Part shown: one piece after another, positions 1-64,000 of the stretch
Layout: the number at the start of each line of letters is the position of its first letter
Position numbering within the stretch: the stretch's first letter is position 1
Source: Mustelus asterias
Taxonomy: Eukaryota
Length of the DNA stretch: 64,000 bases
Assembly: GCF_964213995.1 (NCBI RefSeq)
Contig: NC_135826.1
Location: 1,736,001-1,800,000 of the forward strand
Direction of reading: 5' to 3'
The notes under the pieces: generated by a model
The model's database searches: none
Seen by the model: the letters and a program-made list of their open reading frames with translations, nothing else
What the model was told of the DNA's origin: nothing
Program-made: the position numbers and the translations under genes

Positions 1-654
1 CAAATAATTATATATCACTATCACTATGGAAAGGTGGTTAAAGGCTGTATATATTGAACTGATATCTACCCTCAGGGCTGTTAGTTGACTGACTCCAGGC
101 AGTAGCTCCTTGATTAGGTTATTGGTGATGGTGATGGAGCTCAGGAGGGAGAGACCAGGCTGGAGGATGTCCCTAAGCGGGGCCTGGAACTGGCACCCAG
201 ACACATTGTGCCAGCAGCCACCAGGGCTGATGTTGGGAGGTGGTGTGGGAGCTGGCTCAAGCGGTTAGTGCTCACATTCAGCCCGCTGACCTGATCAAGG
301 AGGCCCCAGACTATCAGGCAGAGAGACAGTCTCACTCCCAGACCCATCGAGGATCCACTTGGCCTTCAGGCAACCCAGCTCAGCCAGGAGGCTGGCCAGC
401 CAGTTTGATCTGAGCACCAGGCTCCAGACCTGGCTCAGGCTGCATACCTCAAGCAGCAGCTATCACAGGCCAGAACCTTTGATCCACCTTGAGGCCTCTC
501 AAAGCCAGCTGTACCTCCACCCACATCACCTTGGTCAGTGCCGGCGACACAACCAGATATGGAGCAGCAGAATGGGTGGCCAGTCATTAAATGAGCATTT
601 ACCATCCAGCGGTGCTCAGGAGATGCTGGAACAGCGCCCTGGCAGCACTACACC

Positions 655-905
655 CCTGTTTAGGTCAAAGTTGAGGAGGAATTTCTTCAATTAGAGGGTG
701 GATCTTTGGAATTCTCTATCCCAGAGAGCTGTGGAAGCTCGATCACTGAGCGTGTTCAAGACAGAAGTTAATGGGTTTCTGGATACTGATGACGTTAAGG
801 ATTATGGGGATAGCACGGGAAAGTGGCTTTGAGATAGATGATCAGCCATGATCTAATTGAATTGTGAAGTGGGCTACTGAATGGCCTACTCCTCTTCCAT
901 TCCCA
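655..905 (+). mobile_element. CR1-type LINE 3' fragment (old)
   Basis: Degenerate match to the 3' ends of the younger CR1 copies in this window (gaggaggaatttcttc...gaatggcctactcct). Confidence 0.6.
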
Positions 906-1060
906 AAAATAGCAGCAATAATTTGAATGATAGTGAAGAGTGACATTTTAATTTCACTTAAAATTGAGCCTGGCTTATGGCTCGGGAATGAGATGCATTT
1001 CTATGATGAATATATGTTTATTTACAACCTACAGCGACCTGATGTACTCTTTCTATACAG

Positions 1061-1152
1061 GATTTTGTAAAAGAGCAAGAGAAAATATACCAGGAAAGGG
1101 AAGATCTACTTCCTATGTACTGTGAAGAAACTTTGAAAAGATCTGGTATCGG
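1061..1152 (+). CDS. Internal coding exon of an unidentified host gene (DFVKEQEKIYQEREDLLPMYCEETLKRSGI-G), phase 0 to phase 2
   Basis: Acceptor ttctatacag| at 1060, donor |gtaaga at 1153, unique sequence, only one of three frames open. End phase matches the acceptor at 8831. Confidence 0.55.
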
Positions 1153-1169
1153 GTAAGAAGATCATTGTG

Positions 1170-1740
1170 ATTTGATTTATTATTATTGTCACGTATTAGT
1201 ATATAGTGAAGAGTATTGTTTCTTGCGTGCTATACAGACAAAGCATACCGTACTTAGAGAAGGAAAGGAGAGGGTGCAGAATCTAGTGTTACAGTCATAG
1301 CTAGGGTGTAGAGAAAGATTAACGTAATATCAGGTAGATCCATTCGAAAGCCTGATGACAGCAGGGAAGAAGCTGTTCTTGAGTCGGTTGGTACATGACC
1401 TCAGACTTCTGTATCTTTTTCCCGACAGAAGAAGGTGGAAGAGAGTATGTCCAGGGTGCGTGGGGTTCTCGATTATGCTGACTGCTTTTCCAAAATGTAG
1501 ACAGTGTCAATGGATGGGAGGCTGGTTTGTTCACGGGCTTTGTTCACGACCCTTTTATAGTTTCTTGCGGTCTTGGACAGAGCAGGAGCCATACCAAGCT
1601 GTGATACATCCAGAAAGGATGCTTTCTATGGTGCATCCGTAAAAGTTGGTGACAGCCGTAGCAGATATGCCAAATTTCCTTAGCTTCCTGAGAAAGTAGA
1701 GGCATTGGTGGGCTTTCTTAAGTATAGCTTCAGCATGGAG
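1170..1740 (-). mobile_element. Rex1/Babar-type LINE, 3' fragment
   Basis: Closely similar to 13081-13640, with the same 3' terminus (tgtgacaataataaat on the - strand). Confidence 0.7.
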
Positions 1741-1957
1741 ATAGTGATGTTCCCATATGTCTGTTGTCCTTGTCTTTCTAGATGGTAGCTGTCATAGGCT
1801 TAGAAGGTGCTGCCTATGAAGCCTTGGTGAGTTATTGCAGTGTATCTAGTACACACTACTGCATTGTTAGTTGTGTCACTCAACTTTCCAAATTATGATG
1901 GAGAAGTTATGGAGGGTTTTAAATATAAAGAGCACTCTAAAGATTTTCGCAGGGTTT

Positions 1958-2728
1958 TTTAATTCATTTATGGAATGTGGGCGTTACTGCCTAAACTAGC
2001 TTTTATTGCCAATGGTAAAAAGATTTTGTTCTTAGGGCAGTATTTGTTGGCCACCCATAATTGCCCTTGAAAAGGTAGTGGTGAGCTGCCTTCCTGAACC
2101 ACACCAGTCCAGCTCCAGGATTTTGATCCAATGACAGCAAAGGATGATATATTTTCAAGTTAGGATGGTGAGTGACTTGAAGGGGAACTTTCGGATAGTG
2201 GTGTTCCCATGTATCTGTTGCCCTTGTCCTTGTAGATGGTAGCTGTCATGGGTTTGAAAGGTGCTGCCTATGAAGCCTTGGTGAGTTGTTGCGGTGTATC
2301 TAGTACACGTTACTGCCACTGTTAGTTGGTGATGGAGGGAATAAATGTTTGTGGAAAGGGTGCCAACCAAGCGGTTGGTTTATCCTGGATGGTGTTGAGC
2401 TACTTAAGTGTTGTTGGAACTGTATTCATCCAGACAAGTGGAGAGTATTCCATCATACTTCTGACTTGTGCCTTGTAGATGGTGGACAGGCTTTGAGGAA
2501 TCGAGAAGTGGGTTACTCGCCACAGTTTTCCTAGCTTCTGACCCGCTCTTGTAGCCACAGTATTTGTATGGCTAGCCCACTTGAGTTTCTGGTCAATGAT
2601 AATCACCCAGATGTTGATAGTGGGGGATTCAGTGATGGTAATATCATTGAATGTCAAGGGGCGATAGTTAGATTTTCACTTGTTGGAGATAATTATTGCC
2701 TGGCACCTGTTTGGCAACAATGTTACTT
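1958..2728 (-). mobile_element. Degenerate LINE (L2/CR1-group) RT C-terminus plus 3' UTR
   Basis: ORF 2400-2657 reads IDQKLKW...YKAQVRSMMEYSPLVW, a non-LTR RT C-terminal pattern. Exact clade uncertain. Confidence 0.6.
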
Positions 2729-3035
2729 ATTTTATAGAATTCAATCCCCATCATACCTGACAAAAAAAATCCCAGAGTACTAATTGTCAAAAAGAATTTG
2801 ATTCATTCTCATGTCCCAATATTGTTTTCTCAGTATGTTTTACATTCATTACTTTCAACCAAAGTAACAAAACATTTGAATTTTACATTCAAATGCTTTG
2901 TTACTTTGCTTGATTCCGAGTTTGGTGTGAGCTGAATATTGTGTTGTTGTTGTCTGCTGTTTTACCAATCTTCTGTATAGATTTATAACTTACAATAAAG
3001 TCACATTCTTCTAGCCTTAAAAAAAAGAAAAAAAT

Positions 3036-3355
3036 GGGCGGCACAGTGGTTAGTACTGCTGCCTCACAGCTCCAGGGACCTGGGTTCGATTCCCGGCTTG
3101 GGTCACTGTCCGTGTGGAATTTGCACATTCTCCCTGTGTCTGTGTGGGTTTCCTCCGGGTGCTCCAGTTTCATCCCACAGTCCAAAGACATGCTGGTTAG
3201 GCGCATTGGTCATGCTAAATTGCCCCTCAATGTCCCAGGATGCATAGGTTAGAGGGATTGGTGGGGAATATGTGGGGATAGGGCCTGGGTGGGATTGTTG
3301 ACTCGATGGGCCGAATGGTCTTTTTCTGCGCTGTAGGGTTTCTATGATTCTATGT
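3036..3355 (+). mobile_element. tRNA-derived V-SINE (HE1-like) with CR1-type tail
   Basis: A-box-like ggcacagtggttag, B-box ggttcgattcc, conserved V-domain, tail gactcgatgggccgaatgg...ttctatgattctatg. Confidence 0.8.
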
Positions 3356-3624
3356 TGTTGAGCATAGCATAAGAACTAGAAGCAGGAGAACCAATAATCA
3401 GTTGAGCCTGCCCATTGAATATAATCCTGACTCATCTTGGGCTCCAACTCCACTTTCCCGCCTACTCTCCATATCCTTTGATTCACTGAGAGACCAAAGA
3501 TCTTGTCTAGCTCAGCCTAAATACAGTCAATGATGGTGCATTCTCAACCCGCTGGGGAAGGGAATTCCAAATTCACAGTACTTTGAGTGAAGTAATTTTT
3601 CCATATCTCAGTCCTAAATGATCA

Positions 3625-3922
3625 GTTTAGTTTATTTATTAGTGTCACAAGTAGGCTTACATTAACACTGCAATGAAGTTACTGTGAACATTCCCTAGTC
3701 ATCACACTCCAGCGCCTGTTTGGGTACACTGAGGAAGAATTTAGCATGGCCAATGCATCTAACCAGCATGTCTTTTGGACTGTGGGAGAAAACCAGAGCA
3801 CCCTGAGGAAACCCACGCAGACACGGGGAGAATGTACAGACTCCACACAGACAGTGTCCCAAGCTGGGAATCGAACCTGGGTCCCCGGCGCTGTGAGGCA
3901 GTAGTGCTAACCATTGTACCAC
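3625..3922 (-). mobile_element. V-SINE with alternative (non-CR1) tail
   Basis: Same head and V-domain; on the - strand it ends ...gtaagcctacttgtgacactaataaataaact. Confidence 0.75.
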
Positions 3923-4090
3923 AATCAATCCCTTATCTTGGAATTGTGCGCATTTGTTCTAGATTCCCCAGCGAGGGGAAAGTAGTGTCTTCCCATGAAG
4001 CCTCTTCATAATCTTGAATGTTACGGTAAGATCACAAGCCATTCTTCTGAATGCCAGAGAACATAGACCAGGTTGCTCAGCCTCTCATCA

Positions 4091-6733
4091 TAAGAACATA
4101 AGAAATAGGAGCAGGAGTAGGCCATCTGGCCCTTAGAGCCTGCCCCGCCATTCAACAAGATCATGGCTGATCTGAAGCGAATCAGTTCCACTTACCCGCC
4201 TGCTCCCCATATCCCCTAATTCCCTTATCGATCAGAAAACTATCTACCCGTGATTTAAACATATTCAACGAGGAAGCCTCCACCACTTCAATGGGCAGAG
4301 AATTCCAGAGATTCACTACCCTCTGAGAGAAGAAGTTCCCCCTCAACTCTGTTCTGAACCGGCCCCCCCTTATTTTGAGGCTGTGCCCTCTAGTTCTGGT
4401 TTCCCTTCTAAGTGGAAAGAATCTCTCCACCTCTACCCTATCCAGCCCCTTCATTATCTTATATGTCTCTATAAGATCACCCCTCATCCTTCTAAACTCC
4501 AACGAGTACAGACCCAATCTGTTTAATCTCTCCTCATAAGCTACACCCCTCATCTCCGGTATCAACCTGGTGAACCTTCTCTGCACTCCCTCCAAGGCCA
4601 ATATATCCTTTCGCAAATAAGGGGACCAAAACTGCACACAGTACTCCAGTTGCAGCCTCACCAGTGCCTTGTACAGTTGCAGCAAGACCTCTCTGCTTTT
4701 ATATTCTATCCCCCTCGCAATAAAGGCCAACATTCCATTCGCCTTCTTGATCACCTGCTGCACCTGCAGACTGAGTTTTTGCGATTCGTGTACAAGGACC
4801 CCCAGGTCCCTCTGCACAGTCGCATAATGTAATTTTTCTCCATTTAAATAATATTCCAATTTACTATTATTTCTTCCAAAGTGGATAACCTCACATTTGC
4901 TAATGTTATATTCCATCTGCCAGATCCTCGCCCACTCGCTCAGCCTATCCAAATCTCTCTGCAGACTTTCCGCGTCCTCCACGCAATTCGCTTTCCCACT
5001 CACCTTCGTGTCATCAGCAAACTTGAATACCCTAGATTCAGTCCCCTCCTCCAGATCATCTATGTAAATGGTAAACAATTGAGGCCCCAGCACTGATCCC
5101 TGCGGCACGCCACTGGTCACCAACTGCCAACCAGAAAAGCACCCATTTATCCCAACTCTCTGCTTCCTGTTAGATAGCCAATCCCTAATCCACGCCAACA
5201 CCTTACCCCTAACTCCGTGTACCCCAATCTTCTGCAGCAACCTTTTGTGAGGCACCTTATCGAACGCCTTCTGGAAATCTAAAAACACCACATCCACCAG
5301 TTCCCCTCTGTCAACCGCACTCGTGACATCTTCATAAAAGTCCAGTAGATTCGTCAAACACGACTTTCCCTTCATGAATCCATGCTGCGTCTGCTTGATC
5401 GAACCATTCTTATTCAGGTGCTCTGTTATTTCCTCTTTAATAATGGACTCTAGCATCTTCCCAACTACGGACGTTAAGCTAACTGGGGAGTTACCCGCCT
5501 TTTGTCTACTTCCTTTTTTAAACAGCGGCGTAACAGTAGCTGTTTTCCAGTCAGCCGGCACTACCCCAGAGTCCAGCGAATTTTGATAAATTACTACTAA
5601 CGCATCTGCTATTACCTCAGCCATTTCTTTCAGTACCCTGGGATGCATTCCATCCGGGCCCGGGGACTTGTCTACCTTCAGTCCTATTAGTCTACCAAGC
5701 ACCACCTCCTTAGTAACAGTAATTGTATTAAGGACCTCCCCTCCCACCAACTCTCGATCTCTAATATTCGGCAAACTATTTGTGTCTTCCACCGTGAAGA
5801 CCGACACAAAGAACTTATTTAAAGTCTCAGCCATTTCCTCGTTTTCCACTATTAAATCCCCCCTCTCATCTTCCAAGGGTCCAACATTCACTCTAGCCAC
5901 TCTATTCCTTTTTATATACTTGTAAAAACTTTTACTATCATTTTTTATATTTTGAGCTAGTTTAGTTTCATAATCTATCTTTCCTTTCTTAATCGCTTTC
6001 TTAGTCGTTCTTTGTTTTTCTTTAAAGCTTTCCCAATCCACTAATTCTCCACTATTTTTGGCCACTCTGTACGCATCTGATTTTATTTTAATACTCTCCT
6101 TTATTTCCTTCGTTATCCACGTCCGGTTATCCTTTTTCTTACAGTCCTTCTTTATCACCGGAATATATTTTTGCTGAGTATTTTAAAAAATCTCCTTAAA
6201 AATCCTCCACTGTTCCTCAGCTGTCCTACCTACCAGTCTGCTCGCCCAGTCTACATTAGCCAATTCCACCCTCATCCTATCGTACTCCCCTCTGTTCAAG
6301 CAGAGGACACTGGTTTGGGACCCTACTTTCTCACCCTCCATCTGTATCAGAAATTCCACCATATTATGATCACTCATCCCAAGAGGATCCTTCACAAGAA
6401 GATCCTTAATCCTACCTGTCTCATTGCACAGAACCAGATCCAAGATAGCTCGCTCCCTCGTAGGTTCTGTAACATACTGTTCAATGAAACAATCCCGACA
6501 GCATTCCAAGAACTCTTCCTCAAGCCCTCCACATCCAATTTGAGTCGACCAATCAATATGTAGGTTAAAATCCCCCATGATTATTGCCGTTCCACTTTTG
6601 CACGCATCCATTATTTGCTTGTTTATAGCCCTCCCCACCTCTAAGTTATTATTTGGGGGCCTATAGACCACGCCTACCAGTGTCTTTCTCCCCCTACTAT
6701 TCCTTATCTCCACCCACAACGATTCCACGTCAT
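4091..6733 (-). mobile_element. Young 5'-truncated CR1 LINE (family 1): partial APE endonuclease plus RT, one frameshift near 6180
   Basis: ORFs 6183-6740 (GVVYRPP, GDFN, SDH) and 4182-6158 (LDFQKAFD, GVPQGSVLGP, FADD); 3' (ttcttatg)n terminus. Confidence 0.92.
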
Positions 6734-6840
6734 GGGACAACTCTCCTATCCTGAAGATCGATCTTGTGCAGAACGATAGATCATGTGGTGTGCAGCATCA
6801 GATTTATTGATTATTAATGTAATTATTAAATTATTATTTA

Positions 6841-7420
6841 GAACATAGAACATTACAGTGCAGTACAGGCCCTTCGGCCCTCGATGTTGCGCCGACCAGT
6901 GAAACCAATCTAAAGCCCCTCTAATCTACACTATTCCAATATCATCCATATGTTTATCCAATAACCATTTGAATGCTCTTAATGTTGACGAGTCCACTAC
7001 TGCTGCAGGCAGGGCATTCCACGCCCTTACTACTCTCTGAGTAAAGAACCTACCTCTAACATCTGTCCTATATTTCTCACCCCTCAATTTAAAGCTATGT
7101 CCCCTCGTGTTAGCCATCACCATCCGAAGAAAAAGGCTCTCCCTATCCACTCTATCTAATCCTCTGATCATCTTGTATGCCTCTATTAAGTCACCTCTTA
7201 ACCTTCTTCTCTCTAACGAAAACAACCTCAAGTCCCTCAGCCTTTGCTCATACGATTTTCCCACCATACCAGGCAACATCCTGGTAAATATCCTCTGCAC
7301 CCTTTCCAACACTTCCACATCTTTCCTATAATGCGGCGACCAGAACTGTACGCAATACTCCAAGTGCAGCTGCACCAGAGTTTTGTACAGTTGCAGCATG
7401 ACCTCCTGGCTCCGAAACTC
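6841..7420 (-). mobile_element. CR1 LINE 3' fragment (family 2)
   Basis: ORF 6926-7399 EYCVQFWSP...RRRLRGDLIE; near-identical to 57890-58445. Confidence 0.88.
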
Positions 7421-8831
7421 AGTGACTCAAGTCACTTTGGATAAGTCACTCAAGAAACTTAGTGACTCAAGTTCCATTTTTATTTATTTAATTATATTTT
7501 GTTCCTTTGTAGATGTGGGTGTCATTGGCTAGGCCAGAATTTATTGCCCATCCCTAAATTATATTCTGGAATTTTACAGATACTTCGGGGATTGGATTCC
7601 ATAGCCATCTTTTGATCTAAAACTGTAGCCACACTCCGATTAAATCTGGTTAGCGAGTAAACGATAATTGAACCAGGATGTATAGACATAATTTGGTCCT
7701 CATTTTAAAGTAATCATGCCATTGTTTAATATAATATGATTTTATATTTATTCTTTGATCTGAAATTATTGTGGAAAGGGAATATTGGATTTGGCAGTAC
7801 TGGGCTGGTTGAATGTGGGATTTGACTCACTGGTTTATTTTCTCAGAGAGGCAGAGAGTATAGACCTGGCAACAATGTGTATGGATATTCCATAAATGGC
7901 AGCACTGGTTTGGTATTCTTTCTGTGATTTTTGTAAGCATTAAATTTGATGTTTTGTGTTTTTCTTCTGGAAGTATTCAGCGTCCATTCTCTCTCTCTTG
8001 TGCTTCTCTCTCTCCGTCACCCCTCTTTTGTGGTTGCCTCTCTTTCTCCATTCATCCCTCTATTTATTTGTCTATTTTGTCTCTCTCATCTTTTGTTTTC
8101 TTTCTTTTGGCAGTTAAAATATTTTTTACATTTTCTAACAAGATCATTATTAGTAGCTTCCAAAATTCAGTCTTCCTTCTTTGTACCAAAGATTCTTGCC
8201 TCTTACCATTCATTGAAACGTAAAAGTATGCACAAGATATTTAATTAGCTAATAGGGAGGCATCTTTTTAATGATACAAGACTAGAATCTGCAGAACAAC
8301 AGCAGCCAGAAAAGGCATGATGCAAGGGACAGGCAACATTGCACCATAGTACTGATTTACAGACTGTAGGTTGTGTGCAACTTTCCACATAGCTTCACCT
8401 TTTATTGCAACGGAAATTGGGTTGCCTTGCCTGTGAGTAATGCAATGAAGCCTCCCTGTTGTTGGAACTTGGAGAAATCAAAGTAGTAAGTAAAATGAAT
8501 TATTAAGCGTATCTGCAACAGCAGTTTAACCAAGTAAATATGAAGCTTGCAGTAATTGCATATTATGTATGAAAATTTTCATATAAATAAATACATTAAG
8601 CTTGAATAGAATAAATACACCACCATTGTTCCAGTTAGTGTATTACAGCCAAATACTGGCAAAGAAAGGATACTGCGCCAAAGTTAGGAATTGTCTTGAT
8701 TTGAGCCTTGACAGTATGCCAATGAAGCCTGTTCAATCTTTGGTTATGAGGTTTCAAGTTAAATGTGTGTCTCCAACAACATTTGCCCCTTCCCCACACC
8801 AGTATTGATTTGTTCCTTTTATTTTGAGCAG

Positions 8832-10224
8832 ATACAGCCGAGGTTCAAGCAGTAACCCTAGCTGGGAGATGGAAGGATTTCCTGATCATTCTTCACGGAG
8901 GATGCTGGGAGTAGATCTGCCACTAGGTACAGCTGTCAAAAGGAGCCTGAAAAGTTTACACAGGATTGAACTAGCAGAGGCGCAGAGGACTGACCCTTCA
9001 TTGGAAGCTGTGCGATATCAGGCCATGCATCCCTGCAACAAAACAGATGGTGACATGGGGGGTACGTTCCTATACAAGGAAGGGATTTTGATTCGGCGAT
9101 GGAGTCCAAAGGAAGGCTTTTTCAAGGGGTCAGAAGTGTTTGAGGAGGTAGTAGTCCCTGAGCTATGTCGTGATGAAATATTGAAGGTTGCTCACAACAT
9201 TCCATCCTCTGAACACCAAGGCATTAAGCGTACAGGACGCCGTGTGCTGCAATATTTCTACTGGCCATCAGTTTTCACGGATGTAGCACATTATTGTAAA
9301 GCGTGTGAAAAATGTCATTATTCACATAAACTGGGAGATGCAGCCAATCTGGGGTTACGCCCCCTACCCACAATAAATATACCATTTAAAAGAGTAAGCA
9401 TCGATGTAGTGGGACCACTACCCTTCACAACCAACTCTGGGAAAAGGTACATCCTGATGATGGTGGATTGTGCATCCAGATATCCTGACGCGACAGCACT
9501 TGTCTCAGTGGAAGCAGATATAGTCGCCATGGCCCTGCTAGTGATGTTTACACGAGTCGGGTTTCCAGAAGAGATCCTGTCCAATCAGGGTGAAAATTTC
9601 ATGTCGCAGTTGGTTATGCAACTGAAAAGACAATGCCAAGACAAACAGCTCCGCAGCAACTCGTACTGTCCCCAAGTAAATGAGCTAGTGGAGAAGTTCA
9701 ATGGGACATTGAAACAAATACTGCGTACCTACGCTGAGCAGAACCCCTGTGACTGGGATGAAAAGCTGCCGTATCTTCTCTTTGCCTGTAGGGAGGTGCC
9801 GCAGCAATTAACTGGGTTCTCTCCCTTTGAGCTTCTATATGGACGCCGGGTATATGGGACATTGCTTCTGATCAAGGAGGCTTGGTTAGGGAAATGTTTT
9901 GGTGCAGATAAAAACATAGTGGAGCATGTGCTGAATGCACGGGATGCCTTAATTAGTTTAATTGAAAGTATTCGGGAAGATCAGGACCACTCTCTAAATA
10001 GCCGAAATCTCTGGTACTGTCATAATGCTGGGACCCGGTCATACGACATAGGCCAAAGGGTGCTGGTACTACAGCCTGTGAAACGACAAAAAGTGCAGCT
10101 TCATTGGGAAGGTCCATATACTGTAGTTGAGCCAGGGAAATACGTGTATTACACGGTTGAAATACCGTTTAATAAATTTAAAATTTACCATGTTAACATG
10201 ATGAAGCCTTACCTCGATTCCTAG
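8832..10224 (+). CDS. Gypsy/Gmr1-like integrase-derived terminal exon (HHCC zinc finger, rve core with D-N-35-E, GPY/F module); putative domesticated gene
   Basis: Uninterrupted ORF: AHNIPSSEHQG...CKACEKC, SIDVVGP (D 9403), EILSNQG (N 9583), LVEKFN (E 9691), TGFSPFELLYGR, WEGPY, HVNMMKPY then stop. Pyrimidine tract plus cag| at 8831. No RT follows. Confidence 0.8.
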
Positions 10225-10571
10225 GTGGTTATTGTGGTAGAGTAAAAGTTTGATTTTTAGTTTGTTTCCTTTAGAGATTATATTGGTTCCATGATTTAAT
10301 TAGAATTATTTCTCTGAAAAAAAAGAAAAATTTTAAGACCCAGAACTAGTACAACACAACTGACTGGTGTTCGGTAATGTGTGAAATGCTGATATCACAT
10401 TATAGATATCCTGTATATTCACCCTTTTACTTTGTGGGACCCTTCTCCTATCTAAAGTATGCATGAGGTTTTATCAAGGAAAACAATAAACCAAAGAATT
10501 CCCAGAGAAGAGTGCTTGACAGATGAGGGTCTAAAAGCAGAGTGGAAGGAACAGGAATTTTTTGGTAACTT

Positions 10572-10886
10572 GCACGGTGGCACAGTGGTTAGCACTGCGG
10601 CCTCACAGCTCCAGAGACCTGGGTTCGATTCGTGGTTTGGGTCTCTGTCTGTGTGGAGTTTGTACGTTCTCCTCGTGTCTACGTGGGTTTCCTCCGGGTG
10701 CTCCGGTTTTCTCCCACAGTCCAAAGACTTGCGGGTTAGGTTGATAGGCCATGCTAAATTGCCCCTTTGTGTCCCGAGGATACGTAGGTTAGAGGGATTA
10801 GCGATGTAAATATGTGGGGTTACAGGGATAGGTTGGACTATTGTCGGTGCAGACTCGATGGGCCGAATGTAGGAATTCTATGATTC
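10572..10886 (+). mobile_element. V-SINE (HE1-like) with CR1-type tail
   Basis: Same head, V-domain and tail as 3036-3355. Confidence 0.8.
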
Positions 10887-11762
10887 ATAAGATTGTCAAC
10901 TTCTCATCAATTGCTTGTATCTGAAGGAGATGATGACTTGAGCAGAATAACAAAAAGGGCCGAATTTACCATGAATGATAAAAACTATTAATTGCCAGAG
11001 ACTCTTCAATTAAACCAGAAGGATAATTAACTAATTACAAACTTTCTCAATGTATATTTATTTGTATAATTAAATATATATGTACTTTTCATATCTGCTG
11101 AGTATTGTGCTTCATATTGCTGTTTACTGCTGTTTAATAAAGTGATTAGTTGTTTTAGTCTGTAAACATCTGGTCCGCATGGTAATATCCACTGTTCAGA
11201 GAGGATTAGCTAGCACTGAGAGAAGTTCACGGCAGGTTATTGCAAGAAAGGTCCTTGGTTAAGGAATATCAGATTAGAATAGGAAAGGGCATTGTTCTGA
11301 GATTATAAGGCCCTCTTACAAGAACGTCTGTTGACTTGAAAGAGACGAAGTTTATCAAAAACTAAGTCTCTGATAATTTGGGACAGCAATGGAAATCTGT
11401 GAACCCAGTGGCTCAAGTAGAAAGAAAGCTGGGTAGCAAAAAGGAGAAGCAGACGCAAGTGTCAGAATAATAACAGCTTGCATACAACATCTTTAATGTA
11501 AAAAAAAAGGTGCTTCGTAAAGACATAAGTGGTGAGGGGAATAGAAGTTTATCCAAAAATTGGACAGTCTTAAAGAGGAAAAGGTGAATGATCTCAAGGA
11601 AGGAAATGCAGAGCCACGGCAGCAAAAAGCACAGCCAAACAGTAGTAAAGCAAAGAGGGATGTTGCACAGGAAATCAGAGAGAGGACCTTGGAGGTTTGG
11701 GAAGATTTACAGAGACTGGAAAGAGAGGCAGAGAGGTTTTACACACAAGGCTGTTAATTGTA

Positions 11763-11860
11763 GTAAAAACAGAAACTGCTGGAAATGCACAACAGGTCTG
11801 ATAGCATCTGTGGAGAGATCAACAGGGTTGATATTTCTGGTCGATGACCTTTTGTCAGAG
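11763..11860 (-). mobile_element. Fragment of family B Penelope-like repeat
   Basis: Degenerate match to the arms at 20074-20170 and 34103-34170. Confidence 0.5.
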
Positions 11861-11974
11861 TTAGGGAAATTGAAATAGCCTGATGCCATGCTGGCAGTTT
11901 GCAATGAAAAAGCCTAGAGAGGGTAAGAAGCCAGAAAGTGCTTGTAGTTACATTTGTAATTCATGAAAGGTAGA

Positions 11975-12360
11975 TGAGGCCTTGGTTTAGCATCTCATCT
12001 GAAAGATGGCTTCCAACTGCAGCATTTCCTCAGCACTGTACTGAGAATGTCAGTCTTAATTTTGTATAGTAAGAAGCCTCACAACACCAGGTTAAAGTCC
12101 AACAGGTTTACTTGGTATCACACGCTTTCGGAGCACTGCTCCTTCATTAGGTGACTCACCTAATGAAGGAGCAGCGCTCCGAAAGCTTGTGATATCAAAT
12201 AAAACTGTTGGACTTTAACCTGGTGTTGTGAGGCTTCTTACTGTGCCCACCCCAGTCCAACGCCAGCATCTCCACATCTTGACTTTATATGGAAGTCTCT
12301 GGATTAAGACTTGAACCCACAACCTTCTGATTCTAAGGCAAGTGCACTACCACTAGCCAC
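11975..12360 (-). mobile_element. DeuSINE (SacSINE1-like) 5' part, interrupted by a Penelope-type palindrome
   Basis: The - strand reads gtggctagtggtagtgcac...agaaggttgtgggttcaagtc...cagtacagtgctgagg...tcagatgagatgctaaaccaaggc, recognised from memory as tRNA head plus Deu-domain start. Confidence 0.6.
12069..12278. mobile_element. Family A Penelope-type fold-back insertion (about 85 bp arms plus tail)
   Basis: Inverted arms centred near 12155; tail ctgtgcccaccccagtccaacgccagcatctccacat; same termini as the element at 15661. Confidence 0.85.
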
Positions 12361-13080
12361 GTGTGTGTCTTATTCAAGTTGATATGGATGAAGAACAAAC
12401 ATTCTGGGTGGAAATAGATGACGTTTTGAGTTTAAACTAATTCAAAAGACATTCTTTCTTGATGTAAATTAACACATTTAATCACGTAGATCATAGATAG
12501 TCCATGGCTTGGACATTTTTCTCATTTTTTATCCGAAACCACAGTGACATTCTGAAACAACTTGTGCTTTGAAAGTGTGTTCCACTGACTCAGCAAATTC
12601 TTCAGTATTTCTTGAGGTCTGAAACACCGTGAATGAAAAACTAATAAACATTTGAAAAATGAAATTGACAGATATTCATGATGGGTGCGGATATGGGTTG
12701 AAGTTCTATTTCATCTGAAGCCCAACCCCAAATAGATTAGGATGGAATTCTGAATGGCATCTCATGGTTTGGCTTTGCTGGATTCTAAAGTCAAATTGGG
12801 ATCTGACATAAAAATGCAAATTCTTGCTTTCTATTTCAATGCTGGCACTTCCAAAACCACTTTACAATGATGTGAAACTAATGGTATTAATTCAATTCTG
12901 CATGTCATCCATTTCCACCCAGAATGTTCATTCTTCACCCGTATCAACTTGAATAAGCACCAAACATGTGGTTTGGTGGCAGTGTTCACATGCTTTTGAT
13001 ACTTTACTGAATTGTGTTTCTGTGTTCAGAGCATTCCTTCCTTTCTTGACACATTACGATTTTTAAGGCTGCATCTATTG

Positions 13081-14945
13081 ATTAGATTTATTATTGTCAC
13101 ATGTATTAGTATTCAGTGGAAAGTATTGTTTCTTGAACGTTATACAGACAAAACATACTATACATGGAGAAGGAAAGGAAAGAGTGCAGAATGTAGTGCT
13201 ACAGTCATAGCTAGGGTTTAGAGAAAGATCAACATAATGCGAGGTAGGTCCATTCAAATGACGGCAGCAGGGAAGAAGCTGTTCTTAAGTCAGTTGGTAC
13301 GTGACCTCAGACTTTTGTATCTTTTTCCCAATGGAAGAAGGTGGGAGATACGGGGGGTCCTTAATTATGCTGACTGCTTTTCTGAGGCAGCGGGGAGTGT
13401 AGACAGAGTCAATGGATGGGAGGCTGGTTTGAGTGATGGATTGGGCTTCGTTCACGACCTTTTGAAGTTTCTTGCGGTTTTGGACAGAGCAGGAACCATA
13501 CCAAGCTGTGATACAATCAGAAAGAATGCTTTCTATGGTGCATCTGTAAAGGTTGGTGAGAGTCGTAGCTGACATGCCAAATTTCCTTAGTCTTCTGAGA
13601 AAGTTGGTGAGCTTTCTTAACTTTAGTGTCGGCATGGAGGGACCAGGACAGGTTGTTGGTGATCTGGATACCTAAAAACTTGAAGCTCTCGACCCTTTCT
13701 ACTTCATCCCTATTGATGTAGACAGAGGCATGTCCTCCTCTACGTTTCCTGAAGTTGATGACTATCTCTTTCGTTTTGTTGACATTGAGGGAGAGATTAC
13801 AGTTGTTGCACCAGTTAATCAGATTCTCTTTCTCTATCCTGTACTCCGTCTCATTGTTTGAGATCCGACCCACTATGGTGGTGCCATCAGCCAACTCGAA
13901 AATCGAGTTGGAGGGGAATTTGGCCGCACAGTCGTAGGTGTATAAGGAGGGGGCTGAAGACACAGTCTCGTGGGGCACCAGTGTTGAGGATGATCGTGGA
14001 GGAGGTGTTGTTGCCTGTCTTTACTGATTGCGGTCTGTGAGTTACGAAGTTCAGGATCCAGTCGCAGAGAGAGGAGCTGAGCCCCAGGCATAGAGTTTGG
14101 AGATGCGTTTGTAGGAATAATGGTGTTGAAGGCTGAGCTGCAGTCGATAAATAGGAGTCTGACATTGGTGTTCCAGGATTGAGTGCAGGGCCAGGAAGAT
14201 GGTGTCTGCTGTGGAACTATTGCGGCGGTAGGCAAACTGTAGTGGATCCAGTGGTGCCATGACTAACCTTTCTAAGCACTTCATAATGATGGATGTCAGA
14301 GCCACCGGATGATAATCATTAAGGTACGCTGCCTGGCTTTTCTTTGGTACCGGGATGATGGTCATCTGCTTGAAATAGATAAAGACCTCAGACTGGTGTA
14401 ATGAGAGGTTGAAGATGTCTGTGAATACCCCTGCCAGCTGGTCCGCGCAGGATCTGAGTGCTCATCCGGGTACCCCATCCAGGTCAGTCATGTTCCGTGG
14501 GTTGACCATCGAGAAGGTTGCTCTGACGTCTGCAGTGGTGACCTCGGATTAAGGTTCATCCAAGGCTTCCGAGGTGGAGGGTGTGCTCTCGCTGACCCCT
14601 TGCTCAAAAGGAGTATAGAATACATTGAGCTCATTGGAGGGGTGTATTGGTGCAGGCAATTTTAATATGCCTTCATCATGTAGCCTGTTGTGTCTTGCAG
14701 ACCTTGCCAGTCAGCAGGAGTCTGTGTGGCTAGCTTGAGACTTTAGCTTGGTCCAGTACTGTCTTTTGGCACTTTTGATAGATCTCCTTAGATCATTTCT
14801 GACTTTCTTGTATAGGTCAGGGCCACCTGACTTCAGCGCTTCAGACCTGGACTTCAGCAAGCAATGGATGACTTCAGCAAGCAAATCCCTGTTCATCCAT
14901 GGTTTCCAGTTGGGAAACACGGATTTGCTTCTTTGGCACACATTT
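13081..14945 (-). mobile_element. Rex1/Babar-type LINE, degenerate RT
   Basis: Frameshifted peptides [67 protein letters not shown]. Confidence 0.85.
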
Positions 14946-15004
14946 ACAACACATGGGCCGGGCCAGATGTATGTAGGTAGTTTTGTTAAATCTGGATTGT
15001 ATTT

Positions 15005-15312
15005 TTTTATTTATTCGTGGGACATGGACATTCCTCGCTGGCCAGCTAGTTGCCCTTGTTCAGAGGGCAGTTGAGAGTCAACTGCATCATTGTGACTCTG
15101 GAGTCACATGTAGGCCAGACCAAGTAAGGATGGCAGATTTCCTTCCAGCAATGGTTTCATGGTCATCAGTACATTCTTAATTCCAGATTTTTTTCATTGA
15201 ATTCAAATTCCACCAGCTGCCATTTTGAGATTCAAATCCTGGTCCCCAGAACATTAGGTGAGCTTTTGGATTAATAGTCTGGCGATAATACCATTAGGCC
15301 ATATCCTCCCCA
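15005..15312 (-). mobile_element. tRNA-related SINE family 2
   Basis: Reverse complement of the repeat at 20345-20725, 25870-26225 and 33180-33430. Confidence 0.65.
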
Positions 15313-15959
15313 TGTGTCAACATTTTCATTATAATTCACACAATTATGACAGAAACTATGATGTTGTCATATGGCACTATGCACAGGTATAAACATTTTG
15401 GCAGCTTAGTAGTTGGCTTCCCCTCATTGCCCACAGGGAATCAAAACCAAGTGCAATCTTCAGGGGAAGTAGGTTAGAGTTTGGTGAGAATTGGACTTTA
15501 ATGTTACAATGTCTCTATTTTTACCGCTTTAATCTGTCATTTTTTATATTGCTATTATAAATACCAATGTCCACATTTATGATGGGAAGTGTCTAAATAA
15601 ACTTGTCACCTATGCAGTATCTCTACTTAAGGTTCTAACTACTCTGACAAGTTTACACAATAAGAAGTCTCACAACACCAGGTTAAAGTCCAACAGGTTT
15701 ATTTGGTAGCAAATACCATAAGCTTTCGGAGCAATGCTCCTTCGTCAGATGGAGTGGTCTCTGTTCTCAAACAGGGCACAGACACAGAAATCAAATTACA
15801 GAATACTGATTAGAATGCAAATCTCTACAGCCAGCCAAGTCTTAAATGCACAGACAATGTGGGTGGAGGGAGCATTCAACACAGGTTAAAGAGATGTGTA
15901 TTGTCTCCAGACAGTACAGCTTGTGAAATTGTGCAAGTCCAGGAGTCAAGCTGTGGGGG

Positions 15960-16863
15960 TTACTGATAATGTGACATAAATCCAACATCCCGGTTTAGAC
16001 CGTCCTCATGTGTGCGGAACTTGGCTATCAGTTTCTGCTCAGTGACTCTGCGCTGTCGTGTGTCGTGAAGGCCGCCTTGGAGAACGCTTACCTGAAGATC
16101 CAAGGCTGAATGCCCGTGACTGCTGAAGTGCTCCCCCACAGGAAGAGAACACTCTTGCCTGGTGATTGTCGAGCGGTGTTCATTCATCCGCTGTCGTAGC
16201 GTCTGCATGGTTTCCCCAATGTACCATGCCTTGGGACATCCTTTCTTGCAGCGTATCAGGTAGACAACGTTGGCCGAGTTGCAAGAGTATGTACCGTGTA
16301 CCTGGTGGATGGTGTTCTCACGTGAGATGATGGCATCCGTGTTGATGATCCGGCACGTCTTGCAGAGGTTGCTGTGGCAGGGTTGTGTGGTGTCGTGGTC
16401 ACTGTTCTCCTGAAGGCTGGGTAGTTTGCTGCGGACAATGGTCTGTTTGAGGTTGCGTGGTTGTTTGAAGGCAAGAAGTGGGGGTGTGGGGATGGCCTTG
16501 GCGAGATGTTCGTCTTCATCAATGACATGTTGAAGGCTCCAGAGGAGATGCCGTAGCTTCTCCGCTCCGGGGAAGTACTGGACGACGAAGGGTACTCTGT
16601 CCACCGTGTCCCGTGTTTGTCTTCTGAGGAGGTCGGTGCGGTTTTTCGCTGTGGCACGTCGGAACTGTTGATCGATGAGTCGAGCGCCATATCCTGTTCT
16701 TATGAGGGCATCTTTCAGCGTCTGGAGGTGTCTGTTGCGATCCTCCTCATCCGAGCAGATCCTGTGTATTCGGAGGGCTTGTCCGTAGGGGATGGCTTCT
16801 TTTACGTGTTTAGGGTGGAAGCTGGAGAAGTGGAGCATCATGAGGTTATCCGTGGGCTTGCGG
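15960..16863 (-). CDS. Penelope-like RT thumb, linker and GIY-YIG endonuclease (5'-truncated)
   Basis: RKPTD..LHFSSFHP..IPYGQALRIHRICS; PCHSNLCKTC; NVVYLIRC...YIGET..LRQRMNEH; GLNRD. Confidence 0.88.
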
Positions 16864-17210
16864 ATCTTCAGGTAAGCGTTCTCCAAGGCGGCCTTCACGA
16901 CACACGACAGCGCAGAGTCACTGAGCAGAAACTGATAGCCAAGTTCCGCACACATGAGGACGGTCTAAACCGGGATGTTGGATTTATGTCACATTATCAG
17001 TAACCCCCACAGCTTGACTCCTGGACTTGCACAATTTCACAAGCTGTACTGTCTGGAGACAATACACATCTCTTTAACCTGTGTTGAATGCTCCCTCCAC
17101 CCACATTGTCTGTGCATTTAAGACTTGGCTGGCTGTAGAGATTTGCATTCTAATCAGTATTCTGTAATTTGATTTCTGTGTCTGTGCCCTGTTTGAGAAC
17201 AGAGACCACT

Positions 17211-17247
17211 CCATCTGACGAAGGAGCATTGCTCCGAAAGCTTATGG
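17211..17247 (+). ncRNA. Minimal type I hammerhead ribozyme motif (mirror copy on - strand at 15716-15752)
   Basis: ccat-CTGACGA-a-ggagc-att-gctcc-GAAA-gctt-atgg: stem I ccat/atgg, stem II ggagc/gctcc, palindromic stem III (AAGCTT). Confidence 0.75.
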
Positions 17248-18996
17248 TATTTGCTACCAAATAAACCTGTTGGACTTTAACCTGGTGTTGTGAGACTTCT
17301 TACTGTGCTTACCCCAGTCCAACGCCGGCATCCCCACATCAAGTTTACACAATGCATATACAGGTAAGATTTTAATATTGATAGCTTCACACTAGTCTTT
17401 AGAATGTGTCATTTGAAAATGATATTGCTATTAATGGTTGCATCTTCATGGTTTGAATATGAAGGAGCCAAGAAAAATGTTTTTCAGATATCAAACTGAT
17501 GTGCAGAACATCAAAATTTTGATAGTGATGCTTATATTTTACTATGATTGTATAATCTTGCTGATGAAACACTGCTACAGCTGTATTTCATAACAAAAAT
17601 ACACTACGCTGTCTCTAGCTACATTAATTTATTCAAATAGTAACAGTAGTAGCACTTTTATGGTAAGAGTAGACAATCTGGTCGACCCAACAACTTGCTA
17701 TTACCTTGATGCACTATAGGTTAAGGCTATGGAAGAAGGGGAGGTACTTTTGAAGTAATCTTGGTGTCATGTCATCATGACATCCTATACATTGCATACT
17801 GCAGCCATGCTTTAGATATGGAGATGAGTGGCCTAACAAACAAACAAAAAATCCTATAAGCTTCTTCAGTGTAGTTGCAGCTGCATTCGTGCAGGCAGAG
17901 CGAATATTCCAGCATTTTACTGACTTGAGACTTGTGATGGAGACATTTTAAGTTAAGAGATGAGCCACACTTTGCAGAACATCCAGAGTCTGACCTACTC
18001 TAGTTGAAATATTGTTGGTATGGCTGGTTAGTTCAAGCATCTAATCAGCTTAGGACTTTCACATATATAGGCTGCGATTTAGTGGCTGCGCTAACCGCGG
18101 GCACAAATCCCGTAAATCTCGTGAGAAGCCAAAAACAGGATTTGCGCCAGCAAGATTTCCAAACACCATCTCCCCGGCCCCCCCTTTGATGACATGATCA
18201 GGCTCATGCCCAGGAAGGGGACGAGCCTAATTAGTATATATTGTAATATATTTAAGTATCATTAGTGAGCTTAACACTGCTGCTTCCACCTTCAATGTAT
18301 CATCCCACACACCCGGCATGGCATCACGCCTGCGTGAATCACTATGTGTTTTCAAAAACAAAAACTAGTCAGGATGACCATGCCGACCATACACAGTTAA
18401 GTATAGCCCCCGGGTGGTGAAGGGCATGCCGTGGCAGTGCCAAGGATGGGTCTCCTCAGTTGCCACGTTGGGTGACTCCTCATATATGTTTTGGGGGAGG
18501 CTGATGCATATAAGGTGGCGCACCCCAATGCTTCAGGGGGGAGTTTATTATCAGCACAGATCAGGATGATTTTAAAGATTGTGCTGTGATCTCTGTGGAG
18601 CCCGCCTTGCCCCAGATTCCATGTACACTGAGTGCCAAAACATTTGGAGTGAAAACTTGGCTGTGCATCTGGAGAGATACACACCAGATTTCAGTCTGAA
18701 CCTGACACTCTTGACAAATTTTGGAAAAGTTCTGTCCATAGTTTCTTGCTTGTAATTCATTCCATATGTTTATAGTGTTACATAGAATTTTATAGCACTG
18801 AAATTGGTCTCTGCCAATGGTTATATTCCACATGAGAGAGAAGACCAAACCAGCAAAAAAAAATCACAAATACATAGAATAACTGGGCCAAATTTCCAAA
18901 AGCTGAATGAGGTCTTCTGTAACTGATGTCATTATGTTCTACCACATGTGAATTAATGAAGTCCAGGTCTTGGAACTAATCCTTATCTTGTTCATG

Positions 18997-19760
18997 TAAA
19001 AGTAAAATACCGCGGATGCTAGAAATTTGAAATAGAAACAGAAAATGCTTGATAAATACAGCAGGTTTTGCAGCATCTGTGAAGAGAGAAACGTAGTTAA
19101 CGGCACAGTGCCAGTCCTTAATGTAGTTAACAGTGGCACAACGGTTAGCACTGTTGCCTCACCTCAGGGACATCCGAGTTCAATTCCAGCTTTGGGTGAC
19201 TGTCCATGTGGCGTTTGCACATTCTCCTCATGTCTGCATGGGTTTCCTCTGGGTGCTCCGGTTCCTCCCACATTCCAAAGATGTGCGGGTTAGGTTGATT
19301 GGCCATGCTAAATTGCCTGTTAGTGTAAGGGGGATTGGCAGGTTAAATATGTGGGGTTACGGGAATAGGACTCGGGTGAGATTGTTGTCAGTGCAGGCTT
19401 AATGGGCCGAATGACCTCCTTATGTACTGTAGGGACTCTATGAACATTTCAAGCCCATGTGACCCTTCTACAGAACTGAAGAGGGATAGAAATGTGATAA
19501 AATATATAGTTGGGGAGGGGGCAGAATAGAAGGTCAGGGATCGGTCAAAGCTCAGGCGAGACTGACAAAGATGTCATGGACATAAAGACAAATGGGGTAT
19601 TAATGGTAACATTAAGGACTGAAGAAGTGCTAATAGCAGCATAGAGGTAAGATAGGACAATGTGTTAATAGAACAAAAGTCAGTGCTCAGTGGAGGCAAA
19701 ACTGAACAACAAGGGACAGATGGACCTGAGGGGGAGAGGAAAGGTAGAGTAGTTTTGGGC
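18997..19760 (-). mobile_element. Degenerate family B Penelope-like repeat split by a V-SINE
   Basis: Tail and arm 18997-19100 resume at about 19445 (atttcaagcccatgtgacccttctacagaac) after the SINE. Confidence 0.5.
19135..19443 (+). mobile_element. V-SINE (HE1-like)
   Basis: Head, V-domain and CR1-type tail; diverged copy. Confidence 0.75.
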
Positions 19761-20073
19761 CAAACCAATGAAACCAAAATAAGGGGGTTATGCTGGAGGG
19801 AAACAATCCCAGTCTGATCCTGTCTTATCCTGTTCAGTTGGTTTTTGAATAAGACATAGGGTGGAATTCTCCTTCATACCAGCAGCAGAAATTGTGGCGA
19901 GCAGGAGCACTTAGTTTGCCGTGAGTCAAAAAATCGGTTTCCCAACAGTGGGAAAACAGTTTGGAATTTTGTTCTCCTGACTTTCAAGGCAGGTTGGGTT
20001 TCCCACTGAGCAATGCTGGAGATTACATTTACATTCTGTTTGCATTCATTAGCATCTCATGAATGTTCATGAA

Positions 20074-20319
20074 GTAAAAACAGAAAAATGCTGGAAAATC
20101 TCAGGAGGTCTGACAGCGTCTGTGAAGAGAGAGTAGACCCAATGTTTCGAGTCTAGATGACCCTTCATCAGAGCTGGGACTGGGGCTCTGATGAAGGGTC
20201 ATCTAGACTCAAAATGTTGGATCTACTCTCCACAGATGCTGTCAGACCTGCTGAGATTTTCCAGCAGTTTTCGGTTTTTGTTTCAAATTCCAGGATCCGC
20301 AGTATTTTGCATTTATCTT
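20074..20319. mobile_element. Family B fold-back element with hammerhead-like motifs and 12 bp TSD
   Basis: About 100 bp inverted arms around 20180, then a tail; aatgttcatgaa at 20062-20073 and 20320-20331; CTGATGA-a-gggtc-atcta-gactc-GAAA on the - strand. Confidence 0.8.
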
Positions 20320-20344
20320 AATGTTCATGAAATGTTCATCCAGG

Positions 20345-20725
20345 GAGGCGATGACTAGTGGTATTATCGCTAGACTATTAATCCCAAAATTCAGCTCATG
20401 TTCTGGGGACCGGCAGATGGTGGAATTTTAATTCAATAAAATTATTGGGAATTAAGAATCTACTGATGACCATGAAACTATTGTCGATTGTCGGGAAAAA
20501 CCCATCTGGTGCACTAATGTCCTTCAGGGAAGGAAATCTGCTGTCCTTACCTGGTCTGTTCTGTTCTGTGTGACTCCATATGTGACTCCAGAGCCACAGC
20601 AATGTGGTTGACTCTCAACTGCCCTCTGAAATGGCCTAGCAAGCCACTCAGTTGAAGGGCAACTTGGGAAGGGCAATGGGTGATGACCAGCCAGCGACGA
20701 CCATGTCCCACAAATGAATTTAAAA
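20345..20725 (+). mobile_element. tRNA-related SINE family 2
   Basis: Four related copies in the window; 3' end resembles the 3' end of the LINE at 1958-2728. Confidence 0.65.
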
Positions 20726-20865
20726 ATGGCCAAATTGCCAGAATCATATTCTCTAAGGATGTGGAAAAGATTGAAAGGGTGCAGAGGAGATTTACAAGGA
20801 TGTTGCCTGGAATGAGTGGCATGCCTTATGAGGATAGGCTGAGGGAGCTCGGTCTTTTCTCCTTA

Positions 20866-23800
20866 GAACCATAGACCATAGAAAATTACAGCTCAGAAAC
20901 AGGCGTTTTGGCCCTTCTTGTCTGTGCCGAACCATTTTATGCCTAGTCTCACTGACCTGCACTTGGACCATATCCCTCTACACCCCTCTCATCCATGAAC
21001 CCGTCCAAGTTTTTCTTAAATGTTAAAAGTGACCCCGCATTTACCACTTTATCCGGCAGCTCATTCCACACTCCCACCACTCTCTGCGTGAAGAAGCCCC
21101 CCCTAATATTCCCTTTAAACTTTTCTCCTTTCACCCTTAACCCATGCCCTCTGGTTTTTTTCTCCCCTAGCCTCAGCGGAAAAAGCCTGCTTGCATTCAC
21201 TCTATCTATACCCATCAAAATCTTATACACCTCTATCAAATCTCCCCTCAATCTTCTACGTTCCAGGGAATAAAGTCCCAACCTATTCAATCTCTCTCTG
21301 TAACTCAGCTTCTCAAGTCCCGGCAACATCCTTGTGAACCTTCTCTGCACTCTTTCAATCTTATTTACATCCTTCCTGTAACTAGGTGACCAAAACTCCA
21401 AATTCGGCCTCACCAATGCCTTATATAACCTTACCATAACACTCCAACTTTTATACTCGATACTCCGATTTATAAAGGCCAATGTACCAAAGGCACTCTT
21501 TACAACCCTATCCACCTGTGACGTCACTTTTAGGGAATTCTGTACCTCTATTCCCAGATCCCTCTGTTCAACTGCACTCTTCAGAGTCCTACCATTTACC
21601 CTGTACGTTCTTCTTTGGTTTGTCCTTCCAAAGTGCAATATAAGAACATAAGAAATAGGAGCAGGAGTAGGCCATCTAGCCCCTCGAGCCTGCCCCGCCA
21701 TTCAATAAGATCATGGCTGATCTGACGTGGATCAGTACCACTTACCCGCCTGATCCCCATAACCCTTAATTCCCTTACCGATCAGGAATCCATCCATCCG
21801 CGCTTTAAACATATTCAGCGAGGTAGCCTCCACCACCTCAGTGGGCAGAGAATTCCAGAGATTCACCACCCTCTGGGAGAAGAAGTTCCTCCTCAACTCT
21901 GTCTTAAACCGACCCCCCTTTATTTTGAGGCTGTGTCCTCTAGTTTTAACTTTCTTACTAAGTGGAAAGAATCTCTCCGCCTCCACCCTATCCAGCCCCC
22001 GCATTATCTTATAAGTCTCCATAAGATCCCCCCTCATCCTTCTAAACTCCAATGAGTACAAACCCAATCTCCTCAGCCTCTCCTCATAATCCAAACCCCT
22101 CATCTCCGGTATCAACCTGGTGAACCTTCTCTGCACTCCCTCCAATGCCAATATATCCTTCCTCATATAAGGGGACCAATACTGCACACAGTATTCCAGC
22201 TGCGGCCTCACCAATGCCCTGTACAGGTGCATCAAGACATCCCTGCTTTTATATTCTATCCCCCTCGCAATATAGGCCAACATCCCATTTGCCTTCTTGA
22301 TCACCTGTTGTACCTGCAGACTGGGCTTTTGCGTCTCATGCACAAGGACCCCCAGGTCCCTTTGCACGGTAGCTCACACTTGTCTGCGTTAAATTCCATT
22401 TGCCATTTTTCAGCCCATTTTTCTAGTTGGTCCAAATCCCTCTGCAAGCTTTGAAAACCTTCCTCACTGTCCACTACACCTCCAATCTTTGTATCATCAG
22501 CAAACTTGCTGATCCAATTGACCACATTATCATCCAGATCATTGATATAGATGACAAACAACAATGGACCCAACACCGATCCCTGCGGCACACCACTAGT
22601 CACAGGCCTCCACTCAGAGAAGCAATCCTCCACAACCACTCTCTGGCTTCTTCCATTGAGCCAGTGTCTAATCCAATTTACTACCTCCCCATGTATACCT
22701 AGCGACTGAACCTTCCTAACTAACCTCCCATGAGGGACCTTGTCAAAGGCCTTGCTGAAATCCAGGTAGACAACATCCACCGCCTTCCCTTCATCCACTT
22801 TCCTGGTAACCTCCTCGAAAAACTCTAATAGATTGGTCAAACATGACCTACCACGCACAAAGCCATGTTGACTCTCCCTAATAAGTCCCTGTCTGTCCAA
22901 ATATTTGTAGATCCTATCCCTTATCACACCTTCCAATAACTTGCCCACCACCGACGTCAAACTTACTGGCCGATAATTTCCCGGATTTCTTTTGGAACCT
23001 TTTTTAAACAACGGAACAACATGAGCCACCCTCCAATCATCCGGCACCTCCCCCGTGAATACTGACATTTTAAATATGTCTGCCAGGGCCCCTGCAAGTT
23101 CAATACTAGCTTCCCTCAAGGTCCGTGGGAATACCCTGTCCGGTCCTGGGGATTTATCCACTCTGATTTGCCTCAAGACAGCAAGCACCTCCCCTTTAAT
23201 CTGTAAAGGTTCCATGGCCACCCAACCAGTTTGCCCTATTTCCGTAGACTCCATGCCCGTTTCCTCAGTAAATACTGATGCAAAAAAACCATTTAGTATC
23301 TCCCCCATCTCTTTTGGTTCCATACACAGTCTACCACTCTGGTCTTCAAGAGGACCAATTTTATCCCTCACTATCCTTTTGCTCCTAACATACCTATAGA
23401 AGCTCTTTGGATTTTCCTTCACTCTGTCTGCCAAAGCAACCTCATGTCTTCTTTTAGCCCTCCTGATTTCCCTCTTAAGTAGCTTCTTGCACTTTTTATA
23501 CTCCTCGAGCATCTGATGTGTTCCTTGCTGCCTGTACATTTCATACAACTCTCTCTTCCTCTTAATCAGTGTTACAATCTCCCTCGAGAACCAAGGTTCC
23601 TTATTCCTATTTACTTTGCCTTTAATTCTGACAGGAACATACAAACTCTGCACTCTCAAAATTTCTCCTTTGAAGGCCTCCCACTTTCCATTTACATCCT
23701 TACCAGAGAACAGCCTGTGCCAATCCACACTTCCCAGATCCCTTCTCATTTCATCAAATTTGGCCTTTTTCCAGTTCAGAACTTCAACCCGAGGACCAGA

Positions 23801-24010
23801 TCTATCCTTATCCACGATCAGGTTGAAACTAATGGCATTATGATCACTGGATCCAAAGTGTTCCCTCACACTCGCATCCATCACCTGCCCTAACTCATTT
23901 CCTAATAGGAGATCCAATATCGCATCCTCTCTAGTTGGCACCTCTATATACTGATGTAGAAAATTCTCCTGAACATATTTTACAAACTCTGCCCGGTCTA
24001 AACCTTTAAC
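20866..24010 (-). mobile_element. CR1 LINE (family 4) ORF2, split into 22373-24010 and 20866-21640
   Basis: ORF 22301-23941 (EN end plus RT to FNADKCE) continues ILHFGRTN at 21640. Confidence 0.9.
21641..22372 (-). mobile_element. CR1 LINE (family 1) 3' fragment nested in the family 4 copy
   Basis: ORF 21732-22367; 3' end taagaacataagaaataggagcagg identical to that at 4091. Confidence 0.9.
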
Positions 24011-24689
24011 GTGACCTTAGCGTGACGTAGGATGAGAGGAGATTTAATAGAGGTATATAAGATGTTGAGAGGCATAGATCGGGTGCACTCTCATAGGCTT
24101 TTTCCCAGGGTGGAAATGGCTGCTACGAGAGGACACAGGTTTAAGGTGCTAGGGGGTAAGTACAGGGGAAATGTTAGGGGGAAGTTTTTCACACAGAGGG
24201 TGGTGGGCAAGTGGAATCGGCTGCCGTCAGTGGTGGTGGAGGCAAACTCAATAGGGTCTTTTAAGAGACTCCTGGATGAGTACATGGGACTTAATAGGAT
24301 GGAGGGTTATAGGTAGGCCTAAAAGGTAGGGATATGTTTGGCACAACTTGTGGGGCCGAAGGGCCTGCTTTGTGCTGTAGTTTTTCTATGTTTCTAAAGG
24401 CAGGTAATTTTGTTTTATGACTGTGTGTAATTGGGGCTCACCTGCTGAGCTTGACTTCATCCACAACTTGGAAATCAGTAGATGCTGCTTTCATCTTCCT
24501 TTTAAACCATGACTACAACAAACTGGGTGCCTGTAGCACAAGCTGTGGTAAGGCTGAGCAAGGAGGCACAACCAGTGGGGAGGGGCGAGAGGGTGGCAGG
24601 ACCTTGGGGAGAAAATCCAGAGGGGAAGGATGAAAGAATGTCCAGGCCATGTTGGAAGGCTCTGAATGACGGGCATGTATTAGTCCCAG

Positions 24690-25300
24690 TCTTGGGTTCG
24701 GTGAAGACCTCTCTGGTCATGCACAGAATTGTGTGTAGGGTGTGGCCTGTCATCTGCAGTATTTGATTCTGCGTGTTCAATACACGGTACTGGAACACAG
24801 GGCAAGGCATATTCAGGAATGGGGTGGCTTTGGAATTACCAGCATACCAGATTCAATGTCGTGTGGTGTTAGATGATCTCATGAGGGGGGCATCTGTATT
24901 TTCCAAATAATGTCGAAATGTAGTAATCTAATATTACATCCCAAAACCATTCTTTGCATTTGAAACTGTGAAAAGCTTGATTATTCAAAACACAAAGGGA
25001 GAACTCATTGAAACACGTTTTCAGCACATAATCTACGTACTATCTCCTTGGTTAAAGTATTTTGGCCTGCAACTTGTTCCTATCTGCATGTTGAACAATG
25101 GACCCAGCAGGCTGCATTATTAGCATGTTTCAGATACCTACATGTAGCTGCAGACTGTGTGTAAGATTCTGAAATAAGCAAAAGCACAGAAAATGGAGCA
25201 ACAGGAAAATATGTGCACTCCTAGGTTTGGCCAATTGCCAGAGTGTAGCCCAGGCACAGTGCTACAAGAAGTTCAAAGACCTCACACAACTGTGAGGGTC
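24690..25300. mobile_element. Possible PIF/Harbinger transposon relic
   Basis: - strand YRVL...LQMT...LCMTREVFTE resembles a HARBI1-type N-terminus; + strand QCYKKFKDLT near 25258 resembles a Myb/SANT helix. Heavily decayed. Confidence 0.35.
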
Positions 25301-25869
25301 AGTGAATGCATCTTCGCATAGCATCTCCTATCACACCGCCCCATCAATCTCTCATGATGTAAATGCACCACACCCTCATCTTTCGTCCATCCACAATCTC
25401 TAGCCATCTGTACTTGGGCCTAGCATTTCCGATAATCCACTTCATCCTCACACATGAGTAAAGTATGTGCACAGTAGGATGGTTGCAAAATTATTTACGT
25501 ATAAGATGGACTACTTTTTAAGAGTTCGAGTGTCTGTACAATGTGTTGGTGGCATACTAATCCTCCCAGATCTCATGGTACGCCCTTCCTGAGGACTAGA
25601 CTTATCACTTTGGTATTCTTATAGGTGTGTTATCAGGGTGTTGGCTGTCTTCATGGTTGGTCTTTGACAATTTCACTTTGAGTTCATCTTTGGATGTGTT
25701 GTAGATTCAATTGGCGTGCTGGATGTTAAACAGTTGTACAATTCCCTTAGCTGGTTTCTCCTATTCTGTGTTTTGACTTTGTTGGATCTAGGCTCACTGC
25801 ACACTTTGGATACTTCTGTGGTGACCAATTTCCTTGGGTAGGATATATGACCCAAATCTTATGTCCAAA

Positions 25870-26225
25870 TGGAGTGGTATTGTCACTGGACTAGTAATTC
25901 AGCGACCCAAAGTAATCCTCTTGGGACCTGGGTTCAAATCTCACCACTGCAGATGGTCAAATCTGAATTCAATAAAAATCTGGAATTATAGGTCTAATGA
26001 CCATGAAATCATTGTTGATTGTTGGAAAAACCCATTTGGTTCAATAATGCCCTTTAGGGAATAAAATCAGCTGCCATTACCCGGTCTGACATGCATGTGA
26101 CTGCAGGCCCACAGCAATGTGGTTGACTCTTAAATGCCCTCTGAAAACCACTCAGTTTTAAGTCAATTAGGCTTTGGGCAATAAATGCTGGTCCAGCGAC
26201 GCTTATCTCATGAATGATTATTTAA
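25870..26225 (+). mobile_element. tRNA-related SINE family 2
   Basis: agtggtattgtcactggactagtaat...ggttcaaatc...ggcaataaatgctgg. Confidence 0.65.
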
Positions 26226-26397
26226 AAAAAGTAGGCACCTACATGTGCTGTCTTCATTCTCTATTTTTTAAGAAGCTGCTCCTGTTACTTTGAGAACTGG
26301 GACAGGTGATGCCTTGGCAAGGTTCTCAGAACCTGCCTTCCAAACATGATTTCTGCTGGTGACAGTAAACTCATATCTAAAGTGCAACATGGCAATT

Positions 26398-27755
26398 TTT
26401 ATGATCCTTGGACAGACCTGGGACATGGGGGAGAGATCTGGTTAGGGACCAATAACATTTTCCTGAAAGCAGATAAAGGTTGAGATTCAAGACACCAGCT
26501 TTTGGAATAAGGCAAGATTCCATGGGTTTTGAAAAAACAAAAACAAACTTTACTACACAAGTTCAGGAAGATGAAATACATTTTAATACATATACTAATT
26601 CTTAACATTAGAGTATAAGATGAGGTACATATGAAGTAACAGATGAACTGTGGGTGAACACACAACTACAGAGTAAATGGCAGGTGCAACCATGACAGAG
26701 TCCATGGATTTCTCAAGAACTCACCCAAATGTCAGTAAACAAGAATAGGCCATTCAGCCCCTCAAGCCTGCTCAGCCATTTAATAAGATCATGGCTGACC
26801 GGATTGTAACCTCAATTCCACATTCCTGCCTACCGCTTATAACCTTTCGACCCCTTGTTAATCAAGAATCTATCTAATTCTGTCTTTAAAACATTCAACA
26901 ATTCTGCTTCCATTGCCTTTTGAGGAAGAAAGTTCCAGAGTCTCACAACTCTCTGAGAGAAAAAAATTCTCATCTCTGTCTTAAATGAATGACTCCTTAT
27001 TTTTAACTAGTGACCCTTAGTTCTAGATTCCCGTAGAAAACAAAACATCCTCTCCACATCCACCCTGTCAAACAATCTCACTGAAACCTTGCCTCATAAG
27101 GAATTCCCAGCTTCACCTTTGAAGATCTCTCCCTAGAATTCATTCCAGAGGTCGCTCCCATTAGGTTGGCTTTGGCAAAGGCCCACCACACAGGGTGTAA
27201 ATCTCACCTTCCAAGATTTCTTCTCCTGGATTCCCATTTACACTCAAACACTAGCTCATAAGCACACTTTGATCTATGACCATGTCAAACAGAACACCAA
27301 CTGCTCTGAAAGGATACCTTTTTTTGTGTACCTTTTGGCACTTTATTCCCAATCAAAAATCCAATTCAAAACTGATCCAAGCTGACAAGACAGACCATAC
27401 CTCCCACCTTGGTCTGATTCAAACAACATGCAAGCTGACAGGGTGAGGCATTACACCCCCTCCTGGGCTTGATCTGAACTTCATCTTAGCCAAATGGCCT
27501 AGATGGCTTTTTAACAAATTGCTTCAGGTGAAGCTTCAGTATAACCCCATTGTCCAAGACCAGATTTACACTTGACCTTAACCAAAAGGCTACCTTTGCC
27601 CCAGTGGCCCACAGTATGGAGTGCTCCTGCTGACTGCAACTTTTAATTTGGAGTCTATTTATTTGCTCCCTCCTTTTAACAGGACATATTCCTATGACTT
27701 GGCTATCAGATTGCCTCACACTGACACTTAACTGATCTGGGGATCTATCAAAACA
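26398..27755 (-). mobile_element. Possible solo LTR interrupted by a CR1 3' fragment (26735-27070)
   Basis: The - strand starts tgttttgatagatcccc and ends ggtctgtccaaggatcataa with an agtaaa signal. The CR1 insert is clear; LTR identity is tentative. Confidence 0.3.
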
Positions 27756-28489
27756 GTCCCACCGTTGTTACTAGGTAGAAATTAAAGTAACAAGCATCCT
27801 AACATTCTGTACCTTAAATGCTACAATCTCCACAGACTGCTAATGTAGCAGTCAGGGACACTCACATCAATAAATTTCAGGACAGCAATGCAGAGATCTT
27901 GTTTGGCTGCACTTGATGATATTTGCCTTAATGGTTCAAACCATCACTCAGCGAGACCTTTGGAACTGGGATACACTAAATGGTGTGCCAGTATATTGTG
28001 GCCCATTGTGCAACATGGCTTCTTCAGGTGTACTGAACAAACTGAATATTACATTATTGTCCTAATGAAGAGCCAAACAGATTCAAAATGCTAACTCTGT
28101 TTTCTCTCCCTACAGATGCTGGCAGACCTGCTGAGACTTTCCGGCATCCTCTGTGCTTGTTTCAGATTCCAGCATCCACAGTATTTTGCTGATTATTGCA
28201 TTAATTGTGCCTGCCATGGCTGCACTTGAGGTATCCTTCAGTTGTCTGATGAATGGAAACTTGGAAATGTAGGCCACAATTCTCTCATCGTGACCCCCAA
28301 CTTTTCTGGTGGGTCGCGTTGGAGATGCGCGTCACCGGCCTTGTGCTGGGACTTGCGCATGCGCCAGGAACACATGCACATCTCCCAGAGCCGGCGAACA
28401 GTCGCCGGTCAGATCACGTTGGAAACCGGCAGGAAGACAGGCAAGTCATTTGAATCTGTTTTAAATGTATTTTAAATATGTTTTCAATC

Positions 28490-29745
28490 TAATCTAGTGG
28501 GGTTCTGCTGGGATCTGTGCCAGGACTCCAACTGTTCACATTATATATTAATGATTTGGAAAAGGGAACTGAATGTATAATCTCCAAATTTGCAGATGAT
28601 ACAAAGTTGGGTGGGAGGGTGAGCTGTGAGGAGGATGCAGAGATGCTTCAGCGTGATTTGGACTGGCTCAGTGTGTGGGCATCTGTATGACAGATGCAGA
28701 TAATGTGGATAAATGTGAGGTTATCCACTTTGGTAGCGATAATAGGAAGACAGATTATTAAGTGTTACTTAAATGATACTCAACCAGACCTTCGTGTCCT
28801 CATGCATCAGTCGCTGAAAGTAAGCACGCAGGTACAGCAGGCAGTAAAGAAGGCAAATGGTAGGTTGGCCTTCATAGTGACAGGATTTGAGTATAGTGAT
28901 AGGGATGTTTTGCTGCAATTGTACAGCGTGTTGGTGAGGCCACACCTGGAGTATTGTGTGCCGTTTTGGTGTCCTTATCTGAGGAAGGATATCCTTGCTA
29001 TAGAGCGAGTACAGCAAAGGTTTACCAGGCTGATTCCTGAGATGGCAGGTCTGTCAGATGAGGAGAGACTAAGTCGGTTAGGATTATATTCACTGGAGTT
29101 TAGAAGAGTGAGAGGAGATCTCATAGAAACTTATAAAATTCTAACAGGGTTAGACAGGGTAGATTCAGAAAGAATGTTCCCAATGGTGGGGGAGTCCAGA
29201 ACTAGGGGTCATAGTTTGAGGATAAGGGATAAACCTTTCAGGACTGAGGTGAGGAGAAATTTCTTCACCCAGAGAGTGACGAATGTGTGGAATTCGTTAC
29301 CACCGAATGTAGTTCGGACCGAAACATTGTGTGATTTCAAGAAGAAATTAGATATAACTCTCAGGGCTAAAGGGATATGGGGGGGGAAGGGGGATCAGGA
29401 TATTGAATTCGATGATTAGCCATGATCAAGATGAATGGAGTAAGAAGTTTAACAACACCAGGTTAAAGTCCAACAGGTTTATTTGGAAGCAAAAGCCACA
29501 CAAGCTTTCGGAGCTCTTAGCCCCTTCTTCAGGTGAATCTGGAACTCACCTGAAGAAGGGTCTAAGAGCTCCGAAAGCTTGTGTGGCTTTTGCTACCAAA
29601 TAAACCTGTTGGACTTTAACCTGGTGTTGTTAAACTTCTTGCTGTGTTTACCCCAGTCCAACGCCGGCATCTCCACATCAAGATGAATGGCGCAGCAGGC
29701 TTGAAGGGCTGAATGGCCTACTCCTGCTTCTAGTTTCTATGTTGG
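28490..29745 (+). mobile_element. CR1 LINE 3' fragment
   Basis: ISKFADDTKLG at about 28580, ORF 28694-29419 RT C-terminus, typical 3' UTR interrupted at 29439. Confidence 0.85.
29439..29676. mobile_element. Family A Penelope-type fold-back insertion (about 95 bp arms), 14 bp TSD, hammerhead motif at 29547-29583
   Basis: atcaagatgaatgg at 29425-29438 and 29677-29690; cac-CTGAAGA-a-gggtct-aag-agctcc-GAAA-gctt-gtg. Confidence 0.88.
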
Positions 29746-30271
29746 AGTTAGAAGAACGGGAAAGTTAGGAGGCTCATTTGAAGTTTAAACACGGCATGGA
29801 ATGGTTGATTTTCCTGTTTCTGAGCTGTGAATACTATGGGCAGTGTCATTAGGAAAGCAGTGGCAGCTACCGGTATTGCACCCATCAGAGGCCCAGGATC
29901 GCTGAGGGGCCCTTCCCTGGACTCCTGCAAGCAACTGCTACTGGGTTTGCTTTTTGGGCTTCCCACATTCAATTGTGCTGTCCTTCACTTGCCGCATACC
30001 ACCAACATCAAGATGAGGCCCTGAAGTGGACATCAATTGTCCACTTAAGGGCCTCAATTAGAAGTGGAGCAGGAAAGCCATATAGGAACCTTCCCACCCT
30101 GGACTTAATTGGAGCAGAGGCAGGAATGTGGTAGGGCCCCCATGCCACCCTTCCATCTGATTAAATATCCCCCAGCCACCAAAGGCATTAGATTGTGCCC
30201 TCTGTAACAACACAATACAGTGATTGACCACCTCAGCTCATCATGCTGGAACTTAAACTCAACCATGGATT

Positions 30272-30610
30272 GCACGGTAGCACAGTGGTTAGCACTGCTG
30301 CTTCACAGCTCCAGGGTCCCGGGTTCGATTCCCGGCTCGGGTCACTGTCTGTGTGGAGTTTGCACATTCTCCTCGTGTCTGCGTGGGTTTCCTCCGGGTG
30401 CTCCGGTTTCCTCCCACAGTCCAAAGATGTGCAGGTTAGGTTGATTGGCCAGGTTAAAAATTGCCCCTTAGAGTCCTGAGATGCGTAGGTTAGAGGGATT
30501 AGCGGGTAAAAATATATGTAGGGTAGGGCCTGGGTGGGATTGTGGTCGGTGCAGACTCGATGGGCCGAATGGCCTCCTTCTGCACTGTAGGGTTTCTATG
30601 ATTTCTATGG
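30272..30610 (+). mobile_element. V-SINE (HE1-like)
   Basis: Full head, V-domain and CR1-type tail. Confidence 0.82.
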
Positions 30611-31097
30611 ATTGTTGATACTGTTCCCAATTTATGAAGGTTGCTTCACCTATTTCCAATCGGCCTTTGACAGAATTTGCTTGTGAGAATTGTATTTAAC
30701 TTGGATGCAATTGAGTCTCGCCAATGCAAGAGTCCTTTTGACAAGACTTGTTGATTTATTTTCCTTCCAGACACAGACCTCAATGATCATGCCCATCCCT
30801 TGTCCAGGATTTCTGACTCCTTGGTTATTTTTGGCAGAGTGCTTTGGGTTGGTACCAGTACCGTGGTGAAAACTAAAGTCAGCACCAGATGTGCTCTGGT
30901 TTTGCATGACTCCGGGATATCGCCCAACTTGTGTGAGACTCGAGTCCACTCTACCTCAGATTTTGAGGCTTGCACATCATCAGCACAGCCCTGAGCCCAT
31001 GGATTCCTCAAGCCACTACAATGGCAGCTCTCGGTGAAGCATCCCATCGTCTTATGGGTGCAATACAGTCTTCCCTGGTGGTCACCCCAGCAGAAGG

Positions 31098-31391
31098 GCA
31101 GCACGGTAGCACAGTGGTTAGCACTGCTGCTTCACAGCTCCAGGGATCTGGGTTCGATTCCCGGCTTGGGTCACTGTCTGTGTGGAGTTTGCACATTCTC
31201 CTCGTGTCTGCATGGGTTTCCTCCGGGTGCTCCGGTTTCCTCCCACAGCCCCTGAGATGCGCAGGTTAGAGGGATTAGTGGGTAAAATATGTCGGGATAT
31301 GGGGGTAGGGCCTGGGTGGGATTGTGGTCGGTGCAGACTCGATGGGCCGAATGGCCTCTTTCTGTACTGTAGGGTTTCTATGATTCTATGA
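31098..31391 (+). mobile_element. V-SINE (HE1-like) with internal deletion
   Basis: As 30272 but lacking tccaaagat...ttagagt. Confidence 0.8.
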
Positions 31392-32399
31392 TAATGTTCA
31401 ATTCCTGGATAGCCAAGAGTGGCCTCTTCTTCCACTGTTGAGTACAGGAACGTTCAGACTTCCCACCCCTCCGAGTTTGGAGGGAAACTGAGTTATTGGT
31501 CCCCAAACACTACCTCAGGTGGAGCTGCCACTGTATTCAGGGAGTTGGTTAACATTTCTGTGTTGGAACGGGTACCTCCAAACTCTGCACAAAGCCTGGT
31601 ACCAACTTGCAGCTGGACTCTTCCATGATCCTGCCCAGTGACACGCTGGCTGGCATGCCCATCTATGCACCAGACATCTCTGTGCATGCCCAGCCTGCAA
31701 GCTTGCCCATCATTGCAATCCCGGCAGCAGAACCTATCTGTGGCCTCAGTCTCCAAGACACATGACCTGTGCTTGCCTGGCTGCAGCCCATTAATGTCCA
31801 GTGAATTAACAAAAGTGGATCCTGACTCCATACTACCCTATAAGATAGGCGCAGTGCCTGTAACTGGATCATATGACTGTGTATCTTCATCACCCTTCCT
31901 CATGAATCTGCTGTGACTGGCGAAGTCGCAGCTCCTAGGCAACCAAAAGCACAATGCAAAAGGAAGAGAATTGGGGTGACAGAAGGTGGGATGGAAAATA
32001 AAATATCCATTATCACATCATCCACAGTTTTCACTTTGTCAGCTAGCAGGACGAGGTAGGATTTGGGAAGGGGCATTGGCAAGAACATAGTCACCTTGAT
32101 GTTCCCTCTGACATTGGATACAATGGCCTTTGTCACAGCCAGCCCCATGATGAACACCATTTCCTCCAGAGGGATCAGCTGATGTAGATGGGCCTGTCTC
32201 CCTTAGGCCACATTGTCCTGAAAAATGGCAGTGATTTTACTACCATGTATTTTGGACATGTCTGAATCGCTAAACCTGTGTGGAAGTTTGAAGAGCTGTG
32301 TGAAGTGGGTATTATTGGAGAGTGATCCTAGTGTGCGAGGATAACTATCTGAATGTTAGGCCTGAATCCTGATTGTTCGAGATGACAGCTTGCTGAATG

Positions 32400-32700
32400 A
32401 TGCGGTGTGGTGACAGTTGGAGATAGTTTTTGAAGATTAATCCATTGAACTTGACCACCTGTGTGAAGCCATTGAACTTCCTCCAGCATGTGGAATCCAG
32501 GCGCCAGGATTCTGCCAGGTGCTTGACAGATTCAGGGGACTGATCTGCCTGGACACCTGTCCCCTTTCCCTTCAGAGGTTGTGCCTTCAGGGCCTTCAGC
32601 CCCTGTGGAATCATTCATTTCCTCCTCCTTTCTGTCTCGTGTACTAACGCCTCTAGAGTCACATCAGGAAGCCTTTGAGGCCTTGTTAATGCCTAATGCT
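32400..32700 (-). pseudogene. Degenerate Myb/SANT-like ORF, probably Harbinger-associated
   Basis: The - strand gives LPDVTLEALVHETERRRK*MIPQG and CWRKFNGFTQVVK, resembling MSANTD-type motifs; contains stops. Confidence 0.35.
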
Positions 32701-32861
32701 CTATATTCCTCCAAAGACAGTCAGCAGCAATGTGCAAATCTCCTTTAAAAGAGGGATAGACTGCATTTGAGAGGTGCAGGCTAACCAAAACACAGAGGCT
32801 TTTTTCTACTCGGCTTTTGCACTAGCTGCCACAAGCTTCAGTGAATCCCTCAGCACATAAG

Positions 32862-33095
32862 TTTAAGTTTATTTATTAGTTTCACAAGTAGGCTTACATT
32901 AACACTGCAATGAAGTTACTGTGAAAATCCCCTAGTCGCCACATTCCGGCGCCTGTTTGGGTAACACTGAGGGAGAATTTAGCATGGCCAATTCACCTAA
33001 CCAGCACGTCTTTTGGACTGTGGGAGGAAACTGGGAGCACCGGAGGAAAACCATGCAGACACGGGGAGAACGTGCAAACTCTGCACAGACAGTGA
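32862..33095 (-). mobile_element. V-SINE with alternative tail, lacking the head
   Basis: Same tail as 3625-3922. Confidence 0.7.
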
Positions 33096-33179
33096 TCATA
33101 GTCCTGGACCCTGGAACGTTCCAATCTGCAATACTCAGACATCAACACCTCTTTGCAATGGAAGCTTCAGGCACGTTTT

Positions 33180-33430
33180 GAGGCAGTAGTGTCATGGTAT
33201 TGTCACTGGACCAGTAATCCAAAGGAACAGACTAATGCTCTGGGCACATGGGGTTTAAATCCCACCATGGAAACTGGTGGAATTTAAATTCAAATCTGGA
33301 ATTGTCTTCCTAATAATGGCCATGAAACCATTGTTGATTGTTGTAAAAACCCATCTAGTTCACTTACTTGGTCTGGCCGAGATGTGACTCCAGACCCACA
33401 GCAATATGGTTGACTCTGAAATGGCTGAGC
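33180..33430 (+). mobile_element. tRNA-related SINE family 2
   Basis: Similar to 25870-26225. Confidence 0.6.
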
Positions 33431-34171
33431 AAGCTACACAGTTACTTCAAACCACTCTAGAAAGGAATGGAACAGAACAGACAACCCAGGCACTGGAAAT
33501 GATAACAGCACACTCAACAATCCCATCCAAGCCCTATCCCCGTAAACCCACCTATTTACCCTACTAATCTCCCGAACATTAAGGAGCAATTTAGTATAGC
33601 CAATCAACCTAACCCACACATTTGTGGACATGAAGATGGCATGCCAGGAGCAAACCAGGCATACCTAAAAATTAGGAGTCAAGCTGGTGAAACTACAACA
33701 CAGGAGTATTTGTGTGCCAAACACCATAAGTAGCAAGCAATAAACACAGCTAAGCAATTCCACAATGAATGGTTCAGATCTAAACTCCTCAGTCATGCCA
33801 CATCCAGCCGTGAATGATGGTGGAAAATTAAACAATTCACTGGAGGAGGAGGCTCTACTAATATCCCCCTCAATGGTGGAGGAGCCCAGCACAAAGAGCC
33901 CACCACAAAAAAGATAAGGCTGATTACAAAGTGTGTGGGGGTGGGGGAGAGGGATGCTGATTACAATGCGTGTGGAGGAGGACTGATTACTGTGTGTGGG
34001 ACAGGGGTTGATTATAGTGTGTTGTGGGAGGGGGGGCTGATTACAGTGTGCATTATGGTTGGTGAGGGAGTTCACTGATCCTGCCACCCATACACTTGGA
34101 GACCAAAAGAGAAAATGCTGGAAAATCTCAACAGGTCTGGCAGCATCTGTAAGGAGAGAAAAGAGCTGATT

Positions 34172-34212
34172 GAGCTTTGACAAAGGGTCATCTGGACTCG
34201 AAACGTCAGCTC
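34172..34212 (+). ncRNA. Minimal type I hammerhead motif with U3-A8 variant core
   Basis: gagct-TTGACAA-a-gggtc-atctg-gactc-GAAAC-GTC-agctc. Confidence 0.7.
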
Positions 34213-34636
34213 TTTTCTCTCCTTACAGATGCTGCCAGACCTGCTGAGATTTTCCAGCATTTTCTCTTGGAAAACAGTTGATGTTTCGAGTCCAGCGGAC
34301 CCTTTGTCAAAGCTGTTTTTTTAACTGTAGGGTGAGGGAATGAAAGATGAGTCGTAGCCACAAAACCAAGGGGAAAGCCTGCGACAGATGAAGATATGGG
34401 GGAGGAGGGGTGGGGGAGAGAGGGGGGGGGGAGATGGGGGTGGGGGAGAGAGGGGGGGGAGATGGGTGTGGGGGAGAGAGGTAAAATTTAGAAAAGGGGG
34501 AAAGAGTGGGGGAAAAGAAAAATAAAGAAAAACAATAAAAGGTAGGGAACAGCTAAAAATTAAATAAAATGAAAACAAAGGGGTCAGGGTGGGGTAGAGC
34601 TAATTATCTGAAGTTCTTGAATTCGATGTGGAGACC

Positions 34637-34679
34637 AGAGCTTTGACAAAGGTTCATCTAGACTCGAAACGTCAGCTCT
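34637..34679 (+). ncRNA. Minimal type I hammerhead motif with U3-A8 variant core (second copy)
   Basis: agagct-TTGACAA-a-ggttc-atcta-gactc-GAAAC-GTC-agctct; one stem II mismatch. Confidence 0.6.
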
Positions 34680-35324
34680 CTTCTCTCCTTTCAGATGCTG
34701 CCAGACCTGCTGAGATTTTCCAGCATTTTCTTTTGGTTTCAGGTTCCAGCATCCGCAGTAATTTGTTTTTATCCATACATTTGGAATTTGGCTGATGAAT
34801 ATGTGAAATAACATGTTTACAAATCACAGATTTCAATTTCCCAAAGGACATGCCCCACCCTCTCTGTAATCCCCTCCAATCCTAGAGCCTTTAAATATGT
34901 TTTTGTTTATGATACCTGGCCTCTTGTGCACTTCCAATTATAATTGTGCCACCATTAGTGGCTGTGGCTTCAGCTGCCTAGTCCGTAAGCCTTGGAATCC
35001 CCTCACTGAACTCTACTTTCCTCCTTGAAGACAATCCCTTTGACCACGTTTTTGGGCCTCCGACCTGATATGCCCTTATGTGACTCAATGTCAGAGTTAT
35101 TGTATAATGTTCCTGTGAAGTACCTTGGGACGTTTCATGAAGCTATAGGTGCTTTATAACTATATGATGTATAACTATATATGATATAACTATATGATGT
35201 ATTGTTTATGGGTTGTATTGGTTACATGATAGATTGGTTCTAGGCTGTGTTGGTTATGTGATGTATTTATTACCGGGTGATCTCTGATCCTTGAACTTTA
35301 CTAAATGTTGCAATTCCACTCAGT

Positions 35325-35499
35325 GTCCCATTGGCTATTTGACGAGGATGTTATGCGCATGCGCAGTGTTCAAGGCCCCGACAGACCATGCAACCTCGCG
35401 CATGCGCCTCCCCGCACGCACAGTGCCTGACGCCGGTTTCCCCCTCCGAGCAGGCGGCGCCATTTTGTTCACTTCGTCCCTGGCGGTCGGATCGCGGTG
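35325..35499 (+). promoter_or_regulatory. CpG-rich promoter / 5' UTR of SAFB
   Basis: Abrupt CpG enrichment; inverted CCAAT (attgg) near 35330; NRF1 palindromes TGCGCATGCGCA 35354-35365 and GCGCATGCGC 35398-35407; YY1 motif CGCCATTTTG 35458-35467. Confidence 0.75.
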
Positions 35500-35652
35500 A
35501 TGGCGGCGGAGAGCGAGTCTGTGGCGCAGGCGGCGGCGGAAGAGTTGCGCAGCATCGCCGAGTTGCGGGTGGTGGATCTGAAAGCGCAGCTAAAAAAGAG
35601 AAACCTCGACACGAACGGCAACAAGAGCGTCCTGGTGGAGCGACTCCGCAAG
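35500..35652 (+). CDS. SAFB: SAFB coding exon 1 (SAP domain)
   Basis: MAAESE...[31 protein letters not shown]; donor gtgagg; ends phase 0. Confidence 0.93.
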
Positions 35653-37216
35653 GTGAGGGAGGCTTGGGCAGCAATTGCAAAGCGCCAGGCCTAAGGCCTG
35701 GACAGCACCGCGGGGCCCCCTCCCTGCCCCAGGCTCGGAGTCAGGCCTCTGCTCGGTGAGGAAGGCCACACATCCTCGCCAATCAGTTTGGTTGTGCCGC
35801 TGCCGCTCACTCCTCTCCGCTCTTGTATTTATCTCGTATTCCCGATGGAAATACCTTTCCTCATTGAATTCCCGTTCTTCCTCCAAACAAAACGCTCTTA
35901 GCAGCTCTTCAAAAATGTTAACGAGTGGCCTTCATTCTCGTTCACATCTTTCCTCTGAAATTCGTCTGAAAATTCCCGCTCCATGCTATTTGAAATCCGC
36001 ATTGACTTTGTTTCCTCTTCAGCTTTAAAGCTAATTTACTCAATTTTGTGCAAAAGCTTCTCTTTTGTCCCGAAAATACCACGTGTTTTCTGGGGCCAGT
36101 TTGAACCCTGTTACTGCAGATCACTAATCTGGTTAGCGAAGTACAATCTCCTTGAGAATAGTTAACATACACCAGAAGGACTTTAATTAAATGCCTTTTG
36201 CGATTCTAAACCTGATGTGAATTGCAAAACAGAGGAGCTGGTAACAGTTTCTCCTATTCATGTAGAATTCAAAATTGGTAGTTGCAAAGTACCAGGAATA
36301 TCTGCGTTGAAGATTAAAACATGAAATAGATTAGTAGTTTATTGTATTGGCAATTCTACGTTTCACGATTTTGAAGATTACAACTTAACAGTTTTAGTAA
36401 ATTGAGAAGGATATTTCTGGCTAAATATGAAGGGATTTTGTAAGGTGTACAAACTCAAATTAATATAAGACTAGAATATGAACCAATTGTGGTTGCAGTG
36501 ACTGATTAGTCTAAAATATCTCCATTGCAGTAATTAATGCTGTAGTTGCCAGTAGTGGTGTTATTTTTCAACCACACCTTGAAGTTTCAGTCATTTTCCT
36601 TGCATTAGAAATAGTTTTTCTTAAAGGTGCTGATCAGGAGAATATCTGAAAGTAATTCTCCATGATGGGAGTAGTGGTGGATTCAGGAGGTTACATCTGA
36701 GCTCATGTAAATCTTGCAGGTTTTCCAACCTAAATGTTTGATGTAAAAATTAACAACTTGCAGTTTATAGCAGTTTACACAAAATAAATAATCTGAAGGT
36801 GATTTCCGAAAGGTTTGGTGAATTTTAGTAAGTTGGAGGCGGCAAATACATGGTTAAAGAGGGTTAATACAGATAATATTTCAGGAGCCCTTTGAACTAT
36901 TAATTGGAATGAAGCAAGAAAATTTAATCATGTATGATTATGGTAGCCAAGGTTCTGCCATAATGGAAATGGAGGATGTGTGTTAAATCATATGGAGATT
37001 TCAAGAGTACTTGTTGGTATCAAATTCCTCCATATAGGTAATATCCTTGTGATTTCTCCAATTACAATTTAAGCAAACTGCTCAACTGCTTTATTTCTTT
37101 TAACTCATCAGGATTTTTACCCTTTTAAGTATTTAACACATTTTTCCATAAATAATTTTATAAATACAAGTTTTTTACCCTTTTCACGTAATAATAATTG
37201 TGGTCTCTGACTCTAG

Positions 37217-37304
37217 GCAGTAGAAGAGGAAGGAGGGAATCCTGATGAAATTCCAATTGCGGCAGACACTCCAGGACGGAAAATATCAAAGCGGACAGGA
37301 AAAG
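37217..37304 (+). CDS. SAFB: SAFB coding exon 2
   Basis: AVEEEGGNPDEIPIAADTPGRKISKRTGK-G; AG/GT sites; phase 0 to 1. Confidence 0.9.
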
Positions 37305-37543
37305 GTAGTTTATGTAGAAATGTTTAGAGCACATATCCAATAAATGGAAAACCCATGTGATCAGCACTCCCTTTTGAATCTCCTTGAACTAATATTAAGC
37401 ATCTTGTGCATGTTTCTGTATTTTTGGTTACACTCTTAAGCTAGTACTCTGGCTCACCATGAGTGATCTTAAACAGGACCTGTTTTTGTGTATCCTTTTG
37501 TGCAATTCAAATTTTTAAGCTTGTTTATATTGTTTGGATGTAG

Positions 37544-37605
37544 GTCGGAGAGCAGAGGATGATGGAACTGATGATGGTCTGGAGGAGGATTCTGGCGATG
37601 GACAG
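37544..37605 (+). CDS. SAFB: SAFB coding exon 3
   Basis: RRAEDDGTDDGLEEDSGDGQ; phase 1 to 0. Confidence 0.88.
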
Positions 37606-39333
37606 GTTGGTGATTAGGCACTATGATTCCAGAGTAATACATATGAAGCTCAGCAAAAAAATGATTTAATGTTCCACATTTACGCTCCTTTATTCCAAAT
37701 AACATTGAATGATTTTTAATTTTACCTGGTCTTGTAATTTTTGGTTCTTTCAACGTAACCCAGCAAGAGCCCAGTTAGTGAGTTAACCAAAAATGCATGT
37801 TGGGTATCTGAACTACATTTTAAACATAATACACATTTCATTTTTATATAAAAGTGATGTGTTTAGTTGATGGCTTTGAGTTTATGTGCACTTATGAAGG
37901 AATAAACCCACAATTTTAAAAAAAACTACTCATCCAGTTGATCAACAAAATACACGTTGATGTAGTGGAACTTTGGTTTGAGTGCAAGCGGCAATTAATC
38001 TTGTTTCCGTTTTATAACGCATTGGCTCATAGAGCTGTTTTTAGTGTATAAAGAATAGATTTCAAAGAGGATTTGGCTTTGAGGTGGTCTTAATCTGATA
38101 TCTTCAAAATTCTTTGGATTTATTTTGGTAAAGGCTCAGCAAAAAGTATTTTTTTACAAGTTTGAATACAGATATTCATCAAGGCCAGTGAGGTATGCCT
38201 AAATTCTCAGCTGTATGCACTTACCTATGTCAATTCCCCTGCGTCCTGATTTTGTTCTCTAATTATGACACCTGATGTCTCAAGTCAACACCTGTTTTTA
38301 CGGCACTTCTAATGGATCAGTTTCTTTTGCTTTGACATTCTGTACTGGGTGGCACTACATTTCTCCATTACATCTTTTCTCTCTCTGTTTCCTTTGCCTT
38401 GACACGCTGTCATTTTGTCTGCTAAATGTATAAACATTGAAAGAAGATTTCTGAAATCTTCATTTTGATCTCAAGCTTTGCATCAAGTGTCCTTAGGGAT
38501 TTCCTTTTCTTCGTGCATCCTAGAAATAAATATCCGATATGGCATCTAGAGCCTGTTTAGAAGATTGTTGTAGAATGTGTAGAAAACCACTTGGAGATTT
38601 TAATATAAAAACAGAAAATTTCTGCAGTCACTCAGTTCAGGCAACAGTTAATGTTTCAGGAGGACCACCTTTGGAGTATATTTTTCTCATTGTCTAGCTT
38701 TGTGTGCATTTAGAATGCTTGTGTTCTATTCTCTTTCGAACTTCTGTCAAATAAATATCAGAATGGGCAGGTAAATTGGCAGGATATGACCAGTGGTGTC
38801 ACAATATGTCAAAAGTTTCAACTATTCACTATTTGCTAAGGTCTTCGATAATGGGATAGAAGACCTCATCATCCAGTTTGTTGATGGCACAAACACAGGC
38901 AGCATTGTAAACCGTGTAGAAAGCGTGAAAATGATTCTGAAAGATGAATTGAATGGGTAAAATTGCATTTCAATTTGAGGGCATCCTCACTCTATCTGGT
39001 TTTCCGAGACTCCCAGTTTTGTTCTTTTTAGGTCTATGAGGGCCATGTATGTCAATTATTAAAATGTCATTGATAGATATAGTAAATAATGTAAAGCATA
39101 TGGGAATCATGACATTTTTATTTTGAGGGTGAAAGGCAGCAAGTAAATGGAAACAACCACTCTTTACCATTCCCCCCCCCCCCCCCCCCGAAACAACCAC
39201 TCTTTACCATCCCCCCCCCCCCCCCCCCCCCCCAAAAAAACAAGCCACTTGCCACTGACACGGAATATATCACTGTTCCTGCACCGTTGCTGTGTCAAAT
39301 GCTCAAGGGCATTGAGAGATGGACAATAAATAA

Positions 39334-39463
39334 TGATGTGGAGATGCCGGCGTTGGACTGGGGTAAGCACAGTAAGAGGTCTCTCAACAGGTTAAAGTCC
39401 AACAGGTTTATTTGGTAGCAAATACCATAAGCTTTCGGAGCACTGCCCCTTCGTCAGATGGAG
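39334..39463 (-). mobile_element. Family A Penelope pseudo-LTR solo fragment with hammerhead motif
   Basis: Tail plus arm; the - strand reads ccat-CTGACGA-a-ggggc-agt-gctcc-GAAA-gctt-atgg. Confidence 0.8.
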
Positions 39464-39917
39464 CTCTTATTAAATGGCAGAGCAGATTCATGGAGCTGTA
39501 TAGCCTACACCTGCTTCCATTTCTTTGCTACTTGTATAATTAAAATCTGAATAAATGGGTCCTCAAACTTTCAGTAGTTAATTTTCAGTGCTAGAGAGAT
39601 TGTACAAAAGTATTAACACATTTAACAGTATTAACACATGGTTAAGTCATTTATGAATTTCAATACCGGTGCGATGCCAGGTACAGACGCCATATGTTCC
39701 AACAATTTTGATCAAATGAAGCAGCATGTTCTTTCAATTGTTTGTAATAGGCACAGTACAGACTCGACCAGTTTACATTCACAAAACCCAAGACATACCG
39801 TCTATTGTTAGATGTGTGATTTCGCAATTAGGCAGCACTCCTGAGTAGTTAAAAGCTACGCCAACAATCAATTTGACAAACAAAAGGAATTTGTTCAAGC
39901 CTGATGTCTTCTAATTA

Positions 39918-40391
39918 TGATGTGGAGATGCCAGCGTTGGACTGGGGTAAACACAGTAAGAAGTTTAACAACACCAGGTTAAAGTCCAACAGGTTTATTT
40001 GGTAGCAAAAGCCACACAAGCTTTCGAGGCTCTAAGCCCCTTCTTCAGGTGAGTGGGAATTCTGTTCACAAACAGAATTTATAAAGACACAGACTCAATT
40101 TACATGAATAATGGTTGGAATGCGAATACTTACAACTAATCCAGTCTTTAAGAAACAAAACAATGGGACCTCCACTCCCATTGTTTTGTTTCTTAAAGAC
40201 TGGATTAGTTGTAAGTATTCGCATTCCAACCATTATTCATGTAAATTGAGTCTGTGTCTTTATAAATTCTGTTTGTGAACAGAATTCCCACTCACCTGAA
40301 GAAGGGGCTTAGAGCCTCGAAAGCTTGTGTGGCTTTTGCTACCAAATAAACCTGTTGGACTTTAACCTGGTGTTGTTAAACTTCTTACTGT
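39918..40391. mobile_element. Family A Penelope-type fold-back insertion (216 bp arms, 7 nt loop), 13 bp TSD
   Basis: Arms 39953-40168 and 40176-40391; tgtcttctaatta at 39905-39917 and 40389-40401; hammerhead motif 40293-40329. Confidence 0.9.
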
Positions 40392-40619
40392 CTTCTAATT
40401 ACCCAGGAACTTGAGGAGCCCTTTGTTCTTCGTTGTTTTATCAGTGCTAATACCTCACCACTCAAAGTCGACTTGTTAACCAATCATCACCCCTTTCTCC
40501 AGTAGTATAAATTGTTGTGGTTGTCTAAAATTTGTCCTGATGAGTTCAAGAAAGATATTTTAAATATGTCTCTCTTCAGCAATATTGATAGTAATTAACA
40601 TTTCTGACTGGACAAAACT

Positions 40620-40716
40620 TGATGTGGAGATGCCAGCGTTGGACTGGGGTAAGCACAGTAAGAAGTCTCACAACACCAGGTTAAAGTCCAACAGGTTTAT
40701 TTGGTAGCAAATACCT
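40620..40716 (-). mobile_element. Family A Penelope pseudo-LTR short solo fragment
   Basis: Tail plus about 60 bp of arm; aaaactt on both sides. Confidence 0.8.
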
Positions 40717-42640
40717 TAAAAACTTAACATTCATTCATGTGTTTATTGCACAATGCAGCAACTTCACCATATTCTATGTATTTCCACAATGGGGCAAACA
40801 GTGCAATGTAATTTTCGTGAAGCAAATGCATAGCTTGATTAAGACCTCCTGGATGTTTGCGTTTCACCATGTATCTGCCTCTCTTATGTTACTGAACCAT
40901 TTGCTCCATCAGATTCTTGGTTATTTTGACAATAAAATCTGGACCATTGTTCCCCAACATACCTCAAGATGTTTCAACGACATCGCCAAATTGTGATTCA
41001 GGAGTTTCTTTGCTTTTGTCAAAAGACAAGTAAACTAAAGGCTGAATTCCCAAGGCTTAAAATCTATGCTGTGTTGAGGCGCAGCATGCATAGGACACTT
41101 GACCGTTGGATACGGAGGAAGAAAATTTTTAATCAAGGATTTTTTTCAAAAGTTGAAAAATTATCTCTGTTTTTCCAAATTATTTAAATTGAGCAAGAAG
41201 ACCACATTTTCTCTCTCCCAAGATGCTGGCCTACTCCTGTTCCTAGGTTGCAGGATCTGCTCCAGTGTTATACAATTAAAGAAAATGATGACACCAAGGA
41301 GGCCGTTCAGACTATTGCTACAGGGACAGTGAAAAGCTACGATCAGTCACGCCTCCACTCCCTCTTTCCTCATTAAAATTTTAAGGTCCTAACAATATCC
41401 ACTTAAATCTCTACACTCCTCCAGTGCAGTCAAATTTTCCTGTAATGCGATGGCCAGATCTGTATGCAGAATTCAATATATGCTCTAACCCCCAGTGTTT
41501 ACAGTGCTAGCATATTATCTCTGCTCTTATATTTCATACATTTGCTAATTTTTAAAACTTATTTGTTCATAGAATGTGGGCTCCACTGGTTAGGCCGGCA
41601 TTTATTGCCCATCCATAACGGCCCTTGAGGAAGTGGTGAGCTGCCGCTTTGAGATGCTGCAGTCCATGTGTAGATAGCCCCATAGTACTGAAGGAAAACG
41701 TGTCATATCTTAACCCTTATGGACCTATTCTACTATGTGTCCCTTGCCTTGTACTACCTCCCAAAATGCATCACATCATACATCTCTGGATTGGATTCCA
41801 CTTTTCTGCTCACTTGATCTATATTTTTGTGCTGCCTTCCTCACTGTCAACTATATGACTAATTTTTATATCTGCAAACTTTTTATAAAAGTTCCTACAT
41901 TTGGTTTGGGAAATCCAAATATCCAATAACTGAAAGAGCTATGCCATAGAAGTTAACATTTTCAATCAAAAAACAAATTTGAATACAACTTGATGCTATA
42001 GTTTATAATGGTGTATGCTCTGAACCCAGTTTTGCCCCAATCGTTCCCTTACCATATCTTAAGTTCATTTTCTTTTCCTTGGACCAACCCAAAGGTATGA
42101 CACAGCCCTCTGGAATTCACCTGACTTTTTATCTAACCTCAATTTTTTTCAGACCTCACACAGATCTTTATCCTGATGTTTTACCTACATGGCCTGCTCC
42201 AAGCTGACTTCTTACGGCTAACTGCCTTTCACTGTGGAGGCTACAGTGGATTTCCTCCTTTAGCTCCAAGCTAGGCAAATCTTTCGGCCCCTCTTTCACC
42301 TCTTGAACTGTCTCCAAGCTGAGCATGAGCTTTTATCCGCACAATGATCAGTAAAGTTATTATTTTCTTTGCCTATGATGCAGGCCTCATTAACATTTTC
42401 TCTTGGTCCATCGACTCAGTGAGCTGCAACTGTCTCTGCTTATTCCCTAACTGAACTGCTGACTGCCTTTTTATAAGAAACACTCAGATAAATTAAACAT
42501 AATTATGCATTTCAGGTCATAAAGAGGTACATGGTTATTACGAGATCTACAGAATGGTAACTTGGCACTGTATCATATAACTGTTTTAAATGTTTCCCGG
42601 CTTGTGATAGTCTCACCCTAATGTGCATATTTCATTATAG

Positions 42641-42898
42641 GAGGACATTGAAGCCAGTGTTGACCAATTACAGGACATTTCAGCATTGGATGTTAATTTT
42701 GGGCCTGAAACTGACATTGAAGGCGCAATGGCAGGATGTGCTGATGAAAATGAGATTGAACAAATCACCGCATCCTTAACTGAGAATATCGAACACGTAG
42801 GACTACCTGTCGATATCACTATGCAGCTGCCTTTGGAAATGGGTGCAGAAGAACCTCTGGAGTCACCTCTAATTTTAAGCACAGATCTTCCAGCTGAA
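42641..42898 (+). CDS. SAFB: SAFB coding exon 4
   Basis: EDIEASVDQLQDISALDV...DLPAE; ttcattatag| and |gtatga; phase 0 to 0. Confidence 0.85.
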
Positions 42899-43980
42899 GT
42901 ATGAAGAATTTAAATTAGCTCTTTTCATCGATGTGTGTTTGCATTCAATTGTTGATGGGTAGGATCTGTAATAAAGGGATCAAAGCTGAACTTGGAATTT
43001 TACTTATTCTAGAAGGGACTGAATGCTGCTGTGGGTTAAAATAGCTTCTTGTCCTGGGTTCTGATATCACCCAGACTCTTGGGATAAAAGTTTCCCCTTT
43101 GGCCACAGTAGCAATAACTAAATTGATAACTTCAGAATTGAAAGTATTTTAAAGGGAAAAAAAAGTTTTGATTTTATAAATTAGGGTGAAAACAGCTCAA
43201 ATTTGTGCAAATAGGTGAGGCCACCACTATTCAATTTCAATTACAAATACGATATTAAAACCGTAGTGTATTGCATCGATTAACAAGAATGGTGGGAAGA
43301 TTCGAGTTGAGAAATTTTAATGACAAATTATTTCCACTGTTGTACTGACGACTGAGAACATTTTAGATTTTTTAAATGATGAGCAGTCTTAAAGTGAATA
43401 GGGAAGCCACTATTTCCTCCGATTGGAGAGGTGTCAGTAATAAGGGATCCTCAGTTTAATGGGCTTGTGGGGGGGACACACAGTATTGAAACGACATCGG
43501 TACGGTGTTGTCTGAGATTGGGATAGAGCAGAGAAGAAAGAACTGCACTCCTAACTCATGTCTGACCTGGATAGTGCTTAAAATGCTGCTATTGGGTGTC
43601 CAATGTGTCCTTTGACCCAGCAATGTTAATCTTTAATTTGCAAACGTTCAGTTCTGCTGATGCTGGGTGAAATGCTGTACGAAGGAACAGGGAGCTCTTG
43701 GGCACAATTTTTATAACAATCTGACTGCCTGTCAAAAAGTCACCTTGATTTTCAACCTCTTGTAACTTATATAATATTAGTATGACAATTACATTTTGGA
43801 AACTACTGAATGGACTGAATTGCATCTATTTCTGGAGCTGCAGGGTCACTTTGCTGTTGGATTTGAAACAAAATATGCTTACATGTAGCATTTTTATTGC
43901 ACACATTCAATGGGCATGTTTGCATGTCAATTCAATTTGAACTCTTCCTGAAGAATTTAATACTTGATATAATATTTCAG

Positions 43981-44058
43981 ATTGTGGATGAACCAAAGGA
44001 GATGATCAACACACAGATGCCTTGCGTTGCAGAGGAGGAGTCTATGTCAATTAAAGAA
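43981..44058 (+). CDS. SAFB: SAFB coding exon 5
   Basis: IVDEPKEMINTQMPCVAEEESMSIKE; tttcag| and |gtaggg; phase 0 to 0. Confidence 0.72.
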
Positions 44059-44409
44059 GTAGGGTGCCACTTTTTGATTGTTAATTTTCAAAGGCTACTA
44101 AAAAGGGCTCCTTGAAACAAATGTCATTTTGAATTCAATAAGCTGTGATTTAATTGAATGGTGGAGTAGGTTCAAGGGGCCGAATGGCCTACTCCAGCTC
44201 CTATTTCATATGTTTGTATAAAACAGCAGCTGCTATTTCATAAGCTGCATTGGTCCATTTAGGAAATGGTAATACTGTTGACAGCTTACATTAGTGAGAA
44301 GCTAATGTTACAAACTTAATTATGTTCAATTAGTTTGATATTGTTTTGTTGCCAGTAACAAGGTCATTTTCTTTGCTGCTCCTGGAGATGCATCTTGCAG
44401 TTAAAATGG

Positions 44410-45635
44410 AAGAGATGTAGAGTGTAGAAAAGGCCCTTCAGCCCATTGAATCTTCACTGACAACTGACTAAAGTCATGCTCATCCCATTTTCCAGCACTT
44501 GTCCCATATCCTTTAAATATTATGATGTTTCAATGCTCATCCAAATACTTTTTAAAGGTTAAGGTTTCCAGCCTTCACTACCATCCCAGGCAGTGCATTC
44601 CAGATTTCTTACCCATGAGTGAAAGAACTCTTAAATCCCTTCTGAATTTCCTGCCCCTCACCCTAAAACTATGCCCCCTAGTGAGTGACCCCTCAACCAA
44701 GGGGAACAATTGCTTCCTATTCACCCTGTCCATACCCCTCACAATCTTAATACACCTCAATCATGTCCCTCCTCAGCCTTCTCTGTTCTAGAGGAAACAA
44801 GCCCAGGCAACATCCTGGGAATCTCTTCTGTACCCCCTCTTCTGCAATCACATCCAAGGTGTCCGGGTCAGTAGGACTCTAAAATCGGCCCCACGGGTGG
44901 AGGAGGTGGTTAAGAAGGCTTATGGTGTGCTGGCCTTTATCAATCAAGGGATTGAGTTTAGGAGTCCGGGGATAATGATGCAGCTATATAGGACCCTCGT
45001 TAGATCCCACTTGGAGTACTGTGCTCAGTTCTGGTGAGGAAGGATGTGGAAAAGATTGAAAGGGTGCAGAGGAGATTTACAAGAATGTTGCCTGGATTGA
45101 GTGGCATGCCTTATGAGGATAGGCTGAGGGAGCTCGGTCTTTTCTCCTTGGAGAGATGTAGGATGAGAGGAGACCTAATAGAGGTATATAAGATGTTGAG
45201 AGGCATAGATCGGGTGGACTCTCAGAGGCTTTTTCCCAGGGTTTTCCCAATGGCTGCTGCGAGAGGACACAGGTTTAAGGTGCTGGGGGGTAGGTACCGG
45301 GGAAATGTTCGGGGGAAGTCTTTCACACACAGGGTGGTGGGCGAGTGGAATCAGCTGCCGTCAGTGGTGGTGGAGGCAAACTCAATAGCGTCTTTTAAGA
45401 GACTCCTAGATGAGTACATGGGACTTAATAGGATGGAGGGTTAAAGGTAGGGATTTGTTCGGCACAACTTGTGGGGCCGAAGGGCCTGTTTTGTGCTGTA
45501 GTTTTTCCATGTTTCTATTTAACTAGAACAGCACACAGTACTCCAGCTGTGGCCTAACCAGTATTCTTTACAGCTCCGACATTACCTCCTTGCTCTTATA
45601 CTCTATGCCCCAATGATAAATGCAAGTGTCCCATT
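44410..45635 (-). mobile_element. Old CR1 fragment (-) interrupted by a younger family 3 CR1 fragment (+, about 44860-45518)
   Basis: - strand RT C-terminus 44410-44857 resumes near 45525; + strand ORF 45034-45444 lies between. Confidence 0.8.
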
Positions 45636-47879
45636 TGTGCTATTCGCCTGCTGTTTTGGAGTTTCATTTCACTGTATGAAACTCCATTCACTAAAAACAA
45701 ATCTATTTATTAATTGCAAGTTCAGTAGGATTTTATTTATAGTTTTGTTTGTAGATGAGGCAGTATTATGAGGTAAACAGCAAGAGTCAGTAACAAGTGT
45801 AGCCAATGTTGGCTGCAAGTGCAGGAAAGTGAAACGTTTATCAAAGGGAAAATTTGAATGAGCAGCAATGTGCAAAACATTGACTGTGAAGTTAGCATTT
45901 ATTGCTACCTACTACTCTTTAAAACTTCCATCATTCCTTCTCATGACATATCCATCCCAATCCCCCATTCTGCAAATCCTAGGTTGTCCCTCATTTCCCT
46001 CCCATTCTCTCATCTGCCGGCCCTTTCCCTAGTTGTCTGCCCCTCATGTGCCAGGCCTTTCCTCTGCCCCTTGCGTGCCACTGCAGTGTCATTGCAGTAC
46101 TACTTCCTCAGTGCCATGTTTCACTTGTGCATAGTTTTCTGTGCCCATTATCTTCTGATGTGATTTGTAATGCTTCAACACTGGTGATGTGCCAAATTAA
46201 GAAAAACAGCAATTTGAAACATTGTGCTGTAAGTACAATTCATGTGACCAGTGATATTCCAGGGAGTAGTTCAGTCCATTTGTGTTGATGGCTTACCCTT
46301 GCATATCACTATTTTACAAAGAGGAGAATTCAAAAGTTCGTCGGTCTGTAGTGGGTGCACGGCCATTGAATATTTTCAAGGCTGAGTTGGATGCATTCTT
46401 GATTGATAAGGGAGTCAAAGCATATAGGAATAGACAGGAAAGTTGAGTTGAGACCACAATCAGATCAGCCATGATTCCAACAAATGGCGAAGGAGTCTTG
46501 GGGCCTGAATGGTCTAAATATGCAGAAATTTGGGGTGATGAGGGGTGAAGGCTTTAAAGGCCAATGTTTAGGGGACCAAAGAGAGTCAAAAGGCATTGGG
46601 ATGAAGTATGTTGGGGATGTGGTGCTTTATGTCGGCTGATGAGAAGTCAATGTTTTGAGAAAGATGTGGCAGTGGCTAAGCATTTAGAGTTGGGTAAAAT
46701 GAAGGTGAGTTTCAGACTGCTCAGAGCTTGTGGAGGGTAGGAGATCAGCTACAACAGTATTGAAAAAGAGCTAGAGGTGACGAGCATGGTTTCAATGACA
46801 GGTTAAAGTAGGATTGGTGGAGGTCAATATTGCAGAGTTAGAAATGAACAGTTTTGATGATGGATGGGAAATATAGGGTTTGAATCCCATAGCCTATTTT
46901 AGCCAGAGTGATTGAAGAACTTGCATGGAAACAGTTGAGGTTGCGGGGGGGCGGACTTGAAAACTGCCATCAGTCTAGGTTGCTGGAGGAAGCTGTGATT
47001 CATTGATTTCAGTTTGATAGAAATGGTTTGGGGACTCAAGTCAGAAATGGGACATCAGCATACTTAAAGCTTGCACAGACCATCAGATTGGGAGACATCA
47101 TGTAGGTTGTGGGCAGAGAATAGCTCCTTGAAGGTCTGCAGTGGCGATCTGGTAGTTGGAAAGAGAAGACATTGAAGGAGATTTCCTTGTTATATTGGGG
47201 CAGGTTAGAAGTATCAGTGAAGGATTTTTAAATGTATGCATACAGAGGGGTAAATTGAAGGGGATATTGTATTTAAAAGTTTACATTTGTTCAAAAGAAT
47301 TGCTACCTGCTATTCTGGGGAAACGTACGTGTTTTGCAGTGTCTTAGTACATCCTTTGACCATTTTAATATTACAACAACAGCTTGCATTTGTGTAATGG
47401 TTTACAACAGAAATGCTTTGGAAACCTGATTTGAACCAAGGTGGTGTACTTTAGATCTATTGGTTTAGTTGTAGTCGGTATTAACAGTTGCCAGAACACT
47501 GCTGTAAACATTTGATTTTGCAGTTCCCTAAATTGAAAGGTTTTTAAATAGTTTGTGTATTTTTGTATCCTTCATCTGTGGCAGATCCAGTTCTGTGAAA
47601 TCAACTTAGCCTGCGGGTACATAATTTTCAAATTTTTGGTTTCCTTGGCTTGTGCCAGGAATGTAAAAGTGGGAAATATTCATTGAAGTGAACACAGAAA
47701 AGACAAATTCAGCTCTGTTAAAACATATACTACTGTGTATTTCAGGTAATATTTGCTTATAAATTGCATTGTGCTTAGGTCAGCCAAAAAAGAGCTTGAA
47801 AAGTTACTTAATTTCTTAATTGTAATCTTCATGACAGATATAAGTAGTATTAACAATTTCTAATCTCATTTGTTTTCAG

Positions 47880-47907
47880 GATGCTGAAGATTTACTTGAA
47901 GAAACAG
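47880..47907 (+). CDS. SAFB: SAFB coding exon 6 (28 nt)
   Basis: DAEDLLEET; tgttttcag| and |gtatta; supplies the phase 0 to 1 shift needed between flanking exons. Confidence 0.75.
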
Positions 47908-49377
47908 GTATTAAAGAAGCCCTCCTATCCATGTGCCCCAGTGCAACTTATTTTTTCTCACATTAAAAAAACGTGATCACATGCAAGTATTTTGGTGTAT
48001 AATAGCAGTGGTTCAGAGCAGCACAGGTACAGGGAGACTGGAAAACTTAGGCATATCCCAGATCTACCTTAATTCAATTAATACAAAGCTTTAATTGCAC
48101 AACTGACCCAATATAACTGACAACATTCAAACATCTGTTAGCTTTTCTAAATGGGAAGAATCAGCAATGCTCTATATATGTTTCTGTTGATTATCAATCA
48201 TTCTTAATTGATAAATTGCACATAATCCTGTCACTCACAGTATGATACAGACTTGCACATTGGTTTTATGGGGCTATAATGGCTGTTAATGCACTTAATA
48301 ACGAATGAGTTGTGAGGTGATTATTAAACCTCAGCACCTGATTTTAAATTTACTTAAATTCTGCCAGTTGTATATTTTTAGTGAGACCTTGAGACCCATC
48401 AACCTGTCATCCCATTGGGTTTGTAATTTAACTATGTTTTCTGTCATCGTAGGGCAAAAATAAATGTGCAGGTGTTCTTATCTGAGGGATTTTGGCCTGG
48501 GAGTTCTTTTCGGGAGGAGGGGAGACAATGACTCAGTTGTGCTCTACAGGCATGTATATATAAAAAAGTAAGGCCAGCACAAATTAATGCTGTTAGCCTT
48601 TTTTGCAATCTAATTGGATTTTCTAACCTTGATCTGGTGATGTGTACGAGTACGCAAGAGTACTCTATTCAAATATCCAAAATCTATATAATGGGCAATG
48701 AGGTGAAAATACTATTAGGAAAGTTTAGTCTCTAAACTGAACTATTACCAAAGTAAAAGAAACTGACCAGTTTATGATATTTGAATAAAAGCAAAATACA
48801 AAGTCATGTGAACTCAGGAAATGCTGCAGATTAAAGCAAGTAGAAGATCAATCTCCCAAGGAATGTTAAAAGACTTGATGAACAATCTATCCACATATGT
48901 TTTGTTGGACTCTTGCTTCACTTGGAAGAAATGAAGTTATTCAGAAGACTTAGGACTCAAAAGGAAACATTTATTGAACACTCATGGATGCAGTTTGGAA
49001 ATAATTTCTGATCGTCTTGAACTGCAAAGGAATTTCTGACTTCAACTAATTACTTCTTGGAAATACATGGACATGTCATGGTTTCACTTGAACTACTACT
49101 GCTAACTTCCAAAGTTATCGGTTTGCAGCATTGAGGACTTCTGATATGTGAGGTTAATACAATATCTTTTGGTAAATTAGTGAAGAAATTGCAATGCATT
49201 TGATTTTTCTAGATAGTTGTGTGCTCCCTCAGTTTTCCAATCTCCCTGTGGTTCTAGTGAAAGCTAGGGGCAGTGTCCTGCATAGTTACACGGCAGACAC
49301 ATTAGCTCCGTGTATGTTCTTGCTGTATTTCAGTGGTAATTAAACCTTGTGCCATTCTATTCCCATTGATCCCGTAG

Positions 49378-49882
49378 AGAAGGAGAATGTAGCCGAGAGT
49401 TCGGGGGAAGCTTGTAGTTCAGTCCCTATCGAGGAGGAAGCCCCTGAAGAGGCACAACTATCTACACAAGAAATGATCAGCATAGAGTCCTACCAGAAAG
49501 AAGAAGAAGAAGATGACAACATCTCAGTTACTGTGCAAGCAGAGGACGCACTGACACTAGAACTCGACAATGACTTGCTTTTGGATGCGCCTAAGAAAGA
49601 ATCAAAACCACCAGGGACTGACTCAGCAAAACACACCGATCAAGCTCCATGTGGCAACAAAAATGAAACTGAAATAAGTGCAACAGCAAATATGAGCGAA
49701 ACAGAAAGCGACCAACAGAAACAAGAGTTAGAAGTGGCAGGCATTGAGAGCACAGAGAATGAACAGCAGCCAGGAACTGAGGAAAGCAAAGATGAAACCA
49801 TGAAAACAGAAGATGAAGGTGATTCTAATGAAGCAGCTAAGAAAGAAACCTCGATTATAGAGGGCAGTGATCAGAACAAGAG
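49378..49882 (+). CDS. SAFB: SAFB coding exon 7 (acidic region)
   Basis: EKENVAESSGEACSS...EGSDQNK; phase 1 to 2; donor gtttgt. Confidence 0.88.
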
Positions 49883-50372
49883 GTTTGTTGTTTCTCAGTT
49901 CTAGATCAGAAGCTTTCTTTTTTTCATTCATACTAAGATTCCAGTAAACCTGTCTCGTGAATTGGCCTGCACAGTGGTGGTAATTTTGATCTTTTTTATT
50001 TTTGTTTAAAAGTTCTTAATTTTCTTTTCCTGTACTGTTAGAGACGACTTCCTTTTACACTTTCTGCTCTCCTCCAACCTGCAGAGGTTGTTCACAAACT
50101 GGAATATTTTGCTTCTGTGTACTCTTCACCAACAGTACCAAAAATATAATGAGGCATTTTTTATGCAGTTCCATTTCCAATTGGGATCTAAAATGTCATT
50201 GATACCCCAACATCCAATACGTTTGGTTTATTGCATTTTCAGTGATCTAAAACTGACAGTAGCTGTATACTTTGGTAGGTATTGCTCGGTTTGGAAAAAG
50301 TTTTTTTTGCAAATGTACATTTCTGAAATCCCATTTATTCTCTATTTAATAAATCTGATTTTGTGCCTTTAG

Positions 50373-50422
50373 CTCTATCAAGGATGGGAAAGATAATAAA
50401 ATCGCACCAAAGGATGAGAAAG
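50373..50422 (+). CDS. SAFB: SAFB coding exon 8
   Basis: SIKDGKDNKIAPKDEK-G; phase 2 to 1. Confidence 0.82.
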
Positions 50423-50726
50423 GTAGGCCACAATGTTGGAGTCATTGACAGTGGTAGTTGTCATGATTCAAGTTAATAACTGTTGCTATGTTCTTGTCAT
50501 GTTCTTTCATTAAATCCATTCACTGAGAACTTGATGCTGTTGACAAAAGCCAATTCCAAGATTTTTAGAAGTTACGCAAGTGATTTCTCTGCCCATCATT
50601 CTTAATTGATTTATAAATCATATAGGTATAATCAAAACAAAATTGTAGTTTTGTTTGTATTCACTAAATCATTTGCAGTAAACTCCTCAATGTTTTACTA
50701 TAACTGTTTTATATATTTAAACACAC

Positions 50727-51776
50727 TGCTTTTCTGGTTGGCGGATGGTAACTAGTGGCGTGCCGCAGGGATCGGTACTGGGGCCTCAACTATTTACCAT
50801 TTATATAGACGACCTGGAGGATGGAACTGAGTGTAGGGTAACAAAGTTTGCAGACGACTCAAAGATAAGTGGAAAAGTGAATCGTGTGGAGGGCGTAGAA
50901 GGTCTGCAGAGAGATTTGGACAGGCTGAGTGAGTGGGCGAGGATCTGGCAGATGGAGTATAACGTTAACAAATGCGAGGTTATTCACTTTGGAAGAAATA
51001 ATAGCAAATTGGATTATTATCTAAATGGAAAGAAATTACAACATGCTGCTGTGCAAAGGGACCTGGGGGTCCTTGTGCATGAGACGCAAAAACCCAGTCT
51101 GCAGGTGCAACAGGTGATCAAGAAGGCAAATGGGATGTTGGCCTATATCGCATGGGGGATAGAATATAAAAGCAGAGATGTCTTGCTGCATCTGTACAGG
51201 GCATTGGTGAGGCCGTAGCTGGAATACTGTGTGCAGTATTGGTCCCCTTATTTGCGGAAGGATATCTTGGCCTTGGAGGGAGTGCAGAGAAGGTTCACCA
51301 GGTTGATACCAGAGATGAGGGGTGTTGATTATGAGGAGAGACTGAGCAGATTGGGTTTGTATTCGTTGGAATTTAGAAGGCTGAGGGGGGATCTTATAGA
51401 GACCTATAAGATAATGAAGGGGCTGGATAGGGTAGAGGTGGAGAGATTTTTTCCACTTAGAAAGGAAACTAGAACTAGAGGGCACAGCCTCAAAATAAAG
51501 AGGGGTCAGTTTAGGACAGAGTTGAGGAGGAACCTCTTCTCTGAAGGTGGTAAATCTCTGGAATTCTCTGCCCACTGAAGTGGTGGGTGCTACCTCGTTG
51601 AATATGTTTAAATCACGGATAGATGGATTCCTGATCGGTAAGGGAATTAGAGGTTATGGGGATCAGGCGGGTAAGTGGAACTGATCCACTTCGGATCAGC
51701 CATGATCTTATTAAATGGCGGGGCAGGCTCGAGGGGCGAGATGGCCTACTCCTGCTCCTATTTCTTATGTTCTTAT
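50727..51776 (+). mobile_element. CR1 LINE (family 1) 3' fragment, sense to SAFB
   Basis: GVPQGSVLGP, FADD, one in-frame stop, 3' ttcttatgttcttatg. Confidence 0.9.
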
Positions 51777-52204
51777 GCGCCACCAAAATAAATTAGTTTG
51801 GGATAATTTGTTGATGCTTAAGAATTAGGTTGATATTTGTTCATTAGAGAGATTGTGGGTTGCATTTTCAAACAACAAAGCGGCAAGGAATATATTTAAA
51901 CAAGGTGATTAACATGTGTGGAAGAGAAGCACGTGTTTGAAAGATCATATGTAATCTGGATAGATTGTGTTTTCACATTTTAATTTTGCTAGTCTTGGCT
52001 CCAGTCAGAATTTCAGATGGCAACTGGCATAAAGACAAAATTGTGTAACTGCCTCAAAGACTTCCTGTTATTCTGTTTTTTGATGCTGAGAATGAAATGC
52101 CCAGTTTTCAGATTACTTGATGCATTTGCTCAATTCTTTTGGGCTAATATTGATCCAGAAATAAAAGCTTATTTAATTGCTAACGGTAATAACTTGTCAT
52201 TCAG

Positions 52205-52320
52205 GCCGATCTGGTAGCACCAGCCTTTCGGATGCTGCAGGCAAGAACCTTTGGGTGAGTGGCCTGTCCTCTGCCACCAGAGCAACCGACCTGAAGAACC
52301 TCTTCAGTAAATATGGCAAG
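52205..52320 (+). CDS. SAFB: SAFB coding exon 9 (RRM, RNP2)
   Basis: [27 protein letters not shown]; phase 1 to 0. Confidence 0.95.
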
Positions 52321-53400
52321 GTAATGGATATGAAAATCCTGAAGTTTTTAGTGGTTTGTAATGTGTGACGCATCTTTATAGGTTGATCTTTAGGTATAAA
52401 ACACTTAAGAATTTTTAGCTTATTAAATTCAAATAGAATAGGCGATTGGTACTGACTGGGTTCGTTTATGGAGACTCAGCATTGATTGGATGAGCTGAAT
52501 GCGCTCCTGTGTCTCCTGATTAATTTATTTTTGCCCAGGTGCAGAAAAGCAAAGATATTTGGCTGATGTCAACCAGCTTTCCATCCTTCATCTGCCCTTA
52601 ACTCCAGCTTGTATAAAACCTTTTGTTTCTATCCTGTAACGAGTTCAACTCGCTTATTACCCAAAGTCAATACTGACCTATGTTGGTTCCTGGTCCTCTG
52701 TCTCAAATTTAAAATAACTTCATTATCATAGAACTCACTATCTACGTAATTGCCATTAACACATCCTCTTTTCTGCTCATCTCAAAAATCTTCCTATCTT
52801 CCCTGAATGCTTTTAATTGTCAGAAAGCATTAGTTCAGATTAAAACAAACATTCTAGCAATTATGCTGCTGCAGTAGCATTAGAGGATGCCGGTTATAGT
52901 CCCAGCAGCACCAATAGGGACACCTTAGACACATGAATAAAATACATTTCCTACAGTGCAGAAAGAGGCCACTGGGTCCATTGAGTCTGCACCGGCAACA
53001 ATCCCACCCAGGCTCTATCCCCATATCCTCATATTTACCCTGTTAATCTCCCTGACACTAAGGGACATTTTAGTATTGCCAATCCACCTAACCTGCACAG
53101 CTTTGAACATTAGCCCATCGAATCTGCACTGACCTTTCAAAAGAGCACCCTTATTTCATCTCTCTTTTTGCTGCTTTTGCTAGAATTCATTTGACACTTG
53201 TTGATTTTTTAATTATGTCATGAGTCAAGTTTTAATGTGTGTAAAGATGTAGATTAACTGGTTTATTTTCTGAAGGACAGGCTATGCCGATAAATTGGTG
53301 AATATTCACTGACAGCTTTGCCAGTTGGCTGCTATGAGTTTTAGAATAAAGAAATTTGATTGTGTTCTGTTAACTTGAATGTGATTCTTTTTCTGTATAG

Positions 53401-53550
53401 GTGGTTGGTGCAAAGGTAGTGACTAATGCTCGCAGTCCTGGAGCACGTTGCTATGGATTTGTGACCATGTCAACCAGTGAGGAGGCAACAAAATGTATCG
53501 GCAATCTGCACAGAACAGAGCTGCATGGGCGAATGATCTCTGTGGAGAAG
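53401..53550 (+). CDS. SAFB: SAFB coding exon 10 (RRM, RNP1)
   Basis: [50 protein letters not shown]; phase 0 to 0. Confidence 0.96.
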
Positions 53551-54755
53551 GTGAGTGCAAAGTAGCATAGGATAAATTCAAATAGTGCTGGACAATAACT
53601 GGTTCATTAGTATCTATACAGATAAATTAATGGTTATATTTCAAATAGACCTTTGGCACTCAGTAGTAGCTGAAAATTTCATTGATGAGATTTATTTAGA
53701 ATTGATCAGGAATATCATTGGGCAAAATGTTATAGTTAATGAAACTGTTTGAAATTTCCAAGTGTTTTCAGTGATTGATGTTTAACTTGATGTTTAACTC
53801 GGATCTCCACAATTCCTTCAGAGTGCTATGGTGAAGATAAAAATAAAATATGTTTCAGGAAATGGCTAACAGCCATATGGTGTATCTTTTGAGTAATCTA
53901 AAGTCTGTAGTGATTAATTTTTTAAACCATTTCATTGATTGCTAAGCATCTGACTCTATATTTAAGATTCTAGGGCAATGCTGCCAAGTCTGACAGGGTT
54001 GACAATTTTGTTTAATAAGACACATTTGCGAAAAGTAACCAATATTTTGGCAGCTATGAAAATTTTCTGGTTCTATTCTCCAAATCTGGCAGTGCATGTT
54101 ACTCCAGGACTGTTGCTCCGCCTTGTCTTAGACCTGCATTGTATCTGTACATGTTGAGCAGGGAGCCACTGCCCATTGCTTATCCAGTTTTGGGTGGCAT
54201 ACTGTGGCTCCGGAATCTTTCCTACAAATGGCATTCTGTGCTGAAACATCAGGCCAACACAATCTTTCAGTCACACTTTATTCTTTTCCTCCATCGCCAC
54301 CTCTGTGAACCTGTTAAAGAAACTCTGTGCAAGCTATTTTGACCCAGATTGGGTGTAAACTAAAGGGATGCAAGGCACCATGTGGCAACCAATAGCCAGT
54401 GAGGTGAACTGAAATATGAGATGTTAGTGTGACTTGTCACTGAAAGCAGAGTAATTTGCTGTGTGTGAATTATATTGAGTGGTAGATTGACAAAAGCACG
54501 GGAGACTTGGAGAAGCAATGGGATGCAGAAAGGCGCAGAGTCCAAAAATACAGAAAATAGCAAGAAAAGTGTCCACCAAGTTTGAGAAAGTCTGAATTAG
54601 AGAATGAGAAATAAGCAGAACTTTGTGGAAAGACTATTCCTGTTGTTTCAGGTGAACAATGCAAGTCATCTGCCAGCTCAGAATATGACTTGTTGTAGGA
54701 TAGGGTTGCTGTGGTTGCTTTAAGTAGATAAATTATAAAATTGTTTTGTTTTCAG

Positions 54756-54880
54756 GCTAAAAATGAGCCTTCAGGTAAAAAACCAGATAAGAAGGACGAC
54801 TCAAAAAAGGATCCAAAGTCAGCTTCAAACCGAGAACTCAGTGGTGATAGGCGCCATTCTGCAGAGTCTAAAACTGACAA
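54756..54880 (+). CDS. SAFB: SAFB coding exon 11
   Basis: AKNEPSGKKPDKKDDSKK...ESKTD; phase 0 to 2; donor gtaagt. Confidence 0.9.
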
Positions 54881-55264
54881 GTAAGTGATCTGTTAAAAAA
54901 AAATGATGCTTTGGTAGCCTTTTCTGAAATGGTCAGTGTGATATTACTAGGTGCTGAATGTTACATAACCCGTAATTAGACCAAAACTTAATAGCTAATG
55001 GCAGTCAAGACAGAAAAAATCATGAGATAGAAAAGGCATGTAGGAAAGGCAATATTACAGTAATCATGGGGGATTTCAATATGTAGGTGGACTGGGAAAA
55101 TCAAGTTGGTAGCGGGTCCCAAGGTAAAGAATTTGTGGAATGTCTATGGGGTGGTCTTTTGGACTAGCTTGTGCTAGAACCCACGAGGGAACAGGCACTT
55201 CTTGATCTGGTAATGTGTAATGAGGCAGACTTGATCAGAGAACTTGAGGTGAAGGAACTCCTAA

Positions 55265-55540
55265 TGGTGGCACAGTGGTTAGCACTGCTGCCTCACAACG
55301 CCCGGAACCCAGGTTCGATTCCTGGCTTGGGTCACTGTCTGTGTGGAGTTTGCATGTTCTCCCCGTGTCTGCATGAGTTTCCTCCGGGTGCTCTGGTTTT
55401 CTCCCACAGTCTGAAAGACGTGCCGGTTAGGTGCATTGACCTGAACAGGTGCCGGAGTATGGCGACTAGAGGAATTTCACAGTAACATTGCAGCGTTAAT
55501 ATAAATCTTAGTTGTGACTAATAAATAAACTTTAACTTTA
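55265..55540 (+). mobile_element. V-SINE with alternative tail
   Basis: Head and V-domain, then gactagaggaatttcacagtaac...gttgtgactaataaataaac. Confidence 0.75.
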
Positions 55541-56339
55541 AGCCCCTTGGGGGGCAGTGACCACAATATGATAGAATTCACCTTGAAGTTTGAGAGGGAG
55601 ACGTTAGAATCGGATATAACATTGCCACAGTTGAGTAAAAGAAACTACAAAGCCATGAGGCAGGAGCTGGCCAGATTTGATTGGAAAGGGAACCTAGCAG
55701 GAAAGGCTGAAACAACAGTGGCAGGTGTTTTTGGGGATAATTCAAAAGTCACAACATAAATTCATTCCAAGGAAGAGGAAGCATGTTATGGGGACGATGA
55801 GGCAACCATGGCTGACAAGGGAAGTCAGGGATATCATAAAAGCAAAGGAAAGAGAATACCGTAAGGCGAGGAATAGTGGAAAGCCTTTAAAAGCAAGCAG
55901 AGGACAACTAAAAAAACATAAGGGTGGAGAAGATAAAATATGAGGGTAAGCTAGCTAGTAATATAAAAGATTGCAAGAGTCTTTTTTAGATATATAAAAG
56001 GTAAGATAGAGCCAAGAATGGACATTGGACCGCTGGAAAATGAGGTTGGAGAAGTAGTAATGGGGGACAAAGAAATGGCAGAAGAACTGAATGGGTACTT
56101 GTATCAGTCTTCATGGTGGAAGACCCCAATAACATGCCAGAATTTCAAGAGAGTCAGGGGACTGAGGTAAATGCAGTGGCCTTCACTAAGGAGAAGATGC
56201 TAGGGAAGTTGAAAGGTCTGAAGTTGGATAAATCACCCGGACCAGATGGACTACGCCCCAGTGTTCTGAAGGAAATAGCTGAAGAGATTGTGGAGGTAAT
56301 GGTGGTGATCTTTCAGGAATCACTTGAGTCAGGGAAGGT

Positions 56340-56477
56340 ATGATGTGGAGATGCCAGTGTTGGACTGGGGTAAGCACAGTAAGAAGTCTCACAACACCAG
56401 GTTAAAGTCCAACAGGTTTATTTGGTGCTACCAAATAAACCTGTTGGACTTTAACCTGGTGTTGTGAGACTTCTTAC
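56340..56477. mobile_element. Family A Penelope-type fold-back insertion (about 48 bp arms), 11 bp TSD
   Basis: tcagggaaggt at 56329-56339 and 56478-56488; truncated before the hammerhead. Confidence 0.88.
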
Positions 56478-57623
56478 TCAGGGAAGGTGTCAGAGGACTG
56501 GAAAAAGGCTAATGTAACACCCCTGTTTAAGAAGGGAAGGAGGGAGAAGATGGGAAATTATAGGCCAATTAGCCTGACCTTGGTTGTGGATAAGATCTTG
56601 GACTCCATTATTAAGGATGAAATTGCGGAGTGCTTGGAATTGCATGGTAAAATAGGGCTGAGCCAGCATGGCTTCGTCAAAGGGAGGTCATGTCTGGCAA
56701 ATCTGTTACAAATTTTTTGAGGTAACAAAGGAGTTAGAAAAGGATAGCCAGTGGACTTGATTTATTTGGATTTCCAGAAAGCCTTTGACAAGGTGCCTTA
56801 CAGAAGGCTGCTAAATAAGCTTAGACGCAAGGTACTGGTATGGATAGAAGATTGGGTGACAGACAGAAGGGAGAGTGTGGGGATAAGGGGGTTCTTTTCA
56901 GGATGGCCACCGGTGACTAATGATGTTCCACAGGGGTCAATGTTGGGGCCACAACTTTTCACTATATGCATTAATGATCTGGACGATGGAACTGAGGGCA
57001 TGGTTGCTAAATTTGCGGATTGTACAAAGATATGTAGAGGAAGTGGGCAGGCTACAGGTTTGGAGAGTGAGCAAAGAAGTGGTAGATGAAATACAATGTG
57101 GGAAAGTGAGAGGTTATGCACTTTGGTCGGAAGAATAGAGCGTAGACTATTTTCTAAATGGGGAAAGGTTTCAAAAATCTGAAGCACAAAAGGGCTTGGG
57201 AGCCCTGGTTCAGGACACTCAAGATTAACGTGCAGGTTCAGTTGGCAGTTAGGGAGGCAAATTCAGTGTTAGCATTCATTTCTCAAGGGCTAGATTACAA
57301 GAACAGGGGTGTACTGCTGAGGCTGTATACGGCTCTGGTCAGACCCCATTTGGAGTATTGTGAGCAGTTTTGGACCCCATATCTAAGGAAGGATGTGTTT
57401 CCCCTGGAGGGGGTCCAGAGGAGGTTCAGGAATGAAGGGTTTGTCATATGAGGAGCGGTTGAGGAGTCTGGATCTATACTTGATGGAGTTTAGAAGGAGG
57501 AGGGGGGTCTTACAGAATACTGAGAGACCTAGATAGAGTGGACGTGGAGAGGACGTTTCCACTAGTGAGAGAGACCAGAACTCAAGAACACAACCTCAAC
57601 TTCAGAGTGAAGGGACGTTCCTT

Positions 57624-58446
57624 GGGTGGCAGATGGAGTTTAATGCAAATGGTGGCAAATGGAGTTTAATGTGGAAAAGTGTGAGGTGATTCACTTTGGA
57701 AGGAGTAACAGGAATACAGAGTACTGGGCTAATGGTAAGATACTTGCTAGTGTGGATGAACAGAGGGATCTGGGTGTCCATGTGCATAGGTCCCTGAAAG
57801 TTGGCACCCAGGTTGATAGGGTTGTTAAGAAGGCGTACGGTGTGTTAGCTTTTATTGGTAGAGGGATTGAGTTTCGGAGCCAGGAGGTCATGTTGCAACT
57901 GTACAAAACTCTGGCGTGGCCGCATTTGCAGTATTGCGTACAGTTCTGGTCGCCATATTATAGGAAAGATGTGGAAGTGTTGGAAAGGGTGCAGAGGAGA
58001 TTTACCAGGATGTTGCCTGGTATGGTGGGAAAATCGTATGAGGAAAGGCTGAGGGGCTTGAGGTTGTTTTCGTTAGAGAGAAGAAGGTTAAGAGGTGACT
58101 TAATAGAGGCATACAAGATGATCAGAGGATTAGATAGGGTGGATAGTGAGAGCCTTTTTCCTCGGATGGTGTTGGCTAGCACAAGGGGACATAGCTTTAA
58201 ATTGAGGGGTGAGAGATATAGGACAGATGTTGGAGGTAGGTTCTTTACTCAGAGTAGTAAGGGCGTGGAATGCCCTGCCTGCAGCAGTAGTGGACTCGTC
58301 AACATTAAGAGCATTCAAATGGTTATTGGATAAACATATGGATGATATTGGAATAGTGTAGATTAGAGGGGCTTTAGATTGGTTTCACAGGTCGGCGCAA
58401 CATCGAGGGCCGAAGGGCCTGTACTGCGCTGTAATGTTCTATGTTC
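57624..58446 (+). mobile_element. CR1 LINE (family 2) 3' fragment
   Basis: ORF 57659-58333; gttcctt on both sides. Confidence 0.88.
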
Positions 58447-58458
58447 CTTTAAAACTGG

Positions 58459-61400
58459 AATCATAAAATCCTAAAGTGCAGAAGGAGGCCATTTGGCCCA
58501 TCAAGTTTGCACCGACCACAATCCCACCCAGGCCCTACCCCCATAACTGGAGGCATTTACCCTAGCTAGTCTCCCTGACTCTAAAGGGGCAATTTAGCAT
58601 GGTCAATCCACCTAACCTGCACATCAGGCATTTAGGAAGAATAGACAGGAAGGAAAAGGTGGTGGGGTATCTCTGTTAATAAAAGATAACATCAGGGTAG
58701 TAGTGAGGGATGACATAGGCTCTAAGGAACAAAACATGGAATCGTTATGGGTAGAGATAAGGAATAGTAGGGGGAGAAGGACACTAGTAGGCGTGGTCTA
58801 TAGGCCCCCAAATAATAATGTTGAGGTGGGGAGGGCTATAAACAAGCAAATAATGGATGTGTGCAAAAACGGAACGGCAAAAATCATGGGGGACTTCAAC
58901 CTGCATATTGATTGGCTGACTCAAGTTGGAAGGGGTGGGATGGCGGAAGAGTTCTTAGAATGCTGTCGGGATAGTTACCTTGAACAGTATGTTACAGAAC
59001 CGACGAGGGAACGAGTTATCTTCGATCTGGTAATGTGTAACGAGGTAGGTAGAATTAAGGATGTTTTTGTGAAGGACCCTCTTGGGTCAAGTGATCACAA
59101 TATGGTCGGACTTCTGGTACAAATGGAAGAGGAGAAAGTAGGGTCCCATACCACTGTCCTCTGTTTGAACAGAGGGAAGTACGATAGGATGAGGGCTGAA
59201 TTGGCTACGGTGGACTAGGAGAGCAGACTGGTAGGTAGGACAGCTGAGGAACAGTGGAGGATTTTTAAGGAGATCCTTTTCAGTACTCAGCAACAATATA
59301 TTCCAGGAATAAAGAAGGACTGTAAGAAAAGGGATAACCAGCCGTGGATAACGAAAGAAATTAAGGAGAGTATTAAATTAAAGACTGATGCGTACAGAGT
59401 GGCCAAAAATAGTGGAGAATCGGAAGATTGGGAAAACATTAAGAAACAACAAAGAACGACTAAGAAAGCGATAAAGCAAGGAAAGATAGGTTATGAAGCT
59501 AGGCTAGCTCTAAATATAAAAATTGATAGTAAAAGCTTTTGCAAATATATAAAAAGTGGCAAGAGTGAATGTTGGACCTTTGGAGGGCGAGTAGGGGGAT
59601 TTAATAGTGGGAAATGAGGAAATGGCTGAAACTTTAAATAAGTTTTTTGTGTCTGTCTTCACGGTGGAAGACACAAATAGTTTACCGAATATTAACGATA
59701 GAGGGTTGGAGGAGGAGAGGTACTCAATACAATTAATGTTACCAGGGAGGCAGTGCTTGGTAGACTAACGGGACTGAAGGTGGACAAGTCCCCGGGCCCG
59801 GATGGAATGCATCCCAGGGTACCGAAAGAAATGTCAGAGGTAATAGCGGATGCGTTAGTGGTTATTTATCAAAATTCGTTGGATTCTGGGGTAGTGCCGG
59901 CAGATTGGAAAACGGCTAATGTTACGCCGATGTTTAAAAAAGGAAATAGACAAAAGGCGGATAACTACAGGCCGGTTAGCTTAACGTCTGTAGGTGGGAA
60001 AACGCTGGAATCCATCATTAAAGAAGAAATAGCAGGCCATCCGGATAAGAATGGTTCGATTAAGCAGACACAGCAACGATTCATGAGGGGAAAGTCGTGC
60101 TTGACGAACTTGTTGGATTTTTATGAAGATGTGACTAGTGCGGTTGACGGAGGGGAACCGGTGGATGTGGTGTTTTTGGATTTCCAAAAGGCGTTTGATA
60201 AGGTGCCTCACAAAAGGTTGCTGAAGAAGATTGGGTCACACGGTGTTGGGGGTAGGGTGTTAGCGGGGATTGGCTATCCGACAGGAAGCAGAGAGTCGGA
60301 ATAAATGGGTGCTTTTCTGGTTGGCAGATGGTAACTAGTGGCGTGCTGCAGGGATCGGTACTGGGGCCTCAACTATTTACCATTTATATAGACGATCTGG
60401 AGGAGGGGACGGAGTGTAGAGTAACAAAGTTTGCAGACGACACAAAGATAAGTGGAAAAGTGAATCGTGTGGAGGGCGTAGAAGGTCTGCAGAGAGACTT
60501 GGACAGGCTGAGTGGGTGAGGATCTGGCAGATGGAGTATAACGTTGACAAATGCAAGGTTATTCACTTTGGAGGAAATAATAGCAAATAGGATTATTTTC
60601 TAAATGGAAAGAAATTACAACATGCTGCTGTGCAAAGGGACCTGGGGGTCCTTGTGCATGAGACGCAAAAACCCAGTCTGCAGGTGCAACAGGTGATCAA
60701 GAAGGCAAATGGGATGTTGGCCTATATCGCAAGGGGGATAGAATATAAAAGCAGAGATGTCTTGCTGCATCTGTACAGGGCATTGGTGAGGCCGCAGCTG
60801 AAATACTGTGTGCAGTATTGGTCCCCTTATTTCCGGAAGGATATATTGGCCTTGGAGGGAGTGCAGAGAAGGTTCACCAGGTTGATACCAGAGATGAGGG
60901 GTGTTGATTATGAGGAGAGACTGAGCAGATTGGGTTTGTACTCATTGGAATTTAGAAGGCTGAGGGGGGGGATCTTATAGAGACTTATAAGATAATGAAG
61001 GGGCTAGATAGGGTCGAGGTGGTGAGATTCTTTCCACTTAGAAAAGAAGCTAGGACTAGAGAGTACAGCCTCAAAATAAAGGGGGGTCAGTTTAGGGCAG
61101 AGTTGAGGAGGAACTACTCCTCTGAGGGTGGTGAATCTCTGGAATTCTCTGCCCACTGAAGTGGTGGAGGCTACCTCGTTGAATATGTTTAAATCACGGA
61201 TAGATGGATTCCTGATCGGTAAGGGAATTAGGGGTTATGGGGATCAGGCGGGTAAGTGGAACTGATCCACTTCAGATCAGCCATGATCTTATTGAGTGGC
61301 GGGGCAGGCTCGAGGGGCTAGATGGCCTACTCCTGTTCCTATTTCTTACGTTATCTTTCGACTGTGGGAGGAAACTCACACAGATATGAGGAGAATGTGC

Positions 61401-61482
61401 AAACTCCACGCAGTGACCCGAGGCCAGGAATCGAACCCAGCCCCTGGCGCTGAGGCAGCAGTACTAACCACTGTGCCTCCCT
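58459..61482 (-). mobile_element. V-SINE split into 58459-58625 and 61352-61482 by a CR1 insertion
   Basis: cctaacctgcacatc | atctttcgactgtgggagg rejoin into one SINE. Confidence 0.75.
58626..61351 (+). mobile_element. CR1 LINE (family 1), 2.7 kb, EN plus RT with several frameshifts
   Basis: Collinear with the reverse complement of 4091-6733. Confidence 0.92.
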
Positions 61483-62064
61483 TTTGATGATGAGGAATTT
61501 CTTCAGCCAGAGGGTGGTGAATCTGTGGAACTCATTACCACAGAGGGCTGTGGAGGCCAGATCATTGAGTGTCTTTAAGACAGAAATAGATAGGTTCTTG
61601 ATCAATAAGGGAATCTAGGGTTAAAGGGAGAAGGCAGGAGAATGGGGATGAGAATCATATCAGCCATGATTGAATGGCGGAGCAGACTCGATGGACTGAA
61701 TGGCCTAATTCTACTCCCACATCCAATGGTCTACTCAGTTATTAATTATGCAGATATCTCTCGACCTTTCAAAATAAAACACAACTCTTGATTTGTGTCG
61801 GATGAAACCTCCGTGGAACATAAAAAATCTCAGGAAAAACTTGTGTTATGGGGATGAGTGCCTGACCTGAAAATGGTTAGTGCTGGGAAGGGAGAAAAGT
61901 CCTAGGTCATTCCACACATCGATGTATAGAGAAACTAGCTGACAAGCACTGACAAACAGTGAATTAATGAAGTTCTGCCACATATTTTCCTTTATGTATC
62001 AACCATGTATAGTTTATGCCAAACACTACATGCTGTTTAAGAGTCAAATGCAATTTTGCTTCAG

Positions 62065-62216
62065 GCCTAGCAGCGGGAAGAAAGATGATAAAAGAGAAGA
62101 CTCCAAAAAATTAGATGACAGGAAGAAAGATTCAAAAGATGAAAAGCGAGATGACAAAAAAGATTCAAAAAATGACCGGAAGACTGGATCCTCGCATGCT
62201 GGTGGAAGCAGATCAG
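62065..62216 (+). CDS. SAFB: SAFB coding exon 12 (K/D-rich)
   Basis: PSSGKKDDKREDSKK...GGSRS; phase 2 to 1. Confidence 0.85.
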
Positions 62217-62488
62217 GTACGACATATTGAGTATCTGTTGGGAGGGGATGCAGTCTTTAAATGCTCTTCACGTAAGTAGATGACATGATGGGTTCATCTA
62301 AGCTGGAGTGGTGCGAATAGGATCTTACTGTCACATCTCTTGTTGCATAGGTTCAGACAGCTTGATGTCTAGCTTTGAAAGCAGTTTAGGATTAACTTCA
62401 CGTGTTTTTTTACACTGGAATTGAACTCCTGTGTGGATATTATTCTGAAATTGACTTGCACAGTAGATAAAGTATGCATTCTTTTCAG

Positions 62489-62577
62489 GAAGTCGAGGCT
62501 CAGAGAGAATAGTAGTGATGGATAAATCTAAGGGAGAACCAGTCATCAGTGTGAAAACAAAGTCCAAAGATGATTCA
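62489..62577 (+). CDS. SAFB: SAFB coding exon 13 (gene continues beyond the window)
   Basis: SRGSERIVVMDKSKGEPVISVKTKSKDDS, with the conserved SAFB VVMDKSKG motif; phase 1 to 0. Confidence 0.92.
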
Positions 62578-63685
62578 GTAAGTATTCTTAATTGTTCTAC
62601 TCAACCAAGGCAATTGCACAGCTCAGTCAAGATTATTTTGTGTCTCCTTCCAAACTATTGCAATCCAGTACAATACATTAAATCATATCAAAGGATGGAG
62701 AACTTTTTGAAAAAATTCTGTTTTTGTGATGAGATATTTGGAGTGGAAGATCTTTGCCATCAAATATTCCCAGGAAAAGTATGATGAGACAATACAAAGC
62801 TTTCTCTCTCTTCTACCCAGCTCAGCCTTAAACACAACTCGTACTCCATTAGATACGTTATCTCATGATAGCTGACGATGATCCCCAAGTGAGATTGCCT
62901 TCCATCGTTCTTAAGATCAAATTTGAAATCAATTTTTCCTTTAGTTGCTCAGTTTATTTGATTCTACATTGAACTTATAATCTAAGATCATTAACAATTA
63001 GCTAATCATTCTCAGTGATTGTCAATATCATTAATTCAGGATGAATATCTGGTGAACTAACTAAGGTAGCACTGGACCTTTGGTGTCTGTGCTTTTGTAA
63101 AATTGCTTCCATGAACTTCAAAGTGTATATTCATGGTTAGAAGGCTCGGTCATATTGGAATTTGAGATTAGAAATTAAGTGAATTTCAGGTAATTTGTAA
63201 TCATGACCTGAAACTAGGATCAGATGTAGGCATTAATCATATTGATGCCTTTCTCATTACAGCTGGTAGTTATAAGTTGCATGGCTGTAGATTTATAATG
63301 GGAGCTAGACCATGCTTCCTTTATAGTATTTTCCATGCTAAATCAAGTTACTGCTCCAAACCATTGTCTGGCCTGGATCCTCAATAGGCCAGTTTCACTG
63401 ATGGGGGCAGCACAGCTGTTGAATTGTATGTTAGATTTTCACCGGTGGCAAAGTAAGGGCCCATTTTCTGTTCCAGGGCTGATTTGTGTATAGATAACCA
63501 CCTGATAGTGGTAGATGCAGGAGGTGCCATCGAAGTTACAAGATACTTGGATATGTACTTGGAGGTGCTGTAACCTACAGGGCTATGGACCAAGAGCTGG
63601 CAGTTGGGATTAGGCTGGAAAACTTTCTTTCTATCGGCATGGACACAATATGCCTTTTCTATCTAAGAAGCTGGTCGTAAAGCCG

Positions 63686-64000
63686 GGCGGCACAGTAGCA
63701 CAGTGATTAGCACTGCTGCTTCACAGCTCCAGGGACCTGGGTTTGAATCCTGGCTTGGGTCACTGTCTGTGTGGAGTTTGCACATTCTCCCTGTGTCTGC
63801 GTGGGTTTCCTGCGTGTGCTCCGGTTTCCTCCCACATTCCAAAGATGTGCGGGCTAGGTTGATTGGCCATTCTAAATTGCCCCTTAGTGTCCCGGGGTGC
63901 ATAGGTCAGAGGGATTAGTGGGTAAATAAATGGGGATAGGGCCTGGGTGGGATTGTGGTTGGTGCAGACTCGATGGGCCGAATGGCCTCTTTCTGCACTG
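63686..64000 (+). mobile_element. V-SINE (HE1-like), cut by the window end
   Basis: Head, V-domain and CR1-type tail. Confidence 0.8.

Follow-up and report, generated by a model that had tools for sequence, protein, structure and literature searches.

Results

Structure of the gene

The window, by which we mean the whole stretch of 64,000 nucleotides of Mustelus asterias that was analysed, holds the 3' end of an 89 kb gene of 16 exons, the last of which contains the open reading frame 8809-10224, and, on the same + strand, the 5' half of canonical SAFB (35500..64000, extending past the window's end to 87610), from whose family the host part of this gene descends. Exons 1-14, which the preliminary description proposed to look for upstream, were located at window coordinates -78860 to -10329, the ATG lying in a CpG island (GC 0.72, o/e 1.21) that resembles SAFB's own. 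Exon 15 (1061..1152, + strand) is 92 nt long, runs from phase 0 to phase 2 as had been read, and is bounded by ag and by the donor gg/gtaag. Intron 15 (1153..8831, + strand) is a GT...AG intron of phase 2 with LINE and SINE pieces inside; it closes with the pyrimidine tract and acceptor already noticed (8808-8831, + strand), cag/a being found at 8829-8832. Translation of the 16-exon chain, with canonical AG/GT sites, gives exactly the RefSeq protein XP_078054186.1 (1243 aa), including letter for letter the exon 15/exon 16 join, and on these gene models the integrase frame is the terminal exon of a host gene, as had been suggested.

The splicing of exon 15 to exon 16 rests on annotation and sequence (gene models, canonical splice sites and a CpG-island promoter), and the junction 1152/8832 is a prediction from gene models. 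Two annotation pipelines agree on it in Scyliorhinus torazame, and the same exon join occurs in 8/8 fusion proteins; at least 3 of 34 gene models end before the integrase exon, such short models being found in Heptranchias and Chiloscyllium punctatum.

Exon 16 comprises, all on the + strand, a SAFB-derived start (8832..8916, YSRG...MEGFPDHS...GVD), a host/element junction zone (8917..8955), whose GT at 8927-8928 falls at the SAFB-L1 donor position (suggestive only), and an integrase-derived part (8956..10224) of about 420 codons and a TAG. The frame, previously given as 466 codons, is indeed free of stops over 8809-10224, but it measures 471 codons between stops, of which 463 follow the acceptor; the motif HVNMMKPY lies near its end, although the true end is HVNMMKPYLDS followed by the stop. 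The 3' sequence carries the AATAAA motifs reported before at 10485..10490 (+ strand, the first after the stop and a candidate signal) and 11136, and another at 12198, but with a GC content of 0.39-0.42 it is not unusually AT-rich.

A SAFB paralogue as host

The host of the integrase is a tandem paralogue lying 25 kb upstream of SAFB. Exons 1-15 and the first 28 codons of exon 16 are of SAFB origin, and by this exon and sequence homology the host is itself a SAFB paralogue, beyond being a mere neighbour of SAFB. Exon 15, described at first as a unique exon, is the second copy of a SAFB-type E/R-rich exon and belongs to no unrelated gene; the E/R-rich coiled coil is kept and its exon pair is doubled in the fusion protein. 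The start of exon 16 keeps the register of the phase-2 exon that canonical SAFB has at 82084-82202, outside the window, and of the corresponding SAFB-L1 exon; the phase-2 acceptor of exon 16 is SAFB's own, and the exon is read in frame into a Gmr1-type integrase. The creation of a new acceptor by the element was considered and ruled out, an existing SAFB exon and acceptor having been extended in frame.

In the host-part tree (LG+G4, 25 rows) the fusion proteins form a clade (100/100) that is sister to SAFB-L2 (92/94), and the SAFB cluster of cartilaginous fish includes SAFB, SAFB-L1, SAFB-L2 and the fusion gene; a strict first-pass search did not find SAFB-L2 in the Mustelus asterias genome. 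SAP and RRM domains are recognised by Pfam in only one of the eight fusion proteins, that of Heptranchias, and are absent in Mustelus asterias and the six others. The intron of the fusion gene in which the second RRM exon would be expected shows no clear trace of it, and a search of 10225-35400 for leftovers of the two final SAFB exons gave only Gly-rich noise (E of at least 0.039). The RS/SR dipeptides number 27-64 in the fusion proteins versus 13 in a shark SAFB.

Domains and active site of the integrase

The HHCC, rve and GPY/F modules first read from the letters are found again by Pfam, alignment and structure model, with strong Pfam matches to Integrase_H2C2 (E=2e-14) and rve (E=1e-7) and weak C-terminal SH3/p58 matches (E=0.018 and E=0.052). 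The HHCC zinc-binding domain (9154..9318, + strand; His 9193, His 9214, Cys 9304, Cys 9313) is intact in 7/7 aligned sharks. The catalytic core (9382..9693, + strand) has Asp 9403, Asn 9583 (AAT) and Glu 9691 with the exact spacing of 35, in agreement with the preliminary description. The C-terminal SH3-like (GPY) domain (10078..10212, + strand), weakly matched in Pfam, is beta-rich in the model. The fold is predicted to be intact (pLDDT 77, pTM 0.79), the best structural matches being the PFV and Ty3 integrases.

The second catalytic Asp, present in 24/24 elements, is Asn in 8/8 sharks, and the D-to-N change is fixed among them, while the first Asp, the Glu and their spacing are invariant (7/7 sharks) and positions E+1 and E+7 remain basic. 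From this motif we infer that the integrase is probably catalytically dead. The conversion of YHPQxDG into YCPQVNE, noted in the preliminary description, is present in Mustelus but is lineage-specific: Heptranchias keeps YHPQVNG, the closest elements also have N and not D at that place, and the His and Gly of the loop next to the Glu are altered in 6/7 sharks. In active integrases the loop before the Glu contacts the element DNA ends. The pI of the integrase is 8.0-9.1 in sharks versus 9.1-10.0 in elements, and of 28 conserved basic columns K/R persists in about two thirds and is lost in about a third. The lower pI, the lost basic columns and the drifted loop fit a weaker nucleic-acid binding.

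Origin of the integrase

The integrase part has a single DNA match, itself, in the whole genome, where many near-identical copies were not found. Its next-best protein relatives there are 26-37% identical (best 33-37%, with 92 of 20,430 candidates scored); most of them are interrupted by stops, and in the tree they group in another clade. Intact Gypsy-type frames are present elsewhere in the Mustelus asterias genome. The closest sequences are turtle and frog Gmr1-type elements (42-48% identity over about 410 residues), and in a quick tree, from which the named Gmr1 reference element was left out, the shark integrases form a clade (100) that is sister (99 SH-aLRT) to them. The Pfam order of these sister elements places SCAN and/or the integrase upstream of RT in 5/7 sister rows or full-length proteins, which argues for the Gmr1-like origin proposed earlier.

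As had been noted for RT, protease and an LTR pair, nothing else of an element was recognised: seven full Gmr1-type polyproteins compared with window positions 1-36000 matched the integrase only (others E of at least 0.06), no direct-repeat pair flanks the frame within 900-12000, and Gag/SCAN, protease, RT, RNase H, LTRs and the multiple copies of an active element are absent at the locus or in the genome. Among 99 matches to near-length proteins (254-811 aa), the best being 47% identical over 90% of the query, none bore a shark name, so that no stand-alone annotated form was seen; the ESM Atlas search with the integrase gave no usable match.

Distribution and conservation in sharks

Fused proteins sharing 74-95% identity occur in 10 shark species (eight clusters, 34 models). 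Among annotated proteins the count by species is 10/13 sharks, 0/9 batoids and 0/1 chimaera; the specificity for cartilaginous fish that had been thought possible narrows, on these counts, to sharks. Heterodontus, Rhincodon and Hemiscyllium have SAFB proteins in the collection and no fused protein was found there, which reflects either loss or an annotation gap. Synteny with SAFB, anticipated for a true orthologue, is seen as consecutive locus tags on one contig of Chiloscyllium punctatum (chiPu_0012120 for SAFB, chiPu_0012121 for the fusion), and in 8 other species the fusion and SAFB-family proteins are assigned to contigs of equal size. A recent insertion was ruled out, the gene being single copy and common to the 10 species.

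LINE frames of 571-666 codons lie near the frame, and openness over such a length is by itself nothing unusual there; what goes beyond chance is the cross-species conservation of the frame, whose intactness had formerly been taken as a sign of selection. Between Mustelus and Heptranchias the integrase is 86% identical versus 60% for the host part. In the 10 sharks 274/418 integrase columns are invariant (128/162 in the core) and the alignment gaps are all in frame. At least 196 amino-acid changes have occurred with no stop, and 0/1000 runs of a neutral simulation at the observed divergence stayed stop-free, annotated proteins being a source that favours intact frames. A metagenome scan for orthologous DNA gave 18 pattern matches, none confirmed. 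This protein-level evidence supports the purifying selection proposed for the integrase, and we have very little doubt that the gene is a domesticated integrase.

Discussion

The history we propose begins with the duplication of SAFB in cartilaginous fish, which would have produced SAFB-L1 and then, before the shark-ray split, the L2/fusion lineage. An LTR element of the integrase-before-RT type would have inserted at the 3' end of a late SAFB exon, the donor of which would have been abandoned so that the frame continued into the integrase up to a new stop just behind the SH3 domain; the remainder of the element and SAFB's two final exons would have been lost. The product would be a nuclear RS/ER scaffold in which a folded integrase, probably unable to cut, takes over from SAP and RRM the binding of nucleic acid or chromatin, a reading we hold tentatively, at somewhat short of an even chance. 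The zinc-bound, probably oligomeric integrase would dock on DNA, RNA or nucleosomes without cutting, and hnRNP/SR-type RNA-processing partners would be drawn to the docked sites by the enlarged RS repeat together with the doubled E/R coiled coil, the outcome being a rewired SAFB job on transposon-rich transcripts and chromatin. The E/R C terminus of SAFB1 is required for partner binding and splicing rescue (PMC10901741).

An integrase acting purely as an oligomerisation or protein-binding module, which would multimerise the RS/ER scaffold (for instance in nuclear condensates) without touching nucleic acid, seems to us rather improbable. The lower pI and the loss of about a third of the basic columns would suit it, as would the core being the best conserved part and the regulatory role of the integrase-like HHCC finger of ZBTB11 (PMC12062965); on the other side, the integrase retains its three domains together with the first Asp, the Glu and the basic E+1 and E+7 residues, and the loss of the other nucleic-acid-binding domains would leave such a scaffold without an anchor. 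A shade less probable still is a restriction factor against LTR retrotransposons, in which the dead integrase would bind cDNA ends or poison integrase multimers while the SAFB part silences. The single active-site change in a predicted intact fold, the suppression of L1 and LTR/ERV elements by SAFB in mammals and flies (PMC10901741), the intact Gypsy-type frames of the genome and a similar role proposed for CGIN1/NYNRIN (PMC3424704) speak in its favour. The restriction-type protein of the preliminary description nevertheless finds little support, given the distance of the best scored genomic relatives, with no close donor family among them, a high and steady conservation unlike that of an arms-race gene, and a loop before the Glu that has drifted in 6/7 sharks.

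That the host makes use of a remnant or a modified form of nuclease or strand-transfer activity at the D,N,E site, in DNA repair for example, is very unlikely: the invariant first Asp, Glu and spacing are compatible with it, but the second Asp is invariant in the elements, the adjacent His and Gly have changed in most sharks, and the equivalent D-to-N substitution abolishes catalysis by HIV-1 integrase, which nevertheless continues to provide RNA binding (PMC9601147). We give slightly less credit to the integrase frame being a separate conserved gene, or a minor exon, merged with the SAFB paralogue by gene predictors. The join does come from gene models, and short models lacking the integrase exist in two species; yet 28 SAFB-derived codons open exon 16 in register with the SAFB phase-2 acceptor, the join is identical in all eight proteins, no further SAFB terminal exons lie downstream, and an independent start at the sole early Met (ATG 8869) is rejected, Heptranchias and Pristiophorus having Thr or Val there. 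That the frame is a retrotransposon remnant, recent or neutrally evolving and open by chance like the long LINE frames nearby, is scarcely conceivable for a single-copy sequence common to 10 shark species at one locus, and cross-species conservation together with the neutral simulation already refutes it.

The docking scaffold that we favour would be a domain replacement caught under way: SAP and RRM stand beside the integrase in Heptranchias, the other sharks have the integrase only, and this intermediate makes the takeover of host nucleic-acid targeting by a dead integrase testable. Recent work shows that SAFB defends somatic cells against the exonisation of transposons, which gives particular point to the fixation of a transposon exon on one of its copies. 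Could a transposon suppressor of the SAFB family have taken up the integrase of the very kind of element that it polices and dropped its own SAP and RRM, the dead integrase guiding it to LTR-derived DNA or RNA as a shark-wide silencing or splicing factor since the last common ancestor of living sharks? We consider this last reading, taken as a whole, speculative and on balance unlikely.

In the literature searched, mainly main texts outside subscription papers, no description of a SAFB-integrase fusion in sharks was found, and no paper on the SAFB cluster of cartilaginous fish (SAFB, L1, L2 and fusion) was found either. Relative to SAFB1, SAFB2 and SLTM, the fusion protein shares exon homology, the acidic N terminus, the E/R coiled coil and, in Heptranchias, SAP and RRM, but it has lost these two domains in 7/8 cases and carries the integrase in place of the Gly-rich tail; in a quick tree the shark SAFB duplication is independent of the mammalian SAFB1/SAFB2 duplication. 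With the Gmr1-type (SCAN, integrase-before-RT) Ty3/Gypsy elements it shares the HHCC, core and SH3 order, but it differs from these elements in being single copy, embedded in 16 exons, with Asn for the second Asp and devoid of Gag/SCAN, protease, RT, RNase H and LTRs.

The closest precedent is NYNRIN (CGIN1) of therian mammals, likewise a host-gene duplicate (KHNYN/KIAA0323) with a C-terminal pol segment of an LTR element that includes the integrase (PMC9447858, PMC3424704). Identity with it is rejected: the shark host part is SAFB and not KHNYN, only the integrase is present, and no KH-like, NYN or RNase H domain was matched by Pfam in the 8 fusion proteins; by these descriptions the shark fusion has an independent origin. 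GIN1, GIN2, SCAND3 and KRBA2 are domesticated integrase-like genes listed under Gmr1 (PMC3670739). They too are set apart by their descriptions, SCAND3 and KRBA2 being therian, whereas the shark integrase, unlike GIN1 and GIN2, lies in one exon fused to SAFB exons and adjoins SAFB. GIN2, which is present in elephant shark, originated from GIN DNA transposons and has 8 coding exons, with OGFOD2 and ABCB9 on either side; the shark gene is not GIN2. Few domestications of a whole integrase are known, and with the exception of GIN2 those described are from amniotes or mammals; the shark event adds an independent and old one, found only in sharks. Its mode of capture is also distinct, since CSB-PGBD3 and SETMAR are likewise host-element fusions but with DNA-transposon transposases, PGBD3 serving as an alternative 3' terminal exon, and ZBTB11 has an integrase-like HHCC finger only, whereas in sharks an existing host exon was extended into a whole three-domain integrase.

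Structure and relatives of the fusion gene

The integrase occupies a stop-free frame on the forward strand (8809-10224) of 471 codons, 463 of which follow the acceptor cag|a at 8829-8832, a count slightly different from the 466 of the preliminary description. This frame contains Integrase_H2C2 (E=2e-14) and rve (E=1e-7) domains, with weak Pfam matches to SH3_Tf2-1 and p58_C. The acceptor, the ag/gt ends and phase-2 end of exon 1061-1152, the AAT at 9583 and the AATAAA signals at 10485 and 11136 are as first described; the downstream DNA, said to be AT-rich, is not notably so. The reported lack of other element parts holds as well: seven full-length element polyproteins match the integrase alone in window 1-36000, and LTR-like direct repeats flanking the frame are absent within 900-12000. 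A SINE-like repeat (10576-10880) lies between the first two AATAAA past the stop and may therefore belong to the 3' UTR.

Proteins of 254-811 aa gave no match bearing a shark name. Longer proteins gave 67 matches, and the best 8 of these are shark proteins of 1053-1323 aa, whose integrase identities are 100% (Mustelus asterias), 95% (Carcharodon), 89% (two Scyliorhinus), 87% (Chiloscyllium), 86% (Stegostoma), 83% (Heptranchias) and 74% (Pristiophorus); the matches that follow reach at most 48%. Their clusters comprise 34 models from 10 species, and the automatic names 'uncharacterized' or 'SAFB-like' label database entries for SAFB-integrase fusion proteins; at least 3 of the 34 stop short of the integrase (8 tails inspected). 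The identical protein, XP_078054186.1, maps to 16 exons with AG/GT ends throughout, from -78860 (upstream of the window) to 10221, thereby identifying the exons expected beyond the window, and the chain translates into its exact sequence. The ATG lies within a CpG island, one of five such stretches in 264 kb, the SAFB start being another. Exon 10 (-27697 to -27141), coding and 557 nt long, consists of SSERR units in tandem, whose copy number varies from 2 to 16 across sharks and is highest in Mustelus asterias.

Origin of the host part and of the integrase

The upstream exons match canonical SAFB (same strand, 35500 to 87610) and, on this sequence similarity, the host is a SAFB paralogue. A third paralogue, SAFB-L1, is found on this contig some 0.5 Mb upstream (G000:C26:1069596-1165876); it encodes about 750 aa with SAP, RRM, RS and E/R parts and occurs in sharks, rays and Callorhinchus. 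SAFB-L2, modelled in Heptranchias (P0207/P0318) and Pristiophorus (P0225/P0320), is the sister of the fusion gene and has the same doubled E/R exons without the integrase; it was not found in the Mustelus asterias genome. L1, L2 and the fusion gene make up a SAFB cluster of cartilaginous fish. In the host part, the RS repeat is expanded and the E/R exon pair, to which exon 1061-1152 belongs, is doubled. The Heptranchias fusion protein retains SAP (E=1e-6) and RRM (E=8e-8); neither was found in the other seven, and the Mustelus asterias gene bears no clear trace of the second RRM exon. Host-part trees unite the fusion genes in one clade (100/100) with L2 as its sister (92/94), and both fall outside the clade of shark and ray L1 (100/100). 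Because of this topology and the rejection of a shark-only grouping (p-AU 0.0005, for a group defined after the first tree had been seen), the host duplication is likely older than the shark-ray split.

Counted from the acceptor, the opening 28 codons of exon 16 can be aligned in register with a SAFB exon of phase 2 (82084-82202) and with the corresponding L1 exon, Heptranchias YSRDWNSDPSWKTEGFPDHSWQG standing opposite L1 FNRDWNTGHSRKMDGFHDRSWQG. Element-polyprotein similarity begins about 13 codons further on and reaches HVNMMKPY; a GT at 8927 coincides suggestively with the L1 donor position, and no remnants of the last two SAFB exons were found downstream of the integrase. The simplest history compatible with these alignments is that an element would have inserted at the 3' end of an existing SAFB exon, which would then have been read through in frame into the element. 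Exonisation via a new acceptor is disfavoured, since an existing exon and its acceptor align in register.

In a quick tree of 43 integrases, which left out the named Gmr1 element and GIN1/2, the shark sequences form a clade (100) whose sister group (99) consists of turtle and frog elements, supporting the Gmr1-like affinity first suggested as far as this sampling extends. In the sister elements scanned the integrase precedes RT and RNase H, the hallmark of Gmr1, and most have a SCAN domain. In frogs, SCAN is confined to Gmr elements, according to the part of PMC4131045 concerned. The closest integrase copies of the Mustelus asterias genome itself form a separate clade. An old, mostly broken integrase family of this genome with an HPQxQG loop (L002-L011, L046) constitutes its own clade (99) and is 30-35% identical to the fusion integrase. 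Near-identical copies are absent: a DNA search of the genome returns the integrase itself as sole match, and a protein search of the 3.68 Gb lists 92 matches (92 of the 20,430 candidates having been scored), of which those other than itself are 26-37% identical, the best 19 all containing stops.

Conservation and distribution

In an alignment of ten sharks the integrase has 418 columns, of which 274 do not vary, and its core has 128 such columns out of 162; the gaps, 4 columns in all, preserve the frame. No stop has arisen among at least 196 amino-acid changes; neutral substitution to equal divergence, modelled without indels, gave a mean of 10.9 stops and no stop-free run in 1000. At the protein level these figures argue for the purifying selection initially proposed, in a sample of annotated proteins biased toward intact frames. 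A search for orthologous DNA yielded no confirmed sequence. Between Mustelus and Heptranchias, identity is 86% for the integrase, 60% for the host part and 81% for L1 (SAFB: 89-92% in comparable pairs); the integrase is under stronger constraint than any other part of the protein. That the frame is a neutral fossil is thus hardly credible, and a mis-joined gene model seems very improbable.

The expected orthologue syntenic with SAFB was found in Chiloscyllium punctatum, where SAFB and the fusion gene have consecutive locus tags; in eight other species, fusion and SAFB-family proteins were traced to contigs of equal length. The integrase was acquired before the two shark superorders parted, some 250-300 million years ago. 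The suggested specificity to cartilaginous fish is borne out in ten shark species but perhaps not throughout the group: the matches listed for nine batoids and Callorhinchus, like those for Heterodontus, Rhincodon and Hemiscyllium, include SAFB-family proteins and no fusion.

Active site and proposed function

The HHCC residues, the first Asp, the Glu and the spacing of 35 are kept in all seven sharks compared. The second Asp is Asn in 7/7 sharks, against Asp in 24/24 elements, and the substitution noted in the preliminary description appears fixed. The accompanying loop change is less general, the His and Gly being altered in six sharks but unaltered in Heptranchias. All sharks keep 77 of 101 near-invariant element columns; about a third of the 28 basic columns are lost, and the pI is 8.0-9.1 versus 9.1-10.0 in elements. 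An AlphaFold model (80 sequences; pLDDT 77, pTM 0.79) contains all three domains and matches the PFV and Ty3 integrases (E 1e-17 to 1e-13).

Upon the observed anatomy, origin, conservation and motif state of the gene we build the following model. Catalysis would have been lost, and the integrase would have kept a role in nucleic-acid or chromatin binding. Its most likely reading, which we hold tentatively, is that the dead integrase would act as the nucleic-acid or chromatin anchor of an RS and doubled E/R scaffold lacking SAP/RRM. The portions of the literature concerned provide context: HIV-1 D116N integrase is catalytically inactive and still complements RNA-binding defects (PMC9601147), and SAFB proteins attach to L1 RNA, prevent the exonisation of transposons, repress LTR/ERV elements in both mice and flies, and depend on the E/R C terminus for partner binding (PMC10901741). 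An integrase serving purely for oligomerisation is an unlikely alternative to such an anchor. A restriction factor is slightly less likely still. Residual nuclease activity, with two of the three acidic residues kept and the second replaced, would be quite surprising.

Other features of the region

A GIY-YIG frame on the reverse strand (15960-17003), which we take to be Penelope-like, has its end repeated in inverted form on the forward strand. LINE pieces, presumably CR1-type (4182-7426, 20949-24016, 56798-60980), contain uninterrupted frames as long as 666 codons, which points to young copies. The forward strand at 33400-34500 has an exon-like sequence, TQLSNSTMNGSDLNSSVMPHPAVNDGGKLNNSLEEEALLISPSMVEEPSTKSPPQKR. 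Just after SAFB, beyond the window (about 90961-96700, forward strand), three frames of 432, 437 and 767 codons, one with RT/RNase H-like sequence, are probably an LTR element.

Comparison with known fusions

The integrase terminal exon that the gene models place on a host gene is a real observation, and no paper on a fusion of SAFB with an integrase turned up in the literature searched. The relevant section of PMC3670739 lists GIN1/2, KRBA2, SCAND3 and NYNRIN without mention of sharks. Identity with GIN2 is rejected, GIN2 being described in the pertinent part of PMC3424704 with 8 coding exons at another locus. ZBTB11, as presented in the part of PMC12062965 concerned, carries the HHCC finger only, in contrast to the three-domain shark integrase. 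NYNRIN, in which a duplicate of KHNYN is joined to a segment of Ty3/Gypsy pol according to the accounts excerpted from PMC9447858 and PMC3424704, differs in host, captured part and lineage, and the shark gene is not a member of it; both nevertheless join a host-gene duplicate to a piece of Ty3/Gypsy pol.

Follow-up and report, generated by a model that had tools for sequence, protein, structure and literature searches.

Minimal hammerhead ribozymes of Penelope-like elements (PLEs) were reported by Cervera and De la Pena (2014, PMC4209133), with about 1,300 U3-A8 copies in Schistosoma, pairs on opposite strands and low activity as dimers. The Cercyon PLEs of Schistosoma mansoni described in that paper resemble the Mustelus asterias element reported here. 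Both carry the hammerhead in the pLTR, without helix III, with a palindromic 15.2/16.2 and an extra base before stem II, and both share a short helix I, a U3-A8 core, mostly single truncated copies and opposite-strand pairs 100-700 bp apart. In contrast to Cercyon, the M. asterias element is a vertebrate Neptune-type element whose stem II has 5 bp and which is present in at least 6,623 exact copies, compared with some 1,300 in Schistosoma; its genome also harbours a C3-G8 sister subfamily, by which the swap can be dated and polarised. In Poseidon of Anolis carolinensis, reverse transcription (RT) starts at two adjacent internal sites and both strands are extended (Frangieh et al. 2024, PMC11167929). 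Uncut RNA is reported as its main substrate; its hammerhead needs protein to cut, and insertion does not depend on cleavage. Poseidon and the M. asterias element would share a hammerhead in the 5' part of the RNA, a pair of RT start sites that makes a 30-40 nt tail optional, and an uncut template. Poseidon has a C3-G8 core and an ORF that begins inside the hammerhead, whereas the M. asterias ORF starts at an ATG about 170 nt further downstream and encodes a protein with a Neptune Zn-finger linker. The Neptune clade of EN+ PLEs is described with an RT, a CX2-5CxxC linker, a C-terminal GIY-YIG, partial tandems, an inverted 5'-truncated copy and a 30-40 bp tail (Craig et al. 2021, PMC8557442), and the same text calls the hammerhead's role in PLEs unclear and allows that hammerheads may be parasitic. 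Natural U3-A8 core variants were reported by Perreault et al. (2011, PMC3088659), who cite in vitro activity from earlier work. They show the same covariation as found here, but the passages on them in that report give scattered examples and no transposon subfamily census.

The window, the 64,000-nucleotide stretch of M. asterias DNA that we analysed, contains UUGACAA cores at 34177-34183 (+), 34643-34649 (+) and 34310-34304 (-), named copies 1, 2 and 3. Downstream of each core an unpaired A, stem II and GAAAC are found. All three keep a Watson-Crick 3-8 pair in the (C/U)UGAN(G/A)A...GAAA core, as U3-A8. G10.1-C11.1 closes stem II, preceded by an unpaired base, in copies 1 and 3 as in the family; copy 2 has the same arrangement with one internal mismatch. 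The cleavage triplet is GUC in both + copies and AUC in the - copy. Copy 1 is a fully intact U3-A8 minimal hammerhead. In copy 2, stem II contains a U-C mismatch (34653/34663); like copy 1, this copy keeps the 15.1-16.1 palindrome (ACGU) and the NUH triplet, here GUC. In copy 3 the palindrome is replaced by ACAU and stem I has one mismatch. The two + copies are 95% alike, and their C17 residues (34207 and 34673) lie 1293 and 827 nt upstream of an ATG at 35500. The 30-mer 34176-34205 has 2,892 exact genome matches against 0 for its reversed control, so the motifs are not a chance occurrence. No hammerhead, canonical or not, was matched in the window by Rfam at gathering thresholds. We assign the motifs, from their sequence, as minimal type I hammerheads of a PLE's pLTR. 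The first-pass annotation had already described them, with stem II, GAAAC and GUC (AUC on the - strand), had put the two + copies about 465 nt apart (466 nt from start to start) with predicted cut positions 0.8-1.3 kb before the ATG of SAFB, and had placed an element with a canonical CUGAUGA near 20074 (cores at 20171 (-) and 20187 (+)); these sequences and positions are borne out. Its stem I of 5-9 bp needs correction: the pairing is present, but the element's own stem I is only 4 bp (AGCU/AGCU), and further pairs are junction bases.

The block 34101-34772 consists of element pieces only, their tails facing outward. On either side of it stands one copy of a 13-bp target-site duplication (34088-34100 and 34773-34785, both +); the two copies differ by one mismatch. 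For chance level, among 3000 random pairs of 36-nt pieces 6 yield a 12-mer with at most one mismatch. At the left end lies a pLTR tail piece without catalytic core (34099-34170, -, element about +33 to +104, where +1 is the first base of stem I). It is antisense to the tail of copy 1, and 63 nt of it are 98% complementary to 34206-34268. Copy 1, a hammerhead with a short tail, follows at 34173-34268 (+, element +1 to +96), with stem II at 34185-34199 and ACGU at 34203-34206. Copy 3 (34270-34314, -, +1 to +45) is in the element's sense orientation and antisense to copies 1 and 2 (89% and 82% complementary). The order on the - strand is ORF end, 3' UTR, copy 3. By translation, 34636-34604 encodes the last 10 codons and stop of a Penelope-like ORF (the end of its GIY-YIG domain), the same C-terminus that closes the 732-codon RT/GIY-YIG frame of locus L098. 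In the pLTR 3' UTR part (34320-34603, -) the TATA-bearing 30 nt of other copies is replaced by a short A-rich junction. Copy 2, an inverted hammerhead with a long tail (34639-34777, +, +1 to +139), sits at the 5' truncation point. The whole block reads as one 5'-truncated, inverted Penelope-like insertion, and the three motifs are therefore not three independent observations. Very probably, they are the hammerhead ends of this one insertion, derived from a master copy that was U3-A8, and are likely inert passengers locally. A non-LTR retrozyme (head-to-tail units of 150-1000 nt, each with a canonical hammerhead) does not fit the locus; antisense element DNA separates the + copies and there is no repeated unit. 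Contigs from four sequencing runs support the assembly junctions and do not bear on expression. The family also occurs in four sequencing runs of other organisms compared with copy 2, with 34639 a frequent start of its copies; the table of differences omits even copy 2's own stem II change and so is not informative on U3-A8 in those species. For comparison, an inverted hammerhead pair of the sister C3-G8 subfamily, both decayed, is found at 20077-20317. To be noted, +1 is preceded in both + copies by a G that does not belong to the element (34172, 34638); a cap-derived base is possible, yet by eye C is commoner there elsewhere.

A 42-residue piece of a related copy matched proteins in which GIY-YIG and PF26215 domains are present; PF01541 or PF26215 is found in related proteins, and one shark protein has the same C-terminal end. 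The frame of L098 contains an RT, a C-x4-C-x2-C linker and a GIY-YIG domain (Pfam RVT_1 E 6e-07, just above the cut-off; GIY-YIG E 0.006, under the cut-off). The element is, by its sequence, an EN+ PLE with a Neptune-type linker, a linker that Nematis shares. RT, linker, GIY-YIG, tandems, inverted copy and tail are common to this element and the Neptune clade (PMC8557442). The hammerhead is found downstream of the ORF in 41 of 50 loci and upstream in 9 of 30 N-terminal loci, and these hammerheads on both sides match a pLTR partial tandem with the hammerhead inside. In 8 of the 30 N-terminal loci a subfamily-A hammerhead stands about 170 nt before an in-frame ATG (U3 and A8 in seven, decay at G5 in the eighth). 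Inverted family matches occur in 9 of the 50 ORF loci. The inverted 5'-truncated copy with its optional 30-40 bp tail is present at the window locus, and the 3'-end clusters are about 37 nt apart. Seven loci picked as possible pLTR pairs contained no Penelope ORF. At three other loci the same short spacer lies between an inverted and a forward hammerhead, which hints at a compound non-autonomous sub-master. At eight loci an open frame of 59 codons leads from hammerhead position 3 to a stop overlapping the ORF start; in C3-G8 copies with U7 it contains an ATG and may be an upstream ORF. Both core changes are synonymous within this frame, a point set aside because the frame has no ATG here and ends at the ORF start.

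The first-pass annotation had proposed that a subfamily fixed the double change, and that a count of C3G8, U3A8 and mismatched cores across the genome would distinguish this from plain decay, in which positions 3 and 8 vary independently. Exact matches with the same stem II, all lower bounds, number 6,623 for U3A8, 3,164 for C3G8, 1,195 for C3A8 and 257 for U3G8, and 0 for controls. The two positions covary with an odds ratio of 68, and independent decay would give 97 U3A8 copies instead of 6,623. Among 96 distinct copies that were not picked by their core and were typed by tail letters, 73 belong to subfamily A, 19 to subfamily B and four to neither. The double change is indeed fixed in subfamily A (71 of 73 are U3A8), while subfamily B contains 12 C3G8, five C3A8, one U3A8 and one other. 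An ORF tree with 37 U3 rows against 4 C3 rows, the only ones on the C3G8 side, places one change with support 100; 9 of 50 loci, in which a long match or a core close by is missing, are left out of it. With 104 rows, a tree from the tail alone takes five changes for U3A8, but this tree lacks resolution, and a single change is all that its supported branches require. The 3-8 linkage is best described as subfamily structure, one event in a transposon master lineage, because it has one origin on the ORF tree. The C3A8 copies are mostly a product of CpG decay, with C7 seen by eye in 96 of the first 100 listed. The subfamily-A loop is found, also by eye, in 14 of 100 C3A8 and 30 of 100 U3G8 copies, numbers that fit single-site decay, and neither mismatch class is an amplified subfamily. 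No second U3-A8 origin was seen in the genome, with U3 in 0 of the first 100 of 101,028 second-family matches. Of 314 U3A8 matches with another base at 10.4, the first 100 look by eye like point mutants of the same subfamily. Along the contig, U3A8 is much denser near the end: its first 100 matches fall within 22 Mb, and 100 C3G8 matches span 136 Mb.

Selection has to be considered separately for inserted copies and for the master lineage. In subfamily A the non-CpG change is 22/723 in the core (3.0%), 23/653 in stem II (3.5%) and 147/4113 in the tail (3.6%; Fisher p 0.67), CpG sites change by 15-20%, and 23 of 73 copies are intact. These rates show inserted copies decaying in an apparently neutral manner. 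Between the subfamilies (20 A rows, 4 B rows) the differing positions are 58/100 upstream, 12/23 in the spacer, 0/7 in the TATA box, 7/39 in the hammerhead, 8/61 in the tail and 86/600 in the ORF. Comparison of 131 A with 47 B copies places the hammerhead differences at positions 3 and 8, at two loop-2 bases, at 17 (U to C) and at 1.1 (G to A), and all fit the fold. The other 11 core bases and the full set of 10 stem II bases are the same in both subfamilies, despite a divergence of 14% in the ORF and 58% upstream. The C3-G8 pair is reported to form only in the active hammerhead conformation (PMC3884650). That the fold is kept through the swap while upstream DNA diverged supports selection on the master element's ribozyme, not on inserted copies. 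The hammerhead is conserved no more than the adjacent tail, and part of the constraint could therefore come from protein binding or RT initiation. Position 8 is changed in 1 of 73 A copies against 7 of 19 B copies, and is steadier in A because the swap removes a CpG. The earlier claim that the double change implies selection on cleavage can thus be retained for the master element, as a single event, but not for the copies (core 3.0% versus tail 3.6%).

Insertion ends were mapped on the first 100 listed of 11,554 exact tail matches, which come from one contig end and are not a random sample. At the 5' side, 61 of the 100 end between -4 and +6, with 33 at +1 and 10 at +3; only one begins at the cut site, and 18 extend past -20. 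At the 3' side, 40 end at +99 to +105 and 37 at +135 to +140. Subfamily-B copies picked by their core behave alike, 24 of 30 beginning at -3 to +5. Of 62 copies with native upstream DNA, 39 have a TATA-like word at exactly -30, and the two subfamilies do not differ in this word. The insertion ends and the TATA box together suggest that the transposon mRNA probably begins with the ribozyme and that uncut RNA probably serves as the template. The element mRNA would start at +1, 30 nt after the TATA box. Reverse transcription of the uncut RNA would start internally at about +100 or +137 and run to +1, producing many hammerhead-plus-tail pieces of 100-140 nt, and extension of both ends of a double-strand break would give tails-out inverted insertions like 34101-34772. 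The ribozyme likely acts weakly, as a protein-assisted dimer and only on the active element's own tandem transcripts, on which selection would have kept the 3-8 pair. The swap probably began with C3U, which gives a U-G wobble, and was completed when the CpG at 7-8 was lost.

Two other readings of these data deserve weight. The sharp +1 boundary may mark a splice acceptor or palindrome-driven joining and not a transcription start, which we think rather unlikely. A pyrimidine tract with an AG ending at +2 is found in both subfamilies, the 10 copies beginning at +3 would fit an acceptor there, and a Drosophila Penelope intron is reported to end at helix I (PMC4209133). Joining could use AGCT, which is palindromic, and many junctions are fold-backs. 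Against this reading, the peak is at +1, even in copies joined to unrelated DNA; no shared upstream exon is seen by eye in the listed junctions; and the TATA word keeps its place at -30 although 12 of 23 spacer positions differ. The TATA-less internal promoter described for Drosophila Penelope (PMC2377424) counts against a start site at +1. The U3-A8 core may also be a neutral founder effect, in which a dispensable or dead hammerhead mutated twice in the copy that became master. The swap is one event on the ORF tree, G8A is a CpG hot spot (1,195 C3A8 copies, with C7 as given above), cleavage is dispensable for insertion in vitro (PMC11167929), Naiad elements are reported to spread without canonical hammerheads (PMC8557442), and the cut site is the start of a single copy in 100. 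A founder effect is nevertheless unlikely in our judgement, more so than splicing or joining: the 11 core and 10 stem II bases remained unchanged while ORF and upstream DNA diverged, the partner change exactly restores a pair found only in the active fold, neither mismatch class gave rise to an amplified subfamily, and the same swap arose separately in Schistosoma.

A local function of the three motifs has also to be weighed. Their neighbour is the first coding exon of a SAFB-like gene (35500-35652, +; SAP domain, E 1.4e-11), which is probably SAFB, as judged from the SAP match and the SAFB N-terminus. Before its ATG, 35355-35470 contains two GCGCATGCGC words and one GCCATTTT word, presumably NRF1 and YY1 sites. 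According to the first-pass annotation, the two + copies could form a dimer that cuts read-through RNA before SAFB; if domesticated in this role, they would insulate its promoter. Copy 1 is indeed fully intact, the two same-strand copies 466 nt apart both have ACGU, and minimal hammerheads are reported to work as dimers (PMC4209133). However, copy 2 has its stem II mismatch, two of the three copies show family-like decay, which speaks against a domesticated host hammerhead, the element's TATA box is absent from all three, and no promoter for such an RNA was found. Copy 1 lies between antisense partners of 63 nt and 45 nt; in the predicted fold of the 34150-34700 RNA it pairs lengthwise with copy 3 antisense, and its stem II has a probability below 0.003. 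In the folding model the dimer is less favourable by about 34 kcal/mol even when the antisense pieces are blocked, and two isolated motifs also come out 8-11 kcal/mol worse as a dimer, so folding energies do not discriminate. Among 55 long upstream frames, Pfam finds only transposon domains, in 28 (short exons would be missed). The window has nine matches of the U3-A8/C3-G8 family, a density at which a match less than 1.3 kb from a promoter is nothing unusual, and the second family has 101,028 exact genome matches. The SAFB dimer is thus very improbable, and the three motifs are likely not a regulator of the SAFB-like gene.

Other elements are present in the window. The second Penelope-like family is represented by seven minimal hammerheads with canonical cores at 15748-17215, 29532-29550 and 39457-40296, and a GIY-YIG ORF of this family (16964-15960, -) lies between an inverted hammerhead pair. 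An H/ACA snoRNA of the SNORA42/SNORA80 family, probably intronic, is matched by Rfam at 63279-63417. An LTR-retrotransposon integrase frame of 471 codons is found at 8809-10224.

U3-A8 in Penelope hammerheads is already published, for Schistosoma (PMC4209133); newer is the start-site signal. The literature searched, which took in few subscription papers and included PMC6765202, PMC6155905, PMC7151607 and bioRxiv 2026.07.22.740005, held neither a shark or vertebrate U3-A8 case nor a PLE transcript start at stem I; the supplements of PMC4209133, outside this search, list vertebrate motifs and could include one. Nothing special about SAFB follows from the locus. Searches with the canonical core miss the larger, U3-A8 subfamily. 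If the mRNA starts at the ribozyme, the hammerhead would be the first 39 nt of a capped message, and cleavage would decap it and sever the RT start site at the 3' repeat. Tentatively, and with some doubt, such cleavage may be a brake or a switch to circular RNA, and the U3-A8, GUC lineage may have retuned this switch, lost the mutable core CpG and out-amplified its C3-G8, GUU sister. The two subfamilies provide a clean natural pair, with a compensatory change in a base pair of the catalytic fold only and a change in the cleavage triplet. With an RNA that would start at the ribozyme's first base, insertions that would come from uncut RNA, and this sister pair, the role of the PLE hammerhead becomes directly testable.
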